Source: an uncultured Bacilli bacterium
GTDB taxonomy: Bacteria > Bacillota_I > Bacilli_A > RF39 > UBA660
Length of the DNA: 64,000 nt
Direction of reading: 5' to 3'
NCBI GenBank assembly: GCA_947630105.1
Contig: CANRGD010000002.1
Coordinates: 258 to 64,257, forward strand
Shown here: one piece after another, positions 1-64,000 of the stretch
Position numbering within the stretch: the stretch's first letter is position 1
Layout of the letters: every line of letters starts with the position of its first letter
The notes under the pieces: model-generated
What the model saw: only the letters and a program-made list of their open reading frames with translations
Database searches by the model: none
Told to the model about the DNA's origin: nothing
Translations under genes and position numbers: made by a program

Positions 1-7
1 ATTATTT

Positions 8-709
8 ATGAAGATTATAAATAAAAGGGGATTTACTTTAATAGAATTGATTGTGGCAATTTCTATTTTAGGTATTATAACAGCTATGGCAATTCCTTCT
101 ATAATGACTTTGACTAATAATAATAGAAATAAAAAATATGAGCGTTTTGCTGATACATTGATTACAAGTGCTAAATTATATACTGATGCTAATAGTATTG
201 ATATGTTTGGTAATGATGAAGTAGGGTGCGAATCTATTTCATTTGAGCAGTTAAAAACAAAATATTTGGTTAAAGATATTCAGTATAAAGATATAACATG
301 TAAAGAAGACACTTCTATAATAGTAAAAAAAGATAAAGATAAATTTAAGTATCAAGTATTATTAGTGTGTAAGGATACTAAGGGGAAAATTCAATATAAA
401 AATACAGAAAATAGAATTTGCCAAGTTGGTGCAAATACTTCTCCGTCAGCATCAACAAGACCATCAGCTAGTTCTACTCCATCAGCATCAGTAACTCCGT
501 CAGCAAGTTCTACACCATCGGCATCAGCTACTCCATCAGCAAGTTCTACACCATCGGCATCAGCAACTCCATCATCTTCAGCAAGACCATCTGCATCAGC
601 GACTCCATCATCTTCAGCAAGACCATCGGCATCAGCAACTCCATCATCTTCAGCAAGACCATCTGCATCAACAACACCATCGGCTAGTACTAGGCCAACT
701 AGTACATAA
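8..709 (+). CDS. Type IV pilin / pseudopilin-like protein with a C-terminal Ser/Pro/Ala/Thr repeat tail
   Basis: The N-terminus MKIINKRG-FTLIELIVAISILGIITAMAIP is a prepilin class III signal (G/FTLIE with Glu at +5) followed by a hydrophobic helix. The last 90 aa are 15 hexapeptide repeats. Confidence 0.85.
   Translation: MKIINKRGFTLIELIVAISILGIITAMAIPSIMTLTNNNRNKKYERFADTLITSAKLYTDANSIDMFGNDEVGCESISFEQLKTKYLVKDIQYKDITCKEDTSIIVKKDKDKFKYQVLLVCKDTKGKIQYKNTENRICQVGANTSPSASTRPSASSTPSASVTPSASSTPSASATPSASSTPSASATPSSSARPSASATPSSSARPSASATPSSSARPSASTTPSASTRPTST
437..706 (+). repeat. 15 x 18-nt in-frame tandem repeat (xTPSAS units), including 3 near-identical 36-nt units at 563-670
   Basis: Direct reading of the DNA and its translation. 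Periodicity is exactly 18 nt, and the segment is visibly more GC-rich than its flanks. Confidence 0.9.
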
Positions 710-723
710 AATAGGAGGTATAT

Positions 724-2097
724 ATGGAAATTAAAAAAGATTTAAATAAATATATTTTTAGAGCTTATGATATACGTGGAAAAGTTCCTACGGAAATAGA
801 TGAAGATACTGCATATACAATTGGAATAGGTTTTGGGAGTTATATCAAAGAGCTTGGTAAGAGTAGTTGTGTTATAGCTCATGATAATAGATTAAGTTCT
901 CCAATGCTATATAATGCTTTACAAATGGGAATATTACAAACAGGTATTAATGTAATTTCTTTAGGACTTTGTACAACTCCGATGTATTATTATGCATGTA
1001 TTAAATTAAAAATTTATAGTGGTATTATGGTTACTGCTTCTCATAATCCTAAAGATGAAAATGGATTTAAATTTGCAATAAATGAATGCGGTAATTGTAA
1101 GGGAGAAGAAATAACGGATTTTTTAAATTATATTTTAAAAGGAAACTTTTCTTATGGAAAAGGAACTTTAACGGAATACAATATTTATAATGATTATATA
1201 GAATTATTTAGAGCAAATTTAAAATTTGGTTCGCGTCGGTTAAAAGTAGTTATAGATCCTGCTAATGGAACTACTAGTATTATAGCTAAAAAAATATATG
1301 AATTATTTCCCATTGATTTAATTGTTATTAATGGTAAAAGTGATGGGAATTTTCCTAATCATCATCCAGATCCTAGTATAGAGGATAATTTAGAACAATT
1401 AAAAGTTGCGGTTAGAGAAAATAAGGCTGATGTAGGATTGTCATTTGATGGTGATGGTGATAGGGTAGGAATTGTTTCTAATTCTTCTACTTATATTTCT
1501 ATAGAAAAATATATGATTATTGTTATACGAGATATTATTAATAAAGTAGCCAAAAAAGAATTTTTATATGATGTAAAATGTTCTAAATGTTTAAGTGATG
1601 AAATTACTAGATTAGGTGCTAAAGGAGTATGTTATAGATCAGGAAATTCTTATACTAAAGCAGCTGTTAAGGAGTTAGATTTACCTTTTGGTGGAGAACA
1701 ATCAGGACATATTTTCTTTAGAGATCGTTGGTTAGGATTTGATAGTGGTTTATATGCTGGACTTCGTCTTTTGGAAATTCTTTCAAAAACAAATTTAAGT
1801 GTTGATGAATTAATAAATGATATTGAAAAATATTATAATAGGTCAATAACTATTCCATGTTCTGATAATATAAAATTTATTGTTGTAGATAAAATGGAAG
1901 AATATGTGAAAGAAAAAAAATATAATTATTTAAAAATTGATGGTATTAAAGTTATATTTGATGATAGTTGGATTCTTGTTAGAGCTTCTAATACAGGACC
2001 TAATTTAACTGTTTTTTTAGAAGCTAAGACAGAGGAAAAATTAGAAAAATTAAAAGAAGAATTTTTAACATTGATAGATAAATATAATCAATATTAG
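724..2097 (+). CDS. Phosphoglucomutase/phosphomannomutase family protein
   Basis: Carries the TASHNPKDENGFKF phosphoserine loop, the FDGDGDR metal-binding loop and the GGEQSGH sugar loop. An AGGAGG RBS lies upstream. Confidence 0.9.
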   Translation: MEIKKDLNKYIFRAYDIRGKVPTEIDEDTAYTIGIGFGSYIKELGKSSCVIAHDNRLSSPMLYNALQMGILQTGINVISLGLCTTPMYYYACIKLKIYSGIMVTASHNPKDENGFKFAINECGNCKGEEITDFLNYILKGNFSYGKGTLTEYNIYNDYIELFRANLKFGSRRLKVVIDPANGTTSIIAKKIYELFPIDLIVINGKSDGNFPNHHPDPSIEDNLEQLKVAVRENKADVGLSFDGDGDRVGIVSNSSTYISIEKYMIIVIRDIINKVAKKEFLYDVKCSKCLSDEITRLGAKGVCYRSGNSYTKAAVKELDLPFGGEQSGHIFFRDRWLGFDSGLYAGLRLLEILSKTNLSVDELINDIEKYYNRSITIPCSDNIKFIVVDKMEEYVKEKKYNYLKIDGIKVIFDDSWILVRASNTGPNLTVFLEAKTEEKLEKLKEEFLTLIDKYNQY

Positions 2098-2113
2098 TTA
2101 AATTCTTTTTTTC

Positions 2114-2141
2114 TTGACAAAAAAAATAACTTTTATATAAT
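2114..2141 (+). promoter_or_regulatory. Sigma-A type promoter (TTGACA-16-TATAAT)
   Basis: TTGACA at 2114-2119 and TATAAT at 2136-2141, upstream of the 2166 ORF and its GAGGA RBS. Confidence 0.55.
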
Positions 2142-2165
2142 AAATAAAGAAATGAGGAATTAATT

Positions 2166-2645
2166 ATGTCTAAAAAAAATAATAATACTGTTTTGACAAT
2201 AGCTTTTAGTGTAAATCCGGAAAATCCTGCTATTTATGAATTTTTTAATAATGATATTAAAGAGTTAAAAGATTTAAAAATTCCTGAAAAACCAGTGGCA
2301 GCTCAGATTATGGTGACTGAAATGGAAGAAAATAAAAAAATTAAACATTTTAAACAACAACATCTTTTTTATATGGTTGGATATGAAGCTGAGGCAATTG
2401 ATGTTTTCTTAAATCCTAGTTTTTATAATATTCTTGATTCTCAAGGATTTGTAGAAAAATGTGCTTTAGAAGCAAATGGTATGATGGCTGTTTATGAAAC
2501 TCCAAGTGGACGTTTAATGACTTGCGTTGATGATGAAGCGGTTAAAGTTTTTCCTACTTCAGCTGATTTAGTTGATGCTGTTATTGAATATGCTACTGAA
2601 TTTTTAGCTACAAAAGGAGAAAAGGTTAAAAAATTAAATAAGTAA
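2166..2645 (+). CDS. Hypothetical protein (159 aa)
   Basis: Clean ORF with its own promoter and RBS. No motif recognised. Confidence 0.6.
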   Translation: MSKKNNNTVLTIAFSVNPENPAIYEFFNNDIKELKDLKIPEKPVAAQIMVTEMEENKKIKHFKQQHLFYMVGYEAEAIDVFLNPSFYNILDSQGFVEKCALEANGMMAVYETPSGRLMTCVDDEAVKVFPTSADLVDAVIEYATEFLATKGEKVKKLNK

Positions 2646-2725
2646 ATAAGGCTGTCAACTCTTCTTAAGAATATTGAAAATCATTCTTAAAATATGCTAT
2701 ATTTTATGTAAGATGATAAATATTT

Positions 2726-2747
2726 CTACATAAAATGTAGTTTTTTT
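2726..2747 (+). terminator. Rho-independent terminator-like hairpin (CTACAT-AAA-ATGTAG followed by T7)
   Basis: 6-bp stem followed by seven T residues. Its left arm is shared with an alternative 10-bp pairing (2701-2710 with 2727-2736). Confidence 0.45.
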
Positions 2748-2750
2748 AAT

Positions 2751-4799
2751 GTGAAAGGATGTAATAAGGTGGCTATTAGTGATATTGAATTTCAAAAGGA
2801 AAGTAAAATTTTAGCTAAAGTAGGGTTACTTTTAAATAATACTTTAAATCAATTAGCCGATGAAGTACAAATAGGAGAAGAGAATCTTTTAGAATTTAAA
2901 AAAATGATGTGGGAAAATACTACTAATTTTGATACTTTAGAACAAGTTCAAACAAATTTAGCTACTTCTTTAGAAGAACAGAAATCTTTATTTAAAAAAA
3001 AGCATTATCAAACTCTTGAAAGAATAAGAAATAAACCTTATTTTGCTTCTATAGTATTTAAAGATGATGATGGCACTATAAATAATATTTATATGGCTTT
3101 AACTTACTTAAAAGATAATAATTCAAATAATATTTTATATGATTGGCGAAGCCCTATTTGTAGTTTATTTTATGATTATGAAACTGGTCCTTGTGAGTAT
3201 GAAGCGCCAGGAGGTATTTTTAAAGGAGAATTAAAAAGAAAAAGGCAATATAAAATTGCTGATAATAAATTGCTTGGAGTTTTTGATAATTCTTTAAATA
3301 TAAGTGATGAAGTATTACAAGAAGTTTTGGCTAATGAATCAAATGAAAAAATGAAAAATGTTGTTAATACTATTCAATTGGAACAAAATAGAATTATTAG
3401 AAATTTAGAAGATAACAATTTAATTGTGCAAGGAATAGCTGGCAGTGGAAAAACAACAGTTGCTTTGCATAGAATAGCCTTTTTATTATATAGATTAAAA
3501 GATTTATCTAGTAACAATATTTTAATTTTTTCTCCGAACAATATCTTTGCCGAATATATTTCTGATGTTTTACCTTCCTTAGGAGAAGCTAATACCTTAC
3601 AGACTACTTTTAATGATTATTTAGAAACTTTTATTACAGAATATAAAAGTATAGAAACATTTACGGATTTTGTTGCGCGTTATTATTCTTATGCTGATGA
3701 TTTTTATGAATTAATTAAATATAAACAAAGTGATGAAATTATAACTGATTTAAACAATTATTTAGATAATTATATTAAAAATTGCTGTTTTAGTTCTTCT
3801 TTTAAAGAAGGAGAAAAAAATATAATTGCTAAAGATATGCTTAATGAATTACTTCATAATAAATATAATAGATTGCCTTTATTTGAAAGAGTAGAGGAAA
3901 TTGCTCAAAAATTATCAGAAAGATTATATAAGTCTTCAACAAAAAAATATAAAACGTTTTTAAAATTATTATATAAAAATGCTAATTTTACGAAAGATTA
4001 TAAAAAAATATATAAAAATTTTTGGCTAAGTGAATTTAGTAAAATAAAATTACCTGAAAAATTAATATCTTCTTTTCTTAATAAAGATTCTATTAATTAT
4101 GAAGATGCTTTATTATTTGCTTATATTAAGGGAAAATTAGAAGGTTTTATTTATGAGAGTAGTATTAAACAAGTTGTTATTGATGAGGCACAAGATTATA
4201 ATAAATTGCAATATATTATTATAAAAAATATTTTTAAAAAAGCAGATTTTACTATTTTAGGAGATATTAATCAAAATATTAATCCTTATTATTCATATAA
4301 GACTTTAAATGAATTAAATGATATATTTACTGAGGATACTAAATATTTAGAATTATTAAAAACATATCGTTCATCTCCAGAAATTATAGCTTATACGAAT
4401 AAAATACTTAATTTAAAACATGTTAATGCTATTAGAAGGGATAATAATAAACCGGTAGTTATTCGTAGAAATATTTCTAACTTAAAAGAAAGTATTATTG
4501 CTGATATAAAAACTTTACAAGCAAGTTATAAAAGTACGGCTATTATTACTAAAGATAGTAAGGAAGCAACAAAAATATATAATTTAATAAAAAATGATAT
4601 AGATATTACTTTACTTGGTGCAAATGATAAAAATTTTAAGAAAGATTTAATTATTATTCCAGCTTATACTGCTAAGGGGTTAGAATTTGATAGTGTTATA
4701 ATTTATAATGATCGAAAAAATTCTTATCGCCAAAATGAAAGAAATCTTTTATATGTTGCTTGTACTAGATCACAGCATGAGTTATACATATATAATTAA
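2751..4799 (+). CDS. HelD-like UvrD-family helicase (RNA polymerase-associated helicase IV type)
   Basis: Walker A context QGIAGSGKTTVALHRIAFLLY, VIDEAQDY, and a UvrD C-terminal AKGLEFDSVII...LLYVACTRSQHELYIY. The start codon is uncertain because GTG 2751 abuts a terminator T-run. Confidence 0.7.
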   Translation: MKGCNKVAISDIEFQKESKILAKVGLLLNNTLNQLADEVQIGEENLLEFKKMMWENTTNFDTLEQVQTNLATSLEEQKSLFKKKHYQTLERIRNKPYFASIVFKDDDGTINNIYMALTYLKDNNSNNILYDWRSPICSLFYDYETGPCEYEAPGGIFKGELKRKRQYKIADNKLLGVFDNSLNISDEVLQEVLANESNEKMKNVVNTIQLEQNRIIRNLEDNNLIVQGIAGSGKTTVALHRIAFLLYRLKDLSSNNILIFSPNNIFAEYISDVLPSLGEANTLQTTFNDYLETFITEYKSIETFTDFVARYYSYADDFYELIKYKQSDEIITDLNNYLDNYIKNCCFSSSFKEGEKNIIAKDMLNELLHNKYNRLPLFERVEEIAQKLSERLYKSSTKKYKTFLKLLYKNANFTKDYKKIYKNFWLSEFSKIKLPEKLISSFLNKDSINYEDALLFAYIKGKLEGFIYESSIKQVVIDEAQDYNKLQYIIIKNIFKKADFTILGDINQNINPYYSYKTLNELNDIFTEDTKYLELLKTYRSSPEIIAYTNKILNLKHVNAIRRDNNKPVVIRRNISNLKESIIADIKTLQASYKSTAIITKDSKEATKIYNLIKNDIDITLLGANDKNFKKDLIIIPAYTAKGLEFDSVIIYNDRKNSYRQNERNLLYVACTRSQHELYIYN

Positions 4800-4804
4800 C
4801 TTAA

Positions 4805-5386
4805 TTATTTGAAGAGTGTATGGGAATAAAAACCAAAGATAATTCCTACAATGGCACCAATTAAATGACCTAGATGAGAAACATTATCATTATTTTTTAA
4901 AAATAAATTTTTTATTTCGCTAGTTAAATAGAATATAAAAATAAAGATTAATGTTAAAGGTATTTTCCCAACTTCAAAATTAACAAAAGAACTTAAAACT
5001 ATAAGCATATATAAAATTCCACTAGATCCCCAGATCCATTTTTTACTAAATATAAAGTTTATAAGAGCAATACTTATGGCACAAACTATTATCATTTTTA
5101 ATAAGAGTATACTTCCATATCTTTCTTCAATAAGTGGACCAATTAATAAAATGGTAATAAAATTACTGGAAAAGTGATCCCAATTTTTATGTCCAAATAT
5201 ATGACTGATGAAGCCAAAGTATGTTAAAGGATTTAATAAAGAACTTCTACCAGAACAAAAATATTTTTCTGTTTTGCCTTTTGTTAAAAAATTTAAAAAT
5301 AAAATTCCTAAGCAAATAAAGAAATAACTTAAAATTATGATGGAATTATATTGAAAATAGTTTAAGATATTAGTAATTTTATTCAT
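4805..5386 (-). CDS. Rhomboid family intramembrane serine protease
   Basis: Polytopic membrane protein with WGSSGILY (GxSG catalytic Ser) and HLGHLIGAIVG (catalytic His). Confidence 0.8.
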   Translation of the reverse strand: MNKITNILNYFQYNSIIILSYFFICLGILFLNFLTKGKTEKYFCSGRSSLLNPLTYFGFISHIFGHKNWDHFSSNFITILLIGPLIEERYGSILLLKMIIVCAISIALINFIFSKKWIWGSSGILYMLIVLSSFVNFEVGKIPLTLIFIFIFYLTSEIKNLFLKNNDNVSHLGHLIGAIVGIIFGFYSHTLFK

Positions 5387-5528
5387 ATTAATCTCATCCC
5401 TTTTTTATTTTTTATTTTCTAAGTGAATTATTACTTATAATAAACATAACTTAAAAAAATTAAAAATTCAATATCTTGTTAGGAAAATTTAGTAATATGA
5501 TATAATATAAATAATTGGAGGATAAATT

Positions 5529-7277
5529 ATGCGATTATTTAGAGATTTATTAACTAAAATTTTTAAAGATAGAACTAAAAGTGAACCGTGGCTTGCTTAT
5601 TATTCAAAAGAAGATCGGAAAATAAAATTTACAGAGCAAACAATATATGAATATTTAAAAAGTAGTGTAGGAGAAGATAAAGATTTTGTAGCTTTAAATT
5701 ATTTTGGATATAAAATTAGTTATAATGAATTGTTTAGTAAAGTAGAACAATGTAGTAAAGCACTACGATATTTTGGGGTAAAAAAAGATGATATTGTTAC
5801 AATTTGTTTACCAAATATGCCAGAAGCAGTTATTGCTTTTTATGCTTGTAATAATATTGGGGCAATTGCGGATATGGTTCATCCTTTATCTTCAGAAGAA
5901 CAAATTAAAAACTATTTATTAGAATCAAAATCTCGAATTTTAATTATGGTTGATTTTAATTATCAAAAATATAAAAATGTTTTATTAGATACTTTAGTAT
6001 ATAAAACTGTTTTAGTCTCTCCTAAAGAATCAATGCCTCCTTTATTAAGTATTGGTTATCAAATTACTCGAGGAATAAAAACTAAAAAACCGAAATTTGA
6101 TAAAGATTATATGACTTGGAATGATTTTTTATTAAAAGGATTAAGCTATAGTAAACCTTATAAAAATACAATGAAAGCTTCTGATGTAGCAGTTATTTTG
6201 CATAGTGGAGGAACAACAGGAATTCCTAAAGGTATTATGCTTTCAAATTATAATTTTAATGCTGAGGCACAACAAGGAGGAGTTAATGTTTATAATATAA
6301 GACCTAAAGATAAAATAGTTACAATTTTACCTAATTTTCATGGGTTTGGGTTATGTGTATGTATGCATTGTCCCCTTTGTTTAAAGGTGGAAACTATTCT
6401 TATTCCAGAATTTGAAGCTAAAAGATTTCATAAAATTATGAAAAATTATCGACCTAATGCCTTAGCAGGAGTTCCAACATTATGGGAAGCAATGCTTAGT
6501 AATAAAAGATTTGAAGATATTGATTTATCGCCATTAAAATATATTATTAGTGGGGGAGATTATTTAACGATTGCAATGGAAGAAAAGATGAATAATTTTT
6601 TACATACGCATGGAGCTTCAATTTCTATTTCTAAGGGATATGGCATGACTGAATCAGTTGCTGCTACAGCATATACTTTTGATGGAACTAATGAACCAGG
6701 ATCTATAGGTATTCCTATGGTAGGAAATAAATTTACAATTTGTAAACCTGATTCTATAGAAGAATTACCTTTTGGAGAAGAAGGAGAAATTTGTGTATGT
6801 GGACCTACTGTGATGGTTGGGTATTTAAATAATGAAGAAGAAACTAAAAAAATTTTACGAAAGCATAAAGATGGTAAAATATGGTTACATTCAGGTGATT
6901 TAGGGTATATTACACCAGAAGGAATAATTTATTTTACACAACGACTTAAAAGAATGATTGTTACTAGTGGCTTTAATGTTTATCCAAATATGATTGAAGA
7001 AATTATAGAGGAACACAAGGATGTTCAAAAGTGTTGTGTAATTGGAATACCTCATCCTTATAAAATGCACGTTCCAAAAGCTTTTATTGTATTAAAAGAT
7101 AATGTTAAGCCAAGCTCAACCTTAAAAAAAGAATTAAAAGAATTATGTGGTAAACATTTAGCAGCTTATTCCATTCCAAAAGAATTTGAATTTAGAAAAG
7201 AATTACCTAAAACATTATATAGTAAAATAGATTTTAAAAGATTAGAAAAAGAAGAATTAGAAAAATTAGCCAAGTAA
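5529..7277 (+). CDS. AMP-dependent synthetase/ligase (fatty-acid-CoA ligase-like)
   Basis: AMP-binding motif LHSGGTTGIPKG, plus GYGMTE and SGDLGY motifs. GGAGG RBS. Confidence 0.85.
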   Translation: MRLFRDLLTKIFKDRTKSEPWLAYYSKEDRKIKFTEQTIYEYLKSSVGEDKDFVALNYFGYKISYNELFSKVEQCSKALRYFGVKKDDIVTICLPNMPEAVIAFYACNNIGAIADMVHPLSSEEQIKNYLLESKSRILIMVDFNYQKYKNVLLDTLVYKTVLVSPKESMPPLLSIGYQITRGIKTKKPKFDKDYMTWNDFLLKGLSYSKPYKNTMKASDVAVILHSGGTTGIPKGIMLSNYNFNAEAQQGGVNVYNIRPKDKIVTILPNFHGFGLCVCMHCPLCLKVETILIPEFEAKRFHKIMKNYRPNALAGVPTLWEAMLSNKRFEDIDLSPLKYIISGGDYLTIAMEEKMNNFLHTHGASISISKGYGMTESVAATAYTFDGTNEPGSIGIPMVGNKFTICKPDSIEELPFGEEGEICVCGPTVMVGYLNNEEETKKILRKHKDGKIWLHSGDLGYITPEGIIYFTQRLKRMIVTSGFNVYPNMIEEIIEEHKDVQKCCVIGIPHPYKMHVPKAFIVLKDNVKPSSTLKKELKELCGKHLAAYSIPKEFEFRKELPKTLYSKIDFKRLEKEELEKLAK

Positions 7278-7401
7278 AATTAACTTAAAAATAAGCTTAA
7301 TTTTCTTAATTGCAACTTAAACTTTGCAACATTTCCAAGTAAACTTGCTAGAATGCAACTTACTTATTTGCTAAAATCTTACTTGAAAGAGGTGAAAATA
7401 T

Positions 7402-8979
7402 ATGAAATTTGGTGATAAATTAATTTCATTAAGAAAAAAACAAGGCCTATCTCAAGAAGAGTTAGCGGAAAAATTGAAAGTATCTAGACAATCAGTTTCT
7501 AAATGGGAGAGTAATAATACTTATCCTGAAACTGATAAAATTATTCAAATATGCAATATTTTTAATTGTAATATGGATGATTTAATAAATGATAAAATAA
7601 CTGATATAGATCAATTAGAAAGAGTATCTAAAAGTAAGTTAAATATTGATTCATTTTTAGAATTTCTTACTAAAACTATTAATGTTTTTTCTAATATGAG
7701 TTTTTCTTCCTGTTTAAAGTGCTTAGTGGAATTGTTTATTTTAGGTTTAATTTTATTTTTAGTGGGAGGATTTATTTATTCTATATTAGATTATATTCTT
7801 TTAAAAGCTTTTTCTTTTATAAATTATAAAAATGGATTAAGAAATTTATTAGAGGCTATTCTTATTTTAATATGGTTGGTATTTTCAATAATAATTTTAA
7901 TTTATTATTTTAAAGTAAAATATCTAGATGAATTTGAACAATTATCAATTAATAAAGAAAAAGAAACCACTAAAAAGTTAAATAATACAAAGCCTTTAAA
8001 AGAAGAAAAAAATAAAATAAAAGTTAATTTTAAACATGAGCCGTTTGCATTTTTATCCATTTTATCAAAAATTGGGCTTTTGGCGATAAAATTTATAACA
8101 ACTTTAATTATATGTTCATTTATATGTATTTTATTTATTTTTTTAGTAATCTTTATTATTTTAATACCTTTATGTTTGGATGCTACTTTAATTTTAGGTA
8201 TAAATATTTCTCTTTTTTCAACAATTATATTTATTGGGGTTTTAACTTTAGCAATGCTTTTCTTTATTTTTAATAAAAAAATTTCTTTTAAGGTTACCTT
8301 AATTACTACTACAACTTCATTTTTATTTATTGCTTTAGGTGTAGCAATAACCATTTTATGTTTAAAAGATATGACTTTTAAATCTAATAAAGATGAATAT
8401 ATTGAAAAACAAATGTATAAAAAAGAACTTACTTATAATGATAAGATGTTTTTTGAATTTAATGACTCTTATTATCCGGATATTAATTATATTATTGATA
8501 ATTCTTTAGAAACAAATAAAATACTTCTTAGTGCTGAGTATGATAAGGCTTTATTAAAGTTAAATTTAAATAATTCTATAGAATCTGATTTAGTAAATTA
8601 TACTTTAAATTTTGATAGTAATTATCAATTTAAAGATATTTATGAAGATTTTTCTAAAAATTTACGAAATAAAGTTGTTAAAAATTATTCTTATATACCT
8701 ATTAGTAATATTAAAATAAGGGCTAATGAAGAGACAATTAATAAGTTACTTGCTAATTATTCTAAATTGTATTTAGCTAATATAAATAAAACTTCTACAG
8801 GATATAAAGTAAAATATATTGATGATAAAATAGAGATTAATGGATGGTGTGATGTTGAATATTATGTAAATGCTAATAAATTAGAAATATATAATTCTGA
8901 TTGTATGTGTAAAAAAGAGACTATGGATACAAGATATGGTCAAAAAATTGTTTTTAATTGTCAAGAGATGGATGTTTAA
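7402..8979 (+). CDS. XRE-family HTH transcriptional regulator fused to a multi-pass membrane domain and an extracytoplasmic C-terminal domain
   Basis: N-terminus LSQEELAEKLKVSRQSVSKWESNNTYPETDKIIQICNIF is a Cro/C1 HTH, followed by about 6 hydrophobic segments. Confidence 0.8.
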   Translation: MKFGDKLISLRKKQGLSQEELAEKLKVSRQSVSKWESNNTYPETDKIIQICNIFNCNMDDLINDKITDIDQLERVSKSKLNIDSFLEFLTKTINVFSNMSFSSCLKCLVELFILGLILFLVGGFIYSILDYILLKAFSFINYKNGLRNLLEAILILIWLVFSIIILIYYFKVKYLDEFEQLSINKEKETTKKLNNTKPLKEEKNKIKVNFKHEPFAFLSILSKIGLLAIKFITTLIICSFICILFIFLVIFIILIPLCLDATLILGINISLFSTIIFIGVLTLAMLFFIFNKKISFKVTLITTTTSFLFIALGVAITILCLKDMTFKSNKDEYIEKQMYKKELTYNDKMFFEFNDSYYPDINYIIDNSLETNKILLSAEYDKALLKLNLNNSIESDLVNYTLNFDSNYQFKDIYEDFSKNLRNKVVKNYSYIPISNIKIRANEETINKLLANYSKLYLANINKTSTGYKVKYIDDKIEINGWCDVEYYVNANKLEIYNSDCMCKKETMDTRYGQKIVFNCQEMDV

Positions 8980-8981
8980 TA

Positions 8982-9404
8982 ATGAGGAGTAGAAAAAATA
9001 TGTTTAAGAAAATAATAGATATTAATAATGAAAATGAATTACATGCTTTTTATCGTAAATTATTTTTTTATAAAACATATTTTTTCTTTTTTACTAAATT
9101 TTATTTACCTGAAGATAAAGAAGACACTTATAATTTGGCAGTTCTGTTGACAGGCTTAAATATTAAAAACAGGCGGAAAAGAATTAATTATATTATAGAT
9201 GTTGCGTGTAGGGAGTTAGATGCTTATTATAATCCAAAAAATCTTTGTCAATTTAAAAAGGCTAAATGTTTATTACAACGACAAAAAAAAGAACCCTATT
9301 GTAATGGGTGCTGTCACAGATGTAGATATCAAAGCAAAGAGGGATGTCTTACTAAAAATGTTGCCTGTAAATTATTTTATTGCTCGAAAGCGCTAAAAAA
9401 CTAA
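8982..9404 (+). CDS. Cys-rich hypothetical protein, possibly interrupted by an in-frame TAA
   Basis: ORF with the CNGCCHRCRYQSKEGC...CKLFYC cluster. The same frame stays open for 69 more codons after the TAA at 9402. The start codon is uncertain (8982 or 9000). Confidence 0.5.
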   Translation: MRSRKNMFKKIIDINNENELHAFYRKLFFYKTYFFFFTKFYLPEDKEDTYNLAVLLTGLNIKNRRKRINYIIDVACRELDAYYNPKNLCQFKKAKCLLQRQKKEPYCNGCCHRCRYQSKEGCLTKNVACKLFYCSKALKN

Positions 9405-9585
9405 ATACCACTTAAAGTAAAGGATTTAAAAATATTGTCTCTTCTTAATTGTATGGAAAAATATATAATAGTTAATGATTATTTTTCTTCCGTAGAAGAA
9501 GTTAGTACGGATTTGTATTATGGTTTTATTATTGCAATGTTTAGAGTACCATATCGCCATTTAAAATATTTTTTTCTTAAAAAAA

Positions 9586-10335
9586 TTAAAATAAAAATTC
9601 ACACATCAACATGACGATTATACCAAGTAAAAAACCTACTACTGTTAATTTCTTCTTTTTATAATTTATAGAATTAGGAAGTAATTCGTATATGGAAATA
9701 TGAATCATTATACCAGCGGTCATTGCTAAAATCATTCCTAATATAAAGTTATTTACATATTTAGCAATGAATAAATAGGCAATTATAGCACCAAAAAATT
9801 CTGAAAAACCTGATATTATAGTATATAAAAAAGCTTTTTTCTTATTTTTAGTAGCATAATAAATGGGGACTGCAATTGATATTCCTTCAGGTATATTATG
9901 AAGAGCAATTGCTAATGATAAACTTAAACCTAATTTTACATTTGTAGAAGTAGAAATAAAAGTTGTAATTCCTTCAGGTATATTATGAAGCATTAAGACA
10001 ATTACGGAAATTATTCCTAATTTATAGAGCTTATTTTTTGTAAATCTTTCTTCTATTTTTTTATCTATTAAGGCGGAAAATAGTATACCACTAATAATAA
10101 AAATACCACATATTAAAAAAAGAGGAATTGTGTTAAAAATCTTTCCTAATAAATTAGTGGCTTCTGGTATAAGGGAGGAAAAAGAAATACATAACATTAC
10201 TCCACTAGAAAAAGCAAGTGATAAACTAATAGTATTATTTTTATATTTTTCTTTTAAGTAACAAGGAATTATTCCAATAATTGTCGATATGCCTGCTAAA
10301 AAAGTTATTAAAAAACTAAATATTATTTTGTTCAT
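9586..10335 (-). CDS. zupT: ZIP family zinc/metal transporter
   Basis: 8-TM protein with a duplicated HNIPEGI motif, typical of ZupT/ZIP. Confidence 0.85.
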   Translation of the reverse strand: MNKIIFSFLITFLAGISTIIGIIPCYLKEKYKNNTISLSLAFSSGVMLCISFSSLIPEATNLLGKIFNTIPLFLICGIFIISGILFSALIDKKIEERFTKNKLYKLGIISVIVLMLHNIPEGITTFISTSTNVKLGLSLSLAIALHNIPEGISIAVPIYYATKNKKKAFLYTIISGFSEFFGAIIAYLFIAKYVNNFILGMILAMTAGIMIHISIYELLPNSINYKKKKLTVVGFLLGIIVMLMCEFLF

Positions 10336-10403
10336 ATTAAATTATATGGCTTAGATAGAAAAATATACTAAAATATGATAATATACATGCTAAGAGGTGA
10401 ATT

Positions 10404-10997
10404 ATGAATTATGATTTAAAAATGCAGGAACAAGTAAGAAATATTAAACCAGGAACTAAACTTTTTTTACATGCTTGTTGTGCACCATGCTCTTCAGCTG
10501 TATTAGAAAGACTTGGAGATATTTTTGAAATAACTGTTTTTTATTATAATCCTAATATTACGGATAAAGATGAATATAATAAAAGAGTAAGGGAAATAAA
10601 AAAATTCATAGCTAAGTTTAAAACTAAATATCCTATATCATTTATAGAAGGTGATTATAATCCGCTTGATTTTTATCAAATTGCGAAGGGGTTGGAATTA
10701 GAACGTGAAAGAGGAAAACGCTGTTATGAATGTTATAAGTTACGTTTAACGGAAACAGCTAAAATGGCGGAAAAATATAATTTTCCTTATTTTACTACAA
10801 CATTAAGTCTTTCTCCTTATAAAAATAGTGAATGGATTAATACTATTGGGGAAAATTTAAATTATAAAACTACTTATTTATATGCTGATTTTAAAAAGAA
10901 TAATGGTTATAAAAGAAGTATTGAACTATCTAAACAATATAATTTGTATAGACAAAATTTTTGTGGATGTATTTTTTCAAAAAACAAATTTGACTAA
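10404..10997 (+). CDS. queH: Epoxyqueuosine reductase QueH (DUF208)
   Basis: LHACCAPCS, CYECYKLRL and FCGC cysteine motifs, with a length typical of DUF208/QueH. Confidence 0.8.
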   Translation: MNYDLKMQEQVRNIKPGTKLFLHACCAPCSSAVLERLGDIFEITVFYYNPNITDKDEYNKRVREIKKFIAKFKTKYPISFIEGDYNPLDFYQIAKGLELERERGKRCYECYKLRLTETAKMAEKYNFPYFTTTLSLSPYKNSEWINTIGENLNYKTTYLYADFKKNNGYKRSIELSKQYNLYRQNFCGCIFSKNKFD

Positions 10998-11058
10998 GTG
11001 AATATAACTTTACTTATTCAATTGTAAAGAGTATACTATAATCAAAGGAGGTGCAATT

Positions 11059-12360
11059 ATGAAATATTATTGCATTGGTATTAAAGGTTCAGGGATGTCT
11101 ACTTTAGCTCAAATCTTATATGATTTAGGCAATGAAGTAAGTGGATATGATGATGTTGTGGAATATAAATATACAGAAGTTGGGTTGAAAAAGAGAAATA
11201 TACAAATTTTTCATGATCAAACACATTCGTTAGCAAAAGATACAATTGTTACTTATAGTGTTGCTTTTAGTGAGAATCATCCAGAAATAAAAAGAGTTAA
11301 GGAACTAGGATTAAAAATTGTTAAATATAATGAATTGATGGGTGAAGTTATTAGTATGTTTACTTCTATTGGAGTTAGTGGTACTCATGGTAAGACAACA
11401 ACATCTTCATTAATTAAACATATTATTGAACAAGAAGAGGAGTGTAACTACTTTATTGGCGCTGGAGATGGGTATGCGAAGAAAGATAATAGATATTTTG
11501 TAGTTGAATCTGATGAATTTAATAGACATTTTTTAGCATATCATCCTACTTATGCGGTAATAACAAATATTGAAGCGGAACATTTAGAATGTTATAAAGA
11601 TGTTAATGAAATTAGAAAAGCATTTGAACAATTTGCTAATCAAACTAAAAAGATTATTGTTGCTAATGGAGATAATGAACAAGTTAAAAATATAAAGTTT
11701 AAAAATGAAGTAATCTTTTATGGAGTTGATAAGGATAATGATGTTATAATTAGTGATATTGAATTATCTCAACAAGGTTCAAAATTTGCTTTATATAAAA
11801 ATGATGAATGTCTTGGAGAATATTTTGTTCCTTTATTTGGCAAACATATGGTATATGATACAGTTGCAGGAATTATTTTATGTAAGGAACTTGGAATTTC
11901 TAATGAAATTATCGAAAAAGCTTTAGTAACTTTTCATAATGCTAAGCGTAGATTAGATGAAGAGGTTGTTAATGGAACAATTATATTAGACGATTATGCG
12001 CATCATCCTACTGAAATAAAGGTTACTTTGGAAGCTATACGTCAAAAATATCCTAATAAACGTTTAGTAGTGGTGTTTGTTCCTAATACTTATTCTAGAA
12101 CTAGAGATTTTAAAGATGAATTTGTAGAAGCTTTTAAAATGGCTGATAAAGCTTATTTAACGGAAATAGATTGTAATAGGGAAGATCCTAATGATTATCC
12201 GGGAATTAATTCTTCTTATATTGTAAATGATATGGAAAATGGAGAACTTATAAGTGAAGAGACAATTGATAAATTAAAAAATGAAAAGGATTCAGTTGTT
12301 TGCTTTATGGGATGTGCATCAGTTGAAGAAATAAAAACAGCTTTTAAAAATATTTTATAA
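11059..12360 (+). CDS. murC: UDP-N-acetylmuramate--L-alanine ligase
   Basis: GIKGSGMSTLAQIL N-terminal nucleotide fold, the GVSGTHGKTTT P-loop and DDYAHHPTE. Confidence 0.92.
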   Translation: MKYYCIGIKGSGMSTLAQILYDLGNEVSGYDDVVEYKYTEVGLKKRNIQIFHDQTHSLAKDTIVTYSVAFSENHPEIKRVKELGLKIVKYNELMGEVISMFTSIGVSGTHGKTTTSSLIKHIIEQEEECNYFIGAGDGYAKKDNRYFVVESDEFNRHFLAYHPTYAVITNIEAEHLECYKDVNEIRKAFEQFANQTKKIIVANGDNEQVKNIKFKNEVIFYGVDKDNDVIISDIELSQQGSKFALYKNDECLGEYFVPLFGKHMVYDTVAGIILCKELGISNEIIEKALVTFHNAKRRLDEEVVNGTIILDDYAHHPTEIKVTLEAIRQKYPNKRLVVVFVPNTYSRTRDFKDEFVEAFKMADKAYLTEIDCNREDPNDYPGINSSYIVNDMENGELISEETIDKLKNEKDSVVCFMGCASVEEIKTAFKNIL

Positions 12361-12381
12361 TTATAAATTTAGCTCTTTTCC

Positions 12382-12410
12382 TTGAAAATGAATTATATTT
12401 ATGTTAAACT
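12382..12410 (+). promoter_or_regulatory. Promoter for the tRNA gene (TTGAAA-17-TAAACT with a TGn extension)
   Basis: TTGAAA at 12382-12387, TGT at 12402-12404 and TAAACT at 12405-12410, about 30 nt upstream of the tRNA. Confidence 0.5.
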
Positions 12411-12438
12411 TAATGATGTCTTTGGAAAAAAGCTAAAT

Positions 12439-12515
12439 GGTCTGTTGGTGAAGTGGCTTAACACACCACCCTCTCAAGGTGGCATTCACGGGTTCGAACC
12501 CCGTACAGACTACCA
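12439..12515 (+). tRNA. tRNA-Glu, anticodon CUC, with encoded CCA
   Basis: Manual cloverleaf. The acceptor is GGTCTGT/ACAGACT (G1-U72 wobble). The anticodon stem is CCACC/GGTGG with loop C-T-CTC-A-A. The T arm is ACGGG-TTCGAAC-CCCGT. The overall sequence parallels Firmicute tRNA-Glu. Confidence 0.8.
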
Positions 12516-12525
12516 GATTAATAAT

Positions 12526-12556
12526 AAACTCAAACTATAAAAGTTTGAGTTTTAAT
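12526..12556 (+). terminator. Rho-independent terminator after the tRNA
   Basis: Perfect 11-bp stem AAACTCAAACT / AGTTTGAGTTT with loop ATAAA. The T-rich right arm runs into TAAT. Confidence 0.8.
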
Positions 12557-12652
12557 ATACAATAAAGTATGCTAAAATTATTTTAATAATGAAAAATATT
12601 ATTGTTAAAATTAAATAAATGTTAACAATATTAGTTTAGGGGATGGTAATTT

Positions 12653-13234
12653 ATGAAAAAAGAAAGCTTTTTTGATATGATATTGGATTCGGTTAGTACG
12701 GCATTTTTTATTGTATATGGTCTGCCATTATTAATTATGATTTTATTGTTGCTACTAGGGTATCAATTTGTTTATGGAAATTATATAAGGTATAAATATA
12801 AAGATGAAAAAAATATAATTTTTATATCTAAATTGGAGGATACGCTATATAACTATGCAAATAAAGTTTATGATAAAGAAGCTTTTGTAAAAGTTCAACT
12901 GGATGAAGATGCAGATGCTTTGGAAATTGATTATTATTTAAAGGATCCTAATAAAAGTTTAGAAGAATATAATTATTTAGTAAAAAATGAAGTAACAAAA
13001 TTATATAATAGTTTGAAGAATAAGACTATAATTTCTGATAGTTTCCTTGTTGAAGGAAATAGAATAAGTATTAATATGGTGTTTAATTACCCAGTAGGTG
13101 ATGAATATCATGGTCTTTGTCGGCCAGTATTAAAATATACAAAAGAGACAGGCTTTGATGAAGAAATATATCAAAAAATTATTGATTCGACTATAGTTAC
13201 ACAAGAAAAGTTAAATATTGTATTAAGTTATTAG
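12653..13234 (+). CDS. Hypothetical N-terminally anchored protein (193 aa)
   Basis: ORF with a GGGGA RBS and one N-terminal TM segment. No motif recognised. Confidence 0.55.
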   Translation: MKKESFFDMILDSVSTAFFIVYGLPLLIMILLLLLGYQFVYGNYIRYKYKDEKNIIFISKLEDTLYNYANKVYDKEAFVKVQLDEDADALEIDYYLKDPNKSLEEYNYLVKNEVTKLYNSLKNKTIISDSFLVEGNRISINMVFNYPVGDEYHGLCRPVLKYTKETGFDEEIYQKIIDSTIVTQEKLNIVLSY

Positions 13235-13466
13235 AATAGGAATTATAATTTTTTAAGCATAGTTAATAATAAGTTAAGAAAATATTATTTTATTTAACGG
13301 GTAAGTTAAGTTTTTTTAAATATGTCTATTGTTAAATTAAAATTATGTTATAATGTATATAGTAGGATAAGATAGTTTAAATACTAATATCCTTTTAAAT
13401 AAGGGAGGTGTAGTTTAAGAACCAAAAATTATTAAAATATAAATATAAAAATTAGGAGGAAAATTT

Positions 13467-14015
13467 ATGTGGATTTATATAGTTATAGCAGTTATAGTAA
13501 TAATTTTAATCTATATACTTGCTGTATATAATAGTTTAGTAAGATTAAAGAATAAAGTTAAAGAAGCATTTGCTACTATGGATGTTTACTTAAAAAAGAG
13601 ATGGGATTTAATTCCTAATATTGTTGAGACTGTAAAAGGTTATGCAAAACATGAAAAAGATACTTTAAATGAAGTTGTATCTTTGAGAAATAGTGTTTAT
13701 AATAACATGTCTGATGATGAGAAAATTAAGACTAATCAAGAATTATCAAAGGGAATAGTTAAAATAATGGCTTTAGCAGAAAGTTATCCTGAATTAAAAG
13801 CTAATGAAAATTTTAAAGATTTAAGTAATCAACTTGCTAAAGTAGAGGATGATATTGCTAATTCAAGGAAATATTATAATGGTGTTGTAAGAATGTTTAA
13901 TAATAAAGTGGAACTGTTTCCAAGTAATATTATAGCGGGAATATTTGGATTTAAAACTAGAGCAATGTTTGAAGCAAATGAAGCTGAGAGAGAAAATGTA
14001 AAAGTTCAATTTTAA
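13467..14015 (+). CDS. LemA family protein
   Basis: N-terminal TM followed by YNSLVRLKNKVKEAFATMDVYLKKRWDLIPN...ESYPELKANENF...ANSRKYYN, the LemA signature. Confidence 0.9.
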   Translation: MWIYIVIAVIVIILIYILAVYNSLVRLKNKVKEAFATMDVYLKKRWDLIPNIVETVKGYAKHEKDTLNEVVSLRNSVYNNMSDDEKIKTNQELSKGIVKIMALAESYPELKANENFKDLSNQLAKVEDDIANSRKYYNGVVRMFNNKVELFPSNIIAGIFGFKTRAMFEANEAERENVKVQF

Positions 14016-14030
14016 AAATGAGGGATAATA

Positions 14031-15953
14031 GTGAAAAAAAATTTTAAAGTAATAGCTGGATTTATTTTTCTCTTATTAACTATTTTAACTCCTGTAAAAA
14101 TTGCGGCTTTAACGGATGAAACTCTTAATGAGTATACTATTAATAAATATGATGTTAATATTGTTGTTAATGAAAATAATACTTTTGATATAACAGAAAG
14201 AATTACAGCATATTTTAATATCCCAAAGCATGGTATTTATAGGATGATTCCTTTAAGAAATACACTTACTAGAGCAGATGGCACTACTTCAAATAATAGA
14301 GCTCAAGTAACTAATTTAAGTGTGGATAATGAGTATTCTGTTGCAAGGGAAAATAATAATTATAAAATTAAAATAGGCTCTGCTAATAGATCTTTAACAG
14401 GAGAACAAACTTATACTATTAAATATACTTATAATATTGGAAAAGATCCTATGACGACTTACGATGAATTATATTATAATATTATTGGACCAGAATGGGA
14501 TACAACAATTAGTAATGTAACATTTTCTATAACTATGCCTAAAGAATTTGAACAGACTAAAGTAGGCTTTTCTTCAGGACCAGTGGGATTAGCTAATAGT
14601 GATAATATAGAGTATACAATTAATGATAAAACAATTAGTGGTAGTTTAAATGGTGTTATTAATACTGGAGAAGCTTTGACAGTAAGATGTGAATTACCTG
14701 AAGGTTATTTTGTTGGGGCGGGGTTTAAGGCAAATCCTTTAATATGTTTCTTATTATTGTTACCAATATTATTTTTAGTAATTTCTATAATTTTATGGTC
14801 TAAATTTGGTCGTGATGAACAAGTTGTAGAAACTGTAGAGTTTTATCCTCCAGAAGGTTATAATAGCTTAGAAGTTGGTTTTCTATATAAAGGGAAAGCA
14901 GAAAATCAAGATGTTACATCTTTACTTATTTATTTAGCTAATAAGGGATATATTAAAATTGAAGAAACAGAAGAGAAAACTCTTTTTAAAAAAGCAAAAG
15001 GTTTTAAAATTATTAAAGTTAAAGAATATGATGGTAATAATATTAATGAACAAAAGTTTTTAGCTGGCTTATTTAAAACTAATAAGAAAGGAAATGTTGT
15101 AACAGCTAGTGATTTATATGATAATTTTTATATTACTATGAATGATATATTAGATAATGTTAATGATAAAGAAAACAAAAATAAGATTTTTGAAAAGAAA
15201 GCAACTAGTAAAAGAATATTTGTTATTTTAATGATTGTTTTAGCTTTTTGTTTTATAACTAGTCCTGTTGTTCCTTATTATGGGGAAGTGATGATGCTAC
15301 TGTTTGGTACTTTATTTCCAGGTATTGGGTTGACAATTATGATTGTTATGCTTTTTAGTAAAGCTCAAACTATTTATGTTAATGGTATTCCTACAAAATC
15401 AGCTTTATTAACAAAGGTTTTTGGACTAATTTTTGGAGTATTTTTTGGAGTATTTCCATGGCTATTTATTGTATTACCGGCATTATTAGAACATCCTTAT
15501 TATTTAATTGGATATGTTATTGGTATAGGCTGTATAATAGGGATGATTATATGTTTAATTTATTTGCCAAAAAGAACGGCATTTGGAAATGAAATATTAG
15601 GTAAATTACGAGGCTTTAAAAATTTTCTTGAGAGTGCTGAAAAAGAGAAACTTGAGGCTATGGTTATGGAAGATCCAACGTATTTTTATAACATTTTACC
15701 ATTTACTTATGTTTTAGGGGTATCTGATAAATGGATTAAAAAATTTGAAAGTATTTCAATGCAAGCGCCATATTGGTATGTTAGTTCAACTCCATTTAGC
15801 GTTAATACTTTTGGAACATTTATGGATTCTACAATGGTGTCAGCTCAAAGGTCAATGACTTCTAGCCCACAGAGTACATCTACTAGCGGAGGATTTTCTG
15901 GTGGAGGATTCTCTGGCGGTGGCTCTGGAGGTGGAGGAGGAGGTTCTTGGTAA
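14031..15953 (+). CDS. DUF2207-like membrane protein with a Gly-rich C-terminus
   Basis: Signal peptide, extracellular N-domain, several TM segments and a GGFSGGGFSGGGSGGGGGGSW tail. This is the usual partner gene of lemA. Confidence 0.75.
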   Translation: MKKNFKVIAGFIFLLLTILTPVKIAALTDETLNEYTINKYDVNIVVNENNTFDITERITAYFNIPKHGIYRMIPLRNTLTRADGTTSNNRAQVTNLSVDNEYSVARENNNYKIKIGSANRSLTGEQTYTIKYTYNIGKDPMTTYDELYYNIIGPEWDTTISNVTFSITMPKEFEQTKVGFSSGPVGLANSDNIEYTINDKTISGSLNGVINTGEALTVRCELPEGYFVGAGFKANPLICFLLLLPILFLVISIILWSKFGRDEQVVETVEFYPPEGYNSLEVGFLYKGKAENQDVTSLLIYLANKGYIKIEETEEKTLFKKAKGFKIIKVKEYDGNNINEQKFLAGLFKTNKKGNVVTASDLYDNFYITMNDILDNVNDKENKNKIFEKKATSKRIFVILMIVLAFCFITSPVVPYYGEVMMLLFGTLFPGIGLTIMIVMLFSKAQTIYVNGIPTKSALLTKVFGLIFGVFFGVFPWLFIVLPALLEHPYYLIGYVIGIGCIIGMIICLIYLPKRTAFGNEILGKLRGFKNFLESAEKEKLEAMVMEDPTYFYNILPFTYVLGVSDKWIKKFESISMQAPYWYVSSTPFSVNTFGTFMDSTMVSAQRSMTSSPQSTSTSGGFSGGGFSGGGSGGGGGGSW

Positions 15954-15964
15954 CTTTCTCTTAT

Positions 15965-15995
15965 AAAAGATGATTTATGAATCATCTTTTTTTTG
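15965..15995 (+). terminator. Rho-independent terminator
   Basis: 11-bp stem AAAAGATGATT / AATCATCTTTT with loop TATG, followed by a T-run. Confidence 0.8.
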
Positions 15996-16007
15996 TAAAA
16001 ATTCTTA

Positions 16008-16036
16008 TTGACATTATATTTAGCTAGGCATATAAT
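16008..16036 (+). promoter_or_regulatory. Consensus sigma-A promoter (TTGACA-17-TATAAT)
   Basis: TTGACA at 16008-16013, an exactly 17-nt spacer, and TATAAT at 16031-16036. Confidence 0.75.
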
Positions 16037-16044
16037 TAAATAGC

Positions 16045-16063
16045 ATGTGACATGTTGTCATAT
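16045..16063. promoter_or_regulatory. Inverted repeat ATGTGACA-TGT-TGTCATAT, candidate TetR operator
   Basis: 8-bp arms with one mismatch, located between the -10 box and the RBS of the TetR gene. Confidence 0.45.
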
Positions 16064-16078
16064 GATAGAGGTGAGTAT

Positions 16079-16681
16079 ATGCCTAGTCAAACTTTTTTTA
16101 ATTTAGACAAAGAAAAGCGAGAAAAACTAATTTTATATGCAATGGAGGAATTTGCTAATAATCTTTATCCTAATGTATCTATAAATAAAATAATTGCTAA
16201 AGCACAAATTCCTAGAGGAAGTTTTTATATGTACTTTAAAGATAAGGATGATTTATTTAGTTATTTAATAGATATAAATACTAAGAAAACTAATAAACTT
16301 ATTAAAAATATTTTTATTAGGAATAAAGGAGATTTGAGAAATTCTTTTGTAGATATATATACTTGCCTTGAGGAAAATCTCTACAAAAAAGAAATGATAG
16401 GGATTTTTAAAAATATATTTATTTTTAGAAGAATTAGAGATAAGAAAATAGAATTAGCGGATCATGAATTATTTTTAGTTATTGAAGATTATATTGACAA
16501 AAATAACTTAAAAGAAACTGATAATATAGAGTTTGTGTTTATGTTATTGATTCAAAATTTATTAATTTCAGTGGCTGATTTAATAAAAAACAATAATTCT
16601 AAGGAAATAAAGAGGCACTATTTAAAAAAATTAGACATATTATGTTATGGAATATACAAAAAGGAGGATTATAATGATTAA
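16079..16681 (+). CDS. TetR/AcrR family transcriptional regulator
   Basis: The N-terminal HTH region (EKREKLILYAMEEFANNLYPNVSINKIIAKAQIPRGSFYMYFKDKDDLF) is classic TetR_N. Start placed at ATG 16079 behind the AGAGGTGA RBS, not at 16052. Confidence 0.85.
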   Translation: MPSQTFFNLDKEKREKLILYAMEEFANNLYPNVSINKIIAKAQIPRGSFYMYFKDKDDLFSYLIDINTKKTNKLIKNIFIRNKGDLRNSFVDIYTCLEENLYKKEMIGIFKNIFIFRRIRDKKIELADHELFLVIEDYIDKNNLKETDNIEFVFMLLIQNLLISVADLIKNNNSKEIKRHYLKKLDILCYGIYKKEDYND

Positions 16682-18839
16682 GATATTTAAATATTTGAAA
16701 AATTCAATTGGGTCTGTTTTATTAATTATTTTACTTTTATTTGTTCAAGCATGGCTAGATTTAACTTTACCAGAATATACATCAAAAATAATTAATGTTG
16801 GAGTGCAACAAAAAGGTATTGAAACTGCGGCGATTGAAAAAATAGGACAAAAGACACTTGATAAATTAACTTTATTTATGAATCAGGCTGATAAGGAGTA
16901 TATAGAAAATAATTATCAAAAAAGTTCTACTTATAAAGAGGAAGATATTTATAAATTATTAGATACAGCAAATAAAGAAAAAGTTGCTGATATATTAGAA
17001 GAACCTATGACTATTGTTAGTTTTGTTAGTAACAATAAAGAGAATAATGATTTTTTAAAAAATATACCTGAGGGATATGATATTTATCAGTTTATGGAAG
17101 TGATGCCTGCTGAGAATAAGAATATCTTATTAAAGGAAATAAAGAAAAAATTTACTGATTATCCAGATACTATTATTGAACAAGCGGCTATTAATTTTAT
17201 AGCTGATGAGTATGAAAGAATAAATATAAATATTGATAAAATACAAATAAATTATATTATAAAAGTTGGCATTATTATGATTTTGATTGCTGTTGGATGC
17301 ATGATTACGGGATTAATTACTGTATTTGTGGGATCTAGAATGGCAGCAAAGCTAGGTAAAACAATAAGGGAAAAGGTATTTACTAAAGTTGTTGGTTTTT
17401 CAAAGAATGAAATGAAGACTTTTGGACCTGCTTCTTTAATTACTAGAACAACAAATGATGTACAACAAGTACAGATGGTTATTGTCTTTTTATTTAGAGT
17501 AGTATTTTATGCTCCAATAATTGGAATTGGTGGAGTTATGAAAGCTTTACGTACTAATTCCGCAATGACTTATATAATTGGACTTGCCGTTTTAGCTATT
17601 TTATTAGTAGTATTAATATTATTTGCTATTGCAATGCCAAAGTTTACAAAGATTCAAAAGTTAATTGATAAACTTAATTTAGTTACTAGAGAAATATTAT
17701 CTGGGTTACCAGTAATACGAGCTTTTTCTAATGAAAAACATGAAGAAGAAAGATTTGAAGATGCCAATAGAAAATTAACGAAAGTAAATATTTTTGTTAA
17801 TAGAACAATGAGCTTTATGATGCCAGTAATGATGTTAATTATGAATTTGGTTTGTTTAACAATAGTATATAAAGGAGCTGTTGGAGTAGATAATGGATCA
17901 ATGCAAGTGGGAGATATTTTAGCTTATATTCAATATACAATGCAAATTATTATGGCTTTCTTAATGATTTCAATGATGTCTATCATGTTACCTCGTGCTA
18001 ATGTATCAGCTAAGAGAATTTTAGAAGTATTACAAACAAATAATACAATTATGAATAAAGAAGTAGTAAAAGAATTTAAAAAGGAAGAAAGAGGTAAAGT
18101 AGAATTTAAAAATGTTTCATTTAGATATCCGGATGCAGATTATGATGTACTAACGGACATAAATTTAGTAGCAAATCCAGGAGAAACTACAGCTTTTATT
18201 GGATCAACTGGATCAGGAAAATCAACGTTAATAAACTTAATTCCACGTTTTTATGATGTAACGGGAGGCGAAATAATAGTTGATGGTATTAATATAAAAG
18301 ATGTAGATATTAAAAAATTACGTGATAAAATTGGCTTTGTACCACAAAAAGGAATTCTTTTTACAGGAAGTATTTCTGAGAATATTAAATATGGTAATTC
18401 GAAAATTACTAATAAAGATGTAGACTTAGCTCTTAAAATATCTCAAGCAGAAGAATTTGTTAATAAATTAGATAAGAAAAAAGAATATCAAATTTCGCAA
18501 GGTGGAACAAATGTTTCTGGTGGACAAAAACAAAGATTATCTATTGCAAGAGCTATTGCTAAAAATCCTGATATTTATATTTTTGATGATTCTTTTTCTG
18601 CTCTTGATTTTAAAACAGATGCTAAATTAAGAAAAGAATTAAAAACAATTACTAAAGATAAAACAGTTTTAATAGTGGCCCAAAGAATTTCAACAATATT
18701 AAATGCTGATAAAATAGTTGTCCTTCATGAAGGAGAAATTGTAGGAATTGGTAAGCATAAAGAATTATTAGAAAACTGCCAAGTGTATAAAGAAATTGCT
18801 TTATCTCAATTAAGTAAGGAGGAATTAGAAAATGCCTAG
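16674..18839 (+). CDS. ABC transporter permease/ATP-binding protein (exporter half-transporter)
   Basis: 6-TM domain followed by Walker A GSTGSGKST, signature VSGGQKQRLSIARA and Walker B IYIFDDSFSALD. Start taken at ATG 16674 after AAGGAGG. Confidence 0.9.
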   Translation: MIKIFKYLKNSIGSVLLIILLLFVQAWLDLTLPEYTSKIINVGVQQKGIETAAIEKIGQKTLDKLTLFMNQADKEYIENNYQKSSTYKEEDIYKLLDTANKEKVADILEEPMTIVSFVSNNKENNDFLKNIPEGYDIYQFMEVMPAENKNILLKEIKKKFTDYPDTIIEQAAINFIADEYERININIDKIQINYIIKVGIIMILIAVGCMITGLITVFVGSRMAAKLGKTIREKVFTKVVGFSKNEMKTFGPASLITRTTNDVQQVQMVIVFLFRVVFYAPIIGIGGVMKALRTNSAMTYIIGLAVLAILLVVLILFAIAMPKFTKIQKLIDKLNLVTREILSGLPVIRAFSNEKHEEERFEDANRKLTKVNIFVNRTMSFMMPVMMLIMNLVCLTIVYKGAVGVDNGSMQVGDILAYIQYTMQIIMAFLMISMMSIMLPRANVSAKRILEVLQTNNTIMNKEVVKEFKKEERGKVEFKNVSFRYPDADYDVLTDINLVANPGETTAFIGSTGSGKSTLINLIPRFYDVTGGEIIVDGINIKDVDIKKLRDKIGFVPQKGILFTGSISENIKYGNSKITNKDVDLALKISQAEEFVNKLDKKKEYQISQGGTNVSGGQKQRLSIARAIAKNPDIYIFDDSFSALDFKTDAKLRKELKTITKDKTVLIVAQRISTILNADKIVVLHEGEIVGIGKHKELLENCQVYKEIALSQLSKEELENA

Positions 18840-20640
18840 ACCACGTGGTGCTCGACAAGTCGAGAAAGCTAAAGATTTTAAAAAAACTCTTTTAGAACTT
18901 CTTTCTTATTTAAAAAATTATAAATTTAGATTAATTTTAGTAATATTATTTGCTATTTGTTCAACAGTATTTTTAATTATTGGCCCTAAAATAATGGGAA
19001 ATATTACTACAGAAATATTTAATGGGTTAATAAAAAAGATTTCTAATACGGGATCAATTAATTTTAATTATATAACTAAAACGACTATTTTACTAATATT
19101 ATTATATGGAATTAGTTCTTTATTTTCAGCTATTCAAGGAATTATAATGACTGGTATTTCTAATGATGTTTCTTATAAATTAAGAAATAATTTGAGTAAA
19201 AAAATTAATAAAATTCCTATGAAATATTTTGATAGTAAAACGCATGGAGAAGTTTTATCTATAGTTACAAATGATATTGATACTCTTACAATGTGTTTAA
19301 ATCAATCAGTTACTTCTATTATTAGTGGAGTAGCAACTATTATTGGAGTTTTAATTATGATGATATCTATTAATATTCCAATGACTTTAGCTGCTATATT
19401 AATAGTACCTTTATGTATGTTAATATTAAATAAAGTTGTTAAGTATAGTCAAAAATATTTTGCTATGCAACAAGAATATTTAGGTCATATAAATGGTCAT
19501 GTTGAAGAAATTTATGGTGGACATGATATAGTAAAAGCATTTAATGGAGAAAAGAAGGCTTTAGAAAAATTTACTGATTTAAATAAAACTTTATATAATA
19601 GTGCTTGGAAAAGTCAATTTTTAGGAACTGCTATGCATCCAATAATGCAATTTATTGGTAATTTGGGATATGTTGTAATATCTATTTTGGGTGGATATAT
19701 GGTTATACTTGATAAAATTGAAGTAGGAGAAATTCAATCATTTACTCAATATGTAAGAAATTTTACGCAACAAATAAATCAGTTATCACAAGTTATGGCT
19801 AATATTCAATCAGCTATAGCTGCTAGTGAAAGAGTATTTGAATTTTTACATCTAGAAGAAGAAAAAGAAGTAAGTGCTAAAGGGTTTGATGTAAATACCT
19901 TAAAGGGAAATATTGAATTTAAAAATGTTAATTTTGGCTATAATGCGGATAAAACAATAATTAATGATTTTTCTTGTAAAGTTAAAACTGGTCAAAAAGT
20001 TGCTATTGTAGGACCAACAGGAGCTGGTAAGACAACAATTGTTAAATTATTAATGCATTTTTATGAGTTAAATGGAGGAAAAATTTTAATTGATGGGAAA
20101 GATTTAAATTTATATAATCGACATGAAATACGAAAAGCATTTGGAATGGTTTTACAAGATACTTGGTTATTTAATGGAACTATAAAAGATAATATTAAAT
20201 ATGGAAAGTTAAATGCTTTAGAATCAGAAATAATTACGGCGTGTAAAACAGCTAGTGTTGATCATTTTATAAAAACTTTACCTGATGGATATGATATGGT
20301 TTTAAATGAAGAAGCGGATAATATATCAGGTGGTCAAAAACAGCTTTTAACAATTGCGAGAGTAATTTTAGCAAATCCTAAAATATTAATATTAGATGAA
20401 GCTACTAGTAGTGTTGATACTAGAACTGAAATATTAATTCAAAAAGCAATGGATAAGTTAATGGAAGGAAGAACTAGTTTTATAATAGCTCACCGCTTAT
20501 CAACAATAAAAAATGCAGATTTAATTTTAGTTATGAATAATGGAGATATTGTGGAACAAGGAAACCATGAAGAACTTTTAAAGAAACAGGGATTTTATGC
20601 TAATTTATATAATTCCCAATTTAATGTTGAAGAGGAATAA
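18832..20640 (+). CDS. ABC transporter permease/ATP-binding protein (partner half-transporter)
   Basis: GPTGAGKTT, ISGGQKQLLTIAR and ILILDEATSSVD. Overlaps the upstream ABC gene by 8 nt. Confidence 0.9.
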   Translation: MPRPRGARQVEKAKDFKKTLLELLSYLKNYKFRLILVILFAICSTVFLIIGPKIMGNITTEIFNGLIKKISNTGSINFNYITKTTILLILLYGISSLFSAIQGIIMTGISNDVSYKLRNNLSKKINKIPMKYFDSKTHGEVLSIVTNDIDTLTMCLNQSVTSIISGVATIIGVLIMMISINIPMTLAAILIVPLCMLILNKVVKYSQKYFAMQQEYLGHINGHVEEIYGGHDIVKAFNGEKKALEKFTDLNKTLYNSAWKSQFLGTAMHPIMQFIGNLGYVVISILGGYMVILDKIEVGEIQSFTQYVRNFTQQINQLSQVMANIQSAIAASERVFEFLHLEEEKEVSAKGFDVNTLKGNIEFKNVNFGYNADKTIINDFSCKVKTGQKVAIVGPTGAGKTTIVKLLMHFYELNGGKILIDGKDLNLYNRHEIRKAFGMVLQDTWLFNGTIKDNIKYGKLNALESEIITACKTASVDHFIKTLPDGYDMVLNEEADNISGGQKQLLTIARVILANPKILILDEATSSVDTRTEILIQKAMDKLMEGRTSFIIAHRLSTIKNADLILVMNNGDIVEQGNHEELLKKQGFYANLYNSQFNVEEE

Positions 20641-20719
20641 CCTCTTTTTTTCTTGCTTTAGTATTGTAAAAATTGAAAAAATATATTAAAATTTTATATA
20701 GTATAGGTAAGGTGATTAA

Positions 20720-21607
20720 ATGAATAATGGGGTTAATAATAACATTCAACAGCCAAATATAAATACAACTATGCAACAGCCAACAGTACAATCAGTTAAT
20801 GGAGTAGGCCAAAGTCTTCAACCACAAATGCCACCAATGCCGCAGCAATCACAACCTACTTTAGAAAAACAAAAAAAGACTATAAATATATCTTTAATAC
20901 TTATATTTATAATCCTTTTATTAGCTGGGTTTAGTATTTATTCTTATTTGAACTATAAAAGTGAAATTGCGCGCTTGAATTATGAGTGTAGTCCTGTAAA
21001 GGCAATGGAAGAAGTTAAACTAGATTTAAATTCTACTTTAGTAAAAGATTTATATAATAAAGTTTATACTAATATAAGAGAAGATATTGCTCAATTTAAT
21101 TTAACAGATGAGTTAAAACTTTATTTAGCTTTTAAACAAATTCCTAGTGATAAATTTTATGATTCTAATTGTAATTTGTTTGATCAAACTAGTATGAAAT
21201 TATATTCATGTACAACAGGCGGAGATTTTGTTCCTAAAGCATTTAAGGAAGAAAGTTTACAATTAGAAGTTAAAAAGCTTTTTGGAGAAAAAGTTACTTT
21301 GGAAAATAAAAACATTCAACTTGGTGGTATTTGTTTAGGAGGATACCAATATATTGCCGAAAGAGGAGAATATGTTGAAGGTAACTGTGGTGAATATAAT
21401 TCAACTATTTATCGGGCTGATAAAAAATTAGTAGAAGCTGTAAGTACACAAAATACAATTAAACTTAAAGAAGAAGTACGTTATTATGGTAATGAAAAAA
21501 ATCCTATTCCTGATTATTTAAAAAGTGGAGATTATATTTATACATTTAGATTAGATACTAATTATAATTATGTGTATGTTAATAAAGAATATGTAGAAAA
21601 ATATTAA
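20720..21607 (+). CDS. Hypothetical single-pass membrane protein with a Gln/Pro-rich N-terminus
   Basis: ORF with a GGTGA RBS, a Q/P-rich cytoplasmic head, one TM segment and a ~210-aa outside domain. Confidence 0.6.
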   Translation: MNNGVNNNIQQPNINTTMQQPTVQSVNGVGQSLQPQMPPMPQQSQPTLEKQKKTINISLILIFIILLLAGFSIYSYLNYKSEIARLNYECSPVKAMEEVKLDLNSTLVKDLYNKVYTNIREDIAQFNLTDELKLYLAFKQIPSDKFYDSNCNLFDQTSMKLYSCTTGGDFVPKAFKEESLQLEVKKLFGEKVTLENKNIQLGGICLGGYQYIAERGEYVEGNCGEYNSTIYRADKKLVEAVSTQNTIKLKEEVRYYGNEKNPIPDYLKSGDYIYTFRLDTNYNYVYVNKEYVEKY

Positions 21608-21621
21608 GAAGGTGAAAAATA

Positions 21622-22152
21622 ATGGAAATAAAAAAGATAGTAACAGGAGTGCTTGATGAAAACTGTTATGTATTAATAAAAAATAATACCTGTTTAATAG
21701 TAGATCCAGGTGATGATTATGCTAAAATTAAAGCGGAGATAAAAGACTCTAAAGTATTGGGAGTATTAATTACTCATTCTCATTTTGATCATATAGGAGC
21801 TCTTAGAAATTTCTTAACAAAAAGAAGTATTAAAATTTTTAAAAGAAGCAATGTAGAAGAAAATAAAATTTATAATATTGGAGATTTTTCTTTTAAATGT
21901 TTATATACTCCAGGACATTCTAAAGATTCTGTAACTTTTTATTTTGAAGATGAGGAATGTATGTTTATTGGTGATTTTATTTTTAAAGATTCTATTGGAA
22001 GAACTGATTTACCAGGTGGAGATCAAAAAGAAATGCAACAAAGTATTGATAAACTTTTAACTATAGATAAGGATGTAAAATTATATCCAGGTCATTATGA
22101 AGAAACAACATTAAATGAAGAAAGAAAAAACAATGAATATTTAAAAAAATAA
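21622..22152 (+). CDS. MBL-fold metallo-hydrolase
   Basis: THSHFDHIG (HxHxDH) motif, later PGHS and a second His near the C-terminus. Confidence 0.85.
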   Translation: MEIKKIVTGVLDENCYVLIKNNTCLIVDPGDDYAKIKAEIKDSKVLGVLITHSHFDHIGALRNFLTKRSIKIFKRSNVEENKIYNIGDFSFKCLYTPGHSKDSVTFYFEDEECMFIGDFIFKDSIGRTDLPGGDQKEMQQSIDKLLTIDKDVKLYPGHYEETTLNEERKNNEYLKK

Positions 22153-22176
22153 ATAGTAGTAAAAACTACTATTTTT
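22152..22176. terminator. Bidirectional terminator hairpin between convergent genes
   Basis: 9-bp stem AATAGTAGT / ACTACTATT with loop AAAA, flanked by A-runs and T-runs. Confidence 0.6.
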
Positions 22177-22261
22177 ATATGAAAAATAAGGTGCTTATAA
22201 ATCCGATTATCATTGCTAGTACCATAATAATAGAAACTATTTTAATTACTTTATCGCTCAT
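22175..22261 (-). CDS. Putative 28-aa hydrophobic micro-protein
   Basis: MSDKVIKIVSIIMVLAMIIGFISTLFFI, preceded by an AAAGAGGTGA RBS and a TTTACT-17-TATAAT promoter. Below the ORF-track size cut-off. Confidence 0.4.
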   Translation of the reverse strand: MSDKVIKIVSIIMVLAMIIGFISTLFFI

Positions 22262-22363
22262 AATATTCACCTCTTTAATAATTATAAAATAATTGTCCAA
22301 AAAAGTAAATTTATTTTTTGCATGTATTGTCTATTTAAATAATAAAATTTGATAGGTGATATT

Positions 22364-22969
22364 ATGGTAAAAAAGATAATAGTAAGATTCAAAGCAAATA
22401 AAATTTTAGCAATTTTATGTATATTAACTATAGTAGCTTTATTATTAGGAATATTTTATATTACAATTTTAAATAAAGCTAATAAAAATTTGATTTATGA
22501 AAATAGTAATAATTATCTAAATTATATAAGGAATAATAAAGTTAATAATTTAAAAACTTTTGGTAATGCTTTTATTGCAGGAGAAAGTATAGTTATAGTT
22601 GATTGGTTATTAGGTATTTCTTTAATAGGAATTCCTATAGTTATTTTTATTTTGTTGTTTAAGAGTTTTTTAACTAGTTTTACTTTTATTTCTATATTAT
22701 ATAATTTTAAATTGAAAGGAATATTATTTGCAGGGGTATATATAATACCATTAATTTTTAATTTACTGATTTTATTTTTATTAACATATTATTCAATAAA
22801 CTTTTCAGTGATGATTTTTAATTATTTTTTTAGAAAAAAAGAATATAATCGGAGAGTTATTGTAAAAAGATATTCTAAGGTATTATTTTTAAGTTTTATA
22901 GCTGTACTTATAGCTAGTTTAATGGAAGGTTTTATGGTTCCTTATGTTTTAAAATTTATTTATTTTTAA
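22364..22969 (+). CDS. spoIIM: Stage II sporulation protein M
   Basis: WLLGISLIGIPIVIFILLFKSFLTSFTF and the C-terminal VLIASLMEGFMVPYVLKF closely parallel the conserved core of B. subtilis SpoIIM as I recall it. Size and TM pattern fit. Confidence 0.7.
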   Translation: MVKKIIVRFKANKILAILCILTIVALLLGIFYITILNKANKNLIYENSNNYLNYIRNNKVNNLKTFGNAFIAGESIVIVDWLLGISLIGIPIVIFILLFKSFLTSFTFISILYNFKLKGILFAGVYIIPLIFNLLILFLLTYYSINFSVMIFNYFFRKKEYNRRVIVKRYSKVLFLSFIAVLIASLMEGFMVPYVLKFIYF

Positions 22970-23005
22970 GAAGAGTTACTTTTTTTAAAAATGTAAATTT
23001 TACAC

Positions 23006-23034
23006 TTGATTATTTACATCTATTTGTCTATAAT
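23006..23034 (+). promoter_or_regulatory. Sigma-A type promoter (TTGATT-17-TATAAT) flanked by a TGTAAAT/ATTTACA inverted repeat
   Basis: TTGATT at 23006-23011 and TATAAT at 23029-23034. The inverted-repeat arms lie at about 22992-22998 and 23012-23018. Confidence 0.55.
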
Positions 23035-23053
23035 TGTAATAGGAGGGTAAAAC

Positions 23054-23821
23054 ATGAAAGATTTAAATTTAATACTTACAGAATTAGGAATTAGTAAAGT
23101 TCGCTTAGCAAAATATTTGGGTGTTTCTAGACAAATGTTATATAATTATTTAGGTTTAGATGATATAAGTAAATGGCCTAAAGAAAAATCTGCGAAATTA
23201 CTAAGTTTATTGAATATTAATGAAATTAGTGAATTAGATAAGATAAAAATTACTGGTGAATATATAATTGAAGTTGAAAATAGATTAAATGAAGGGGTAA
23301 AAGATTCTGGTAATAAAGAAGTAATTGCTGATTTGAAAGGTTTTAATAAAAAGGAACAAGAACTTTTATCAGATATTATTAATTTATTAAAAGAAAAGTT
23401 GGCCCAGGATAAGACTAAAGAAACTTTTAATACTTACTTATATTTATTTCATTTTTTACAATCTATGGAAACAACTGAGGAGTTAAAATTTATTTTAGCC
23501 TATATGTCTAAATCTTTAGGATTTACGGATCCATTAGAATTTAATTTTAATAAAGATAAACAATTTATATTTGAAAGCATTATGTTTAGTGCTCTTACAC
23601 TATATAATAATGGGGGAGCTTCAAAGAATAAATTAAGTGAATCACATAAGAGATTTGTTCAAAATATTGAAGCTAAAAAAGAGGAAAAATTATCTCGTAC
23701 TCAAGAGTTAAATACTGTTAAAATTCAAGCTTTAAAAGAGTTAGGTTATACAGAAATTAATGAAGAAAATGCTAAAGAAGTATTTGAAAAAATTGCTGAA
23801 ATTCAATCGCGTAAAGTATAA
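23054..23821 (+). CDS. HTH domain protein (XRE-like N-terminus, helical C-terminal region)
   Basis: LTELGISKVRLAKYLGVSRQMLYNYLG helix-turn-helix. AGGAGGG RBS. Confidence 0.65.
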   Translation: MKDLNLILTELGISKVRLAKYLGVSRQMLYNYLGLDDISKWPKEKSAKLLSLLNINEISELDKIKITGEYIIEVENRLNEGVKDSGNKEVIADLKGFNKKEQELLSDIINLLKEKLAQDKTKETFNTYLYLFHFLQSMETTEELKFILAYMSKSLGFTDPLEFNFNKDKQFIFESIMFSALTLYNNGGASKNKLSESHKRFVQNIEAKKEEKLSRTQELNTVKIQALKELGYTEINEENAKEVFEKIAEIQSRKV

Positions 23822-23846
23822 GAGAGTAGGGGATTATTAAAATAAA

Positions 23847-23884
23847 AAAAGCATTATATTTAGATAAATAAATATAGTGCTTTT
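23847..23884. terminator. Bidirectional terminator between convergent genes
   Basis: 15-bp stem AAAAGCATTATATTT / AAATATAGTGCTTTT (one G-U pair) with an 8-nt loop. Confidence 0.7.
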
Positions 23885-23906
23885 AATTTGGAATTTATGA
23901 ATATTA

Positions 23907-24443
23907 TTAATTATCTTTAGAAGTTGTATTAGTTATAGTTTTAATTATTTTATTTATTACATAAGAAGTTTCATTAGGATAATTAGGATAAAATTTTAAT
24001 AAAGGTATTCCAATTTCATTACAAATTTGTTGAACTTTTATATCTCGTGCTTGTCTTTTTTTAATTTTATGAGTATTATCATTTAATTCTATTAATACTA
24101 ATACTTTTTTATAATCTTTATCAAAGATTGCAAAATCAATATTTCTAAATAAATCAGTATAATAGTAATTATTATTAATTTTTTTAACAATACTAGCTAA
24201 ATTAAGTTGAGGGATAATTCTATAATTATATTTACTTTCTTCTAATACTTTAATTTTATTATAAAAATCTCTTTCGACTATAGTCATAAAGTCCTTTTTT
24301 TCATAGGTTAATTTTCTTTTTTCAATATCTTTATTTTTAAAGAAAAATAATTTTAAGATATTAACTAGAATGGTAATAATACCAAGCCAAAAGACGATTA
24401 AGAAAATACTAATGTTAAAGATAATATTTTTAATTATTTCCAT
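23907..24443 (-). CDS. DUF2726-like (restriction-endonuclease-fold) membrane-anchored protein
   Basis: N-terminal TM segment, then DFAIFDKDYKKVLVLIELNDNTHKIKKRQARD, a D...E-x-D/N...K type nuclease-fold core as in DUF2726. Confidence 0.5.
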   Translation of the reverse strand: MEIIKNIIFNISIFLIVFWLGIITILVNILKLFFFKNKDIEKRKLTYEKKDFMTIVERDFYNKIKVLEESKYNYRIIPQLNLASIVKKINNNYYYTDLFRNIDFAIFDKDYKKVLVLIELNDNTHKIKKRQARDIKVQQICNEIGIPLLKFYPNYPNETSYVINKIIKTITNTTSKDN

Positions 24444-24917
24444 TATTAATCACCTGGATCTATTCCTGTATTTTTATATGATTTTATGTTTATTATTAAC
24501 TTCCTATAATTGATATTATGTTAACTTCTGTATATTTTTCTTTTATTTTTTAATAAAATATTATTATATATAAGTTAAATATTATAGATTAATTAATTTA
24601 ATTATACTTCTCTTCTATTATAGTTATAATAAATATTAATTTAGGAATTATAAATTATTAATTAATTTTAGCTAAATTTTCAATTTTTTTAAACTTATTT
24701 TTAAATTATATATTTATTTAATTAATAACTATATCTTAATATCTTTATATTTAACTATAATATATATAATAATATAAATATATAATATATAGATGTATTT
24801 TAATTAAATTTAGTGATGAACTATCCACTTTTATAAAAATAAATTGCTTAAAATGCATTTTAATTTTTAAGTATATATTCTTAGTATTTTATAAATACTA
24901 ATATTGGAGGGATGTTT

Positions 24918-25124
24918 ATGCAGAATAATTTAATTAAGTGTGATGTTAATAGCTGCAATCACAATAATATAAAAGAGGGGACTTGTCAGTTAGAAAAAAT
25001 ACAAGTATCTTGTACTTGTAATAAAGATAAATGTTCTAATTGTTTGGAAACTATTTGTGAGAGTTTTGAAACTACAGGAGGAGTAATTACTGATAATGAA
25101 TATGAAGTAACTTCAGAAATCTAA
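24918..25124 (+). CDS. DUF1540-like small Cys-rich protein
   Basis: CDVNSCNHNNIKEGTCQLEKIQVS followed by a second Cys-rich half. Start taken at the second ATG, 6 nt after GGAGGG. Confidence 0.65.
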   Translation: MQNNLIKCDVNSCNHNNIKEGTCQLEKIQVSCTCNKDKCSNCLETICESFETTGGVITDNEYEVTSEI

Positions 25125-25163
25125 GTCTGGGTTACTTTTTTTATTTTCTACTCCCCTTCTCTT

Positions 25164-26330
25164 TTATATTAATTCATCTAAAATGGAAGTTCCAATTTCT
25201 GGTTGTTCTACAGCAAAGTTAGCAGCAATTGTTGCCCCAATATTAGCAAGTGTTTCAAATTGAGGTAAGCGTTTAGGCTCTTTAAAATTACGACTATATA
25301 TAATAACAGGAACATTTTCTCTCGTATGATCATTGCCTTTAAAGGTTGGATCGTTACCATGGTCAGCAGTTATAATTAATAAATCATCAAGTTCTAGTTT
25401 ATTTAAAATAATAGGAATATCAACATCTAATTCTTCAATGGCCTTGGCATATCCTTCTACATCTCTAGAATGGCCATATAAACTATCAAAGTCAGCTAAA
25501 TTTACCATACATAAACCAGTAAACTTTTTATCCATAATATCAGTTAATTTATTTATAGCTTCAGTGTTATTACTGGCTTTAATGTTTTTATTTATTCCTT
25601 GACCATCAAAAATATCATTTATTTTACCAATACCTATGACGTTATAATTGGCTTCTAATAGGCTATCTAAAACAGTTTTTTTAGGTGGTTTAACGGCATA
25701 ATCTCGTCTACTAGTTGTTAGTAGTTTATATTTACCAGGAGTGCCTGTAAAGGGACGAGCAATGATTCTTCCAATACGCCAATCTTCTTTTAAAGTTAGG
25801 GCTCTTATTTTTTCACAGTATTCATATAATTGATTTATAGATATACTATCTTCATGAGCTGCGACTTGTAAATCAGAATCAGCAGAAGTATATATTATTA
25901 AAGAACCATAATTTACTTGTCTTTCTCCTAATTCTTGAATAATGGAGTCATCATTACAACATTTATTGCCAATAACATGTCTACCAGTAATTTCTTCTAT
26001 ACCTACTAAAATATCATAGACAAAGCCATTATTAAATGTTTTAAAAGGAACATCATTTTTTATACCTACCATTTCATAATGTCCATTTAGGGTATCTTTA
26101 CCAGCATTTATAGGTTTGGCAATTGTATAATAAGCTTCAACAGAAGAATTTTCACTTAAATTTAGGGTATCTAAAAAACCAATCTTTTTTAAATTAGGGA
26201 TAAATAAATCATAGTTTTCGTTAATATGACCTAAAGTATTAGCTCCATTATCTCCAAAGTTAATAGCATCAGTTGTCTCCCCTACTCCTAATGAGTCTAA
26301 AACCATTAAAAATATTCTTTTAAATTTCAT
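25164..26330 (-). CDS. deoB: Phosphopentomutase
   Basis: N-terminus MKFKRIFLMVLDSLGVGE and the C-terminal ITADHGNDPT...HTRENVP motif. Confidence 0.92.
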   Translation of the reverse strand: MKFKRIFLMVLDSLGVGETTDAINFGDNGANTLGHINENYDLFIPNLKKIGFLDTLNLSENSSVEAYYTIAKPINAGKDTLNGHYEMVGIKNDVPFKTFNNGFVYDILVGIEEITGRHVIGNKCCNDDSIIQELGERQVNYGSLIIYTSADSDLQVAAHEDSISINQLYEYCEKIRALTLKEDWRIGRIIARPFTGTPGKYKLLTTSRRDYAVKPPKKTVLDSLLEANYNVIGIGKINDIFDGQGINKNIKASNNTEAINKLTDIMDKKFTGLCMVNLADFDSLYGHSRDVEGYAKAIEELDVDIPIILNKLELDDLLIITADHGNDPTFKGNDHTRENVPVIIYSRNFKEPKRLPQFETLANIGATIAANFAVEQPEIGTSILDELI

Positions 26331-26341
26331 ATAAGTTCTCC

Positions 26342-27229
26342 TTATTTATGACTGCGTGGGTGATATTTATTGTAATCACTTTTTACTTTATCAGCACTTA
26401 CTTCGGTATATATTTTGGTTGTTGAAATATCAGCATGTCCTAACATTTCTTGTATACTTCTAAGATCTGCTCCCCTATTTACTAAATGGGTGGCGAATGA
26501 ATGTCTTAAAGTATGAGGTGATATATCTTGATTTAGACCTTTTTCTTTTAAAATATGTTTTAAAGTTTTAAAAAAACCTTGTCTAGTAAGAGCCATACCG
26601 TGATTATTAAGAAATAATTTAGAACAGCTTTTTTCTTTTAATAAAAGATTACGTTTTTCAAGATATAATTTTAAATAATATATAGCATATTCTCCTAGAG
26701 GAATATCTCTTTCTTTATTTCCTTTGCCTAATATTCGAATAAGGCAATTCGTAGTATCGATATCTGTTAGTTCTAAATTAATTAATTCACTAACTCTTAG
26801 CCCACACCCATACATTAATTCTAACATAGCTTTATTCCTGTAGTCAAATGGAGTTACTAAGTTAATATCTAGCAATTTATCAATATCTTCTAAAGACATA
26901 TATCTAGGTAAAGTTTTTCGTAATTTTGGTCTATCAATAAATTCAGCGACATTAATTGATACTAATTTTTGGCGTAATAAATAAGAATGGAAATTTTTAA
27001 TTACAGTTAAATTATGGGCTACTGTAGTAGGAGATTTTCTATTTCTTTCTTTTAGAAAAGCTTTAATATCAGAACTTGTTATTTTATTAATAGTTGTAAT
27101 GGAATTTTCTAAAAGAAAATTTTTATATATAGATAAATCATTATAATAGGAAGCTTTGGTTTTATCTGATAAACCTTTTTCAAATATACAATAATTTATA
27201 AATTCATCAATGGCATCTGTTATATTCAT
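26342..27229 (-). CDS. xerD: Site-specific tyrosine recombinase XerD
   Basis: The R..HxxR..Y catalytic set (HTLRHSFATHL, LGHADISTTKIYTEV), a 295-aa length and the conserved xerD-deoB neighbourhood of Firmicutes. Confidence 0.8.
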   Translation of the reverse strand: MNITDAIDEFINYCIFEKGLSDKTKASYYNDLSIYKNFLLENSITTINKITSSDIKAFLKERNRKSPTTVAHNLTVIKNFHSYLLRQKLVSINVAEFIDRPKLRKTLPRYMSLEDIDKLLDINLVTPFDYRNKAMLELMYGCGLRVSELINLELTDIDTTNCLIRILGKGNKERDIPLGEYAIYYLKLYLEKRNLLLKEKSCSKLFLNNHGMALTRQGFFKTLKHILKEKGLNQDISPHTLRHSFATHLVNRGADLRSIQEMLGHADISTTKIYTEVSADKVKSDYNKYHPRSHK

Positions 27230-27319
27230 TTAATCACCCTTTTATGAAATAAGTATAATAAAGTATTATTAAAATTTCAAATAAATTATTTTTCTAAAGA
27301 AAAGAAAGCATTAGCTTTC

Positions 27320-28255
27320 TTACATATTAAGAATAAATAATTCTATTAAGAAATTAGCATCTACATCTTGGGTCTTTACTTTTAAATCAATATCTTGAAG
27401 TTTGATCATTAAAGATAATAATTCTTCTTCCGTATAATATTTAGTTAACTCTTTTGTTTTATTAATACGATAGTCAGATTTTTCTTTTAAGATAGTAGCA
27501 ATTTCTTTAGTAGTTAATCTTTTCTTTTCTAAAACTTTAACTTGATATAATATTCTAATTTGGCTTGCTAATAAGCCTACTATACTTATTGGCTCAATTT
27601 GATGAGATAATAACTCTTGATATTTTATTAAAGCTTGTTTTTTGTCTTTTTCAGCTAAAGCTCTAGTAAAAGCAAAAGTTAAATCTTTAGAGTCAACTAG
27701 TTTTTCTTCAACTAATTCTTTAACATCTTCGACAGTAATTTTTTTTTCGCTCATTTTATAATCTTTTAGTTTTAGACATTCATTACTTAATCTAGTTAAA
27801 TCATTTTTCGTATAGTCAATTAGTAAATCTAAGGCTTTTATATCAAGATCATAATTAGTAAATTGATCTTTTATAAATTGCTTAATATTAAACTGACATT
27901 CAATATAAGTACAACTTTTTTTTAACTCTTTAGTTAGTTTTAAAGTATTATTTAATTTAGTAGCGCATATTATTAATAAATTATCTTTAGTAGCATTTTC
28001 TATATATTTTAATAAATGTTTGATATCATCTTTATTATCTTCTTGAGAAAGAGATTCTATTTTTTTTATAATTATAACTTTTTTAGGAGTTAAAAAACTA
28101 TATGTATCTAAATCTTCTAAGGCGGCAGCTAAAGTAGTTTCTTCTAAATCATAAGTATTAATAGTTGCGTCTAAAAAGTCAGTATCTTTTATTATTTTTG
28201 CTATTTCTTTTTGTAAGGAAAGGGAGTCTAAACTTTCTAATAAATAACTAGGCAT
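27320..28255 (-). CDS. holA: DNA polymerase III delta subunit
   Basis: The overall pattern matches HolA. It has an N-terminal YLLES region and a mid-protein DLTRLSNECLKL. The C-terminal domain carries IEPISIVGLLASQIRILYQVK and LQDIDLKVKT...FLIELFIL. Confidence 0.7.
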   Translation of the reverse strand: MPSYLLESLDSLSLQKEIAKIIKDTDFLDATINTYDLEETTLAAALEDLDTYSFLTPKKVIIIKKIESLSQEDNKDDIKHLLKYIENATKDNLLIICATKLNNTLKLTKELKKSCTYIECQFNIKQFIKDQFTNYDLDIKALDLLIDYTKNDLTRLSNECLKLKDYKMSEKKITVEDVKELVEEKLVDSKDLTFAFTRALAEKDKKQALIKYQELLSHQIEPISIVGLLASQIRILYQVKVLEKKRLTTKEIATILKEKSDYRINKTKELTKYYTEEELLSLMIKLQDIDLKVKTQDVDANFLIELFILNM

Positions 28256-30938
28256 TTTCTATATCTTTCTTAATAGATGCAAATATTTCGTCTAATTTAT
28301 CTGTTGTTTTTCCGCCTCCTTGAGCAAAAGTAGGACTACCTCCCCCATTACCATTTGAGGTAACACTAGCTTTTTTTACTAATAGGCCAGCATTAATTTT
28401 ACTTGAGCTTCGACATATAAAGTTAACAGAGTTATCATCATTTATATTAGCAAAGAATATTAAAGCAGAATTCATTTTATTAATAAGAGCATCTCCGATA
28501 GCTTTTAGTGTATTAAGTTCTTTAAAGTGAGTAGTCATTATAATTGTCTCAATATTATTATAAGTTACTACTTTTTCTAAATATCTATCTAAATTCTTTA
28601 AAGAGTTTTGTTGAGTTAAATTTAGATATTTTTTTTCTAATTCTTTTACTTCATGATGAATATATTGTAGTTCATTACGATTATAAATTATATCTTTATA
28701 TGAGGCTGGTTTTGGATTATCTATATTAATATCGAAAATTAAATGGATATCTTCTTTTTGAGCACTATCTATTATTTTTTTAGCTTTTTCTAATAATTTT
28801 ATTTTTTCTTCAGTATAAGGACTAATAGCTTCTAATAAATTTTTTTCAATATTAGAATTTGTAGTTGCTTCTATTCGATAAACATTACTTCCTTTGGATT
28901 CACATGAGATTATAGCCATTTGATTAATATCTTTAGTATTAGAAGCATGTGTACCACCACATAATTCAATTGATTTGCCTATTTTTACTACACGAACTTG
29001 GTCACCATATTTTTCATTAAATAAAGCCATGGCACCTATTTTTTTAGCTTTATCAAGCGGCATTATTTCAGTAGATACAATTAAATTTTTATGAATCATA
29101 TCATTAGCGAATTGTTCAGTAGCAATAATTTTTTCTTCTGTCATTTTACCTGAATAAGTAAAATCAAATCTTAATTTTTCATCATCAACATAGCTACCAG
29201 CTTGTTTTATGGTATTAGATACTACTTGTTGTAAGGAATATTGTAAGATATGAACAGTTGAATGATTAGCTTCTATTTTTTTACGACGATCTTTATCTAC
29301 GATTAATTCACATTCATCATTAATATTTATTGTTCCAGCTAATAATTTAACTTTATGAATATGTTGAGAATTGGGACCTTTAAAGACATCAATAACGCGG
29401 GCTTTAAAATTTTTACTAACAATCATACCTGTATCATTTACTTGGCCTCCTGAGGTGGCGTAAAAACAGGTTCTATCAAGGGCAATATAAGTATCATGAT
29501 CTATTGAATCAACTAATTCATCTTTGGAAAAAATAGCTATAACATGAGACTTTAAGCGATAAATACCATAAACAAAGCTACTATCTTTTTTAAAGTCTAA
29601 TAATACTTTCTTTTGAGAAGCCATTTGAGTTTTATTTTTGGCATTTTTCTTGGCTAAATCTTTTTGAGCTTGCATATATTTATCAAATTCTTCTTTAGAT
29701 ACTTTATAACCTAAATCCTGTAAATATTCTTCAGTTAATTCGAAAGGAAAACCATATGTATCGTATAATTTAAAGGCTTCTTCGCCACTAATATAGCCAT
29801 CAAGTGAAGTTGCGACTAGTTCTTTTAAACGGCGTTCTCCAGCTTCTAAAGTATTTAAAAATAATTTTTCTTCTTCTAAGACTAAGGCTTCGATAATTGG
29901 TCTTTTTTCTACTAAATAAGGATAGGCATTTTTCATGACATCTACAACGTCACTAACTATTTTATACATAAAGGGACATTCTAAGCCTAACTGTTTACCA
30001 AAACGAACACTACGACGTAATAATCTTCTTAGGACATATCCTCTACCAACATTTTCAAAACATGCTCCATCGGCTAAGGCAAATGTAATAGCGCGAATAT
30101 GATCAGCAATTACTTTATATTCTTTTTGTCCTGAATATAGAGAACCAGCTAATTCTTCTATATGTTTTATAATGGGTTGAAATAAGTCAGTATCAAAATT
30201 AGAATCTACTCCTTGAAGAATACAACACCATCTTTCAAGACCAGCACCAGTATCAATATTTTTATGAGGTAATTCTTGATAGTTTTCTCTTTTAACACCT
30301 ACTTTAGAATTATATTGACTAAAAACATTATTCCAGATTTCAACATATCTTTCTTGATCTATATCATTTTTAAATAATTCAAAAGCATTGTGGTCTTTAT
30401 CATATTTTTCTCCACGATCATAAAAGATTTCACTGTCTGGACCACAGGGACCTTCCCCTATTTCCCAAAAGTTTCCTGCAAGGGGAATAATATGAGATGG
30501 ATCAATTCCTACCTTTAACCAATTTTCTTTAGCTTCTTCATCATCTTTATAAACGGTAACATATAGTAAATTTTTATCTATAGCAAAATAGTCTTTACTA
30601 GTAAGTAATTCAAAAGCATAAGCAATAGCTTCCTTTTTAAAATAATCACCAATAGAAAAATTACCCATCATTTCAAAAAAAGTTTGATGTACTTTAGTAA
30701 CGCCAACATTTTCAATGTCATTGGTACGAATACATTTTTGAATATTAGTTATTCTTCTAGATTCTGGTATTTCAGTACCATCAAAATATTTTTTTAGGGG
30801 TGCAACACCAGCGTTAATCCATAATAAGCTATCATCATTAATAGGTATTAATGGAGCACTTTCATATATTTTATGATTTTTTTCAGTAAAAAATTTAAAC
30901 CACATATTTCTTATATCATCATGTGACATATATTTCAT
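28248..30938 (-). CDS. alaS: Alanine--tRNA ligase
   Basis: FFTEKNHKIYESAPLIP, the FFEMMGNFSIGDYFK class II motif, the HSTVHIL...CGGTH editing domain and a C-terminal DHHA1-like GGGKTT. Confidence 0.95.
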   Translation of the reverse strand: MKYMSHDDIRNMWFKFFTEKNHKIYESAPLIPINDDSLLWINAGVAPLKKYFDGTEIPESRRITNIQKCIRTNDIENVGVTKVHQTFFEMMGNFSIGDYFKKEAIAYAFELLTSKDYFAIDKNLLYVTVYKDDEEAKENWLKVGIDPSHIIPLAGNFWEIGEGPCGPDSEIFYDRGEKYDKDHNAFELFKNDIDQERYVEIWNNVFSQYNSKVGVKRENYQELPHKNIDTGAGLERWCCILQGVDSNFDTDLFQPIIKHIEELAGSLYSGQKEYKVIADHIRAITFALADGACFENVGRGYVLRRLLRRSVRFGKQLGLECPFMYKIVSDVVDVMKNAYPYLVEKRPIIEALVLEEEKLFLNTLEAGERRLKELVATSLDGYISGEEAFKLYDTYGFPFELTEEYLQDLGYKVSKEEFDKYMQAQKDLAKKNAKNKTQMASQKKVLLDFKKDSSFVYGIYRLKSHVIAIFSKDELVDSIDHDTYIALDRTCFYATSGGQVNDTGMIVSKNFKARVIDVFKGPNSQHIHKVKLLAGTININDECELIVDKDRRKKIEANHSTVHILQYSLQQVVSNTIKQAGSYVDDEKLRFDFTYSGKMTEEKIIATEQFANDMIHKNLIVSTEIMPLDKAKKIGAMALFNEKYGDQVRVVKIGKSIELCGGTHASNTKDINQMAIISCESKGSNVYRIEATTNSNIEKNLLEAISPYTEEKIKLLEKAKKIIDSAQKEDIHLIFDINIDNPKPASYKDIIYNRNELQYIHHEVKELEKKYLNLTQQNSLKNLDRYLEKVVTYNNIETIIMTTHFKELNTLKAIGDALINKMNSALIFFANINDDNSVNFICRSSSKINAGLLVKKASVTSNGNGGGSPTFAQGGGKTTDKLDEIFASIKKDIENA

Positions 30939-30943
30939 TTTAA

Positions 30944-31507
30944 CTACTCTCCTTCATGTTTTTCTATATTTTTTATAATTTCTTCTAATTGATTATAATA
31001 TTCATCTAGACTACCATTATTTAATAAATAATAATCGGCATATGCAATAGGACCACCTTTAGCTAAGTTTTCTATTTCTGTAATATCTCTATAGGTAACA
31101 TCAGTTTTATTAAAGGGACGATCTTTTCTATTGGCTATTCTTTCATATCTAAGATTTTTATCAGTTATAATCGCAATTAATTTTAAATTAGGAAATCTTT
31201 CTATTAAGTATTTGTATTCATCCCAAGAATATAAGCCATCTAGAACAACAGCAGTTGTTTTTAGAGACTTTTTTATATCTTCTTCTAGAAATTTAGCATA
31301 ACAGGCTTTACCATATTGTTTTCGTAAATTCTCTCTAAATTCTTTTTCACTTTTACCATCTTCTGTTCTTTTAATACCTGCTTGGGCCATAAGTTTATAA
31401 GTAATATTACCAAAATGTAATTTTACATAGCCTTTTTCTTCTAAATAATCTGTAGCGATGCTTTTACCAGTTCCACACATACCAACAATTGCAATTAATT
31501 TATTCAT
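30944..31507 (-). CDS. P-loop nucleotide kinase-like protein (dephospho-CoA kinase / NMP kinase fold)
   Basis: IAIVGMCGTGKS Walker A at the N-terminus in a 187-aa protein. The stop lies 5 nt before the alaS start. Confidence 0.6.
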   Translation of the reverse strand: MNKLIAIVGMCGTGKSIATDYLEEKGYVKLHFGNITYKLMAQAGIKRTEDGKSEKEFRENLRKQYGKACYAKFLEEDIKKSLKTTAVVLDGLYSWDEYKYLIERFPNLKLIAIITDKNLRYERIANRKDRPFNKTDVTYRDITEIENLAKGGPIAYADYYLLNNGSLDEYYNQLEEIIKNIEKHEGE

Positions 31508-32049
31508 ATAATTTCTCCTTCTGTTTTCTTTATAATATTTTGAGCTTCTTTTTTTAATTGCTCAAAACTAGTATTATTAATAATATAATCAAAATCATTA
31601 TAAGAATCTAGTTCTGTTTCTGTAATATGATTTTTTTCTTCAGGAGTTAATTGATCATCATAATTTTCTCTATTTAATTTTATGGTTGTGACATCAGGAT
31701 ATTTTGCTTTAATACTTGTAAATTCTGCAATTAATCTGGCATCTGTAATGATAAAGGTATCAAAGAAATTACTAAGTATTTCAATATCTTCAAATAATCT
31801 ATCTAAGAGAAATGTTTTTTTACCTAATTTTTCTTTAATAATTTCAATTCCCATTTTTTGTAAAAATTCTCTTGGTTTTTCGGTAGTATTGACATTCCAT
31901 GAAAAATACGTTTTAGCATATGAATACAAGGGTTCTGTTATACGAATTAGGCATGGATTTTTACCATATTTTTTTAATTCATCTTTTAAATATTCACCGA
32001 ACACATTTTTCCCTGATTTTGCTTTTCCACCAATTACATAGATTTTCAT
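31504..32049 (-). CDS. P-loop kinase-like protein resembling deoxynucleoside-monophosphate kinases
   Basis: VIGGKAKSGKNVFGEYL P-loop and an ITDARL Walker-B-like strand. Overlaps the next gene by 4 nt. AGGAGG RBS. Confidence 0.55.
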   Translation of the reverse strand: MKIYVIGGKAKSGKNVFGEYLKDELKKYGKNPCLIRITEPLYSYAKTYFSWNVNTTEKPREFLQKMGIEIIKEKLGKKTFLLDRLFEDIEILSNFFDTFIITDARLIAEFTSIKAKYPDVTTIKLNRENYDDQLTPEEKNHITETELDSYNDFDYIINNTSFEQLKKEAQNIIKKTEGEII

Positions 32050-32052
32050 AAT

Positions 32053-32235
32053 TCCTCCTAAAACAAATAAAAGACCTAATTATAGGAGGACTATAAGCCC
32101 GGTACCATCCTACTTTGGTCTTTATTTTAATAACGGTTTTCCCGAATAAAACTCCTAAAGTAGCTTCCTAATAATAATATTGTTAATTTTCATCAACCAT
32201 TAACTTTCTAAAAAATATAAATTATTAGTACTTAT
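32053..32235 (-). promoter_or_regulatory. T-box riboswitch leader with a GCU (Ala) specifier
   Basis: On the minus strand the T-box core AAAGUAGGAUGGUACCGGG lies at 32098-32116 and includes UGGU for an A73 tRNA. Stem I closes AAAGU/ACUUU with the specifier-loop sequence GGAA-GCU-A (GCU = 32162-32164). A terminator helix (UAAAGACC...GGUCUUUA plus a U-run) overlaps the T-box sequence. Confidence 0.8.
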
Positions 32236-32249
32236 CTTTAATCAACGTT

Positions 32250-33425
32250 TTATATAGATTGTAATTTTTCATTAGTTTTATTATTTTTTACTTTTCCTAG
32301 TATATTCATCTTTTCATTAATAAAAGTTAAAATAACTTTAAGGCAAGCAATTACAGGTGTTGCAATAATCATACCTATAATACCAAAGAAGTGTTGAAAA
32401 ATCAAGAGTCCAATCATAATAGTTACAGGATGTAATTTCATAGTATGACCCATTATTAATGGTTGATAAAAATTATTTTCTAGTAGTTGAACGACTATTA
32501 TAGATATAATACAAGCAACTCCAGTAAGAGGAGATATAGTAAAGCCAACAATTATTGCCGGTATGGCACCTATATAAGGACCAAAATAAGGAATAATATC
32601 AGTAATAGCACAAAATAAAGCAAAAATCATTGGGGCTTCTAACCCAGCAATAGTAAGGCCAATGCTTTGAGTTATAAATACTAAAAACATAATTAAAAAT
32701 ACCCCTTGAATATAACTACGAAGTGAAGAGTTAATTCTTTCAATTAAATCACTATAATTCTTTTTCCATGTAGTAGGCATTATATTTAATAAATTTTTAT
32801 TGATTTTATTAAAATCAAATAACATATAAAAACCTATCATTAACCCTAATAGAAAAGTCATTCCTCCACTAACTAAGGATTTACTAAAATTAATAATAAT
32901 TTCTGGTAAATCAGTAGTTAATCCTATACCAAAATCTTCTAGGCTTTTATATATTTGACTACGAATATTACTTGTATCAATGTAATTAGATTTTTCAATA
33001 TTATAAAATATTTTATTTACAAAAGTCATTAAATCTTTTAAAATGTCTGGAATGGTAATTATAAAATCTTTAATTTGATTAATAAATGTGGGAATGAATA
33101 AAGATAAAATTATAAAAAGCCCACCAATTAATAAAATATAAATAATTATACAGCCAAGGACTCGAGGAATTTTTTTCTTTTCAAAATAACTTACCGCAGG
33201 TTCAAATAACCAGGCGATGATAAAGCCTATAAAAATTGGAGATATTACTAGTAATAAACTTTTAAGAAATTTTAAAATATGCCATTCTTTTATTAAATAT
33301 GTGCCTAATAAAATAAGGGCAATTATAGTCATAAAATAACCAATATTTATTAATTTTTTACCTGTTAGTAGGATATTATTTAAACTACTTATATCAATTT
33401 CTGAATCTGTTTTCTTTTTAAACAT
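32250..33425 (-). CDS. AI-2E family transporter (PerM/UPF0118)
   Basis: 391 aa with about 8 TM segments and a conserved C-terminal region LLENNFYQPLIMG...GIIGMIIATPVIA. Confidence 0.75.
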   Translation of the reverse strand: MFKKKTDSEIDISSLNNILLTGKKLINIGYFMTIIALILLGTYLIKEWHILKFLKSLLLVISPIFIGFIIAWLFEPAVSYFEKKKIPRVLGCIIIYILLIGGLFIILSLFIPTFINQIKDFIITIPDILKDLMTFVNKIFYNIEKSNYIDTSNIRSQIYKSLEDFGIGLTTDLPEIIINFSKSLVSGGMTFLLGLMIGFYMLFDFNKINKNLLNIMPTTWKKNYSDLIERINSSLRSYIQGVFLIMFLVFITQSIGLTIAGLEAPMIFALFCAITDIIPYFGPYIGAIPAIIVGFTISPLTGVACIISIIVVQLLENNFYQPLIMGHTMKLHPVTIMIGLLIFQHFFGIIGMIIATPVIACLKVILTFINEKMNILGKVKNNKTNEKLQSI

Positions 33426-33507
33426 ATTTTATAGCCTCCTTTAATTAATTATAACATGTTTTCTAGTAATATACTATAAGTTATTGTATAATATTTTTGG
33501 TGAAATT

Positions 33508-34086
33508 ATGAAGACAATTAATAAAAACTGTGAAAATGAAATAATTATTAAGAATTCTCGGTTTATTACTTTTTTAATTAAAATAAAGACAGTTGAGCAA
33601 GTAGCTTTAGAACTTAAGACTATTAAAAATAGTTATCCTAAAGCAACACATTATTGTTATGCTTATAAATTAGGTTTAAATATAGCTAAAGCGGATGATG
33701 ATAAAGAACCTAGTGGAACAGCGGGAGTACCTATGTTAAATGTATTAAATAAAGAAGATATTAGTAATGTTTTAGCTGTAACTGTTAGATATTTTGGGGG
33801 CGTAAAATTAGGAGCTGGTGGATTAATTAGAGCATATTCTAGGACAATTAGGGAAGCTTTAGCTAAAGTTTCTTTAGTGGAATTAGTGAAGGGCTACTAT
33901 GTAGAAATAGAGTGTTCATATGAGGAGGTAAATAGTCTTGATAGGCTTTTAAAACAAGAAAAAATAGTCTCTAAGGACTATTTATATAAAATTATATATA
34001 GAGTCTTAATTGCAAAAGATGATATTTCTTTACTACAAAATTATGCTTATAAAATACTTGAAGATGTATTAATTGAGCGTAATTAA
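33508..34086 (+). CDS. YigZ/IMPACT family protein (UPF0029)
   Basis: DDKEPSGTAGVPML and VTVRYFGGVKLGAGGLIRAY signatures. Start taken at ATG 33508. Confidence 0.85.
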   Translation: MKTINKNCENEIIIKNSRFITFLIKIKTVEQVALELKTIKNSYPKATHYCYAYKLGLNIAKADDDKEPSGTAGVPMLNVLNKEDISNVLAVTVRYFGGVKLGAGGLIRAYSRTIREALAKVSLVELVKGYYVEIECSYEEVNSLDRLLKQEKIVSKDYLYKIIYRVLIAKDDISLLQNYAYKILEDVLIERN

Positions 34087-34775
34087 CCATAATTAATAAT
34101 AGTTTTTAATCTTTTGATAACCTTTTTTTCTATTCTAGAAATATATGATTGGGATATTCCTAATTTTTCAGCTACTTCTTTTTGGGTTAATTCATCATGG
34201 CCCATTAAGCCATATCTTAAAATCATGATATCTCTATCTCGGGGTTTTAAATGAAGAACTTCATTAATCATGAGAGATTTTTCTGTTTCTTCTTCAATTC
34301 CTCTAGTTACAACGTCGGCAGCTGTTCCTAATACATCTTCTAAATGTAATTCATTACCATCACTGTCATTAGAAAGAGAAGCATCTATACTTACTTCACT
34401 TTTTATTTTTTTATTTTTGCGTAGATACATGAGGATTTCATTATCTATACATCTTGAGGCATAAGTTGCTAATTTAATGTTTTTACTTTTACTAAAAGTA
34501 TTAATTCCTTTAATTAAGCCTATTGTTCCAATACTTACTAAATCTTCTAAATCAATACCTGTATTTTCATATTTTTTAGCTAAAAAAACTACTAATCGCA
34601 AATTATGTTCAATTAATTTATCTTTTGCGGCTTCATCGCCATCATCTTTTAAACTAACATAGTAATCTTCCATCTCTTTGGTTAATGGTTCAGGCAACAT
34701 ATCAGTTGCGCCTACATAAAAACAACTACTTACTTTTTTAAATATTTTTTTTAAAAATTCTTTTATTTTTTTCAT
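34083..34775 (-). CDS. sigE: Sporulation sigma factor SigE (pro-sigma-E)
   Basis: A sigma-70 family protein with region 2 (LIEHNLRLVVFLAKKY...IGTIGLIKGINTF) and region 4 (TQKEVAEKLGISQSYISRIEKK). It also has an N-terminal pro-sequence. It overlaps spoIIGA immediately downstream of it. Confidence 0.85.
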   Translation of the reverse strand: MKKIKEFLKKIFKKVSSCFYVGATDMLPEPLTKEMEDYYVSLKDDGDEAAKDKLIEHNLRLVVFLAKKYENTGIDLEDLVSIGTIGLIKGINTFSKSKNIKLATYASRCIDNEILMYLRKNKKIKSEVSIDASLSNDSDGNELHLEDVLGTAADVVTRGIEEETEKSLMINEVLHLKPRDRDIMILRYGLMGHDELTQKEVAEKLGISQSYISRIEKKVIKRLKTIINYG

Positions 34776-35563
34776 AATTCCTCCTTTAATTTATTTGGTA
34801 ATATACACTCTATTCCATTTAATTCAAACTTTTCTTTACTAAAACCTATTAAATAATTTAAAAATAATTTATCTTTAATAATAACCTTATCAGGTTTTAA
34901 ACATGGAATTACTCCACTAGTATTAAGTGCTTTATATGGAACATAAATATATTTAGCTGTTTTTTTTAGAGGCAAATTAACTAAGATAATGCTTCTTTTT
35001 TTATAGGGATCTATTAATTGATTTCCAGTATCTATCATTCCTTCTAAAATATATTTCTTTTTATTAATATATATTTCAACTATATATTTATTAGAATAGA
35101 TACTTTTATATTTTATATTTTCCTTGATGAATAAAAATATTATTATGGGAGAGCCAATTAATAAAATTAAAAAATTTAAAAGATGATTATTATTAAGAAC
35201 TAAAAAGCCTTTATCATGATAAGTTATTCCTATATCAAATAAATAAAAACTACCTCCTAGAATAATACTTAATAAGTAAAAATAGGTAATATTTTTGAAA
35301 AAGTTTTTTTTACCAAAACTAACTAAAATGATTAAAATACTTATTACAAATTTACTTAATAATAAAGTATAGTTATTTAGTTTAATAAATAATAAAAGGA
35401 TTGATAAGCTTCCTACTAGGCTTCCTAATAATAATCTAAGAGGATGAGGATGTAGTTTTAATACTTTTTTTACTCCATATAAAATAAAGAAATCAATGAT
35501 GAAATTAATTAAAAAAACTAGATCTAAATATATTTTCAAATTATCACCATCATTAATATACAA
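34772..35563 (-). CDS. spoIIGA: Sigma-E processing peptidase SpoIIGA
   Basis: Five N-terminal TM segments and the aspartic protease motif GMIDTGNQLIDP. Positioned directly upstream of sigE. Confidence 0.8.
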   Translation of the reverse strand: MYINDGDNLKIYLDLVFLINFIIDFFILYGVKKVLKLHPHPLRLLLGSLVGSLSILLLFIKLNNYTLLLSKFVISILIILVSFGKKNFFKNITYFYLLSIILGGSFYLFDIGITYHDKGFLVLNNNHLLNFLILLIGSPIIIFLFIKENIKYKSIYSNKYIVEIYINKKKYILEGMIDTGNQLIDPYKKRSIILVNLPLKKTAKYIYVPYKALNTSGVIPCLKPDKVIIKDKLFLNYLIGFSKEKFELNGIECILPNKLKEEL

Positions 35564-35564
35564 A

Positions 35565-35592
35565 GAAAAAAACGACTATATTGTCGTTTTAA
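35565..35592 (-). terminator. Rho-independent terminator
   Basis: Minus-strand hairpin AAACGAC-AATATA-GTCGTTT followed by TTTTTCTTT. Confidence 0.6.
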
Positions 35593-35596
35593 AGGC

Positions 35597-35920
35597 TTAT
35601 ATTTTCTTTTTCTTGATAAATATTTTTATTATATAGCTTAAAAATATTATCATTATAATGACAAAAGCCCATTTTAAGATTGAATTAACTGCTCCCCTAC
35701 TATATTTATTTATAATGGAGAAAATATTTTCTGGTAAATATTTTCCTATTAAAGCACTGACATCGGGAAGAGGAATATTATCTTTAATAAAAGTTAATAT
35801 TCTTAGAGAAATTTCGATAATAGCTAGAGCATAGACAAAAGAATCAAATCTTTTAAAAAACATTACTATAATTAAAATTAAAAGGATTAAGATAATTAAA
35901 TCAATATACATTTTTTTCAC
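35597..35920 (-). CDS. Hypothetical small membrane protein (107 aa, 3 TM)
   Basis: ORF with a GAGGTGA RBS and three hydrophobic helices. Confidence 0.55.
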   Translation of the reverse strand: MKKMYIDLIILILLILIIVMFFKRFDSFVYALAIIEISLRILTFIKDNIPLPDVSALIGKYLPENIFSIINKYSRGAVNSILKWAFVIIMIIFLSYIIKIFIKKKKI

Positions 35921-35964
35921 CTCTATTATAAGAATATTTTAGCATGAAGATCTTCTTTTGTCTA

Positions 35965-35994
35965 GAAAAGAAAAGAACTAGAGATCTAGTTCTT
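35965..35994 (-). terminator. Rho-independent terminator overlapping the stop codon
   Basis: Stem AAGAACTAG/CTAGTTCTT followed on the minus strand by TTCTTTTC. Confidence 0.6.
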
Positions 35995-37324
35995 AATTAA
36001 ATTTTCTTAATTTTATTGTATAAGCTAAGCCAACGCTACCTGCTAAGATAATTCCTAATACTAATAATAAATTAATATCAGCTGTTTCTGGGTTATCTTT
36101 TGGATTGTCACTTGCTGTTGGTGCTTCACGGGCTTGTACTACTTTAATATAAACATCAACTGGATTAGTAAATGTATACTCATTATCAAGCTTATTAGTA
36201 TAAGCTGAATCTAAGAATAATCCTTCATAAGTATAATCTTGAGGAATGGCTTCTAAAATAGCTTCTTCAATCATTTTGAATGCTTCATCATTAAATTTTG
36301 TTCCTATTGGTAATTCGAAAGATAATGGTTCTTCTCCTTCAGCATGGAAGGTTACTGTTATTGTTTCTATTAAATAAGATTCATTGAAACCAGTTTTATC
36401 TAAATTTTCAATAAAAGCGGGATTATACATTAACATTCCTACATCAGTTGCTAATTTATTATCTTTAGCTAGACCATCATTATAACCAATATAAGCATTT
36501 TTAACTTTACCACCAGATACATAAACATTAACATCATTTATTTTACCATCATCTTGCCAGGTACTACCTTCTTTACCATCTGTTCCTACATAAAGAGTTG
36601 TTATTGTTCCACCTTCAATATTAGTTTCAACACTATTAACTTCTCCACGATTTGCTGAGGCATATTCTGCAATTGTTCCATCTTCAATGGTAACGATTGA
36701 ACTACCAGTATAGCCATTAGAACCAGCAGCACATAACCAAGCGATATTAGTATCTTCACCAGTAACAGTTAATTCTACTTCGTGAGTATTAGAAATACCT
36801 TCACCACCGCCATATACTGTATTGATAGATCCTCCTTCAATTTTTAAGATAACTTTTTCTACAACTGTTGTAGAATTTTGATAGTCTCCATTATACCATG
36901 TATGACTATCACCTTCTGTTCCTGAAAAACTTGCAGCTCCACCACCAACAACTTGGCCTGTTACTGTTCCACCAGTAATAGTAATGTCAGCAGTTTTAAC
37001 GGTTGATTGATGTAAGCCACCACCAACAATGTTTTTAACTGTTCCACCAATCATTTTAATATTAGTAGATGTAACATCGGCAGCATGGCTTCCACCAACT
37101 ACAGTTGTGTCTTCTTCTAGTTCAATTGTTTGATTATCACCATATGTGACTATTGTTTTTCCTTCATCATTAGCAGAAATAACTATTGGTACGCCATTAG
37201 CAAATAAGAAATTTTTACCTCCTATAGTATCCTTAGTTGGAACATTTTCAGCAGCTTTTACAGTGGGAAGTATAAAAAGTGTGGCAATAAACATACAAAG
37301 CCCAAATAATATTTTCTTTTTCAT
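35993..37324 (-). CDS. Secreted beta-helix-repeat surface protein with a C-terminal sortase-type sorting signal (NPETA + TM + KLRK)
   Basis: Signal peptide MKKKILFGLCMFIATLFILPTVKA. It has degenerate repeats of GGT(V/I)xx...GGG every ~20-25 aa. The C-terminus is DNPETAD-INLLLVLGIILAGSVGLAYTI-KLRKFN. Confidence 0.7.
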   Translation of the reverse strand: MKKKILFGLCMFIATLFILPTVKAAENVPTKDTIGGKNFLFANGVPIVISANDEGKTIVTYGDNQTIELEEDTTVVGGSHAADVTSTNIKMIGGTVKNIVGGGLHQSTVKTADITITGGTVTGQVVGGGAASFSGTEGDSHTWYNGDYQNSTTVVEKVILKIEGGSINTVYGGGEGISNTHEVELTVTGEDTNIAWLCAAGSNGYTGSSIVTIEDGTIAEYASANRGEVNSVETNIEGGTITTLYVGTDGKEGSTWQDDGKINDVNVYVSGGKVKNAYIGYNDGLAKDNKLATDVGMLMYNPAFIENLDKTGFNESYLIETITVTFHAEGEEPLSFELPIGTKFNDEAFKMIEEAILEAIPQDYTYEGLFLDSAYTNKLDNEYTFTNPVDVYIKVVQAREAPTASDNPKDNPETADINLLLVLGIILAGSVGLAYTIKLRKFN

Positions 37325-37483
37325 AAATCTTTATCCTTTCTAAATAGATTCTTTCTATCTAATTTGATGGTATCATAGGCAAATTTCTTTTTCAATTAAT
37401 TCTCACAAATAAATTTTTAATTGACACATTTTTTGTATATTAAATTACCTTTTTCGTGCTATAATCTATGATAGAGGTGGCCT

Positions 37484-38365
37484 ATGAAAGATACTAATAA
37501 TAATTATCAAAAAATAAGAATTTCACGAGTAGAGTATCATCATAATAATTATGTAAAAAAATCAAGACTTAGGCTTTGGGCTTTTTTTCTACTTTGTATT
37601 TTTTTTCTTACGTTAATAGGGGGAATGAGTGTTATTTTATTAAAGTGGCATACTGATAATAAAAAGATAAAGAAGTTAAATTCAAATTTAGAAGATATAG
37701 TTAAATCTAAATATATTGATGAAGAAGGTACTTTACAAAATCCTCCTTCGGATAAAGAAAGTGATTATTGGTATTATATAAAGGTTCCTTTTTATAATGT
37801 TGATTTTAATGAACTTTTAAAGAAAAATAAGGATACGGTAGGTTTTATTCATATGAATAGTAGTAATATTAATTATCCAATTGTACAAGCTGATGATAAT
37901 GAGTATTATTTAAATCATGCTTTTGATAAGAGTAAAAATGATGCAGGATGGGTTTTTATGGATGCTAAAAATAATAAGCAGTTTACTGATTTTAATACCA
38001 TAATTTATGGACATGGTCGATTGAATAAAACAGTTTTTGGCTCATTAAAAAATGTTTTAAAAGAAAGTTGGCAAAAGGATAAAGATAATTATACAATTTC
38101 TATTTCCACACCTTCTAAAAATTATGTTTATCAAATTTTTTCGGTATATAATATAAAAAAGGAAAGTTATTATATAAAAAGTACATTTACTAATGAAGAA
38201 GATAAAGAAGAATGGGTAAAAACAATGGTAAAGAGAAATATTGCTCCTATTGAAACTACTGTTGATAGTAATGATCATATTATTACGCTTTCAACGTGTG
38301 AAAATAATAGTGGTGGGAGAATAGTTGTTCATGCCAAACTTATTAAAGAACAAAAAAGGTCCTAA
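37484..38365 (+). CDS. srtB: Class B sortase
   Basis: N-terminal TM segment, NYPIVQADDNEYYLNH, IIYGHG (catalytic His) and ITLSTCE (catalytic Cys), with a late Arg in GGRIVVHA. This motif spacing is typical of SrtB. Confidence 0.8.
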   Translation: MKDTNNNYQKIRISRVEYHHNNYVKKSRLRLWAFFLLCIFFLTLIGGMSVILLKWHTDNKKIKKLNSNLEDIVKSKYIDEEGTLQNPPSDKESDYWYYIKVPFYNVDFNELLKKNKDTVGFIHMNSSNINYPIVQADDNEYYLNHAFDKSKNDAGWVFMDAKNNKQFTDFNTIIYGHGRLNKTVFGSLKNVLKESWQKDKDNYTISISTPSKNYVYQIFSVYNIKKESYYIKSTFTNEEDKEEWVKTMVKRNIAPIETTVDSNDHIITLSTCENNSGGRIVVHAKLIKEQKRS

Positions 38366-38373
38366 GACCTTTT

Positions 38374-39354
38374 TTAATTTTCTCCTTCTTCAAGCATAGT
38401 AGTTATAAAAACTCCATAACCTTTAGAAGTATCATTTAAAATAACATAATTAACAGCTCCAATTAATTTATTATCTTGAATTATGGGTGAACCACTCATT
38501 CCCTGAATTATTCCCCCTGTTTTTTCTAAAAGATTGGCATCAGTTATTTCAAATAATATATTTTTAGTTTTACTACCTTCATCTATTGAAAGAATATTAA
38601 TTGAGAATTCTTCTATTTCTTTAGCATTTATAACTGTTCTTATGTAAGCTTTACCATTATGAATAGTGGAACTGTCCCCTACTTCCATTAATTCTTTGGT
38701 TGAAGTATCATTTGTATAAGTACCAAAAATTCCTGTTAGTTCATTTTCTTTGATAGTACCGTAAACATTATTTTTATTATAGGTAGAATTTTTCTCTCCT
38801 GCCGAACCATCTTTACTTTTAACAATACTTGATACATTAGCTTCATAAATTTCGCCATCTTTTATTTCGAATTTAGAAATAGTAGATTTTTCAATAATTT
38901 CATGTCCTAGAGAACCAAATATTTTACTGGCAGGATCTATATATGATAATGTTCCTATTCCATTTATTCTATCTTTAATATAGAGTCCTGTTTTTAAAAT
39001 ATTATTTTCATCTTTTTCTAATTTAAAAGATATTTCTTTTTCTTTATTATTTCTTAGGACCTTAAAATTTACTTCTCCTTCTAAAGACTCTAAAGCAGTT
39101 GTTAAAGAATTTATATCTGTAATTAAAGTATCATTAACTTTAATAATAATATCACCTATTTGGAAACCAGCATCTTTAGCAATATATTTATTATTTACTT
39201 CATAAAAATCTACAATTAATACTCCTTTGGAATGAACTTCAATACCTATAGTTTCTCCACCTACATATACTTTATTAGAATAGGCAAAAGTATTTATAGG
39301 TATTAATACTAGTAGTAAAATCAAAAATTGTAGCAATTTATTTGATTTTTTCAT
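38374..39354 (-). CDS. spoIVB: SpoIVB peptidase (S55)
   Basis: Signal/anchor sequence, a PDZ-like GFQIGDIIIKVND, then GSLGHEI (His) and IIQGMSGSPI (catalytic Ser). Confidence 0.85.
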   Translation of the reverse strand: MKKSNKLLQFLILLLVLIPINTFAYSNKVYVGGETIGIEVHSKGVLIVDFYEVNNKYIAKDAGFQIGDIIIKVNDTLITDINSLTTALESLEGEVNFKVLRNNKEKEISFKLEKDENNILKTGLYIKDRINGIGTLSYIDPASKIFGSLGHEIIEKSTISKFEIKDGEIYEANVSSIVKSKDGSAGEKNSTYNKNNVYGTIKENELTGIFGTYTNDTSTKELMEVGDSSTIHNGKAYIRTVINAKEIEEFSINILSIDEGSKTKNILFEITDANLLEKTGGIIQGMSGSPIIQDNKLIGAVNYVILNDTSKGYGVFITTMLEEGEN

Positions 39355-39449
39355 AATATTCTCCTTCCATTTTTTGATATTTTACTACATTAGTAGTATG
39401 TGTAATTTATTAAAGATAATTGATAGAAAAAATTACCAAAAAAAAGATG

Positions 39450-39698
39450 TTATTCTTCAACTTTGAAGTCTACAACATCTCCATTTTGATTTACTAATTT
39501 TGTTACTGCTTCTTCGGCATTTTTTAATTTTTCATCACATAATTTAGCTAAAGTAATAGCTTTATTAAATTCTTCAATAGCATTATCTAAAGGAATATCA
39601 CCTATTTCTAATTTTTTGACAATTTCTTCCAATTTTTCTAAGCCTTCTTCAAAACTTAAGTTTTCTATTGTTACTTCTTTTTCTTTATTTTTTTCCAT
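39450..39698 (-). CDS. xseB: Exodeoxyribonuclease VII small subunit
   Basis: LSFEEGLEKLEEIVKKLEIGDIPLDNAIEEFNKAITLAKLC in an 82-aa protein downstream of xseA. Confidence 0.9.
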   Translation of the reverse strand: MEKNKEKEVTIENLSFEEGLEKLEEIVKKLEIGDIPLDNAIEEFNKAITLAKLCDEKLKNAEEAVTKLVNQNGDVVDFKVEE

Positions 39699-39708
39699 TT
39701 TTTTCCTC

Positions 39709-40962
39709 CTATAAAATTTTGGCTTTTATTATTCCATCATCAAATTCAATATTAATTTTAGTATCGGGTTTTAAAGCTTTAGCAGAACTTATAACTTTAT
39801 CATTACTTTTTACAATTGTATAGCCTCTTTTTAAAGTTGCAAGTGGACTTAAGGTTTCTAATTTTGAAACTATTTGTAAATACTTATTAGCTTTTTTATC
39901 AATTAGTTGATGAGGACTTTTTAAAATATAAGAATTTTTTAAAGTTAATAATTTTTTTTCTTTTATATTTATTAAATTGAGACTACTATGTTTTAAACGT
40001 TCAATTAAATTATCAAACAGCATATCTTTAGCTTGATAGATCATAATTGGATTTTTAAAGATGGATCTATTTTTAAGATCAGTTATTTTATTTTTATAGT
40101 TTTTAATTTTGTTTCCCATAGCAGAATTAATTCTAATATTTATTTGATCTAAATAGTTTATTACATCACCTATTTGAGGAACAGCCATTTCAGCAGCACC
40201 AGTGGGAGTTGGGGCTCGTAAATCGGCGACAAAATCGGCTATTGTAAAGTCAATTTCATGGCCTACAGCACTTATAACGGGAGTTTTACATTCATAGATT
40301 GCTCGGGCAACTATTTCTTCATTAAAGGGCCATAAGTCTTCAATACTACCTCCTCCCCTACCAACAATTAAAGTATCTAAATCATAATTTTCGCTTACTT
40401 TTATTTGTTTAACAATATCATCTTTAGCAGCTTCTCCTTGCACTAGAGCAGGAAATAATAAAATCTCAGTTAAGGGCCATCTTCTTTTAATTGTTGAGAT
40501 TATGTCTTTTATAGCAGCTCCTGTTGGAGCAGTTACAACACCAATTCTTTTAGGAAATTTGGGAATTGGTTTTTTTAACTCTTTAGCAAATAGGCCTTCT
40601 AATTCTAATTTTTTCTTTAATTGTTCAAAAGCTATGTATAAATTACCAATACCATCTTCTAACATATCAGAGACATATATTTGATAAGCTCCAGTTGCTT
40701 CAAAGACACTGATTTTGCCAGTTAATAATACTTTCATTCCATCTTGCGGAGTAAACTTTATTTTTTTAGTATTAGAGACAAACATTATGGCATTAATTCT
40801 ACTATTTTCATCTTTTAAAGTAAAGTAAAAGTGTCCTCTACTATGAGCTTTAAAGTTAGAAATTTCGCCTTTTAAAAAAACTTCATTTAAATTTATATCA
40901 TTATCAATTTTATATTTTATATATCTTGTTAGTTGTGTTACACTTATATATTTATCATTCAT
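39709..40962 (-). CDS. xseA: Exodeoxyribonuclease VII large subunit
   Basis: OB-fold N-terminus (VFLKGEISNFKAHSRGHFYFTLKD), the catalytic core IGVVTAPTGAAIKDI...GRGGGSIEDLWPFNEE, and a coiled-coil C-terminus. Confidence 0.92.
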   Translation of the reverse strand: MNDKYISVTQLTRYIKYKIDNDINLNEVFLKGEISNFKAHSRGHFYFTLKDENSRINAIMFVSNTKKIKFTPQDGMKVLLTGKISVFEATGAYQIYVSDMLEDGIGNLYIAFEQLKKKLELEGLFAKELKKPIPKFPKRIGVVTAPTGAAIKDIISTIKRRWPLTEILLFPALVQGEAAKDDIVKQIKVSENYDLDTLIVGRGGGSIEDLWPFNEEIVARAIYECKTPVISAVGHEIDFTIADFVADLRAPTPTGAAEMAVPQIGDVINYLDQINIRINSAMGNKIKNYKNKITDLKNRSIFKNPIMIYQAKDMLFDNLIERLKHSSLNLINIKEKKLLTLKNSYILKSPHQLIDKKANKYLQIVSKLETLSPLATLKRGYTIVKSNDKVISSAKALKPDTKINIEFDDGIIKAKIL

Positions 40963-40970
40963 CTTTTCAC

Positions 40971-41372
40971 CTAATCAATTTCATCATGGTATATTTTATC
41001 TAAGACACCATTAATCATTTTAGTTACTGCTTCATCAGAATATTTTTTTGATAATTCGATAGCTTCATTAATTGCTACTACACTAGGAGTATCTGTATAT
41101 TTAAGTTCATAAATTCCTAGTAATAAAATAGCTTGATCAACTTTATTAAGACGATCGATTGTCCAATTTTGTAAGTATTTATTAGCAACTATATTAAGAT
41201 CTTTTAGATGAGAAATTATGCCTTTTACACTGGATAAGACAAATTCATTTTCCACTTCTAGTTGTTCTTTTACTAACTCAGTTATATTATACTTAATTTT
41301 AGCATCTTCATATATTTTTATTTGATAAATAACTTTAATTATTATTTCTCTTAATTCACTGCGATTTTTCAT
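40971..41372 (-). CDS. nusB: Transcription antitermination factor NusB
   Basis: 133-aa all-helical protein with [18 protein letters not shown]...[13 protein letters not shown], the NusB signature. The nusB-xseA-xseB order is conserved. Confidence 0.85.
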
Positions 41373-41418
41373 ATTATCACCAACCTCATTTTATCATATA
41401 TTAATAATATTTAATATC

Positions 41419-43971
41419 TTATTTTTTTTCTTTTATTTGTTTTTTTAAATCATATAAAAAATTAAGGGCTTCCATAGGGGTCATTTCTAAAGGGTTAATT
41501 TGTTTCATAGCTTCTTCGGTTTTATTTTTCTTTTCTTCACTTTCTGCTTCACTTAACTCAAATAAAGAGGTTTGTGTGAAAACTTCTTTTTTAGTGCTTT
41601 TCTTTTCATAAACATCAAGAATTTCTTTGGCTCTTTTAATTAGTGAGGGCGGAAGTTTGGCAAGAGAAGCTACATGAATACCATAACTTTTATCAACGGC
41701 ACCATTTTTAATTTTATGGAGAAAAGTTACAGTACCATTTTCTTCGATGGCTGAAGCATGGACGTTTTTTAAGTGTTTTAAATCTCTTTCTAAAGCTGTT
41801 AATTCATGGTAATGAGTTGAAAACATAGTTTTGGCTTTTATTTTATCATGAATATATTCTAATATTGCTTGAGCTAAACTCATTCCATCATATGTGGCGG
41901 TTCCTCTACCTAATTCGTCAAAAAGAATAAGACTATTTTCTGTTGCTTCACTAATAGCATTATTAGCTTCTTTCATTTCTACCATAAAAGTAGATTCTCC
42001 ACTGACTAAATCATCACTAGCACCTATTCTAGTAAAAATTTTATCAAAAATAGGGATAGTACAACTTTTACATGGTACAAAGCAGCCCATTTGAGCCATG
42101 ATAATAGTTATGGCACATTGACGCATATAAGTTGATTTACCAGCCATATTAGGCCCAGTTATTAATAAGATATCTGTTGTTTTATCCATTATAATATCAT
42201 TAGGAATATATTTGTCTTTCATAACTTGTTCAACGACTGGATGACGACAATCAAGCATTTTTATTACTTTTTCATCAGTTATAGTAGGTCTTACAAATTT
42301 ATAAGTATCACTTACTATAGAAAAAGATTGTAGCATATCTAATTCACTAATTATTTTACTTGTCTGTTGAAGTTTTGATATATAACGTTTTACTACTTCT
42401 CTAATATCCATAAATATTTTATATTCTAAATTTATTATTTTTTCTTCGGCACCTAAAATAATATTTTCTTTTTCTTTTAAGACAGGTGTAATAAAGCGTT
42501 CACAATTAGCTAGAGTTTGTTTTCTTTCATAACCATATTCTTCTTTAATAAGATGGGTTTGACCTTTTGATACTTCAATAAAATAACCAAATACTTTGTT
42601 AAAGCCAACTTTTAAGGTTTTAATTTTTGTTCTTTTCCTTTCTTCTTGTTCCATTTCTAAGATAAAATCTTTAGAACCACTACTAATCTTTTTTAATTCA
42701 TCAAGTTCTACATTATATCCTGGTTTTATTAAATGTCCTTCATGTAAAGTAAAAGGAGCATCTTCTAGAATAGTTTTATCTAGTAGGGAATATAACTCTT
42801 CAAAAGTTTCAAGTTTTTTATCATATTTTAGTTGTGTTAGAATTTCTTGAAGCTTAGGCAAAACTTTAATAGAACTTTTTAATTGTAATAAATCTTTAGC
42901 ATTTAAATTTCCATAAGTTATTCTACTACATAAGCGTTCTAAATCATAAACTTGCGCTAAATTATCAATTAATTCATCTCGTAAGATAAATTCTGTTGAT
43001 AACTTGGAAACTATTTCATAGCGTCTTTCAATTTCTTTTTTATCTGTTAAAGGATTTTCAATATTATGCTTTAAATATCTACTACCCATAGCTGTTTTAT
43101 TTTTATCTAATAACCATAAAAGACTATTTTGTCTTTCTCTATTACGAATTGTTTCTACTAATTCTAAGTTCTTTTTAGTAGCGGCATCAAATTCTAAATA
43201 TTCTGAGGACTTTATGATAAGACATTTTTGAAGATGATGAAGATCGCCTTTTTTAGCATCAACAATATAATACAATAAATGTTTTAATGTTCTAATTAAT
43301 CTGATATCTTCTATATTTTTATATATATATTCATAATTTTTATCATTTAATTCTTCTTTTGTTATCGTAACTAAAATATCATAATTAGTTCGTAATTTTT
43401 CAACTATTTCTCGGTCAATAGTATCATTTACTATTATTTCTTTAAAATTATTTTTAATTATTTCTTTTATAACTTTGTCCGTTTCTCCTTCTACAAGAGT
43501 AGCATAAACTTCTCCCGTTGAAATATCTATGTAACTAATACCATAGCAATAAGAGAAAGAAAATATATTAGCAATAAAGTTATTATTCTTAGAATCAATA
43601 TTAGCATCAATTCTTGTTCCTTTAGTAATAACTTGTATGACATCCCTTTTAACCATGCCTTTTACTTCTTTGGGATCTTCTAATTGTTCACAAATAGCAA
43701 CTTTATAACCTTTATCGACTAATTCATCAACATAAGAGGCATAGGCGTGATGAGGAATTCCACACATTGGGACTCTTTCATCAAGACCGGCTTGTTTACC
43801 TGTTAAAGCAAGTTCTAAAATTCTAGATGTTAAAATAGCATCATCAAAGAACATCTCATAAAAATCTCCTAAGCGAAAAAAAAGAATACAGTCTTCATAT
43901 TTATCTTTAATATCCATGTATTGTTGCATCATAGGACTTAATTTTTCTCTATTTACTTCACAACGTTTCAT
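41419..43971 (-). CDS. mutS: DNA mismatch repair protein MutS
   Basis: N-terminal TPMMQQY.DIK...FFRLGDFYEMF mismatch-binding motif, Walker A GPNMAGKSTYMRQ, and DELGRGT. Confidence 0.95.
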   Translation of the reverse strand: MKRCEVNREKLSPMMQQYMDIKDKYEDCILFFRLGDFYEMFFDDAILTSRILELALTGKQAGLDERVPMCGIPHHAYASYVDELVDKGYKVAICEQLEDPKEVKGMVKRDVIQVITKGTRIDANIDSKNNNFIANIFSFSYCYGISYIDISTGEVYATLVEGETDKVIKEIIKNNFKEIIVNDTIDREIVEKLRTNYDILVTITKEELNDKNYEYIYKNIEDIRLIRTLKHLLYYIVDAKKGDLHHLQKCLIIKSSEYLEFDAATKKNLELVETIRNRERQNSLLWLLDKNKTAMGSRYLKHNIENPLTDKKEIERRYEIVSKLSTEFILRDELIDNLAQVYDLERLCSRITYGNLNAKDLLQLKSSIKVLPKLQEILTQLKYDKKLETFEELYSLLDKTILEDAPFTLHEGHLIKPGYNVELDELKKISSGSKDFILEMEQEERKRTKIKTLKVGFNKVFGYFIEVSKGQTHLIKEEYGYERKQTLANCERFITPVLKEKENIILGAEEKIINLEYKIFMDIREVVKRYISKLQQTSKIISELDMLQSFSIVSDTYKFVRPTITDEKVIKMLDCRHPVVEQVMKDKYIPNDIIMDKTTDILLITGPNMAGKSTYMRQCAITIIMAQMGCFVPCKSCTIPIFDKIFTRIGASDDLVSGESTFMVEMKEANNAISEATENSLILFDELGRGTATYDGMSLAQAILEYIHDKIKAKTMFSTHYHELTALERDLKHLKNVHASAIEENGTVTFLHKIKNGAVDKSYGIHVASLAKLPPSLIKRAKEILDVYEKKSTKKEVFTQTSLFELSEAESEEKKNKTEEAMKQINPLEMTPMEALNFLYDLKKQIKEKK

Positions 43972-44027
43972 ATTACTTCACCACTAAATTTATTATAACA
44001 AAAAAAGCTTTTCTATTAAAGAAAAAC

Positions 44028-44933
44028 TTAAAAGCCTCGGGAACTTCCACCCCCACCGGATGAGCCTCCACCGCCTGAGAAACCTCCTCCACTAGAAAAG
44101 CCTCCACCAAAGCTACTACCACCGCCATAATAATTACCATTAGAGCTAATATTACTTGAACCAGCAAAAAAGCCAAAAAGTTCTGCTACTAAAGACATGG
44201 AAAAAAACAATTGAAATTGGTAATAGAAAAAGATTACTACAGCTATATTTATAATAATTATAATAGGTATTAAGATTTTACTTTTCTTTTTTTTATATAT
44301 ACTATTTTTTGAATAAGTACCTAATAATAAGCCGATGCAAAAGAATACTCCAACTATAGGTATAAGATATATAATATATGAATTATCAACTGTAGTAGTT
44401 GGAGAGACAGCATTAATTTCAACATCAGGGGCAGTTAAATTATAATAAGCATATATTTTTTTTAAAAAAGCAAAATAGCCATTTTTTATACCTTCATCCC
44501 ACTTATTTTCTTTAAAATATGGAATGATATATTGATCTTGATAGCGTCCTGTGAGACCATCTGTTAAAACTCCTTCTAAGCCATATCCTACTTCTACTCG
44601 AACTTGTCTTTCTTCTAATGCTACTAAAATTAGAAGTCCATTATTTTCTTTTTTATCTCCTATTTTAAAAGATCTAAATAGCTTTGTAGCATATGTTTCA
44701 AGGTCCATTCCCTCTAAATTATTTACTGTTACAATTACTATTTGGGCTTTAGTTTTATTAGCAAGTTCTTTAGAATAATTAAATATAGTATTTTCTAACT
44801 CATCAGATATTATATTAGCATAATCATTAACATAAAACTTTTCTGTTGGTTTTACTAAAGCATTTACACTATTTATATTAAATAAAATGCTTATAAAGAG
44901 AAATATAGAAAATATTTTTAATAATTTTTTCAT
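44028..44933 (-). CDS. TPM domain protein (YgcG-like) with TM segments and a Gly/Ser-rich tail
   Basis: Signal peptide, a TPM core YVNDYANIIS...AQIVIVTVNNLEG...NNGLLILVALEERQVRVEVGYGLEG, and a C-terminal GGGFSSGGGFSGGGGSSGGGGSSRGF. Confidence 0.85.
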   Translation of the reverse strand: MKKLLKIFSIFLFISILFNINSVNALVKPTEKFYVNDYANIISDELENTIFNYSKELANKTKAQIVIVTVNNLEGMDLETYATKLFRSFKIGDKKENNGLLILVALEERQVRVEVGYGLEGVLTDGLTGRYQDQYIIPYFKENKWDEGIKNGYFAFLKKIYAYYNLTAPDVEINAVSPTTTVDNSYIIYLIPIVGVFFCIGLLLGTYSKNSIYKKKKSKILIPIIIIINIAVVIFFYYQFQLFFSMSLVAELFGFFAGSSNISSNGNYYGGGSSFGGGFSSGGGFSGGGGSSGGGGSSRGF

Positions 44934-44984
44934 TTTTCACCTCTCAATAGATAATATTTTAACTTAATATAGGGTTAGGTATTT

Positions 44985-46025
44985 TTAACTATAATTATAG
45001 TTATTTACTACTTCAGTAAAATCTTGTTTGGTTAGTTTTTTAAAGTCTCTTTTAAATCTTTCATATTCACTATTCCAAGATGAATATAGGGAATCTTTTC
45101 TATGATCTGGTAGACTATAATGCTCTTTTAAATATTTAGCAAAATATAAAGTATACTTAGTTGAACCATAAACATTTAAATGTGATGAATTGTATAAATC
45201 TTTATTATAATCAATATTTAATTCTTTAACATTATTAAAATTAATTACCTCAAAGCCTTTTTCTTTAATTATTTTTATGGCCATATTTGTTTTTTTCATA
45301 TAAGTATCGTTAGAAAAAGATCTAGAAGGCAAAACAAATAAAACTTTTATTTGTTCTTTTTTACAATACTCTAATAAATCTATAAGATTTTTTTCATTAA
45401 TTTCTGCTAAATCAATAAGTTCATCTTCAGCAGTAAATGGAGTATATTTTTGAGGCTTTCTTTCAATAGTAGATTCGTTAAATAAATATCCTTTATATAA
45501 GTCTTCTCTATAAAAATTATTAATTGTTATTTCTTTCCATCTATTATGATATAAGGTAAAGGGAAAATAAAAGTTTAAGATATTTTTCTTACTAATTTTA
45601 GCTTGATTTAGGGCCATATTTAAAGCATTTTTTCTAATTTCATCAAAGGGCATTGAATCAATTGTTTTACGAATATCTCCTTCTTTAAAATTTTTAATAT
45701 CATTGGCTGCTAAAGCAAAATCAACTACATAAATTGCATTCTGGTGATGTTTTTTTGCTTCTTGTATTAAATATTTTGTTAAAGAAAAAGGCTGCAAATC
45801 TGTAGATAACAGACCTGTAGTATAACCATATTTATTATAAGCTAAGACAGTGTTAAAATGAGCATAAGCATTACTACTTCCAATATAAACAACATCAAAA
45901 GTATTATCTTTAGCTTTAAAAAAATATTGAATTGAATTTTTATCTAACCATAAAATATTGAAAGTAATATTCCATAATACTAAAAAAATAAGTAAAAAAA
46001 TTATACTTTTAAGTGTTTTTTTCAT
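44985..46025 (-). CDS. Membrane-anchored extracytoplasmic protein in the DltD/AlgX-type (SGNH-like) partner position of the MBOAT gene
   Basis: N-terminal TM segment (start taken at ATG 46025 behind AGGGTGA). VVYIGSSNAYAHF is a candidate Ser block and NSSHLNVYG a candidate His block. It lies 10 nt downstream of the MBOAT gene. Confidence 0.45.
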   Translation of the reverse strand: MKKTLKSIIFLLIFLVLWNITFNILWLDKNSIQYFFKAKDNTFDVVYIGSSNAYAHFNTVLAYNKYGYTTGLLSTDLQPFSLTKYLIQEAKKHHQNAIYVVDFALAANDIKNFKEGDIRKTIDSMPFDEIRKNALNMALNQAKISKKNILNFYFPFTLYHNRWKEITINNFYREDLYKGYLFNESTIERKPQKYTPFTAEDELIDLAEINEKNLIDLLEYCKKEQIKVLFVLPSRSFSNDTYMKKTNMAIKIIKEKGFEVINFNNVKELNIDYNKDLYNSSHLNVYGSTKYTLYFAKYLKEHYSLPDHRKDSLYSSWNSEYERFKRDFKKLTKQDFTEVVNNYNYS

Positions 46026-46035
46026 TTTTATCACC

Positions 46036-47565
46036 CTAAAATTGTCGATATATAAAATCAGTTTTATTATAACTTGGACCGTAACAACCAAATATTATTA
46101 TTGCAAAAATTAATATAAATAATACTCCCCATCTAAAAATAATATTTTGAGAAAACAATTTATCTCTAAGATCACCATTTCGGGATAGAAATTCAACTAT
46201 AAATAATACGATTAAGGAAATAATTAATACTCTAAAATCTAAAAAATCGACTCCAGCAGTATATAAAGAACTATTATCTAATATAATCCAGGGATTCCAT
46301 ATAAACATATTTTTAATAATACTTAAAGCATGGGAGATACTATTTGCGCGAAAGAAAATCATTGAAAAGGAAAATAAGGTAAATGTTCTTATAACTTGAT
46401 ATAATTTATAACTAAAAGTTTTAGTATTAATACCTAATTTATTATTTATTTTTGTAGAAATAGGCTCTAACAAGTCTTCAGCCAAGATAAAAATAAATTG
46501 AAAAATTCCAGAAGCAAGAATATATTTATATTCACCACCATGCCAAATACCTATTATTAACCACATTATAAACATTGATAAATAAAGAGGAATTTTCTTT
46601 CCTTTCTTTTTACCAAATTTTTCTTTACAAATTTTATTTAAATTTTGCATCATATTTGATTTTAATAAAGGATAAAATATATAATCTTTTAACCAAGCCC
46701 CTAAAGTTATATGCCATTTTCTCCAAAATTCTGTAATTGTTTTAGAAAAAAATGGTAAAGAAAAGTTTTCTGGTAATTCTATTCCTAAGATTTCAGAAAT
46801 TCCCATGATAATATCAATTGAACCTGAAAAATTAGTATATAGCTGTAAAGTAAAGAAAAACATAGCAATTATTATAAAAAAGCCATTAAAAGTAGTAACA
46901 TTACTATAAACTGTATTTACATAACTTCCTAGTCTTTCAGATATTACTAATAATTTAAAAATACCCCATAAAATTCTAACTAAACCTCTACACATATTAT
47001 CATAATTGAATTTATGCTTAGCATATAAAGAATATTTCATATCTTTAAATCTTATAAAAGGACCTGATGTTAAAATGGGAAAGTATGACCAAAATAAAGC
47101 TAATTTAAAAATATTTTTTTCTGCTTGGGAAGCATTACGATATATATCAACTAAATAACTAATCATTATTAAGGAGTAATAACTTATTCCTATTAAAGAG
47201 TTATGTTGTTGCATTTTAAATTGATGAGGAATGTTAAATAAGTTAAATATATGGTTAAAGGTTGTTAAAAATAAATTAGTATATTTTAAATAAATTAATA
47301 AAAATAAAAGTATAGATATTCCAATTATTAAAAATATTTTACTTTTTTTAGTATTTTTATATTTATCTAGTAATATACCAAAAAAATATGAAGTTAATAA
47401 AACAATACCAGCTTGAATTAAAGTATTAACTGTAAAATTATTATAAAACAAAAATATTGTACTGGATATTAATAAGACAATCCATTGCAATTTTTTAGGA
47501 ATTAAAAAATAAATAAAAATAGTAATTAAACAAAATATTAAAAAACTTAAAGATATTAAATTCAT
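46036..47565 (-). CDS. MBOAT family O-acyltransferase (DltB/AlgI-like)
   Basis: Polytopic 509-aa protein with FWRKWHITLGAWLKDYIFYPL and IGIWHGG, the two conserved MBOAT His motifs. Confidence 0.85.
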   Translation of the reverse strand: MNLISLSFLIFCLITIFIYFLIPKKLQWIVLLISSTIFLFYNNFTVNTLIQAGIVLLTSYFFGILLDKYKNTKKSKIFLIIGISILLFLLIYLKYTNLFLTTFNHIFNLFNIPHQFKMQQHNSLIGISYYSLIMISYLVDIYRNASQAEKNIFKLALFWSYFPILTSGPFIRFKDMKYSLYAKHKFNYDNMCRGLVRILWGIFKLLVISERLGSYVNTVYSNVTTFNGFFIIIAMFFFTLQLYTNFSGSIDIIMGISEILGIELPENFSLPFFSKTITEFWRKWHITLGAWLKDYIFYPLLKSNMMQNLNKICKEKFGKKKGKKIPLYLSMFIMWLIIGIWHGGEYKYILASGIFQFIFILAEDLLEPISTKINNKLGINTKTFSYKLYQVIRTFTLFSFSMIFFRANSISHALSIIKNMFIWNPWIILDNSSLYTAGVDFLDFRVLIISLIVLFIVEFLSRNGDLRDKLFSQNIIFRWGVLFILIFAIIIFGCYGPSYNKTDFIYRQF

Positions 47566-47948
47566 CTAAAATCTTCCTCTAATAATTCTATTAATCCTAA
47601 ATTCCACATTAAGAAAGCTACTTTTTTATTATTAAACAATATTGCTTCTTTTGGCTCTTTGACTAAAAAAGCACCATCTTTAACTAATTCTTGAATTGTA
47701 TTATCTATATTATTTACACTATAACAGGTATGATATAAGTATTGTTTTTTCTTTAACATATTTTGAACGATGGGTCCACTTATTAATTCTATTTTTATAT
47801 TATCAGCTAATGTTAACATACATAAATAGGCATCTTGATTTTGATCATATACAGTTTCACTTATGTTTTTGATATTTAAATATTTTTTTAATTGTTTTAT
47901 TTCCTCGTTTATATCTTGAGTTGCTATTCCGATATGATGAAATTTCAT
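47562..47948 (-). CDS. VOC (glyoxalase/methylmalonyl-CoA-epimerase fold) family protein
   Basis: The 128-aa protein begins MKFHHIGIATQDINEE, the typical first metal-ligand His strand. A second half-domain ends in ...VAFLMWNLGLIELLEE. Confidence 0.7.
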   Translation of the reverse strand: MKFHHIGIATQDINEEIKQLKKYLNIKNISETVYDQNQDAYLCMLTLADNIKIELISGPIVQNMLKKKQYLYHTCYSVNNIDNTIQELVKDGAFLVKEPKEAILFNNKKVAFLMWNLGLIELLEEDFR

Positions 47949-47955
47949 ACTTCAC

Positions 47956-48201
47956 CTACTTATTACTTCTAGAAGTAATAATATCTACCATTTCACCAAC
48001 ATTTTTCATAGATGTTACTTCATTCATATTAAATTTCATTCCAAATTCTTGTTCTATCGCAACTATTAAATTAATATGCTCTAAACTATCCCAATCTTCT
48101 ATATCAGCTGAAGTTGTATCTGCGTTTACAACTATTGTTTCATCATCAAATATATCTCTAAAAACATTATTTAATCTTTCATAAATTTCTTCTTTTTTCA
48201 T
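47956..48201 (-). CDS. Acyl/peptidyl carrier protein (DltC-like)
   Basis: 81-aa protein with EDWDSLEHINLIVAIEQEFG. The DSL serine is the phosphopantetheine attachment site. Confidence 0.9.
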   Translation of the reverse strand: MKKEEIYERLNNVFRDIFDDETIVVNADTTSADIEDWDSLEHINLIVAIEQEFGMKFNMNEVTSMKNVGEMVDIITSRSNK

Positions 48202-48204
48202 AAT

Positions 48205-49980
48205 TTAAATCACCTCTATAACATTATTTTTATTTTCATAATTAGCTAGCTCTAATTTATAAGTTTTATTGCCTTTAGAATCAGTTGATACTAATTCAAA
48301 ACCTAAATCATCATAAAAGTCTTTAACCATTTTATTCTTTTGAGTAGGATAATAGTAGCCATAAATTGTTGTGATTTTTTTGGCAGTTGCTCTTTTTACA
48401 AGTTCATCCATCATGGCTAATTCCATATTTCTTTTTAAAACTCGACAACTCATTATCCATAAGTCAAGATGTAATTCGGTCTTATTTTTAATATTACCAA
48501 TCACAACAGTTATTACACCATTATCTCCAAATATATCTTCTAATTTTCCATATATTTTAATATAATCATCACTATTAGCAACTTCTTCTATGTCAGCTAG
48601 AGAATATCTTTTAGTAGTTAAATTAAACTGATTACTCTTATTACTAAGTTGGGATATTCTTTCTAAATATATTGGTTTAAATGTAGAAATTTCCGCTACC
48701 ATTTTTAATGATTTTAAATAATCATCATAATTATCAAATGTGGCCATCATTTGACTTCTTTTAGCATTATCTTTATATAATTCAGTCTTTTTTATGTCTT
48801 CTTCACTAAAATTGGTTACTTCAAAATAAGCATTTTTATCAATTATTCTTATATAATTTTCTGGAATATCTATTTCAGGAGTAGCGATTCCTTCTATATA
48901 TGTTTTAACTATTTTTCTTTCTGCGGGATTGTCATCTACAAAGACAAAGCTATCAGCACCTAAATTTAATTCTTCGGCTATATCTTTAGTATTAATATTT
49001 TTAGGATTCCAGTTAGCTTTTATAATTATAAAATCTTCAGGTTTTAAATTACCTGCTGGATGATTTAGTCCGGCTATAGCATTTTCATAATCATTTTTGG
49101 AGTTAACATTTAAAATAATTCCTAATTTCTTATGTTCTTTTAAATATTGCTGGAATTCCAAGTAAACTTGACCACTAGGAACTTCAGGTCCAATACTTAA
49201 ATTATCAACTCCATCATCGCCAACTATTCCACCCCATAAGGTGTTATCTAAATCAAGTACAAAGGCTTTTTTATTTTTTCCATATATTGATTTAATAATA
49301 TTGGCGATATTAAATGCTAAATATGGTATTGCTGGTACTTCCATAGCATATTTATACATATGCCAATAAAATTGATTAGCCCATTTATCAAGTCCATAGC
49401 AAGATGAAACATAATTAATATCATTTATAAAAAAATTTTTAGTTGTATTAGCATAATCATAAAATTTTTGATTAAGTCTAGTAATAAAATTAATTCTACC
49501 ATGAATATCACTAGCATCTTTATTTCCAAGTAAGCGGTAATAAGGATATTCAAAATTATTTTGAATAATAGTAGCATTAAAGTTTTTTAATAACGAGTTC
49601 CATACTTTTTCAAATTTAGTATATTCTGCTTGCAACATTTCTTCAACTGTTTTATTATCATCTAAAACAGAGGGATAATTAGTAATATTTCTATTAGTAG
49701 TATGAATATAAATTATATCTGGATTAAAGTTATTTAATTTTTCATTTCCAAATACAGCATCTTCATAAAATTTATTATATTCTGACTCATAAAAATTAGG
49801 TTTTATTCCATAATTTAGTAAAAATATTTCTAACATATTTTTAATTTCACTAGTAGTGGAGCCTCCTAATATAGCAATATTTTTAGATAGTAAATTTTCT
49901 TTTTGTAATAGTTGCTTTTTTATTTTCTTCTTATTTTTAATTAAAAATTCTGAATCAAAGGGATATTCTAGTTCATTCAT
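48205..49980 (-). CDS. FkbH-like HAD-IIIC family protein (putative carrier-protein loading enzyme) with a ~250-aa N-terminal extension
   Basis: AFVLDLDNTLWGGIVGDDG is the HAD DxDxT nucleophile motif in its FkbH/IIIC form. It also has VDDNPAER and a C-terminal DLWIMSCRVLKRNME (FkbH-type Cys region). Start taken at ATG 49980 (MNELEY) behind GGTGA. Confidence 0.7.
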   Translation of the reverse strand: MNELEYPFDSEFLIKNKKKIKKQLLQKENLLSKNIAILGGSTTSEIKNMLEIFLLNYGIKPNFYESEYNKFYEDAVFGNEKLNNFNPDIIYIHTTNRNITNYPSVLDDNKTVEEMLQAEYTKFEKVWNSLLKNFNATIIQNNFEYPYYRLLGNKDASDIHGRINFITRLNQKFYDYANTTKNFFINDINYVSSCYGLDKWANQFYWHMYKYAMEVPAIPYLAFNIANIIKSIYGKNKKAFVLDLDNTLWGGIVGDDGVDNLSIGPEVPSGQVYLEFQQYLKEHKKLGIILNVNSKNDYENAIAGLNHPAGNLKPEDFIIIKANWNPKNINTKDIAEELNLGADSFVFVDDNPAERKIVKTYIEGIATPEIDIPENYIRIIDKNAYFEVTNFSEEDIKKTELYKDNAKRSQMMATFDNYDDYLKSLKMVAEISTFKPIYLERISQLSNKSNQFNLTTKRYSLADIEEVANSDDYIKIYGKLEDIFGDNGVITVVIGNIKNKTELHLDLWIMSCRVLKRNMELAMMDELVKRATAKKITTIYGYYYPTQKNKMVKDFYDDLGFELVSTDSKGNKTYKLELANYENKNNVIEVI

Positions 49981-50060
49981 ACTTTTCACCATATTTATAA
50001 TAACATATCCGTATTTTATTATCAATAAAAACATAGTATAATTCAATTAGGAGGGATATT

Positions 50061-50372
50061 ATGAAAATAGGTTGTGATATTGTAAAAAATGAAAGATTAC
50101 AAAATAAAAACAGGCGATTTATAGACTTAATTCTTACTAAAAAAGAACAAGAGGAATATAAAAAAAAGGGTCTATTTTATTTATGCGGAAGATTTGCTTG
50201 TAAAGAAGCAATAATGAAAGCTTTAGATAATACTAAAAAATTAACTTATTTAGATTTGGAAATATTAAATAAAGAAGATGGAAGTCCTTATTGTGTTAAT
50301 TATGATAATATTAAAATAACTATTTCTCATGAAAAAGAATATACAATGGCTGTTGCATTGGTGGAAGAATAA
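50061..50372 (+). CDS. acpS: Holo-[acyl-carrier-protein] synthase (AcpS-type PPTase), short form
   Basis: IGCDIV...LTKKEQEEY...CGRFACKEAIMKAL...LEILNKEDGSPY...ISHEKEYTMAVALVE aligns with the AcpS pattern (IGxDI, GRFAAKEA, G.P, SISH). AGGAGGG RBS. Confidence 0.8.
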   Translation: MKIGCDIVKNERLQNKNRRFIDLILTKKEQEEYKKKGLFYLCGRFACKEAIMKALDNTKKLTYLDLEILNKEDGSPYCVNYDNIKITISHEKEYTMAVALVEE

Positions 50373-50413
50373 TTATATTAAAATTATCTCAAGAAAAAAG
50401 AAGATTGCTCTTC

Positions 50414-50980
50414 TTAATCAAATACTACATTAGGAATATCCTTTTTACTATCATCAGCTTCAAAATAATCAACATCATCAAAGTCAAATATTTCGGCTAA
50501 TATATTTGTAGGGATAGATTTTACTTTTTTATTATATTTACTGGCAATATCATTATAATCTTTTTTAGCAACTGCTATTCTATTTTCAGTACCAGCTAAT
50601 TCATCTTGTAAATTTATAAAATTTTCATTAGCTTTTAAATCGGGATAATTTTCAACAATTACCATTAAGGCATCAATTGCTTTACTTAATTCAGTATTTG
50701 CTTTACTCTTATCTTCTACATCATCTGCTCTTAATAGTCTTTCTCTTGCTGTTGTAACTCGATCAATTACAGTTTCTTCATGTTTTACATAACCTTTAAC
50801 AGTACTTACTAAGTTTGGTATTAAATCAGCTCGTCTTTCTAGTTGAACATCTATATTAGAAAATTGATTAACAACATCTTCTCTTAATCCAACTAAATTA
50901 TTATATCCAGTTACTCCCCATAATATTATTAATAAAATAATTGCTATAATAGAAATTATAATTATATAACTTTTTTTCAT
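50414..50980 (-). CDS. LemA family protein (second copy)
   Basis: TM segment followed by GYNNLVGLREDVVNQFSNIDVQLERRADLIPN...ENYPDLKANENF...AVAKKDYN. Confidence 0.9.
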   Translation of the reverse strand: MKKSYIIIISIIAIILLIILWGVTGYNNLVGLREDVVNQFSNIDVQLERRADLIPNLVSTVKGYVKHEETVIDRVTTARERLLRADDVEDKSKANTELSKAIDALMVIVENYPDLKANENFINLQDELAGTENRIAVAKKDYNDIASKYNKKVKSIPTNILAEIFDFDDVDYFEADDSKKDIPNVVFD

Positions 50981-51095
50981 ATTTTTAGTTCCTCCTAGTA
51001 TGATTATAACATAAAGTATTTATTTGACAATAAAATATATGAATATTTTTTTGTATATATGTGGTAAAATATAAATATGGTAAGGTGGAGTAAGA

Positions 51096-52049
51096 ATGAA
51101 TGATTTATTAAATTATAAAGATAAAATATGTGTAGTAACAGGATGTGCATCAGGTATTGGTAAAGCTTGTAGTGAAATATTAATAAATTTAGGAGCTAAA
51201 GTTTATGCTTTAGATCGTAATGAATTTATAAATGAAAAAGTAACTTTTATTAAAGTTGATTTAAATAATAAAGAAAGTATTGATAAAGCATTTAAAAAAA
51301 TTCCTAATCATATTGACTCTTTTTTTGGAGTCGCTGGATTATCAGGAGCTATAACTAATTATTATACAACTTTTACAGTAAATTTTATTGCTAATAAATA
51401 TATTACAGAAGAATACTTAAAAAAACGTATGACTCAAGGAAGTAGTATTTGCTATGTTACGTCTTGTGGTGGTTTGCATTGGGAAAAATATTATCAAGAA
51501 TTTGAAGATTTTATTTTAGCTGAATCTTGGGAGGAAATGATGGATCTTTTATATGAACAAGCTAATGAAGACACCGTAGGAATTATGGCATATCCTTTAT
51601 CTAAAAGAGCAATGAATTATTATATGGCAAAAGAGGCTGTCGAATTAGGAGATGCTGGTATTAGAGTTAATTCTCTTCTACCAGGTAGTACTGATACCGG
51701 AATGACCGCTGAATTTGAAGTTGAAGCTGGAGGAAATGATGCGTTAATTGCGGAGACTGGTGTAGCTAGAAGATTAGCAACTCCAGAAGAAATGGCATTA
51801 CCTTTAATATTTTTAAATAGTGATATGGCAGGATTTGTAAGTGGCATACCATTTATCGTTGATTATGGAAGTAATGCTTTAGTTAATTTAAAAGTAAAAA
51901 AAGATCGTATGGACACTAAAGTGGGATCAAAATTATTAAATTTAAAATTTGTGCAAAATATATTAAAAAAGAAATTAGAACCACTTACTGAACAAAAAGA
52001 AAATGATGAACAAGAAGATAATACTACTACTGATGAAGAGGTTTTATAA
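51096..52049 (+). CDS. SDR family oxidoreductase with an acidic C-terminal tail
   Basis: VTGCASGIGKA (TGxxxGxG) and YPLSKRA (YxxxK). The tail is EQKENDEQEDNTTTDEE. Confidence 0.85.
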   Translation: MNDLLNYKDKICVVTGCASGIGKACSEILINLGAKVYALDRNEFINEKVTFIKVDLNNKESIDKAFKKIPNHIDSFFGVAGLSGAITNYYTTFTVNFIANKYITEEYLKKRMTQGSSICYVTSCGGLHWEKYYQEFEDFILAESWEEMMDLLYEQANEDTVGIMAYPLSKRAMNYYMAKEAVELGDAGIRVNSLLPGSTDTGMTAEFEVEAGGNDALIAETGVARRLATPEEMALPLIFLNSDMAGFVSGIPFIVDYGSNALVNLKVKKDRMDTKVGSKLLNLKFVQNILKKKLEPLTEQKENDEQEDNTTTDEEVL

Positions 52050-52142
52050 CTTTTTAGATTCATCAGCATCATGAGCTAATTTCATGGAACAATAAAGAAA
52101 TAAAATTATAATAAATATTATAAATATAAATAAAAATTTCAT
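52044..52142 (-). CDS. Putative 32-aa membrane micro-protein
   Basis: MKFLFIFIIFIIILFLYCSMKLAHDADESKKL with an AGGAGG RBS 7 nt upstream and a TTTACA-16/17-TATATA promoter-like sequence. Not in the ORF track because of its size. Confidence 0.35.
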   Translation of the reverse strand: MKFLFIFIIFIIILFLYCSMKLAHDADESKKL

Positions 52143-52314
52143 AATAAACCTCCTAAATCTACTACTGGTTGTTTTTTGTTATATAATATGTACTTATTAA
52201 TTGTAAAGTTGGGGATTTGCCTCATTAACAGAAAAATCTTTTTAAAAAATATTATTTTTATTACTAGTTTTAAATTATTTAAGAATTTTATTACAAAAAA
52301 AGTTGTTTTTTAAC

Positions 52315-52348
52315 ATAAAAAGACATTATCTTTATTTCGATAAGGTCT
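52315..52348 (-). terminator. Rho-independent terminator ending the glycopolymer operon
   Basis: Minus-strand stem AGACCTTATC / GATAATGTCT (one mismatch) followed by TTTTAT. It begins within the LCP stop codon. Confidence 0.65.
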
Positions 52349-54093
52349 TAATTTTTAACAACTTTTTTAATTTGCTTACTTGCAGTGGCAACTGTTTGTA
52401 AATTTGGTTCCATAACCCAATCAACATAATTTGTCATATGAACATAATCTTTTTTGTCTGTTCCATCTACAGCTTGTTCTATGATTTTCCATTTTCCTTT
52501 ATTATCTAAAGTAGTCTTAGCTAAATTATTAATTACTTCTCTTGGAATAGATGTTTCATATAAATTACTAAAAGAATCAAGAATATTGGTATAATTTGTA
52601 ATAGTATTAACATTATTTAATTTTTTAATAATTGCTAATAGGATTTGCCGACAGTTTTCTTGGCGAGCTCTATCTCTACCAGGTAAAGCTATTCTTTCTC
52701 TAGCTATAGTTAAGGCTTCAATACCATTAACATCTTGACAACCTTTTTTTACATATAATTTTTTACCTACTGTATCATTGTAAGTATTTAAAACTAAGGC
52801 ATGAGTCGTTTTAAATTCATAATCACTACAGAATGTTATTCCACCAATAGAATCAACTACTTCTACTAAACTAGTAGTATTTACTTTTATATAATAATCT
52901 ATTTTTATATCAAATAGATTTTCTAGAGCATGAATAGAAGTTTCTATTCCATAAGGTCCCATGTAACTTAAAGTATCTTTTTTACCATTATATTCTTTTA
53001 ATTCTAGATAATAATCACGAGGAATACTAGTCATTATAACTTTACTAGTACGCATATTAATACTAACAATCATATTAAAGTCCATATTAGTATTTGTAAA
53101 ATCAGTTCCTCCAATATATATATTAAATTCTTCTTTGGCTTCATTATTTTCTAGCTTTGTTTTAGATTTTACATCAATAGATAAAAGTACTTTAAAATCT
53201 TCTTCTTTTAAATTTTTATCTAATTCAAAAACTAAACTATAAGAAGATTTTTCAACATACATAAAATCTATTTTATTATTTTTTACATCAGTAAACATGG
53301 ATGTGACATCATCATAGGCTTGCAGATTAACTTCATATAATTTTTCTAATTCTTGATTAGCTTTTTTGATATTAGAAGTGTTTTTATAATATGCAACATC
53401 TCCTTCTATATCATATTTGGTATTTGAAGATGTAGCATTAGTTATAATATAATAAGTATTTGTATTTACTAAATATTCACTATTAAATGATTTATTTAAG
53501 AAATTATTCGTATTATGAAGATAATAACTTCCTGCTGTATTTATAATTATAGAAATTAATATAATAAATAGTGCTAAAACTTTTAAAAACTTTTTCTTAG
53601 AATTAAGTAAAAGAAAAGCAATAAATTGAATAAAGAGTAAAATAATTGATAAAATAATTAAATACATTGTGGGAATAATATTTAATTTTATAACTAAAAT
53701 TAAAAAGACTATTAAACAAATAAAACTAATTAGGGGAATAATATTTATTTTTTTTAGACGTTTTTTTACAACTACTTTTTTAGGTTTACTAGTAGTTTCA
53801 TATTCATCGTCGATTTTTATTTCTTCATCTTTATTATCTTCTTCATTTTCTACTAAGTCAGCTTGTTCTTTTAATGGTTTTCTATGACTTTTTTCTTCTT
53901 GTTTTAGTTTTTGCAAAATTTTATCTATATTTTCATCTTCTTCATATTCATCAGAAACTAAATCTGAATAATTAATTTCTTTTACTTTTTCATCAGTTTC
54001 TTCATCTAATATTTCAATTTCTTGTTCATATATTTTTTTGTTTTTAGTTTCACGACTTTCTTTTTCATGATTTTCATCTTTATACTTATTCAT
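52348..54093 (-). CDS. LCP (LytR-CpsA-Psr) family glycopolymer ligase with a long acidic N-terminal extension
   Basis: An LCP core (MTSIPRDYYL...TLSYMGPYG...VDSIGGITF...ALTIARER...RDRARQENCRQIL) follows about 110 acidic/Lys-rich residues and 2-3 TM segments. Confidence 0.85.
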   Translation of the reverse strand: MNKYKDENHEKESRETKNKKIYEQEIEILDEETDEKVKEINYSDLVSDEYEEDENIDKILQKLKQEEKSHRKPLKEQADLVENEEDNKDEEIKIDDEYETTSKPKKVVVKKRLKKINIIPLISFICLIVFLILVIKLNIIPTMYLIILSIILLFIQFIAFLLLNSKKKFLKVLALFIILISIIINTAGSYYLHNTNNFLNKSFNSEYLVNTNTYYIITNATSSNTKYDIEGDVAYYKNTSNIKKANQELEKLYEVNLQAYDDVTSMFTDVKNNKIDFMYVEKSSYSLVFELDKNLKEEDFKVLLSIDVKSKTKLENNEAKEEFNIYIGGTDFTNTNMDFNMIVSINMRTSKVIMTSIPRDYYLELKEYNGKKDTLSYMGPYGIETSIHALENLFDIKIDYYIKVNTTSLVEVVDSIGGITFCSDYEFKTTHALVLNTYNDTVGKKLYVKKGCQDVNGIEALTIARERIALPGRDRARQENCRQILLAIIKKLNNVNTITNYTNILDSFSNLYETSIPREVINNLAKTTLDNKGKWKIIEQAVDGTDKKDYVHMTNYVDWVMEPNLQTVATASKQIKKVVKN

Positions 54094-54136
54094 AGGAACC
54101 TCTTTTCTATTCTTATAATGCCTTTTAAGATTATAT

Positions 54137-54604
54137 TTATAACATCTTTAATAATTTAGTATTAATTATTTCTCCTACAGCTGATTCATTACATTTATTA
54201 GGGGAAATATAATCAACAATATTTTTTATTTTTTCTATTGCGTCATTAGGACAAGCTTTAAAGCCACAATTAAGCATAGCTTCATAATCATTTTCATCGT
54301 CACCTATATAAGCGACATTGTCATAGGTTAAATTTTTGGCTGATAAAAGTTCATCTATTTTTTCTTTTTTATTAATTATATTTTGATAAACTTCACAAAT
54401 ATTCATTTCTTTAGCTCTATTTTCTACTATTTTTGATGTTCTTTTAGTTATTATTACAGTTGTAACTCCTAAAGAGGGCAATTTTTGTAGTGGTATAGTA
54501 TCATGACAATTAAAAGCTTTCATAGCTTCTCCATTAGGTCCCATATAAATTTTTCCATCTGTTAAAGTTCCATCAACATCTAAAATTAACATTTTTATTT
54601 TCAT
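54137..54604 (-). CDS. KdsC-like HAD-IIIA sugar-acid phosphate phosphatase
   Basis: LILDVDGTLTDGKIYMGPNGEAMKAFNCHD and YIGDDENDYEAM. The size (155 aa) and motifs match the KdsC / N-acylneuraminate-9-P phosphatase family. Confidence 0.8.
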   Translation of the reverse strand: MKIKMLILDVDGTLTDGKIYMGPNGEAMKAFNCHDTIPLQKLPSLGVTTVIITKRTSKIVENRAKEMNICEVYQNIINKKEKIDELLSAKNLTYDNVAYIGDDENDYEAMLNCGFKACPNDAIEKIKNIVDYISPNKCNESAVGEIINTKLLKML

Positions 54605-54620
54605 ACTTCACATCCTAATT

Positions 54621-55067
54621 TTACTTTTTTATATGTTTTTTTTCATACTCAACTATAGCATCAACCTTGGGGCCTGATCTTTTATTATAAACATAGCGAC
54701 AAGTAAAATAAGCATCTACTAATTCAAGGGCTAATTTATTGCCAATTGTTTGACTTCCTAAAGTAATGATATTACAGTTATTACTTAAACATGCTCGTTT
54801 GGCAGAGTAAACATCTGTTACATTAGCAGCATAAGCTCCATTTACTTTGTTAGCTGCAATCATCATTCCTATTCCAGTACCACAAATTAAAATACCTCTT
54901 TCGTATTCTTCATTAGCAACAGCTTCGGCTACTTTTATAGCTACATTAGCGTAAATAGGATCATCACTACCAAAATCTGTAACATCATGTCCTATATCTT
55001 TTAAAAATAAGGCAACTTCATTTTTTAATTTTTTGGCATTAGGATCACATCCAATTGCTACTTTCAT
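54621..55067 (-). CDS. RpiB/LacA/LacB family sugar-phosphate isomerase
   Basis: MKVAIGCDPNAKKLK...GILICGTGIGMMIAANK...NNCNIITLG in a 148-aa protein. Confidence 0.85.
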   Translation of the reverse strand: MKVAIGCDPNAKKLKNEVALFLKDIGHDVTDFGSDDPIYANVAIKVAEAVANEEYERGILICGTGIGMMIAANKVNGAYAANVTDVYSAKRACLSNNCNIITLGSQTIGNKLALELVDAYFTCRYVYNKRSGPKVDAIVEYEKKHIKK

Positions 55068-55095
55068 ATCTTAATATATCCTTTCAATTTTTATT

Positions 55096-56709
55096 TTATT
55101 TATTTTTTAAACAGCTACTAAATCTTGACTTAGTAATTAGAGTTATTGGTTCTTTGTGTTTCCTTGTTTCCATATAATCTCTTAACATCTTAGCTGTATC
55201 TTCATTAATGATTTTAAAGTCTTCTTTTACTTTTAATAATTCTAAATCTTTTGTGGCATAATTTTCTTTTCCTATATCATAACCATCAAATCCTGCAATA
55301 TTAATTGACTTAACATTTAATAAATCTAGTAATCTCATTAAAAGAATTGTGGAATTATCTAAATGTTCCCATCCACATTTAACTAATCTAGAAAATGATA
55401 CAATATATTCATTATCACTTGTTGCTTTGTTTTTGATATTAGATGTTATTATTTTATTTTTATTATATGATTCTAGTTTTTCTAATGAACTATATCTTCT
55501 TGTATTACTTATATAAACATAATCTATATTAATATTTTCTGGAATAAAACTAATTGATATAATTGTAGGCCTATATTGATTTATAAAATTTTGAATTTTT
55601 TTGTGTTCTTCTTTAATAGAATATCCTGGAGAAAGTATTAATATATCTTTTCCTTGAAGTTCTTGTTGTAATCTTTTGATAGTTTTTGCGTCATCTATAT
55701 CAGATGACATATATTTTAAATATGTTTCTTCTAAGAGATTATGAATAGCTTTTTTTCTAGCAATAGAACCAACTTGATTTAATATATATCTCATATCTTT
55801 TGAATGAATACTACTTTTATTTGCTAAATATTGAATATTATCTACATGACAACCATATGCTCCAGCAATAAAATATTCAGTATTATATCCCCAATTACAT
55901 TTTGTACGAATGTTGTCCATGTAATCATCAATAATATCAAGTAGGGAATCCATGTCATAATTATATTCCCATTTTGTATTTAAATACTGGGCAATTAATT
56001 CTGTTGGAGTATTACCTGCTCCTCTTCCCATTCCTGAAATAGTTCCATCTATTATTACATCTCTTTTACCAAAAGTCATACGAGCAAATTCTTGAGATAA
56101 GGAATTGGATAATTGCATATTATTGTGTGAATGAAATCCTATTCTACATGTTGATACTAAATTATGATTAATTATTTCAAATATTCTATGTAAATCTTCT
56201 TGATACATTGACCCAAAAGTATCAACAATAGAAAAACAGTAAGGCTCTATTTCATTTACTAATTTTATTAAATCTAATAATTCTTCATCCGTATAACCTA
56301 AAATATCTACTGGTTGAACAAATAATTTATAGCCTTTTTCTTTTATTTTTTTACAATTTTCTAATGCTTTAAACCTTTCATCTTTTTTAAAGCATTCACG
56401 TATTCCATCAATAGATTTAGGATCACAATTATCTAAATTATCAAGTGTATATCTACTATAATCAGATAAAACTGTAAAAAGGCAACCATTTTTATCTTTT
56501 GGAATATACTTTTTAACTTCTTTCGAATTTTTATATACAGTTTTTCCTGTCCCTGTTTCAGTATCTTGAAAAAAGCCTACTTCTATTATGTCAATTTTAG
56601 CTTTAACCAAACCGGAAATAATTCCTAATATGTTATTTTCGCCAAAATTCTTATTTAATAAATAAGCTCCATCTCTTAATGTACAATCTAATAATTTTAC
56701 ATGTTTCAT
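55096..56709 (-). CDS. DRE-TIM (HMGL-like) pyruvate-aldolase domain fused to a ~200-aa C-terminal domain of unknown function
   Basis: LLDCTLRDGAY (DxxxRDG), IGFHSHNN (HxH metal site) and ISGMGRGAGNTPTE, as in 4-hydroxy-2-oxovalerate aldolase / isopropylmalate synthase catalytic domains. The C-terminal part ends in ...SINIAGFDGY.... Confidence 0.7.
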   Translation of the reverse strand: MKHVKLLDCTLRDGAYLLNKNFGENNILGIISGLVKAKIDIIEVGFFQDTETGTGKTVYKNSKEVKKYIPKDKNGCLFTVLSDYSRYTLDNLDNCDPKSIDGIRECFKKDERFKALENCKKIKEKGYKLFVQPVDILGYTDEELLDLIKLVNEIEPYCFSIVDTFGSMYQEDLHRIFEIINHNLVSTCRIGFHSHNNMQLSNSLSQEFARMTFGKRDVIIDGTISGMGRGAGNTPTELIAQYLNTKWEYNYDMDSLLDIIDDYMDNIRTKCNWGYNTEYFIAGAYGCHVDNIQYLANKSSIHSKDMRYILNQVGSIARKKAIHNLLEETYLKYMSSDIDDAKTIKRLQQELQGKDILILSPGYSIKEEHKKIQNFINQYRPTIISISFIPENINIDYVYISNTRRYSSLEKLESYNKNKIITSNIKNKATSDNEYIVSFSRLVKCGWEHLDNSTILLMRLLDLLNVKSINIAGFDGYDIGKENYATKDLELLKVKEDFKIINEDTAKMLRDYMETRKHKEPITLITKSRFSSCLKNK

Positions 56710-56714
56710 TTTTA

Positions 56715-57374
56715 TTACTTCCTAACTATAATATTTGAATAAATTGCATTAGCAATCTCAAAATCTTCTGGATAATCTATATCAACACATTCAATTCCTT
56801 TTACTTCGGTTATATGAATTTTGCCTCCAATTCTTCTATGCTTAGTTTCATATAATTTTTTTGAAAATGCATATATTGCTGTAGTTTCACTATAAAGAGG
56901 GTCTAAATCTTGAGTTCTGGGAACATTGGTAGGATCAAAATTTAAAGCATTACCATCATCTTTCCATAATAGTTTTTGAATTTTTTCACCTGTAAATGAG
57001 GAATCGAATTTACCACTTTTTACTGCCTTGCAACATTCACTAATATGTGTAACTGTTACAAATGGTGATGTACAATTGCACATAACATACACATCTGCAT
57101 CTTTTATTTTCATAAATTCTTGGATTAAATTATTAGCTGTTGCTTTATCGGTATCTAAAAATGAAGGCCTTTTCAAAAAATTAACTTTGGGAATTAAATA
57201 ATCTTTTATTGTTTCATCACTACAAAAAACGTATATTTCATCTATCTCTTCACATTTAACTAATGTTTTTAAAAAAGCTGTTATTAAGGGAGTCCCATCA
57301 CTAAATTTTTTTGTATTTTTACCTGGCGTTCTTTGATTATTTAATTTAATTGGAACAAATGCTATAGTTTTCAA
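56715..57374 (-). CDS. Acylneuraminate/ulosonate cytidylyltransferase family protein (CMP-sugar-acid synthetase)
   Basis: N-terminus IAFVPIKLNNQRTPGKN (the P-loop-like CTP-binding motif of the CTP_transf_3 family). 219 aa, TTG start behind AGGAGTGA. Confidence 0.75.
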   Translation of the reverse strand: MKTIAFVPIKLNNQRTPGKNTKKFSDGTPLITAFLKTLVKCEEIDEIYVFCSDETIKDYLIPKVNFLKRPSFLDTDKATANNLIQEFMKIKDADVYVMCNCTSPFVTVTHISECCKAVKSGKFDSSFTGEKIQKLLWKDDGNALNFDPTNVPRTQDLDPLYSETTAIYAFSKKLYETKHRRIGGKIHITEVKGIECVDIDYPEDFEIANAIYSNIIVRK

Positions 57375-57395
57375 TGTATCACTCCTTATATTAAA

Positions 57396-57425
57396 ATTAT
57401 ATCATCTATTTTTATAAAGAAACAA
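57396..57425 (-). promoter_or_regulatory. Internal promoter (TTGTTT-18-TATAAT) in the 124-bp gap within the locus
   Basis: Minus-strand TTGTTT (57425-57420) and TATAAT (57401-57396), upstream of the cytidylyltransferase RBS. Confidence 0.4.
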
Positions 57426-57498
57426 GTATTTTACTTATATTATAAAAGATAAGGTATTAATAAATTAATTTTTATAATTTAAAGTTATTTATAAATTT

Positions 57499-58926
57499 TT
57501 AATTTTTAATATAAATTTTATTTATTATTTCTTTTCTTTTTATAAAAATAATACTTACAATAATAACAATTATTAAATATCTCATTAAATAAAATTTATA
57601 TAGTGGTATTATAAGTAAAGATATTATTACAAATCCTAATGAAATAAGAAATATTTTTTTATCATCATAGTAACTAACACCAGGAGCATGTTTTTTTACA
57701 ATCTTTTTCATAAATATAAAATGTCCTACGGCATATAAAATATAACTTATTAAGGTTGTATATCCTGCTGCTAAATAACCAAATAATTTTATAAATATTA
57801 AATTTGTAACAATATTTACTATGGCTGCCATTAAAGATGCAATAGTTACGTATTTTGTTTCTGAGTAATAATATTCTATATTAGCAAACAAGTTAAATAA
57901 AAACATAAAATAAACGCTTCCTGTTATTGCAGGAATTATATAAATTGCCTCAAAATATTCTTTTGGTGCAAATATTTTAACTGCTTCAGGGGCAAATAAA
58001 ATCAGCAAAATATTTAAAATTGCTACTAAAATTATTAAAAAATTAGCATTTTGTTTTAATGATGATAATCCTTTATTATTTTTAATAGTTTTATATGTCA
58101 ATGGAGTTAATGATTTTAAAATAGCATCATTAACAATTATTAATAATGAAGATAAACTATAAGCTAAACTATATATTCCAGCTTGAGAAGCGCCACACAT
58201 ATCATTTATCATAATTCTATCAAATCTTGTTAAAACTTGAGTGGCTAAAAAATGGGGAATTAAGGGAATGCAATATATTAAAATAAATTTTATATATTTT
58301 TTATTAAATCTGTTTTTACTTTTTGAATAATTATAAATATAAACTATTAATCCAATAATAATATTAATTGTTGCTACTCCGTATATTCTTCCATAACCTT
58401 TATTAGGAATATATTTTATAGCAAGAAGTCCTAGTATAGGACCCATTATACCAATGATAATTGAAGCAAAAGTAACTAATTTATATTTAAAATTATATCT
58501 TTCTTTTGATGCCCACAAATTAAAAACAGCAAATGCTAACATATCAAAAAATAGTAGAATGACAATTGGCAAAGGAAATCCTATGATATTATTTTTTATT
58601 ATATTAATTATAAAATACAACACAAAACATAATAAAGTTAAGCCCGTAACTAATGATTGAGCAGTGGCGATAAATCCTTCTTTATCTTCATCATATTTTG
58701 CTAAGCCTGAATATGTTGCGTAATTAAATACATTTAGGGATGTAAAAATTATAAAAATATCATGCCATGATTGATATAAGGTATATTGAGCGTATTGACT
58801 AGTAGTAAGTATTCTAGTAAAAATGGGTGTAGCTAAAATTGTAACTCCCCTTTGAATAATATTAGCAATAAAAGCCCATAATGATGCCTTAGCTACTATT
58901 GATAATTTTTGATATTTTTTTAGCAT
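57499..58926 (-). CDS. Wzx-type oligosaccharide flippase (MOP superfamily)
   Basis: 475 aa with about 12-14 TM segments. Its N-terminal pattern and its location in a glycan locus are typical of polysaccharide biosynthesis (PST) proteins. Confidence 0.7.
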   Translation of the reverse strand: MLKKYQKLSIVAKASLWAFIANIIQRGVTILATPIFTRILTTSQYAQYTLYQSWHDIFIIFTSLNVFNYATYSGLAKYDEDKEGFIATAQSLVTGLTLLCFVLYFIINIIKNNIIGFPLPIVILLFFDMLAFAVFNLWASKERYNFKYKLVTFASIIIGIMGPILGLLAIKYIPNKGYGRIYGVATINIIIGLIVYIYNYSKSKNRFNKKYIKFILIYCIPLIPHFLATQVLTRFDRIMINDMCGASQAGIYSLAYSLSSLLIIVNDAILKSLTPLTYKTIKNNKGLSSLKQNANFLIILVAILNILLILFAPEAVKIFAPKEYFEAIYIIPAITGSVYFMFLFNLFANIEYYYSETKYVTIASLMAAIVNIVTNLIFIKLFGYLAAGYTTLISYILYAVGHFIFMKKIVKKHAPGVSYYDDKKIFLISLGFVIISLLIIPLYKFYLMRYLIIVIIVSIIFIKRKEIINKIYIKN

Positions 58927-58933
58927 TTTATCA

Positions 58934-60289
58934 CTACTTTCTTTTCGATTTTACTTTATCTTTATAAACTTCAAACTTTTCTCCTCTATAACCATCTAAT
59001 TTATAGTCTAAATCAAATTTATAATATATTTTTCTAGCTAATAATGAATTTTTAAATATTTTTCTTAATTTTTTAATTGGTAAATACCAACACCAAAGAT
59101 ATATATAAGAGCCAAAAGGAATTTTTATATTATTTTTTTTGGCTGTTTCTTTCATATCTCTAACATAAGAAATTTTTTGTTGGCCCATCATTTTACCTAT
59201 ATATTTTGTTTTATGTTTTAAAAAATTATTTATATCCATAACATCTTTTAAACTATCTAATTTTCCAAAAGCATAAAAATCAGTCATTGTTCTTAAACAT
59301 TTACTACATAAAGAACAATTTTTTAGATGTTTTCTTTCTTCTTTGCAAAAATACTTAACTCCACATATCATTAAATGTTTTTTCATTGGTAAATAATCAG
59401 CAATATATTCTTCCCGTTCAATTCTACTACATTCCATTCCTGATGAATAAAAACTTAAATTTTCTGTATTCATACAAAATAAAGTAAAAATATCGAATAC
59501 ACTACTATCATGGCCATCAGTTTTTGTTAAATCAAAATTAATTGATTCTATTGTTTCTCCAGCACTGGCATAATAAATATTAATTAATTTTTGTAGAGCA
59601 AAAGCTACTGAACCAAAAGTAGTTGTATAAAACATGTTAAATGCTTTATAAGGAAATTTATAAAATTCGAATAAATTATTATAACATCCTATGGTATCTA
59701 AATGACAATCAGTAGCTAATTTTTTAACTTCCTCATAAGTGTTTTTAAATGTGGAAGTCATCCTTTGTTCTACATTGTCAAGAGTTCCACTTGAACTATA
59801 AACTAAATGTGTCAATTTATGTTCTTTTGTTATACAATTTTGCCCATTTTTTAAAATAGTATAAAATGAATCTATTCCTCCACTACAACCAGTTGCTACT
59901 TTCTTTTCATTTTGTATTTCTTTATTATTATGAGGGCCTATTAATTTTATAGGATAAACTGGATAAGTAGCATTATATTTTGATAATATTGGTATATAAT
60001 AAGTTGTTAATTGATAATATAATCTTTCAGAAATAGGGGCTATAAATTCTATATTATTTCCTGTTTCTAAGGCACTTGACAACAGTCCCATAACGAATGC
60101 ATCACTACGAGTAACACATAAATATTCTTTATATTTTTCTTCAAATTCATAATAACATTTTTTTGTTTCGAGTTTATTATTATTTGGATTTTCCATTGTA
60201 ATATCAGCACATAATTTAACTGATTTCTCAAAAATATTTGATTTTCCTTCTTCTATATATGGTTTGGATATTTTTATTGTTTTTTGCAT
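58934..60289 (-). CDS. PP-loop (SGGxDS) ATP-pyrophosphatase-superfamily protein of unknown function, intact paralogue
   Basis: VATGCSGGIDSFYT (SGGIDS = 59867-59884) and a late Cys cluster NCSLCSKCLRT. 451 aa, roughly two-thirds identical by eye to the neighbouring gene. Confidence 0.6.
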   Translation of the reverse strand: MQKTIKISKPYIEEGKSNIFEKSVKLCADITMENPNNNKLETKKCYYEFEEKYKEYLCVTRSDAFVMGLLSSALETGNNIEFIAPISERLYYQLTTYYIPILSKYNATYPVYPIKLIGPHNNKEIQNEKKVATGCSGGIDSFYTILKNGQNCITKEHKLTHLVYSSSGTLDNVEQRMTSTFKNTYEEVKKLATDCHLDTIGCYNNLFEFYKFPYKAFNMFYTTTFGSVAFALQKLINIYYASAGETIESINFDLTKTDGHDSSVFDIFTLFCMNTENLSFYSSGMECSRIEREEYIADYLPMKKHLMICGVKYFCKEERKHLKNCSLCSKCLRTMTDFYAFGKLDSLKDVMDINNFLKHKTKYIGKMMGQQKISYVRDMKETAKKNNIKIPFGSYIYLWCWYLPIKKLRKIFKNSLLARKIYYKFDLDYKLDGYRGEKFEVYKDKVKSKRK

Positions 60290-60360
60290 TTTATACTCCT
60301 CTTTCTATTTTAAAATTTATTAAATTTTAATAGATAGGAGAATCTAGAAAAATAAGTGTA

Positions 60361-61715
60361 CTAACGTTTTAATTTATCTTTATACATTTCATATTTTGGT
60401 CCACGATAACCATCTAATTTATAATCTAAATTAAATTTATAATATATTCTTCTAGCTAATAATGAATTTTTAAATGTTTTTCGTAAACATTTAATTGGTT
60501 TATACCAAAAATATGCATAAATATAAGAGCCATGTGGTATTTTGACATGATTTTTTTTGGCAAAGGCTTTAACATCTTTTATATATGATGATTTGGATAA
60601 ACCAATCATTCTTCCTATCCATTTTGTTTTATGTTTTAAAAAATTATTTACATCAAAAGCTTTGCCAAACTTTGTAATATCTTCCCCCCCCCACATACAT
60701 ATAACTCTGTAAGGGTTCTTAAACATTTTTCACATATTGAGCAATTTAATACTGAATTTTTATTAATATCTTGAAATGAACTATAAGGACAGACACTTAA
60801 ATATTTTTGGACAAGTGGTTCTTTTATAATATATTCTATCTTATCTATTCTTCTACATTCCATTCCTGATGAATAAAAGCTTAGATTTTCTGTATTCATA
60901 CATGATAATGTAAATACATCAAAAACTTGGCTATCATGTCCATTAATTCTATCTAAATCAAGACTAAATTCTGAAATTGGGCCTCCAGAACTTATATAAT
61001 ATATTTTAATTAATTTTTGTAGAGCATAAGCGATAGATCCATTTGTTGTAGAATAAAACATATTAAAAGCTCTAAATGGAAATTTATAAAATTCATATAA
61101 ATTGTTATAACAAGCAATTGTTTTTAAATTAGCTTCTTTTGCCATCGCTTCAACTTCTTCTAATTTTTTTAAATATGTCTTTTTTATTCTTTCTTCATTG
61201 TTATCAGAAGTGCAGTTGGAATTAAAGACAATATGCGTTAATTTGTTAGTTGCAATATCACATATTTTTCCATGCTTTATAATTGTATAAAAAGAATCAA
61301 CTCCTCCAGAATATCCAGTTGCGACTGCTTTACTATTTTCTATTTTTGTATTATCAAGATCTCCTATTAATTTTATAGAATGCATAGGATAAGTTGGATT
61401 ATGTTTTGAAACCATAGGAATATAATAGGTTGTTAATTGATAATATAATTTTTCAGAAATTGGGGCTTTAAATTCTATATCATAACCAAGTTCCATGGCA
61501 CTAGATAAAATTCCCATAACAAAAGCATCACTACGAGTATCACATAAATATTTTTTATATTCCCTATTAAATTCAAAATAGCACTTCTTTTTTTCTAACT
61601 TTTGAGTATTTGGATTTTCCATTGTTATATGAGCACATAATTTAACAGAATTTTTAAATATATCGGATTTTTCCTCTTCAATAAATGGTTTGGATATAAT
61701 TATTTTCTTTTTCAT
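60361..61715 (-). pseudogene. PP-loop paralogue split by a frameshift in a poly-G tract (currently OFF; candidate phase-variable gene)
   Basis: ORFs 60648-61715 and 60361-60726 are the two halves of one homologue of 58934-60289. The frames switch inside G9 (60684-60692). G10 or G7 would give CGGGEDITKFGKAFDV... and a 451-aa product. Confidence 0.85.
60684..60692 (-). repeat. Homopolymeric G9 (C9 on the + strand) tract
   Basis: Counted directly: cttCCCCCCC CCacat. It is the only G/C run of 8 or more that I could find by eye in the window. Confidence 0.95.
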
Positions 61716-61730
61716 AACTTTAAACTCCTT

Positions 61731-62876
61731 TTACTTAATCTTATTTTCCTTTATTTCTTCTAATAAGTTATTAAACTCTGTTACAGTTTTAGGAAAATAT
61801 ACCCCTTTTTTACCTTTTATTGCTTCAAAATTTTCCCAAAATTGAGAATATTTTTCATTCATGCAAATTGAATTTGTTTTTATCATTTTAAATAACATAA
61901 TTCCTATAAAATTATTTCCAAAAAACATTTTATAATTTGGTATTGTATTACTATTAATTGCAATAAACACTTTATCAGAAAAATCATTTGTAAAAGTTAT
62001 TGCTTCCCATGGAATACCATCACTTCCTAATGTTTTTATTCCTTTTTTACTAAATCTATTATTCTCAATTCTAGGATGTAATTTAATTATAACATTTTCT
62101 TTTCCAACTTTTTTAATTACTTGGTCATACAGTTTTTCATCATCTATTGTAGGATCATTAGCAATCAATGCTTCTTCAAATATAATGTATTTTCGATCAT
62201 ATTTTTTAGCAATATCACCAACTTCAAAAATATCTGTTATGTAATTTATTATTTTTTTATTATTTTTTTTACGATCAATTTTATAAACTGGATATTTTGG
62301 TTTTTTTATTAATAAATTTGGTTCAAATAAATATAGCCCATCAATATTTTCTCTAATTACATTAGAATACCCATAAATTCTATTTCTATATTCAATTAAT
62401 TTTAAAAATCCTTTTTTGGGAATAATTTCTTCAATTGGAAAATATGAAACATAACCTTCATCAAATAAATATATTTTAATAGGTTTTTTTATAAAAGAAA
62501 AATAACTTCTAAAGCTTGCAGAAAAGGCATCATAATTCCAACAATACATTTCATCATATAATTCTATATTTCCTATAGTTTTCTTTAACATGTATTTTGG
62601 TCTTAAAATGTAATATAACTTTTTCAAATTAGTAAAATAATATTTAAAATCAATATTTTTTTGTTTGACTATTGGTAATAAAGTGTTTTTTATTTTAACA
62701 ATATATATATTATCAAATATATGTTTTTCTTTTATTCTTTGAGCTACTTTTTCATAATTATTAAAAGTATCAGTTATAATCAAGTCAACTTTATCTTTTT
62801 CTTTACAAAATTGTTCTTTAATATAAAGTGCAACAATTATTTGATAAGGTGTTTGAACCATTATAACTTTTTTCAT
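61731..62876 (-). CDS. Putative glycosyltransferase (N-terminus resembles GT52 sialyltransferase-like enzymes)
   Basis: MKKVIMVQTPYQIIVALYIKEQF resembles the xxIIxxTPLQxLIAxxI start of GT52 proteins. It is a soluble 381-aa protein inside a glycan locus. The call rests on recollection only. Confidence 0.35.
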   Translation of the reverse strand: MKKVIMVQTPYQIIVALYIKEQFCKEKDKVDLIITDTFNNYEKVAQRIKEKHIFDNIYIVKIKNTLLPIVKQKNIDFKYYFTNLKKLYYILRPKYMLKKTIGNIELYDEMYCWNYDAFSASFRSYFSFIKKPIKIYLFDEGYVSYFPIEEIIPKKGFLKLIEYRNRIYGYSNVIRENIDGLYLFEPNLLIKKPKYPVYKIDRKKNNKKIINYITDIFEVGDIAKKYDRKYIIFEEALIANDPTIDDEKLYDQVIKKVGKENVIIKLHPRIENNRFSKKGIKTLGSDGIPWEAITFTNDFSDKVFIAINSNTIPNYKMFFGNNFIGIMLFKMIKTNSICMNEKYSQFWENFEAIKGKKGVYFPKTVTEFNNLLEEIKENKIK

Positions 62877-62963
62877 TTAGTCACCAACTTTCCATTTATT
62901 AATTTTATCATAATTAAAAGTTTATTGATAAAAATAACAGTTTTGCATATTTTTTAATTTTCA

Positions 62964-64000
62964 TTACTTACTTTTTTCATTTATCTCTTTACTACTTCTG
63001 ATTTCTAAAAGCCCTGACATTAATAAGTAACAATATATTCCAAATATTTGATGAATATTACATACATAAGACTCTACTAAAGAAGAAATAAGTAAGATAA
63101 TAAAAATTCCAATTATAAGTATTTTTTGCCTTTTATCTTCTAGAGATAAGGCCTTTTTTATTATATAAATATATGAAAATAAAAAACCAAGCAAACCAAT
63201 AACTCCATTTTTTATTAACGTATTTATAAAACCCATTTCATAGGAACCATTATATCCATTTAACTTATTTTCTTTTAAAAATTTTCTTATATTCCAAATA
63301 TAAGAGTCATCTTTTTTAAATGCCATTTCGGAATAACCAAAATATAAATGAAATTTATCTTTTTTAACAAATTTTAAATAATTTTCTACTCCTCGTATAC
63401 GATAAGCATAGGTTTTACTTTTTAATATAAAGTTTTTATATGTAAAACTACCAAATATTATAAAAACAAATATTATAATAATAGAAAAAATAATTTTAAT
63501 ACCCGGTGAGAATTTTTTTGGGGGAATTTTTTTATAGATTTTTGGATTATTCAAAAATTCTAATAAAACAAATAATAAGAATAAGATGTATCCTCCTCTA
63601 GATACAGTAATTATTTCTAATATTCCAAGAAAAAATAATACTAATAAATCAATATTTTGCTTTTTTTCATGTCTATAATATAATAATAGTCCCATAAAAC
63701 TAGCCAGTATAGTAGTAGAAAGAAAATTTTTAAATTGCATACCGCCTGTAAATGCATATTTTATGGGAAAGGAAAAGGCAGTATCGTTAATTTTTTCTAA
63801 TACGCTTGTTCCTGTTATTAAGGCAATGGTAGTGGTTGCTAAAATTCCAAAGATTAACCCATAGGATGCAGCTCTTATATTTTTATAATTATTTAAGTAT
63901 TTACTCGATAAAATAATATAAACTGCTAAGGCAATCATAGTTAATATTAATCTTAATTTTGTAAATATATCTAAATTTTGGAATATCAATCCTATACAAA
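62964..64000 (-). CDS. Wzy/O-antigen-ligase-like polytopic membrane protein (5' end probably beyond the window)
   Basis: About 10 TM segments with a larger loop region (residues ~190-250 of the visible part). The frame is still open at nt 64000, and the TTG at 63989 is only the first in-window start. Confidence 0.5.
   Translation of the reverse strand, partial: CIGLIFQNLDIFTKLRLILTMIALAVYIILSSKYLNNYKNIRAASYGLIFGILATTTIALITGTSVLEKINDTAFSFPIKYAFTGGMQFKNFLSTTILASFMGLLLYYRHEKKQNIDLLVLFFLGILEIITVSRGGYILFLLFVLLEFLNNPKIYKKIPPKKFSPGIKIIFSIIIIFVFIIFGSFTYKNFILKSKTYAYRIRGVENYLKFVKKDKFHLYFGYSEMAFKKDDSYIWNIRKFLKENKLNGYNGSYEMGFINTLIKNGVIGLLGFLFSYIYIIKKALSLEDKRQKILIIGIFIILLISSLVESYVCNIHQIFGIYCYLLMSGLLEIRSSKEINEKSK

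What the first reader, a model, noticed from the sequence alone, without database searches (positions are those of the whole stretch)
44985..50372. Dlt-like carrier-protein/MBOAT surface acylation system loaded by an FkbH-type enzyme instead of an adenylating ligase
Five co-directional genes are packed with spacings from -4 to +10 nt, plus a divergent PPTase 80 bp away.
1. A 591-aa protein carrying the FkbH/HAD-IIIC signature (VLDLDNTLWGGIVGDDG and MSCRVLKR) behind a ~250-aa N-terminal extension.
2. An 81-aa carrier protein with the DSL phosphopantetheinylation site.
3. A 128-aa VOC-fold protein starting MKFHHIGIAT, like methylmalonyl-CoA epimerases and glyoxalase I, which are both thioester-handling enzymes.
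4. A 509-aa MBOAT with the WRKWH and WHGG motifs of DltB/AlgI.
5. A membrane-anchored extracytoplasmic protein in the DltD/AlgX position.
6. A short dedicated AcpS.

The logic is that of D-alanylation: load a carrier protein in the cytoplasm, have the MBOAT relay the acyl group across the membrane, and have an outer SGNH-type protein place it on a polymer. DltA is absent. Its place is taken by an FkbH-type enzyme, the family that in polyketide pathways turns 1,3-bisphosphoglycerate into glyceryl-S-ACP. This predicts esterification of a wall polymer with a glycolysis-derived hydroxyacyl group (glyceryl, lactyl or similar), possibly epimerised or rearranged on the carrier by the VOC enzyme. I know of no experimentally characterised system with this composition, though I cannot check the literature here.
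Basis: partly seen in the sequence, partly recalled or inferred. Interest (0 to 1): 0.85.

Follow-up and report, generated by a model that had tools for sequence, protein, structure and literature searches.

The report
Carrier-protein-fed wall polymer acylation cassette
A gut Firmicute carries a compact operon that looks like the teichoic-acid D-alanylation machinery, except that its carrier protein is loaded by an FkbH-type enzyme, which predicts a so far undescribed glycerate- or lactate-type ester decoration of the cell envelope.

Summary
Five co-directional genes lie at 44985-49980 on the minus strand, spaced -4 to +10 nt: an FkbH-family loader, an ACP, a VOC/glyoxalase-fold protein, an MBOAT and a membrane-anchored SGNH protein whose model best matches DltD. 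A divergent AcpS starts 80 bp away.

New points:
- The MBOAT ends in FIYRQF, the FxYxxF acyl-shuttle motif of DltX and PatA.
- In 80 FkbH-seeded loci from different species, 51 of 68 decidable ones have a co-directional MBOAT within 4-5 kb. This holds across Bacillota, Odoribacter and Methylomonas. No recurrent large-ORF neighbour family was found, but KS/A/C domains were not screened.
- Genes between ACP and MBOAT vary: VOC, MaoC dehydratase plus SDR, or aldo-keto reductase plus split transketolase.
- FkbH-ACP loci without an MBOAT carry a soluble 330-aa protein instead.

Caveat: most MBOAT/DltD-like pairs found by seeding with the MBOAT (25-40% identity) have no FkbH or ACP nearby, so the coupling is limited to some lineages. 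No chemical step is shown.

A 2025 mechanistic paper says MBOAT/SGNH pathways other than Dlt lack a carrier protein, and the held literature describes no such system.

Verdict: a new variant of a known kind. Confidence in the ACP-to-MBOAT relay is 0.55. The glyceryl identity of the acyl group is less certain.

The parts
48205..49980 (-). FkbH-family loader, 591 aa: FkbH_N domain, HAD-IIIC phosphatase domain and a C-terminal Cys-bearing transferase domain. Motif I D243/D245/T247 lies at nt 49240-49254; Cys512 at nt 48445-48447.
   Evidence: TIGR01686 252 bits against a cut-off of 146.65, and PF21211. PDB 3slr (B. fragilis BF1531) matches residues 20-393 at E 7e-46. Invariant columns in 48 diverse homologues are listed.
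47956..48201 (-). Acyl carrier protein, 81 aa, net charge -10. The phosphopantetheine site is Ser39 (DSL) at nt 48085-48087.
   Evidence: PF00550 25.3 bits. It resembles AcpP and scores only faintly against DltC. The best solved relative is 2lml, 'putative ACP', E 5e-18. An ACP lies within 300 nt of FkbH in 59 of 76 related loci.
47562..47948 (-). VOC/glyoxalase-fold metalloenzyme, 128 aa, with candidate metal ligands H5, E54, H73 and E121. It is an optional on-carrier tailoring enzyme, possibly a 2-hydroxyacyl-thioester epimerase or isomerase.
   Evidence: PF13669 63.7 bits. It falls below the cut-offs for methylmalonyl-CoA epimerase and glyoxalase I. The nearest solved structures are 2qh0 and 3hdp, glyoxalase I entries, at E 2e-15. 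It occupies the same ACP-VOC-MBOAT position in L008, L025, L077 and L111.
46036..47565 (-). MBOAT, 509 aa, with His285 (WRKWH) and His342 (WHGG; nt 46540-46542). Two extra C-terminal helices are followed by the terminal FIYRQF acyl-shuttle motif at nt 46039-46056, with Tyr506 at 46048-46050.
   Evidence: PF03062. TIGR04091 DltB scores 138 bits, below the 375 cut-off. DltB is the only sequence hit among solved structures. The AlphaFold model has pLDDT 89.4 and its best fold hits are DltB 6bug/8jem with TMt 0.75-0.77. FxYxxF ends 53 of 59 MBOATs in the related loci. The motif's function is described in PMC12148441.
44985..46025 (-). Extracytoplasmic SGNH/DltD-like transferase, 346 aa, anchored by one N-terminal helix. 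Ser51 sits in a GSSN motif (nt 45873-45875) and His282 in SSHLN (nt 45180-45182).
   Evidence: No Pfam hit. Invariant residues in 52 homologues are D44, S51, G67, D123, H282 and N284. The model has pLDDT 93.5. Best fold hits are DltD 3bma, 6pfx, 6o93 and 7dxm, followed by TesA and PatB. It is the usual downstream partner of this MBOAT clade.
50061..50372 (+). Short AcpS-type phosphopantetheinyl transferase, 103 aa, divergent from the operon.
   Evidence: PF01648 45.6 bits and TIGR00556 56.1 bits against a cut-off of 45.35. An AcpS lies immediately next to FkbH in the close relatives L007 and L008, and ~5.8 kb downstream in L011.
49997..50025 (-). Promoter-like site (TTGATA-17-TATTAT with an upstream TG) in the 80-bp divergent intergenic region ahead of the FkbH gene.
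   Evidence: This is a consensus scan only. Promoter-like sites in the region are no more frequent than in shuffled sequence, so the evidence is weak.

Best explanation
This is a carrier-protein-dependent MBOAT-SGNH O-acylation cassette for an extracytoplasmic cell-envelope glycopolymer. Proposed steps:

1. AcpS converts the 81-aa ACP to its holo form at Ser39.
2. The FkbH-type enzyme takes a glycolytic acyl phosphate, most likely 1,3-bisphosphoglycerate. Its HAD domain (D243/D245) removes the phosphate, it holds the acyl group on Cys512, and it passes it to the ACP thiol as glyceryl-S-ACP.
3. The VOC enzyme edits the 2-hydroxyacyl thioester on the carrier, most plausibly by C2 epimerisation through an enediolate.
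4. The MBOAT takes the acyl group from the phosphopantetheine arm at the cytoplasmic face. His342 catalyses transfer to Tyr506 of the MBOAT's own C-terminal FIYRQF motif on the outer face.
5. The membrane-anchored SGNH protein accepts the group on Ser51 and esterifies a hydroxyl of a wall polysaccharide or teichoic acid. The acceptor may be the polymer made by the LCP/Wzx/Wzy locus 2 kb away.

Shown here: gene content, domain families, catalytic motifs, predicted folds and conserved synteny. Inferred: every chemical step, the identity of the acyl group and the acceptor.
For: **Domains and motifs.**

**Folds.** The 346-aa model best matches DltD. The MBOAT model best matches DltB.

**Operon structure.** Spacing is -4 to +10 nt, and the operon holds no adenylating enzyme and no other acyltransferase.

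**Acyl-shuttle motif.** The MBOAT ends in FIYRQF. PMC12148441 shows that the Tyr of this FxYxxF motif carries the acyl group from MBOAT to SGNH partner in PatA/PatB and in DltX/DltB/DltD.

**FkbH-seeded synteny (species-representative genomes).**
- An ACP lies within 300 nt of FkbH in 59 of 76 loci.
- A co-directional MBOAT lies within 4-5 kb in 51 of 68 decidable loci. These include Eisenbergiella tayi DSM 26961, Odoribacter splanchnicus and a Methylomonas MAG.
- Minimal four-gene cassettes FkbH-ACP-MBOAT-SGNH occur in L026, L033, L048, L089 and L090, and leave the MBOAT as the only candidate to unload the carrier.
- The 5 MBOAT-less loci L032, L059, L064, L071 and L081 instead carry a soluble 330-aa protein plus a polysaccharide deacetylase.
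- Tailoring genes sit between ACP and MBOAT: VOC, MaoC+SDR, or AKR plus split transketolase.

**Known biochemistry and precedent.**
- FkbH homologues load a glyceryl unit from D-1,3-bisphosphoglycerate onto discrete ACPs (PMC3625739, PMC13122637).
- C. jejuni has an fkbH-domain gene, cj1302, in the flagellin glycosylation locus of a strain whose glycan carries di-O-methylglyceric acid (PMC7099621 and PMC3068675).
Against: - No biochemical step is shown.
- Seeding with the MBOAT returned 80 metagenomic loci at 25-40% identity. MBOAT/DltD-like pairs are common there, but FkbH or ACP is adjacent in only about 11. This MBOAT/SGNH type therefore usually works without a carrier, presumably from acyl-CoA.
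- In architecture the MBOAT is PatA/AlgI-like, and those enzymes use acetyl-CoA (PMC12148441).
- A search for an ACP-docking signature found a 'GKKxGK' segment between the two His motifs in many linked MBOATs, but it is not universal.
- In 22 loci the order is MBOAT-(x)-FkbH-ACP; in the roughly dozen where the partner was identified it is DHHW/AlgX-type, with an AlgI-like short-loop MBOAT. That arrangement could simply mean two modifications of one polymer.
- The substrate of this FkbH clade is untested.
Confidence: 0.55

Rival explanations
1. Two independent functions share one glycan locus. FkbH, ACP and VOC make a hydroxyacyl-ACP that is used in the cytoplasm by an acyltransferase encoded elsewhere, for example for N- or O-acylation of a nucleotide sugar or a lipid-linked repeat unit, as presumed for C. 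jejuni. The MBOAT and its SGNH partner are an ordinary O-acetyltransferase pair that uses acetyl-CoA.
For: - Most MBOAT/DltD-like pairs at 25-40% identity have no FkbH or ACP within 8 kb.
- The MBOAT has the PatA-type fused shuttle motif, and PatA uses acetyl-CoA.
- FkbH-ACP also occurs without an MBOAT, next to a soluble 330-aa protein or next to housekeeping genes.
- Glyceric acid on the C. jejuni flagellar sugar is made in a locus that encodes an fkbH-domain gene.
Against: - In the window and in the minimal four-gene cassettes, no other enzyme is present to unload the ACP.
- ACP and MBOAT are separated by 2-30 nt in about 20 species from three phyla, and tailoring genes are inserted exactly between them.
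- MBOAT-less FkbH-ACP loci carry a different candidate transferase, which suggests alternative unloaders.
- MBOATs linked to ACP tend to cluster together: nearest-neighbour label agreement is 0.88 against 0.63 when labels are shuffled. This figure has ascertainment bias.
Confidence: 0.27
2. The ACP-MBOAT-SGNH relay is real but the acyl group is not glyceryl. One option is D-lactoyl-S-ACP, made by the glyoxalase-I-like VOC from the hemithioacetal of methylglyoxal with the phosphopantetheine thiol. Another is a different small acyl phosphate accepted by this FkbH clade.
For: - The VOC's nearest solved relatives are deposited as glyoxalase I / lactoylglutathione lyase (E 2e-15), and the four metal-ligand positions align.
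- Other cassettes carry MaoC+SDR, which would give lactyl from glyceryl, or a split transketolase plus AKR. The acyl group therefore varies between cassettes.
- No member of this standalone glycan-associated FkbH clade has been assayed.
Against: - Every FkbH homologue whose activity is reported in the papers read here uses 1,3-bisphosphoglycerate to give glyceryl-ACP or glyceryl-PCP.
- The VOC is present in only about 8 of 43 full loci, so it cannot be the general loader.
- FkbH would be redundant if the VOC loaded the carrier.
Confidence: 0.13
3. The cluster is part of a secondary-metabolite pathway, such as a tetronate or a methoxymalonyl extender unit, and has nothing to do with the envelope.
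For: FkbH and a discrete ACP are hallmark genes of such pathways.
Against: - The window has no KS, AT, FabH-like, condensation or adenylation gene.
- No large-ORF family recurs next to FkbH in the 76 related loci, though the 18 ORFs over 900 aa were not annotated.
- Neighbours are glycan genes, and the partners are membrane or extracytoplasmic proteins.
Confidence: 0.03

Closest known systems
[quoted passage not shown]
   Same: - A small carrier protein is encoded next to an MBOAT and an N-anchored SGNH protein.
- The MBOAT's closest solved relatives, by sequence and by fold, are DltB.
- The SGNH protein's closest folds are DltD.
- An FxYxxF tyrosine shuttle motif is present (PMC12148441).
   Different: - There is no DltA-type adenylating ligase; an FkbH-type HAD/transferase takes its place.
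- There is no DltX microprotein. The shuttle motif is fused to the MBOAT on two extra helices.
- The MBOAT scores far below the DltB equivalog cut-off (138 against 375 bits).
- The ACP resembles AcpP rather than DltC.
- The predicted acyl group is a hydroxy acid, not an amino acid, so it would add no positive charge.
Acetyl-CoA-dependent MBOAT-SGNH pairs (PatA/PatB, AlgI/AlgJ/AlgX, and PatA1/PatB1 of Bacillus)
   Same: - The MBOAT has a fused C-terminal FxYxxF motif and a separate extracytoplasmic SGNH transferase.
- Many relatives of the window's MBOAT/SGNH pair occur with no carrier protein.
   Different: - PMC12148441 states that these pathways lack a carrier protein because they use acyl-CoA.
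- Here an ACP and its loader are translationally coupled to the MBOAT.
- The SGNH partner is DltD-like rather than AlgX/DHHW- or PatB-like.
FkbH / OzmB / Tmn16 / ChlD1 / AbyA2 glyceryl-ACP loaders of polyketide and non-ribosomal peptide pathways
   Same: - The TIGR01686 domain scores above its cut-off.
- HAD motifs, the conserved Cys and the FkbH_N domain are present.
- A discrete ACP lies immediately downstream.
   Different: - The context is glycan and envelope genes, with no KS or FabH-like condensing enzyme.
- The predicted acceptor is a membrane acyltransferase.
- No member of this clade has been assayed.
C. jejuni flagellin glycosylation island (fkbH-domain cj1302 next to cj1301, annotated as an epimerase) and the di-O-methylglyceric acid form of pseudaminic acid
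   Same: An FkbH-domain gene sits in a glycan modification locus of a strain whose glycan carries glyceric acid. This is the only precedent found for FkbH feeding a glycan.
   Different: - The modification is made on a nucleotide sugar in the cytoplasm, and no MBOAT/SGNH export step is involved.
- The link between cj1302 and the glycerate group is correlative in the papers read here.
BryA-type loading modules (FkbH with DH and KR domains giving D-lactate). Recalled from memory, not checked here.
   Same: Sister cassettes L004, L005, L006, L012, L039 and L080 place a MaoC dehydratase and an SDR between ACP and MBOAT. L050 has a MaoC-SDR fusion. This is the same set of activities that would turn glyceryl-ACP into lactyl-ACP.
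   Different: The enzymes are discrete rather than domains of a synthase. This variant is not present in the window, which has a VOC instead.

Membership tests
FkbH family (TIGR01686 / HAD-IIIC) | Profile match above the curated cut-off over the whole domain | tested here: met
   252 bits against a cut-off of 146.65, covering profile positions 3-321 of 323. TIGR01681 scores 60.8 against 35.75.
FkbH family (TIGR01686 / HAD-IIIC) | HAD motifs I-IV (DxDxT, S/T, K, DD) and the conserved Cys in the C-terminal domain | tested here: met
   D243/D245/T247, S294, K327, D349/D350 and Cys512 in MSCR are present. They are invariant or at least 90% conserved in 48 homologues at 31-53% identity. That this Cys is the acyl-carrying residue is taken from memory of the OzmB work.
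FkbH family (TIGR01686 / HAD-IIIC) | Loads a glyceryl unit from 1,3-bisphosphoglycerate onto an ACP | not testable with these tools
   This needs an in vitro assay with mass spectrometry of the ACP.
Bacterial MBOAT-SGNH acyltransferases | MBOAT domain with the catalytic His, and an MBOAT fold | tested here: met
   PF03062 scores 40.2 against a gathering score of 27. His285 and His342 are invariant. DltB is the top fold hit at TMt 0.75-0.77.
Bacterial MBOAT-SGNH acyltransferases | FxYxxF acyl-shuttle hexapeptide at the extracytoplasmic C-terminus | tested here: met
   The protein ends in FIYRQF. F504, I505 and Y506 are invariant within the clade. The motif is defined in PMC12148441.
Bacterial MBOAT-SGNH acyltransferases | Adjacent membrane-anchored SGNH transferase with a catalytic Ser and His | tested here: met
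   The 346-aa protein has an N-terminal helix and invariant S51 and H282. Its fold matches DltD, TesA and PatB. The Asp of the triad was not assigned.
DltB (TIGR04091 equivalog) | Score above the equivalog cut-off, and no fused shuttle motif (DltX supplies it) | tested here: not met
   The score is 138.5 bits against a cut-off of 375. The protein is about 90 residues longer than DltB and carries the fused FIYRQF motif. It works like DltB but is not a DltB orthologue.
Dlt system | DltA adenylating ligase and the DltX microprotein | tested here: not met
   No AMP-binding domain is found in the ten genes scanned between 44028 and 54093. No separate DltX was seen; the motif is fused to the MBOAT.
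DltD family | Sequence-family membership | tested here: not met
   No Pfam or NCBIfam hit at E<=0.01. Similarity is at fold level only: Foldseek probability 1.0, E about 1e-3, TM 0.36-0.40.
Acyl carrier protein (PF00550) | PP-binding domain with the DSL serine | tested here: met
   25.3 bits against 20.8, and Ser39 lies in DSL.
Methylmalonyl-CoA epimerase / glyoxalase I (VOC) | Equivalog-level match | tested here: not met
   TIGR03081 scores 37 against 115, and TIGR00068 scores 21 against 120. Only the superfamily domain PF13669 is met. The four metal-ligand positions are present.
Polyketide / non-ribosomal peptide gene cluster | Condensing or adenylating megasynthase genes next to FkbH-ACP | tested here: not met
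   None in the window. In the 76 related loci no large-ORF family recurs next to FkbH, but 18 ORFs over 900 aa were not annotated.

The most novel reading that the evidence does not exclude
Gut and rumen anaerobes, and some Bacteroidota and Proteobacteria, have a widespread modular family of MBOAT-SGNH systems fed by a carrier protein. These systems would esterify wall polysaccharides or teichoic acids with short hydroxyacyl groups taken directly from glycolysis. The group would be edited on the carrier by interchangeable tailoring enzymes: none gives glyceryl, VOC gives the epimer, MaoC+SDR gives lactyl, and transketolase+AKR gives another C2/C3 unit. This would be the second carrier-protein-dependent envelope acylation pathway after D-alanylation, and a new chemical class of envelope decoration.
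Probability: 0.45. Interest if true: 0.85.

Novelty: new variant of a known kind. Interest (0 to 1): 0.75.

Why it matters
**Why it matters if true**
- D-alanylation is currently the only envelope acylation known to use a carrier protein. The 2025 mechanistic paper on MBOAT-SGNH systems says the others lack one.
- A second carrier-fed system with a different loader and a neutral, hydrophilic hydroxyacyl group would show that the MBOAT/Tyr-shuttle/SGNH relay is a general export route for acyl groups that have no CoA pool.
- It would predict unknown glyceryl or lactyl esters on the surface polymers of abundant gut Firmicutes. These could affect phage receptors, lysozyme and antimicrobial-peptide resistance, and immune recognition.
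- It would extend FkbH chemistry from natural products to cell-envelope biology.

**Testability**
The cassette is small, and it occurs in Eisenbergiella tayi DSM 26961 and in Odoribacter splanchnicus (found here in an isolate-labelled assembly).

Tried and rejected
**Look-ups that returned nothing**
- An exact-sequence look-up of the window's FkbH protein (P0001) found no encoding contig.
The source is known only as a relative (90% identity) of 'uncultured Bacilli' rabbit-gut MAGs.

**Literature**
- Searches for FkbH+MBOAT, FkbH+polysaccharide+ACP, HAD-IIIC+ACP, FkbH+capsule, FkbH+teichoic and MBOAT+SGNH+carrier protein found no description of this system.
- The last search was badly framed and mostly wasted.
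- Schultz et al. 2023 is not held in the library.

**ACP-docking signature on the MBOAT**
- Contrasting linked and unlinked clades pointed to a polybasic 'GKKxGK' segment between the two His motifs.
- Most of that contrast comes from a ~23-residue insertion shared by linked and unlinked long-loop MBOATs.
- One linked clade and the DHHW-paired clade lack the segment.
- I treat this as inconclusive.

**Phylogenetic clustering of ACP-linked MBOATs**
- The clustering is significant against shuffles.
- It is biased because one locus set was seeded with FkbH.

**Other points**
- Secondary-metabolite reading: rejected. The window has no condensing or adenylating gene, and no large-ORF family recurs next to FkbH.
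- The window holds no paralogues of the cluster genes.
- Terminator and promoter scans are at chance level.
- A multimer model of ACP with the MBOAT could not be run with the tools available.

Full report
**1. Observation**

Between 44985 and 50372 the window carries five minus-strand genes and one divergent plus-strand gene, as described. The table lists them in order of transcription.

| Gene | Coordinates | Size | Spacing to the previous gene |
|---|---|---|---|
| FkbH-like | 48205-49980 | 591 aa | - |
| ACP | 47956-48201 | 81 aa | 3-nt gap |
| VOC | 47562-47948 | 128 aa | 7-nt gap |
| MBOAT | 46036-47565 | 509 aa | 4-nt overlap |
| 346-aa protein | 44985-46025 | 346 aa | 10-nt gap |
| AcpS (plus strand) | 50061-50372 | 103 aa | starts 80 bp from the FkbH start |

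Profile searches confirm the families:
- FkbH-like: TIGR01686 FkbH 252 bits (cut-off 146.65), HAD-IIIC and PF21211 FkbH_N.
- ACP: PF00550.
- VOC: PF13669.
- MBOAT: PF03062.
- AcpS: PF01648.
- The 346-aa protein has no family hit.

The operon holds no adenylating enzyme, condensing enzyme or other acyltransferase.

The window has about 25% G+C. The closest relatives, at 90% identity, are 'uncultured Bacilli' MAGs from rabbit gut. One MBOAT relative is named Candidatus Onthocola, placed in Bacilli incertae sedis.

**2. The individual proteins**

*FkbH-like protein*
- It keeps HAD motif I (D243-L-D245-N-T247), S294, K327 and D349-D350.
- It also keeps Cys512 in an MSCR motif.
- All of these are invariant or at least 90% conserved in 48 homologues at 31-53% identity.
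- The first ~230 residues are not an unusual extension. They are the Pfam FkbH_N domain, also seen in the only solved relative, B. fragilis BF1531 (3slr, E 7e-46).

*MBOAT*
- It has both conserved histidines, His285 in WRKWH and His342 in WHGG.
- Its only solved sequence relatives are DltB proteins.
- Its AlphaFold model (pLDDT 89.4) is closest to DltB (TMt 0.75-0.77).
- It scores far below the DltB equivalog cut-off (138 against 375 bits).
- It is about 90 residues longer than DltB. Two extra C-terminal helices are followed by the terminal hexapeptide FIYRQF.
- FxYxxF is the acyl-shuttle motif. [quoted passage not shown]

*346-aa protein*
- Its model has pLDDT 93.5 and one N-terminal helix.
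- Ser51 (in GSSN) and His282 are invariant.
- Its best structural matches are four DltD structures, followed by TesA-type SGNH hydrolases and PatB.

*VOC*
- Its nearest solved relatives are two entries deposited as glyoxalase I (E 2e-15).
- The four metal-ligand positions align.
- It falls below the equivalog cut-offs for both methylmalonyl-CoA epimerase and glyoxalase I.

**3. Context in other genomes, seeded with FkbH**

FkbH-like proteins of this type are abundant: 13,589 cluster representatives at E<=1e-3. I scanned one genome per species with a diverse FkbH alignment and obtained 80 loci. They come from Lachnospiraceae, Oscillospiraceae, Ruminococcaceae, Christensenellaceae, Bacilli, Odoribacter splanchnicus, Eisenbergiella tayi DSM 26961, Endomicrobia, Synergistaceae, Methylomonas and others.

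*Linkage*
- An ACP lies within 300 nt of FkbH in 59 of 76 loci.
- Of 68 decidable loci:
  - 29 read FkbH-ACP-(x)-MBOAT;
  - 22 read MBOAT-(x)-FkbH-ACP;
  - 17 have no MBOAT within range. Four of those (five counting a truncated fragment) have a window-clade MBOAT 5-8 kb upstream.
- 53 of 59 full-length MBOATs in these loci end in FxYxxF.
- No family of large ORFs recurs next to FkbH; 18 ORFs over 900 aa lie in these loci and were not annotated, so PKS/NRPS modules were not excluded domain by domain.
- Neighbours are GT2, GtrA, LCP, polysaccharide deacetylase, DUF6044/DUF6056 membrane proteins and GDSL proteins.

*MBOAT partners*
- DltD-like partners, as in the window.
- Other N-anchored 'GSS...D..H' proteins with faint DUF1574 similarity.
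- DHHW/AlgX-type partners.

*Genes between ACP and MBOAT*
- Nothing: L026, L033, L048.
- VOC: the window, L008, L025, L077, L111.
- MaoC dehydratase plus FabG-like SDR: L004, L006, L012, L039. In L005 and L080 the same pair lies elsewhere in the cassette. L050 has a MaoC-SDR fusion.
- Aldo-keto reductase plus a split transketolase, next to the cassette but not always between ACP and MBOAT: L010, L011, L013, L020, L037.

*Loci without an MBOAT*
- Five loci (L032, L059, L064, L071, L081) instead carry a soluble 330-aa protein with no Pfam hit, which looks GNAT-like by eye, plus a polysaccharide deacetylase.
- I read these as alternative unloaders of the same carrier.

**4. Reciprocal test, seeded with the MBOAT**

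Scanning metagenomes with an alignment of ACP-linked MBOATs returned 80 loci at 25-40% identity.
- Most show the MBOAT followed by a DltD-like protein.
- Only about 11 have FkbH and/or ACP adjacent, mostly among the best-scoring loci.
- The MBOAT/DltD-like pair is therefore a general two-component acyltransferase that normally works without a carrier. Coupling to FkbH-ACP is a feature of particular sub-lineages.
- Linked MBOATs do cluster together: nearest-neighbour agreement is 0.88 against 0.63 when labels are shuffled (maximum 0.79). One locus set was seeded with FkbH, so this is biased.
- A possible ACP-docking signature, 'GKKxGK' between the two His motifs, is frequent in linked MBOATs but not universal. 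I count it as inconclusive.

**5. Mechanism**

The best-supported reading is a relay in five steps.
1. AcpS makes holo-ACP.
2. The FkbH enzyme loads a glycolysis-derived acyl group. The published activity of the family is glyceryl from D-1,3-bisphosphoglycerate (PMC3625739, PMC13122637).
3. The VOC edits the 2-hydroxyacyl thioester.
4. The MBOAT moves the group to Tyr506 of its own FIYRQF tail.
5. The SGNH protein places it on an extracytoplasmic polymer.

The acceptor may be the product of the nearby glycan locus (LCP at 52348-54093, then Wzx/Wzy-type genes up to 64000).

The arguments for the ACP-to-MBOAT handover are:
- the genes are translationally coupled;
- ACP-MBOAT adjacency recurs across phyla;
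- the minimal cassettes hold no other unloading enzyme;
- MBOAT-less loci carry a different candidate transferase;
- DltC-DltB is a precedent.

All chemical steps are inferred. I put the relay at 0.55.

The main rival (0.27) is that FkbH-ACP feeds a cytoplasmic acylation while the MBOAT/SGNH pair O-acetylates from acetyl-CoA. A second rival accepts the relay but with a different acyl group, for example lactoyl made by the glyoxalase-like VOC (0.13). A secondary-metabolite role is very unlikely (0.03).

**6. Comparison with what is known**

- The system works like Dlt but is not a member of that system. There is no DltA and no DltX, the MBOAT fails the DltB equivalog test, and the ACP is not DltC-like.
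- In MBOAT architecture it belongs with PatA/AlgI-type MBOAT-SGNH pairs. [quoted passage not shown]
- The loader is a true member of the FkbH family by profile score and motifs.
- The only glycan-related precedent I found is C. jejuni. An fkbH-domain gene, cj1302, lies next to an annotated epimerase in the flagellin glycosylation locus of a strain whose pseudaminic acid carries di-O-methylglyceric acid (PMC7099621 and PMC3068675). No MBOAT export step is involved there.
- Ten full-text searches found no description of an FkbH-ACP-MBOAT system. The library lacks most subscription journals, so prior description cannot be excluded.

**7. Verdict**

- It is a new variant of a known kind: MBOAT-SGNH envelope acylation with a carrier protein and an FkbH loader.
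- Interest is 0.75.
- It is directly testable, because the cassette occurs in Eisenbergiella tayi DSM 26961 and in Odoribacter splanchnicus.

Noticed in passing
window 44028-44933 and 50414-50980: A LemA gene and a TPM-domain gene, both on the minus strand, flank the AcpS/FkbH cassette. From memory, LemA and TPM genes are often direct neighbours. The window's other LemA gene (13467-14015) sits directly beside its partner, a DUF2207 gene. The 5.4-kb cassette may therefore have been inserted into a LemA-TPM pair. In relatives the cassette sits in different contexts.
   Followed up: partly
window 52348-64000: A surface-glycan locus lies 2 kb from the cassette. It encodes an LCP transferase, a KdsC-like HAD phosphatase, RpiB/LacAB, a 537-aa HMGL-like aldolase, a CMP-sugar-type cytidylyltransferase, a Wzx flippase, several proteins with no family hit and a Wzy-like protein. 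It is a candidate acceptor polymer and may make an unusual CMP-activated acidic sugar.
   Followed up: partly
L004:12027-19989; protein lists: The DltD-like SGNH protein is multiplied in close relatives. L004 has five paralogues around one MBOAT, and several contigs carry two or three copies. This suggests several acceptors or positions served by a single MBOAT.
   Followed up: no
L004, L005, L006, L012, L039, L080, L050; L010, L011, L013, L020, L037: Sister cassettes replace the VOC with a MaoC dehydratase plus a FabG-like SDR (fused in L050), or add an aldo-keto reductase plus a split transketolase. This implies different hydroxyacyl groups, such as lactyl or a C2 unit, on the same carrier.
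   Followed up: partly
L015, L018, L019, L022, L025 (for example L015:13613-14221): A ThrH-like phosphoserine phosphatase / homoserine phosphotransferase (301 bits, above its cut-off) directly follows the MBOAT. In these loci the MBOAT ends in FIYARI or FIYASI instead of FxYxxF. I have no explanation for this.
   Followed up: no
L032, L059, L064, L071, L081: These FkbH-ACP loci have no MBOAT. They carry a polysaccharide deacetylase and a soluble 330-aa protein with no family hit that looks GNAT-like by eye. This may be a cytoplasmic or N-acylating version of the pathway.
   Followed up: partly
L001:12036-14333: In a relative with an 82%-identical FkbH, the MBOAT and one DltD-like gene are split into fragments (373 + 118 aa, and 67 + 120 aa). 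An ISL3 transposase and an IS605/TnpB element lie in the locus. The cassette appears to be decaying there.
   Followed up: no
proteins P0363 and P0340: There are fusion forms of the loader. One is FkbH_N-FkbH-ACP-thioesterase (1027 aa). The other is a 2554-aa protein that combines an FkbH core with a radical SAM/SPASM domain.
   Followed up: no
window about 23000-25000: GC skew changes sign here, and gene orientation switches from the plus to the minus strand. Cumulative skew peaks at about 24 kb. This is the pattern of a replication terminus, or of a large inversion boundary.
   Followed up: no

What the first reader, a model, noticed from the sequence alone, without database searches (positions are those of the whole stretch)
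54137..57374. Non-canonical four-gene route to a CMP-3-deoxy-ulosonic acid in a Gram-positive spore-former
Four adjacent genes mirror the logic of CMP-Kdo synthesis (KdsD isomerase, KdsA synthase, KdsC phosphatase, KdsB cytidylyltransferase), but two steps are filled by unrelated folds. An RpiB/LacAB-type sugar-phosphate isomerase stands in for the SIS-type KdsD. A DRE-TIM metallo-aldolase domain (DxTLRDG, HSH) stands in for the PEP-dependent KdsA/NeuB; this is the family of pyruvate aldolases such as 4-hydroxy-2-oxovalerate aldolase. The KdsC-like phosphatase and a CMP-sugar-acid synthetase-family enzyme complete the set. The simplest reading is pentose/hexose-phosphate isomerisation, aldol addition of pyruvate to give a 2-keto-3-deoxy-ulosonate phosphate, dephosphorylation, then CMP activation. 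The adjacent sialyltransferase-like GT would use the product. A pyruvate-dependent (not PEP-dependent) ulosonic acid pathway would be biochemically new as far as I know.
Basis: inference. Interest (0 to 1): 0.7.

Follow-up and report, generated by a model that had tools for sequence, protein, structure and literature searches.

The report
Aldolase-based CMP-sugar-acid pathway module
A cell-wall polysaccharide operon of a low-GC Gram-positive gut bacterium carries a widespread but unstudied gene set that probably makes a CMP-activated 3-deoxy sugar acid with a metal-dependent aldolase instead of the usual PEP-dependent synthase.

Summary
The four genes are real. They are tightly packed on the minus strand, and all four domain assignments hold.

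- **Core.** It is a cytidylyltransferase, a 537-aa aldolase and a HAD phosphatase. In 41 related loci without an adjacent ThDP enzyme, the cytidylyltransferase was adjacent in 41, a phosphatase lay within 1.5 kb in 32, and a sialyltransferase-like transferase lay within 8 kb in 32.
- **Aldolase.** It is a two-domain fusion. The N-terminal domain is closest to pyruvate aldolases (DmpG, PDB 3dxi), not to acyl-CoA synthases.
- **RpiB-like gene.** It is a lineage-specific accessory, present in 2 of 41 loci. It lacks the ring-opening histidine. Its 68–75 % identical orthologues sit in Dak-kinase and TIM clusters typical of tetrulose catabolism. It is therefore more likely an erythrose-4-P/erythrulose-4-P isomerase than a KdsD substitute. 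This points to a seven-carbon product, not Kdo.

No NeuB- or KdsA-type synthase recurs in these loci. No paper describing the module was found.

Verdict: partly supported, a new variant of the CMP-ulosonic acid pathway. The biochemistry is inferred, not shown.

The parts
56715..57374 (-). Cytidylyltransferase of the CMP-ulosonic acid synthetase family (219 aa).
   Evidence: PF02348 scores 54.6 bits against a cut-off of 22.6. The best NCBIfam hits are PseF and KdsB, all far below their equivalog cut-offs. The nearest solved structures are NeuA enzymes 9t4z, 1qwj and 6ifd. This gene is adjacent to the aldolase in 41 of 41 loci.
55720..56709 (-). N-terminal DRE-TIM metallo-aldolase domain of the 537-aa fusion (about residues 1–330).
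   Evidence: PF00682 matches. PRK08195 and TIGR03217 aldolase models are the best NCBIfam hits. PDB 3dxi scores 2e-23 and DmpG 1nvm 1e-12. Foldseek ranks 1nvm and 3dxi at the top. R12, D13, H193 and H195 are invariant, and the DmpG base His21 is replaced by invariant Tyr16.
55099..55707 (-). C-terminal MptE/SteA-like domain of the same protein (residues 335–537). Its function is unknown; it probably binds a nucleotide.
   Evidence: The AF2 model has pLDDT 89.5 and pTM 0.89. Foldseek finds SteA 9hmz at 3e-5 and the M. jannaschii HPPK (MptE) 8sd5 at 6e-5. NCBIfam SteA scores 5.8e-5, and a profile search against PDB finds 9hmz at 0.005. There is no Pfam hit. Invariant residues are PG(361–362), N402, R405, S423, N424, D451, N452, G473, D475 and G476.
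54621..55067 (-). RpiB/LacAB-family sugar-phosphate isomerase (148 aa), probably an EryI/DerI-like tetrose-4-phosphate isomerase. It is a lineage-specific accessory gene.
   Evidence: PF02502 scores 144 bits. The residues equivalent to E. coli RpiB His10, His99 and His134 are Pro, Ser and Ser (the numbering is from my own knowledge). Orthologues at 68–75 % identity lie in Dak, TIM and PdxA/DUF1537 clusters. The gene is present in only 2 of 41 aldolase loci.
54137..54604 (-). KdsC/YrbI-family HAD phosphatase (155 aa).
   Evidence: TIGR01670 scores 134.4 against 106.95. The nearest solved structures are AQ2171 and the KdsC enzymes 3i6b and 2r8e. The DxDGT and GDDxND motifs are visible in the sequence.
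61731..62876 (-). Sialyltransferase-like (GT38/GT52-related) glycosyltransferase (381 aa), the presumed user of the CMP-sugar.
   Evidence: The protein has no direct Pfam hit. An iterated HMM joins it to a family in which 11 of 17 members hit PF07388 and 5 of 17 hit PF07922, down to 4e-22. The residues K..HP and P.E are invariant.
57499..58926 (-). Wzx-type flippase.
   Evidence: PF01943 scores 68 bits.
58934..60289 (-). Uncharacterised 451-aa protein with a PP-loop-like SGGxDS motif and a CxxCxxC motif. It may be a tailoring enzyme.
   Evidence: It has no Pfam, NCBIfam or PDB match. S136, G138, D140, C325, C328 and C331 are invariant. It co-occurs with the GT381-type transferase in 6 related loci.
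60361..61715 (-). Disrupted paralogue of the 451-aa gene, read as two overlapping ORFs of 355 and 121 aa.
   Evidence: The translations are collinear with the 451-aa protein.
62964..63989 (-). Wzy/O-antigen-ligase-like membrane protein.
   Evidence: PF04932 scores 27 bits, below its cut-off of 31.7.
52348..54093 (-). LytR-CpsA-Psr (LCP) ligase, which attaches glycopolymers to the cell wall.
   Evidence: PF03816 scores 99 bits. An LCP gene also follows the module in L055.

Best explanation
The operon encodes a three-enzyme route to a CMP-activated 3-deoxy-2-ulosonic acid, which is built into a Wzx/Wzy-type cell-wall glycopolymer.

1. **Condensation (inferred).** The DRE-TIM domain of the 537-aa fusion holds a pyruvate enolate on its metal. 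The enolate comes from pyruvate or from oxaloacetate decarboxylation. It is added to the carbonyl of a phosphorylated short sugar, giving a 4-hydroxy-2-oxo acid phosphate.
2. **Dephosphorylation (inferred).** The KdsC-type phosphatase removes the terminal phosphate.
3. **Activation (inferred).** The NeuA/KdsB-family enzyme makes the CMP-sugar.
4. **Transfer and export (inferred).** The GT38/GT52-like transferase uses the CMP-sugar. Wzx, Wzy and LCP then export, polymerise and anchor the polymer.

In this lineage an EryI/DerI-like isomerase inside the operon links the acceptor to the erythrose-4-P/erythrulose-4-P pair. The most likely product is therefore a seven-carbon ulosonic acid: DAH-like if the acceptor is the aldose, branched if it is the ketose.

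The invariant C-terminal MptE/SteA-like domain probably binds a nucleotide, either as a kinase or as a regulator. Its role is unknown.

Only gene content, homology, conserved residues and co-occurrence are shown. Every chemical step is inference.
For: **Domain identities**
- All four assignments hold.

**The aldolase domain**
- It is closest to DmpG-type pyruvate aldolases and to 3dxi.
- The metal ligands and the enolate-stabilising Arg are invariant.
- The basic residues R104 and R229 are invariant across the whole family, and K109 is invariant in the CT-linked loci. DmpG has Thr, Ala and Ala at these positions. This fits an anionic acceptor.

**Co-occurrence (41 loci)**
- Cytidylyltransferase adjacent: 41 of 41.
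- HAD phosphatase within 1.5 kb: 32 of 41. It is sometimes a non-orthologous HAD or is fused to the cytidylyltransferase.
- MptE-like or polyST/GT52-like transferase within 8 kb: 32 of 41.
- The usual gene order is transferase, cytidylyltransferase, aldolase, phosphatase.

**Absence of alternatives**
- No NeuB, KdsA or NeuC family recurs in these loci.

**Sister loci**
- There the aldolase is paired with a ThDP enzyme, another class that acts on 2-oxo acids.

**The isomerase**
- One MAG has two such loci, each with its own copy of the isomerase, so the gene is not housekeeping.
- The isomerase orthogroup sits with Dak kinases and TIM-like genes. This matches the EryH/EryI tetrulose route (PMC5992420, PMC10733421).

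**Precedent**
- RhiG is a biosynthetic HMGL-like aldolase (PMC8942020).
Against: - There are no biochemical data. The acceptor, the donor and the product are all inferred.
- Pyruvate aldol additions are thermodynamically weak compared with PEP-dependent synthases.
- The catalytic His of DmpG is replaced by Tyr, so the chemistry may differ.
- The conserved C-terminal domain has no role in this scheme.
- 9 of 41 loci show no phosphatase within 1.5 kb.
- If erythrose-4-P is the acceptor, an operon-encoded isomerase seems unnecessary, because erythrose-4-P is a pentose-phosphate-pathway metabolite.
- If erythrulose-4-P is the acceptor, most loci would depend on an isomerase encoded elsewhere.
- I know of no glycan reported to contain a 3-deoxy-heptulosonic acid.
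Confidence: 0.55

Rival explanations
1. The module makes CMP-Kdo or a close C8 analogue. The RpiB-like enzyme replaces KdsD to supply arabinose-5-P or ribose-5-P, and the aldolase replaces KdsA.
For: - The best-scoring specific models for the phosphatase are Kdo-8-P phosphatases.
- The RpiB subfamily model NF004051 is passed.
- A His-less RpiB could still convert acyclic ribulose-5-P to an aldopentose phosphate (my own knowledge of T. cruzi RpiB mutants).
Against: - The isomerase is absent from 39 of 41 loci.
- Its orthogroup is found with Dak kinases, TIM and PdxA/DUF1537 genes. It was never found with the aldolase in 40 metagenome loci.
- It lacks the ring-opening His and two phosphate-site His residues.
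- The KdsC and KdsB equivalog cut-offs are not reached.
Confidence: 0.12
2. The fusion protein acts on a cytidine-nucleotide-linked sugar. The MptE-like domain binds CMP or CDP, and the TIM-barrel domain extends or cleaves a side chain of an already activated sugar. The cytidylyltransferase would then act before the aldolase, not after it.
For: - MptE-like folds include nucleotide-using enzymes. MptE-like (PF01973) transferases also neighbour many of these modules.
- In the sister loci the aldolase sits among CDP-deoxyhexose-type genes: an NDP-sugar nucleotidyltransferase, a 4,6-dehydratase, an E1-like DegT and a YerE-like ThDP enzyme.
- The C-terminal polar residues are invariant in both groups.
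Against: - Gram-positive loci contain no other enzyme that could make an ulosonic acid for the PF02348 enzyme to activate.
- The conserved KdsC-type phosphatase has no role in this scheme.
- Similarity of the C-terminal domain to MptE-like proteins is weak at sequence level (hhalign probability 31 %).
Confidence: 0.15
3. The DRE-TIM domain is a Claisen-type, acyl-CoA-dependent synthase like IPMS or citramalate synthase. It would make a branched hydroxy-acid substituent rather than a sugar acid.
For: - Weak hits to IPMS, homocitrate and citramalate synthase models.
- Foldseek also lists these enzymes.
- Most DRE-TIM enzymes add to ketone carbonyls.
Against: - Aldolase models score highest: 90.9 and 76.7 bits, against 50.7 bits or less for the synthases.
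- 3dxi and DmpG are the best PDB sequence and fold matches.
- The RDGEQ motif of the synthases is absent; the motif here is RDGAY.
- Strict pairing with a CMP-ulosonate-type cytidylyltransferase and a KdsC-type phosphatase would be unexplained.
Confidence: 0.08

Closest known systems
KDN pathway of Bacteroides thetaiotaomicron (KDN-9-P synthase, KDN-9-P phosphatase BT1713, CMP-KDN synthetase) and the Kdo pathway (KdsD, KdsA, KdsC, KdsB)
   Same: The logic is the same: condense a three-carbon unit with a sugar phosphate, remove the phosphate with a KdsC-family HAD enzyme, then activate with a PF02348 cytidylyltransferase. The phosphatase and the cytidylyltransferase are homologous. Cytidylyltransferase–phosphatase fusions occur here too.
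   Different: The synthase is a DRE-TIM metallo-aldolase fused to an MptE-like domain, not a NeuB/KdsA-type PEP-dependent enzyme. There is no SIS isomerase. The equivalog cut-offs for KdsC, the KDN-9-P phosphatase, KdsB and PseF are all missed. The acceptor is probably a tetrose phosphate.
4-hydroxy-2-oxovalerate aldolase DmpG/BphI (PDB 1nvm)
   Same: Both have the DRE-TIM fold. The metal ligands Asp/His/His and the Arg that stabilises the pyruvate enolate are conserved. DmpG is the best characterised relative by sequence and by fold.
   Different: The TIGR03217 cut-off is missed (76.7 against 286). The catalytic His21 is Tyr. Extra invariant basic residues are present. There is no DmpF dehydrogenase partner. 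A 200-aa C-terminal domain is added. The context is biosynthetic, not catabolic.
PDB 3dxi, N-terminal domain of putative aldolase BVU_2661 from Bacteroides vulgatus (structural genomics, no function assigned)
   Same: It is the closest solved relative (2e-23). It shares the DCTLRDGxY and GMGRGAGN motifs, and it is itself only the N-terminal domain of a longer protein (title).
   Different: No function is known, so it adds no mechanistic information.
RhiG of rhizocticin biosynthesis (HMGL-like aldolase)
   Same: It is a DRE-TIM aldolase used biosynthetically to make a 4-hydroxy-2-oxo acid from an anionic aldehyde (PMC8942020). From my own knowledge, it uses oxaloacetate as the enolate source.
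   Different: It belongs to a phosphonate pathway. It has no cytidylyltransferase or phosphatase partners and no MptE-like domain.
EryI/DerI, RpiB-type D-erythrulose-4-P/D-erythrose-4-P isomerases
   Same: They belong to the same Pfam family. The NF051858 hit scores 131 bits. Orthologues of the window gene sit next to Dak-type kinases and TIM-like genes, as in the described tetrulose route (PMC5992420).
   Different: The score is below the NF051858 cut-off of 240. Here the gene is embedded in a polysaccharide operon, so the physiological direction is unknown.

Membership tests
Kdo biosynthesis (KdsD-KdsA-KdsC-KdsB) | SIS-domain arabinose-5-P isomerase KdsD. | tested here: not met
   The isomerase is PF02502 LacAB_rpiB, not SIS.
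Kdo biosynthesis (KdsD-KdsA-KdsC-KdsB) | PEP-dependent Kdo-8-P synthase KdsA. | tested here: not met
   No such ORF lies in 52–64 kb of the window. No recurrent family of that kind occurs in the 86 related loci.
Kdo biosynthesis (KdsD-KdsA-KdsC-KdsB) | Kdo-8-P phosphatase KdsC at equivalog level. | tested here: not met
   The subfamily model TIGR01670 is passed (134.4 against 106.95). The equivalog NF007019 scores 125.2 against 208.
Kdo biosynthesis (KdsD-KdsA-KdsC-KdsB) | CMP-Kdo synthetase KdsB. | tested here: not met
   NF003952 scores 33.9 against 193.
CMP-ulosonic acid synthetase superfamily (PF02348) | Match to the family model above its cut-off. | tested here: met
   The score is 54.6 against 22.6. 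The nearest PDB entries are NeuA enzymes. There is no hit to IspD/TarI or TagD-type CDP-alcohol enzymes.
DRE-TIM metallolyase superfamily | TIM barrel with the D-x-x-x-R-D(E) motif and an H-x-H metal site. | tested here: met
   PF00682 scores 80.7 against 29. LDCTLRDG and HSH are invariant.
4-hydroxy-2-oxovalerate aldolase (DmpG/BphI) | Equivalog score, the catalytic His after RDGx, and a DmpF-type dehydrogenase partner. | tested here: not met
   TIGR03217 scores 76.7 against 286. The His is replaced by invariant Tyr16. No dehydrogenase partner is in the locus.
Acyl-CoA-dependent DRE-TIM synthases (IPMS, citramalate and homocitrate synthases) | Equivalog scores and the RDGEQ motif. | tested here: not met
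   The best score is 50.7 against 697. The motif here is RDGAY.
Ribose-5-phosphate isomerase B | rpiB equivalog score and the active-site His residues, including the ring-opening His. | tested here: not met
   TIGR01120 scores 107.8 against 138.65, and only the subfamily model NF004051 is passed. The His positions are Pro, Ser and Ser in the whole orthogroup. The residue roles are from my own knowledge.
EryI/DerI D-erythrulose-4-P isomerase | Equivalog score, and genomic association with tetrulose kinases and TIM-like EryH. | tested here: inconclusive
   NF051858 scores 131 against 240. Of 40 metagenome loci holding orthologues, 16 have a TIM gene, 10 have a Dak gene and 4 have PdxA/DUF1537. 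No activity has been tested.
MptE-like (PF01973) domain | Match to the Pfam model, and the MptE/SteA fold. | tested here: inconclusive
   There is no Pfam hit even at E = 10. Foldseek finds SteA at 3e-5 and MjHPPK at 6e-5, with TM-scores of 0.43–0.53. hhalign gives probability 31 %.
Bacterial sialyltransferase-like GTs (GT38 polyST, GT52) | Match to PF07388 or PF07922, and an HP motif. | tested here: inconclusive
   The window protein has no direct hit. Of the 17 members of its iterated family, 11 hit PF07388 and 5 hit PF07922. K..HP is invariant.

The most novel reading that the evidence does not exclude
Many gut bacteria would decorate their surface polymers with a previously undescribed CMP-activated seven-carbon 3-deoxy-2-ulosonic acid, linear and DAH-like or branched. 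The hosts include Lachnospiraceae, Oscillospiraceae, uncultured Bacilli, and some Helicobacter, Fibrobacter and Bacteroidales. The sugar would be made from a tetrose phosphate by a PEP-independent DRE-TIM aldolase whose fused MptE-like domain has a catalytic or regulatory nucleotide-dependent role. This would be a third, non-homologous solution to ulosonic acid synthesis, alongside NeuB and KdsA.
Probability: 0.3. Interest if true: 0.85.

Novelty: new variant of a known kind. Interest (0 to 1): 0.68.

Why it matters
Ulosonic acids such as Kdo, sialic, pseudaminic and legionaminic acids are key surface determinants in host–microbe recognition. All known biosynthetic routes use homologous PEP-dependent synthases.

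A widespread aldolase-based route would have three consequences.
- Genome surveys that look for NeuB or KdsA miss a whole class of acidic surface sugars in gut Firmicutes. The family has more than 5,000 proteins and 486 matches among the GTDB species genomes.
- It would define a new enzyme activity for the DRE-TIM superfamily.
- It would give a function to an unannotated two-domain family, including the structural-genomics entry 3dxi.

The question is directly testable with four small soluble proteins.

Tried and rejected
**Literature**
None found a paper on an HMGL-like or DRE-TIM aldolase paired with a cytidylyltransferase in glycan synthesis.
- Searching '3dxi' returned only ultrasound papers.
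- The MptE structure paper was not found.

**Source organism**
- The exact protein is on record only on a 2-kb ENA contig and an unnamed NCBI contig.
- The closest species genome is an uncultured Bacilli MAG, with an aldolase 76 % identical.

**Structure searches**
- The whole-protein Foldseek search was dominated by the TIM barrel. The C-terminal domain had to be modelled separately.

**Operon signals**
- The promoter and terminator scan was no better than shuffled sequence in this AT-rich DNA.

**The 451-aa protein**
- Pfam, NCBIfam and PDB profile searches found nothing.

**Readings rejected**
- *Housekeeping RpiB.* One MAG carries two such loci, each with its own copy.
- *CDP-alcohol cytidylyltransferase.* Only PF02348 matches.

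Full report
**Observation**

The window is AT-rich, at about 25 % G+C. At 54137–57374 it has four co-directional minus-strand ORFs separated by 5, 28 and 16 bp.
- The 219-aa protein matches PF02348 cytidylyltransferase.
- The 537-aa protein matches PF00682 HMGL-like. Its best NCBIfam hits are 4-hydroxy-2-oxovalerate aldolase models.
- The 148-aa protein matches PF02502 LacAB_rpiB.
- The 155-aa protein passes the KdsC/YrbI subfamily model TIGR01670.

None of them reaches an equivalog cut-off for KdsB, PseF, DmpG, RpiB, KdsC or the KDN-9-P phosphatase. They are therefore members of the right superfamilies, but not of any characterised orthologous group.

The genes sit in a surface-polymer locus. 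Its other genes encode a Wzy-like protein, a 381-aa transferase, a 451-aa unknown protein with a disrupted paralogue, a Wzx flippase and, downstream, an LCP ligase. SpoIVB, a sortase and the LCP gene in the window fit a Gram-positive endospore-former.

**The aldolase is a two-domain fusion**

*N-terminal domain.* Residues 1 to about 330 are a DRE-TIM barrel.
- The nearest solved relatives are 3dxi (2e-23) and DmpG 1nvm (1e-12). 3dxi is the N-terminal domain of an uncharacterised Bacteroides 'putative aldolase'. IPMS and homocitrate synthases are much weaker.
- Foldseek on an AF2 model (pLDDT 84) gives the same order.
- R12, D13, H193 and H195 correspond to DmpG Arg17, Asp18, His200 and His202, and they are invariant. 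The DmpG base His21 is an invariant Tyr. R104, K109 and R229 are basic where DmpG has Thr, Ala and Ala.

*C-terminal domain.* Residues 335–537 have no Pfam match.
- They fold confidently on their own (pLDDT 89.5, pTM 0.89).
- They resemble SteA (3e-5) and the archaeal pterin pyrophosphokinase MptE (6e-5).
- Weak sequence evidence points the same way.
- About a dozen polar residues of this domain are invariant across the family. The domain is therefore likely functional, probably in nucleotide binding, but I cannot assign its role.
- It occurs in 662 clusters at 50 % identity. Many of the listed hits are fusions of 520–560 aa. Many others are shorter, including a recurrent size of about 230 aa that looks like a standalone form; some of the short ones may be fragments.

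**Distribution and co-occurrence**

The fusion family has more than 5,000 members in the protein collection. It has 486 matches among the GTDB species genomes. These are mainly Lachnospiraceae, Oscillospiraceae and uncultured Bacilli, with some Helicobacter, Fibrobacter, Victivallaceae and Bacteroidales.

I called ORFs in 86 loci and clustered the neighbours. Of the 49 scored loci with at least 3 kb on both sides, 41 have no adjacent ThDP enzyme. Among these 41:
- 41 have the cytidylyltransferase within 300 bp of the aldolase.
- 32 have a HAD phosphatase within 1.5 kb. It is KdsC-type, a non-orthologous HAD, or fused to the cytidylyltransferase.
- 32 have an MptE-like (PF01973) or polysialyltransferase/GT52-like gene within 8 kb.

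The usual gene order is transferase, cytidylyltransferase, aldolase, phosphatase. No NeuB-, KdsA- or NeuC-like family recurs; the other neighbours are flippases, acyl-, methyl- and pyruvyl-transferases and LCP.

The window's 381-aa transferase has no direct Pfam hit. It joins a family in which 11 of 17 members hit PF07388 and 5 of 17 hit GT52, with invariant K..HP.

**A sister set of loci**

In eight loci the aldolase is about 40 % identical to the window protein. There it is followed by a ThDP enzyme (PF02776, PF00205, PF02775) instead of being preceded by a cytidylyltransferase. An SDR, a HAD, an E1-like DegT, a 4,6-dehydratase and a nucleotidyltransferase are often present too.

Both partner classes, CMP-ulosonate synthetases and ThDP enzymes, act at C2 of 2-oxo acids. 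This is what one expects if the fusion makes a 4-hydroxy-2-oxo acid. It also keeps alive the rival idea that the enzyme works on cytidine-nucleotide-linked sugars.

**The isomerase**

The RpiB-like gene is present in only 2 of the 41 loci. Counting the window and shorter contigs, it appears in four loci in all, every one from low-GC Bacilli. One MAG has two such loci, each with its own copy, so the gene is pathway-specific there.

The gene belongs to a tight orthogroup at 68–75 % identity, with invariant GCDPNA, RACLSNNCNIITLGS and ERSGxKVDA. From my knowledge of RpiB structures, this orthogroup lacks the equivalents of E. coli His10, His99 (ring opening) and His134.

Other members of the orthogroup lie in three kinds of context:
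- polyol dehydrogenase plus Dak1 and Dak2 plus an ABC transporter;
- a Dak fusion plus TIM;
- PdxA plus a DUF1537 kinase plus KdgT.

In 40 metagenome loci of at least 6 kb, 16 have a TIM gene, 10 a Dak kinase, 4 PdxA/DUF1537 and none the aldolase. This is the signature of the tetrulose-phosphate to erythrose-4-P route. In that route a dihydroxyacetone-type kinase, a TIM-like EryH and an RpiB-type EryI/DerI act in turn (PMC5992420, PMC10733421).

The gene is therefore most likely an erythrulose-4-P/erythrose-4-P isomerase that was recruited into the operon. It is not a replacement for KdsD.

**Mechanism proposed**

A pyruvate enolate, from pyruvate or from oxaloacetate, is added to a phosphorylated short sugar. 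The product is dephosphorylated, CMP-activated and transferred. With a tetrose-4-phosphate acceptor the product has seven carbons.

Which isomer is the acceptor is open. Erythrose-4-P would give a DAH-like acid, but it makes the operon-encoded isomerase hard to justify. Erythrulose-4-P would give a branched acid, which fits the habit of DRE-TIM enzymes of adding to ketones, but it requires an isomerase elsewhere in most hosts.

All chemistry here is inference.

**Comparison and novelty**

The scheme copies the KDN and Kdo pathways in logic. It shares their phosphatase and cytidylyltransferase families. The synthase, however, is non-homologous and carries an extra domain.

RhiG is a precedent for a biosynthetic HMGL-like aldolase (PMC8942020). 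No paper on this module was found in ten searches, and public names are generic, such as 'aldolase catalytic domain-containing protein'.

I rate it a new variant of a known kind, of real interest but unproven.

Noticed in passing
L073, L077, L078, L081–L084, L086 (aldolase at about 8001–9600 in each): A sister clade of the aldolase–MptE fusion is about 40 % identical to the window protein. It is always followed by a roughly 600-aa ThDP enzyme (ALS/YerE-like). An SDR, a HAD phosphatase, an E1-like DegT, a 4,6-dehydratase and a nucleotidyltransferase are often present too. This may be a separate, also uncharacterised, sugar pathway.
   Followed up: partly
window 58934–60289 and 60361–61715: The 451-aa protein has a PP-loop-like SGGxDS motif and an invariant CxxCxxC motif, but matches no Pfam, NCBIfam or PDB entry. 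Next to it lies a disrupted paralogue split into two ORFs. The family co-occurs with the GT381-type transferase in six related loci. It may be an ATP-dependent tailoring enzyme, such as an amidotransferase.
   Followed up: partly
window 44985–50372: This gene set comprises an FkbH-like loader (613 aa), an 81-aa carrier protein, a glyoxalase-like protein, an MBOAT, a 368-aa unknown protein and a divergent 4'-phosphopantetheinyl transferase. It looks like a Dlt-style carrier-protein-dependent O-acylation system for a wall polymer. An MBOAT plus a small ORF also lies just upstream of the module in L002.
   Followed up: no
L007 and L014 (both from MAG Lapin-028__bin30): One genome carries two complete copies of the module, with aldolases 76 % and 62 % identical to the window protein. 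Each copy has its own isomerase, transferase and 451-aa gene. This suggests alternative surface polymers.
   Followed up: no
L059 9613–10507, L060 2214–4042, also L015, L017, L035, L069: In Helicobacter and some Clostridia loci the aldolase is followed by SAM-methyltransferase-like genes: a zinc-ribbon class I type and a TylF-like type. This suggests an O-methylated form of the sugar. The assignment is by eye from the sequences only.
   Followed up: no
window 38374–39354 and 37484–38365: A SpoIVB peptidase (PF05580, 229 bits) and a sortase are present. They support the 'Gram-positive spore-former' label. The closest species genome is only an uncultured Bacilli MAG.
   Followed up: partly
L088 2558–6444, L091 6001–10238, L111–L113, L125: The His-less RpiB-like orthogroup recurs with PdxA-like dehydrogenase, a DUF1537 acid-sugar kinase, KdgT and often TIM. 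This catabolic cluster's need for an aldose–ketose isomerase is not explained by the published threonate and erythronate routes, as far as I recall them.
   Followed up: no
window 47921–48184 (+): This 87-aa ORF lies antisense to the carrier-protein gene and is low in complexity. It is almost certainly not a gene.
   Followed up: no

What the first reader, a model, noticed from the sequence alone, without database searches (positions are those of the whole stretch)
60684..60692. Poly-G9 tract frameshifts one PP-loop paralogue: a candidate phase-variation switch
The upstream paralogue is split into 355-aa and 121-aa ORFs exactly at a run of nine G (nine C on the + strand). The upstream frame reads ...LYVCGGGKILQSLAKLLM-stop. 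The downstream frame reads ...WGGEDITKFGKAFDVNNFLKHKT... and aligns with the intact paralogue. One extra G (G10), or loss of two (G7), restores a 451-aa protein of exactly the neighbour's length. If C is about 12% of bases (my estimate, not computed), the expected number of C9/G9 runs in 64 kb is on the order of 10^-3, and I saw no other G/C run longer than 5-6. Homopolymeric G tracts inside surface-glycan modification genes are the classic slipped-strand contingency loci of Campylobacter, Neisseria and Haemophilus. They are far less documented in spore-forming Bacillota.
Basis: partly seen in the sequence, partly recalled or inferred. Interest (0 to 1): 0.75.

Follow-up and report, generated by a model that had tools for sequence, protein, structure and literature searches.

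The report
Poly-G on/off switch in capsule gene
A run of nine G's breaks one of two neighbouring sugar-coat genes in an uncultured gut Clostridia-like bacterium, and the same gene in a near-identical strain from another sample carries thirteen G's and is intact, so this is most likely a slippage-driven on/off switch of the kind known from Campylobacter and Neisseria.

Summary
C9 at 60684-60692 (G9 on the coding minus strand) is the only G/C run longer than 5 in 64 kb. It splits a 451-codon gene (60361-61715) into 355-aa and 121-aa ORFs. G10 restores 451 aa; G7 gives 450, not 451.

The decisive result came from a neighbour-gene look-up. It found the same locus in another sample (L008, run DRR855137), 99.65% identical over 3.7 kb. 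The single indel between the two is this tract. L008 has G13, and the gene there is intact at 452 aa. One OFF and one ON allele therefore exist, with identical flanks and no other inactivating lesion. GGG makes up only 7% of Gly codons here. None of 89 homologues has the tract. It lies in a length-tolerant loop.

The gene belongs to an unannotated family with an invariant SGGxDS motif and a weak PP-loop fold match. The family recurs next to CMP-ulosonic-acid capsule genes.

Best reading: a slipped-strand contingency locus in a spore-former lineage with an intact MutS. This is a new member of a known kind. Switching rate and within-population heterogeneity remain untested, because no reads were available.

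The parts
60684..60692 (-). Homopolymeric G9 tract (C9 on the + strand). This is the hypermutable switch. ON lengths are 7, 10 and 13 (3n+1); here it is OFF.
   Evidence: The same site is G13 in L008 7185-7197.
60361..61715 (-). Gene A: the phase-variable member of an unannotated PP-loop-like family. It is one 451-codon gene if the tract is G10, and it is frameshifted in this window.
   Evidence: The intact 452-aa allele is at L008 6162-7520.
60648..61715 (-). Upstream (OFF-state) ORF of 355 aa. Residues 1-344 are authentic, followed by an 11-residue out-of-frame tail, KILQSLAKLLM. It keeps the SGGVDS motif and the Cys cluster but loses the C-terminal helical domain.
   Evidence: (P0001 is identical).
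60361..60684 (-). Downstream coding segment in the -1 frame (107 codons plus stop, starting EDITKFGKAFDV...). It is the C-terminal helical domain of gene A and still matches the family consensus.
   Evidence: The source record called a 111-aa ORF at 60361-60696.
61293..61310 (-). SGGVDS (residues 136-141 of gene A), the PP-loop signature. It is invariant or nearly invariant in 90 family members.
60723..60746 (-). NCSICEKC (residues 324-331), an invariant N-C-x2-C-x-K-C cysteine cluster on the helix just before the tract.
58934..60289 (-). Gene B: the intact 451-aa paralogue, with no tract. It has GGA AAA at the equivalent site.
   Evidence: AF2 model pLDDT is 94.7.
61731..62876 (-). 381-aa protein, probably a GT38-like (polysialyltransferase-like) CMP-sugar transferase.
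   Evidence: It has no Pfam hit itself. Its 43%-identical relative in L011 hits PF07388 at E 3.9e-12.
62964..64000 (-). Wzy-type repeat-unit polymerase. It runs off the window end and is 416 aa in L008.
57499..58926 (-). Wzx-type flippase.
54137..57374 (-). CMP-ulosonic-acid cassette: KdsC-like phosphatase (54137-54604), RpiB-like isomerase (54621-55067), HMGL-type aldolase fusion (55096-56709) and CMP-sugar cytidylyltransferase (56715-57374).
   Evidence: The same cassette lies next to family genes in L007, L011, L014 and L029.
52348..54093 (-). LCP (CpsA-like) glycopolymer-to-wall transferase, at the end of the glycan locus.
41419..43971 (-). Intact MutS (850 aa). It is context, not part of the switch: the organism is not obviously mismatch-repair deficient.
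   Evidence: (TIGR01070, 1018 bits).

Best explanation
The G tract is a simple-sequence contingency locus. During replication, slipped-strand mispairing in the G run adds or removes G's. This shifts gene A between a full-length reading frame (G7, G10, G13) and truncated ones (all other lengths), reversibly and at a rate far above point mutation. In this window the switch is OFF. The G9 product stops 11 codons after the tract and lacks the last 107 residues, which form the C-terminal helical domain.

Gene A and its intact neighbour B are paralogues (59-64% identity) of an uncharacterised PP-loop-like family. That family travels with a CMP-ulosonic-acid biosynthesis cassette, a GT38-like transferase, Wzx and Wzy in a Wzy-dependent capsule-type locus.

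Switching A on or off most likely changes one ATP-dependent modification step of the sugar repeat unit. It would not abolish the polymer, so the population would be mixed in surface-glycan structure.

Shown: the tract, its frame logic, its rarity, ON and OFF alleles in two strains, and the absence of other lesions. Inferred: the replication-slippage mechanism, a high switching rate, the enzyme's chemistry and the surface phenotype.
For: 1. The tract is real and statistically exceptional.
2. Frame logic: G7, G10 and G13 give 450, 451 and 452 aa, and other lengths give 353-356 aa.
3. Tract-length polymorphism: L008 (Logan assembly of DRR855137) matches the window over 3746 nt at 99.65%, with 9 substitutions and one gap. 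The gap is the tract, G13 versus G9. L008 gene A is an uninterrupted 452-aa ORF reading ...YVCGGGGEDITKF....
4. There is no other stop or frameshift in either allele. The four amino-acid differences fall in variable family columns.
5. The tract is not needed for the protein. GGG is 7% of Gly codons in the window (P about 4e-4 for three in a row), and the only GGG codons in gene A are those of the tract.
6. None of 89 homologues has GGG there, and all but one have a loop 2-3 residues shorter.
7. In the AF2 model (pLDDT 94.7) the site is a loop between helices 329-340 and 344-347.
8. The downstream segment keeps the family-conserved residues.
9. Glycan-locus context.
10. A second case exists in a related locus: a G9 splits a CTP_transf_3 paralogue in L010.
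Against: Only two alleles were seen, from assemblies rather than reads. There is no measure of heterogeneity within a population or of switching rate.

The two strains differ by 4 G's, which shows mutability but not reversibility. MutS is intact, so rates may be lower than in Campylobacter, which lacks mismatch repair (own knowledge).

No other long G/C tract occurs in the 64 kb or in L003-L005, L008 and L009. A genome-wide 'phasome' is therefore not shown.

Eight of the nine substitutions between the two strains lie in gene A (Fisher p = 0.0017). This could also mean relaxed constraint on a gene that is being lost.

The enzymatic function is unknown.
Confidence: 0.7

Rival explanations
1. Homopolymer length error. 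The true tract in this organism is G10 and the gene is simply intact. The frameshift is an artefact of assembly or consensus calling.
For: Long G runs are error-prone in short-read data. Other contigs of the same organism come from about 2x-coverage SPAdes assemblies. Clear poly-G artefacts exist in the related metagenome contigs L022 and L023. A single missing G would explain everything.
Against: An independent sample has a tract at exactly the same site with a length 4 nt different. A long G run is therefore real there, and its length really varies. Both flanks are collinear with homologues, unlike the degraded, duplicated flanks of the artefacts. Even if the true length were G10, the tract would remain a hypermutable switch that is currently ON.
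Confidence: 0.12
2. Plain pseudogene. A redundant paralogue is being lost, and the G run is just where the first inactivating indel happened.
For: Gene B could cover the function. Substitutions between the two strains are concentrated in gene A (8 of 9, p = 0.0017), with 4 non-synonymous against 4 synonymous changes. At three sites the window allele is derived relative to both L008 and gene B.
Against: There is no second lesion in 1.35 kb. The downstream 107 codons are as similar to gene B (64%) as the upstream part is (59%). An ON allele exists in a sister strain. The tract itself is an improbable, codon-usage-defying insertion rather than a random indel site.
Confidence: 0.1
3. Recoding without DNA change. 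RNA-polymerase slippage, or a -1 ribosomal frameshift on G GGG GGG, makes some full-length protein from the G9 template, so the gene is leaky rather than OFF.
For: The downstream frame is -1 relative to the upstream frame, and tRNA-Gly can re-pair perfectly after a -1 slip within the run. The product would equal the G10 protein (sequence logic). Homopolymer runs of 9 or more are known slippage sites for RNA polymerase (own knowledge, mainly for A/T runs).
Against: No stimulatory structure lies downstream: the fold of 60590-60700 gives -16.8 kcal/mol, z = -1.1, and 26 of 200 shuffles fold as well. The tract is absent from all homologues, so it is not a conserved recoding signal. DNA-level variation is directly observed. 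This can add to the DNA switch but does not replace it.
Confidence: 0.08

Closest known systems
Campylobacter jejuni poly-G contingency genes in the capsule and flagellin-glycosylation loci. Cj1295 is documented in PMC3068675. The maf paralogues and the adjacent Cj1421/Cj1422 MeOPN transferases are cited from my own knowledge.
   Same: An intragenic G tract of about 8-13 lies in a glycan-modification gene of an AT-rich genome. The tract sits in one of several adjacent paralogues. ON/OFF switching is by frameshift. The locus is built around a CMP-activated ulosonic acid.
   Different: The host is a Gram-positive, spore-former-type lineage with an intact MutS. Campylobacter lacks MutS/MutL-type repair (own knowledge). 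The gene family is different and unannotated. Only one tract was found in 64 kb, against about 30 per C. jejuni genome. Switching has not been measured.
Neisseria and Haemophilus simple-sequence contingency loci. pgtA poly-G is documented in PMC2193922; meningococcal homopolymeric tracts in PMC5084427.
   Same: Slipped-strand frameshifting of surface-glycan genes, with ON and OFF alleles among closely related strains.
   Different: A different phylum and a different gene family. Here the evidence is comparative only.
Homopolymeric-tract switches in Bacillota. Listeria inlA poly-A is documented in PMC2831843. Bacillus subtilis swrA poly-A and Staphylococcus icaC repeats are cited from my own knowledge.
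   Same: Frameshift switching at a coding homopolymer in a mismatch-repair-proficient Gram-positive.
   Different: Those are A/T tracts, which fit the AT-rich composition. Here the tract is a G run that goes against both composition and codon usage. PMC2831843 notes that poly(C) and poly(G) tracts are generally under-represented.
PP-loop ATP pyrophosphatases (TilS/MesJ 1ni5 and 2e21, NcsA 6scy, QueC, MnmA). This concerns the gene product, not the switch.
   Same: An invariant SGGxDS motif, an alpha/beta nucleotide-binding core, and a Cys cluster after the core as in QueC and NcsA.
   Different: There is no significant sequence-profile match. Fold matches are weak (E 0.01-0.05, TM 0.27-0.37). 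The extra N-terminal beta domain and the C-terminal helical domain have no counterpart. The substrate is presumably a sugar, not a tRNA.

Membership tests
Simple-sequence-repeat contingency (phase-variable) locus | A long homopolymeric or short-unit repeat inside the ORF or its promoter. | tested here: met
   G9 lies at codons 342-344 of gene A, and G13 in L008.
Simple-sequence-repeat contingency (phase-variable) locus | Changes of repeat number toggle between a full-length and a truncated product. | tested here: met
   G7, G10 and G13 give 450-452 aa, and other lengths give 353-356 aa.
Simple-sequence-repeat contingency (phase-variable) locus | Repeat-number polymorphism among near-identical strains with conserved flanks, with both ON and OFF states seen. 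| tested here: met
   The window has G9 (OFF) and L008 has G13 (ON). The tract is the only indel in 3.7 kb at 99.65% identity. Only two strains were compared.
Simple-sequence-repeat contingency (phase-variable) locus | The repeat is more frequent than composition or coding need explains. | tested here: met
   The expected number is 3.5e-4 to 1e-2 per window. GGG is 7% of Gly codons. The tract is absent from 89 homologues.
Simple-sequence-repeat contingency (phase-variable) locus | Length heterogeneity within a clonal population, with a reversible switching rate of about 1e-5 or higher per division. | not testable with these tools
   No reads or cultures were available.
Simple-sequence-repeat contingency (phase-variable) locus | A selectable surface phenotype linked to the ON/OFF state. 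| not testable with these tools
   Only the locus context was available.
PP-loop ATP pyrophosphatase superfamily | The SGGxDS/T pyrophosphate-binding loop. | tested here: met
   S136, G137, G138, D140 and S141 are invariant or at least 90% conserved in 90 sequences.
PP-loop ATP pyrophosphatase superfamily | The adenine-nucleotide alpha-hydrolase (HUP) fold. | tested here: inconclusive
   AF2 pLDDT is 94.7. The four best Foldseek PDB hits are all PP-loop enzymes, but with E 0.01-0.05 and TM 0.25-0.37.
PP-loop ATP pyrophosphatase superfamily | A significant match to a curated PP-loop profile. | tested here: not met
   Pfam and NCBIfam give no hit at E up to 0.01. Only 7 of 90 members touch tRNA_Me_trans, with a best E of 0.0095, and one touches QueC at 0.05. 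The PDB profile search gives 0 hits.
N-acetyl-sugar amidotransferase (PseA/WbuX type, TIGR03573) | A match to the family model. | tested here: not met
   NCBIfam gives no hit for either paralogue.
Programmed -1 ribosomal frameshift site | A slippery heptamer plus a downstream stimulatory structure, conserved among homologues. | tested here: not met
   The G run can serve as a slippery site. However, the downstream fold is not better than shuffles, and the site is unique to this gene.

The most novel reading that the evidence does not exclude
Poly-G contingency tracts may be a recurrent, independently evolved feature of CMP-ulosonic-acid capsule loci in gut anaerobes, both Clostridia-like Bacillota and Bacteroidota-type loci, and may operate despite intact mismatch repair. 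In this reading they act on paralogue pairs (PP-loop gene A/B here, two CTP_transf_3 genes in L010). Each tract would then toggle one decoration of the capsule. That would make simple-sequence repeats a second layer of capsule phase variation in the gut, alongside invertible promoters, and would give a genetic handle on an uncharacterised PP-loop sugar-modifying enzyme family.
Probability: 0.25. Interest if true: 0.6.

Novelty: new member of a known kind. Interest (0 to 1): 0.45.

Why it matters
Slippage-driven on/off switching of surface-sugar genes is textbook biology for a few Gram-negative mucosal pathogens. It is hardly documented for anaerobic spore-forming gut Bacillota. Full-text searches that combined Clostridium or Clostridia, homopolymeric tracts, phase variation and capsule or polysaccharide returned only Campylobacter, Helicobacter and general papers.

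A tract that defies a 25%-GC genome's composition and codon usage, and that differs in length between two near-identical strains, suggests such organisms also diversify their capsule this way. This bears on phage and immune escape in gut communities. It also bears on annotation, because such genes get called as two fragments or as pseudogenes.

The finding also flags an unannotated enzyme family, found in more than 400 metagenome stretches, that is tied to CMP-ulosonic-acid capsule loci.

Tried and rejected
- **Exact look-ups with nothing on record.** Gene B, the 355-aa ORF and Wzx returned nothing. Only the 381-aa neighbour led to other samples.
- **Genome-contig scan.** It found only one 61%-identical relative (L002, a rabbit-gut Clostridia MAG). 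The source genome is not in that collection.
- **DNA pattern scan.** Searching for the left flank plus G6 in the JGI metagenomes gave 0 hits.
- **Truncated homologues.** P0054, P0049 and P0064 looked like candidate frameshifts. They are N-terminally short gene calls or contig ends, not tract-site truncations.
- **L022 and L023 poly-G runs.** These contigs carry G13, G16 and a contig-start G7 inside a family gene. I rejected them as evidence, because the duplicated and progressively degraded flank looks like a two-colour-chemistry poly-G artefact.
- **Ten contigs carrying P0040.** I fetched them to compare the L010 tract across samples. The L010 segment that holds the tract has no DNA counterpart in them.
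- **Gene conversion from gene B.** I considered this as the source of the SNP cluster in gene A. No window allele matches B. Three L008 alleles do, which fits ancestry rather than conversion.
- **MutS homology search for a taxon name.** There were many hits at 83-85% identity, and none carried a name.
- **PDB sequence-profile search.** It gave no hits.
- **Direct BLASTP of the 381-aa protein against a PF07388 protein.** It showed nothing. The link is only transitive, through L011.

Full report
**1. Observation**

Window 60684-60692 is CCCCCCCCC on the + strand, which is G9 on the coding minus strand. The window is 25% G+C (C 12.3%, G 12.8%). Every other C or G run is at most 5 bases long. The expected number of C runs of 9 or more is 3.5e-4 (independent bases) or 2e-3 (first-order Markov); for G runs the values are 5e-4 and 1e-2.

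The tract separates a 355-aa ORF (60648-61715) from a 121-aa ORF (60361-60726) in the -1 frame. Both align collinearly with the intact 451-aa paralogue at 58934-60289, at 59% and 64% identity. Editing the tract in silico gives 451 aa for G10, 450 aa for G7 and 452 aa for G13. All other lengths from 6 to 12 truncate at 353-356 aa. The only correction is that G7 gives 450 aa rather than 451.

**2. The tract is not there for the protein**

- GGG is the rarest glycine codon in the window's ORFs (70 of 979, or 7%). Three in a row has a probability of about 4e-4. The only GGG codons in gene A are the tract itself.
- Paralogue B reads TTT GGA AAA TTA at this site. The closest homologue (P0002, 64% identity) reads CTT GGT GAT GGT ACT, and P0004 reads TTT AAT AAA TTA.
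- Across 89 homologues the segment has a fixed length (consensus LYAxGKLDxF). The exception is P0002, which has two extra residues. None has Gly-Gly-Gly there.
- An AlphaFold model of paralogue B, built on a 90-sequence alignment, has mean pLDDT 94.7 and pTM 0.92. It places the site in a short loop between helices 329-340 and 344-347.

The G run is therefore a lineage-specific expansion of one conserved Gly codon, in a loop that tolerates insertions. That is the typical placement of an in-frame contingency repeat.

**3. Decisive comparison**

The source record itself (an NCBI contig of 66,737 nt) is not indexed for gene A or B. An exact look-up of the product of the adjacent 381-aa gene found two other assemblies.

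- L009 (SRR29273039) ends at codon 159 of gene A, before the tract.
- L008 (DRR855137, an 8.2-kb contig) aligns to the window over 3746 nt at 99.65% identity, with 9 substitutions and one gap. The gap is the tract.

L008 positions 7185-7197 are G13, with flanks identical to the window's. L008 gene A (6162-7520) is an uninterrupted 452-aa ORF reading ...LYVCGGGGEDITKFGKAFDV.... That is exactly the product predicted for G13.

Two strains of one species therefore carry an OFF (G9) and an ON (G13) allele. Neither allele has another stop or frameshift. The four amino-acid differences (E175K, G245D, I257T, V322A) fall in variable alignment columns.

For scale, there is at least one length-change event at this one site, and four if changes happen in single-G steps. 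The per-site substitution divergence is 0.0024, so the tract mutates at least hundreds of times faster than an average site. This is an inference.

**4. What the gene is**

Neither paralogue matches any Pfam or NCBIfam model, nor any PDB sequence profile.

Conserved features:
- S136, G137, G138, D140 and S141 are invariant or nearly invariant. This is the SGGxDS PP-loop signature.
- An N324-C325-x2-C328-x-K330-C331 cluster, together with C309.

Foldseek's four best PDB matches are all PP-loop enzymes: NcsA 6scy (two chains), MesJ/TilS 1ni5 and TilS 2e21. They are weak, however (E 0.01-0.05, TM 0.25-0.37). A relaxed Pfam scan touches tRNA_Me_trans in 7 of 90 members and QueC in one.

I therefore treat the product as a distant PP-loop-type ATP pyrophosphatase with an unknown substrate. 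Its membership in any curated PP-loop family was tested and not met.

**5. Locus context**

All genes from 52348 to the window end are on the minus strand:
- LCP/CpsA-like transferase
- KdsC-like phosphatase
- RpiB-like isomerase
- HMGL-type aldolase fusion
- CMP-sugar cytidylyltransferase
- Wzx
- gene B
- gene A
- a 381-aa protein
- Wzy

The 43%-identical relative of the 381-aa protein in L011 hits the polysialyltransferase family PF07388 at E 3.9e-12. L008 shows that an acyltransferase-3, a GT4 and a GT2 lie just beyond the window end.

Family genes sit next to the same cytidylyltransferase, aldolase, Wzx and 381-aa-type genes in L001, L002, L007, L011, L012, L014, L016, L029, L032 and others.

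This is a Wzy-dependent capsule-type locus built around a CMP-activated 3-deoxy-ulosonic acid. Two PP-loop paralogues presumably carry out ATP-dependent modification steps. The chemistry is inference. Adenylation of a sugar carboxylate or carbonyl followed by amide formation is what PP-loop enzymes do elsewhere (own knowledge).

**6. Organism**

The window encodes the following:
- a SpoIVB-like peptidase (282 bits, against a cutoff of 305);
- a YtvI-like match that is well below its cutoff and ties with an efflux-transporter model;
- HelD_BACSU, above its cutoff;
- an LCP protein and a DltB-like protein;
- an intact MutS with the full domain set.

The nearest related locus is in an 'uncultured Clostridia' rabbit-gut MAG. 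No named relative was recovered. 'Low-GC, probably spore-forming Clostridia-type Bacillota' is reasonable but not proven. mutL was not seen in the window.

**7. Mechanism and rivals**

The best explanation (confidence 0.70) is slipped-strand mispairing at the G run. This gives reversible ON/OFF switching of gene A, with ON at 3n+1 G's. The window is OFF and produces a protein that lacks its 107-residue C-terminal helical domain.

The rivals are:
- **Length error of one G in this assembly (0.12).** This cannot be excluded without reads. It would only change the current state, not the nature of the site, because an independent sample has a tract of a different length at the same place.
- **Plain pseudogene (0.10).** This is favoured only by the clustering of 8 of 9 substitutions in gene A (Fisher p = 0.0017). 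It is disfavoured by the lack of any second lesion, the undiminished similarity of the downstream segment, and the ON allele.
- **Transcriptional slippage or a -1 ribosomal frameshift (0.08).** The frame geometry allows it. However, there is no downstream structure (z = -1.1) and no conservation of the site.

**8. Comparison with known systems**

The site works like the poly-G contingency genes of Campylobacter jejuni glycan loci (for example Cj1295, PMC3068675) and of Neisseria (pgtA, PMC2193922; PMC5084427). The sequence-level criteria for a contingency locus were tested and met. The population-level criteria (heterogeneity, rate, phenotype) could not be tested.

It differs in three ways: the host lineage, the presence of MutS, and the gene family. 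Homopolymer switches reported in Bacillota are mainly A/T tracts (PMC2831843 for Listeria; own knowledge for B. subtilis swrA). PMC2831843 also notes that poly(C) and poly(G) tracts are generally under-represented.

Full-text searches found no report of such a switch in a clostridial polysaccharide locus. This covers the held library only.

**9. Verdict**

It is a new member of a known kind of system. Interest is moderate at 0.45. The mechanism is classical, but the host group, the cross-sample ON/OFF evidence from metagenomes, and the link to an unannotated enzyme family make it worth a read-level follow-up.

Noticed in passing
L010 3604-3612 (human-gut metagenome contig ORTS01000045, 108 kb, 42% GC): A second G9 tract in a related capsule locus. 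It splits a CTP_transf_3 cytidylyltransferase gene into an 84-aa piece (3413-3667, Pfam positions 2-58) and a 172-aa piece (3579-4097). An intact paralogue (4161-4868) and a 48%-identical family gene (4946-6352) lie directly downstream. G8 or G11 would restore the frame. The upstream integrase and UpxY-like gene suggest a Bacteroidota-type locus.
   Followed up: partly
L035 8279-8287; L045 3031-3040; L041 1070-1077: Further long G/C runs inside ORFs of glycan loci that carry a family gene. L035 has G9 near the 3' end of a PGA_cap gene. L045 has C10 in frame in a 431-aa ORF (...QLGGGCSCGR...). L041 has G8 between two GT1 domains of a 525-aa ORF. All are in contigs of 32-45% GC, where such runs are unexpected.
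   Followed up: partly
L022 1294-1306 and 1487-1502; L023 1-7: G13 and G16 runs sit after a duplicated and progressively degraded copy of the 5' end of a family gene, and a sister contig starts with G7. They look like poly-G sequencing or assembly artefacts. This is a warning for any automated poly-G survey of metagenome contigs.
   Followed up: partly
window 60361-61715 versus L008 6162-7520: Eight of the nine substitutions between the two strains over 3.7 kb lie in gene A (4 non-synonymous, 4 synonymous; Fisher p = 0.0017). Wzy and the 381-aa gene together have one. At three sites the window (OFF) allele is derived relative to both L008 and gene B. The cause could be relaxed constraint, diversifying selection or recombination, and it is unresolved.
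   Followed up: partly
window 60694-60696: An ATG in the downstream frame sits immediately 5' of the tract (ATG TGG GGG GGG GAA). The source record called a separate 111-aa ORF from it (60361-60696). No convincing Shine-Dalgarno sequence precedes it. Separate expression of the C-terminal domain in the OFF state seems unlikely but was not tested.
   Followed up: no
window 41419-43971: An intact MutS (850 aa; TIGR01070, 1018 bits) lies about 17 kb from the tract. No mutL lies next to it; nusB and xseA follow instead. Hundreds of uncultured relatives share 83-85% MutS identity, so this is a well-populated but unnamed clade.
   Followed up: partly
window 55096-56709: A 537-aa fusion protein. Its N-terminal half is an HMGL-type (DRE-TIM) aldolase, and its C-terminal roughly 230 residues have no family match. 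It is conserved next to the cytidylyltransferase in L007, L011, L012, L014, L016, L018, L029 and L041. It probably stands in for KdsA/NeuB-type synthases in this ulosonic-acid pathway.
   Followed up: no
window 446-692: A tandem repeat with 18/36/72-bp periods (about 13 copies of TCAGCATCAGCAACACCA, 66-87% matches) lies inside ORF 8-709. It encodes a Ser/Ala/Thr/Pro-rich repetitive protein and may be another length-variable surface protein.
   Followed up: no
L096 3527-4516: In one of ten near-identical Bacteroidota-type loci carrying P0040, the PF07388 polysialyltransferase-like gene is split into 73-aa and 248-aa calls. It is a single 329-aa gene in the other loci where it is complete. The cause was not examined.
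   Followed up: no
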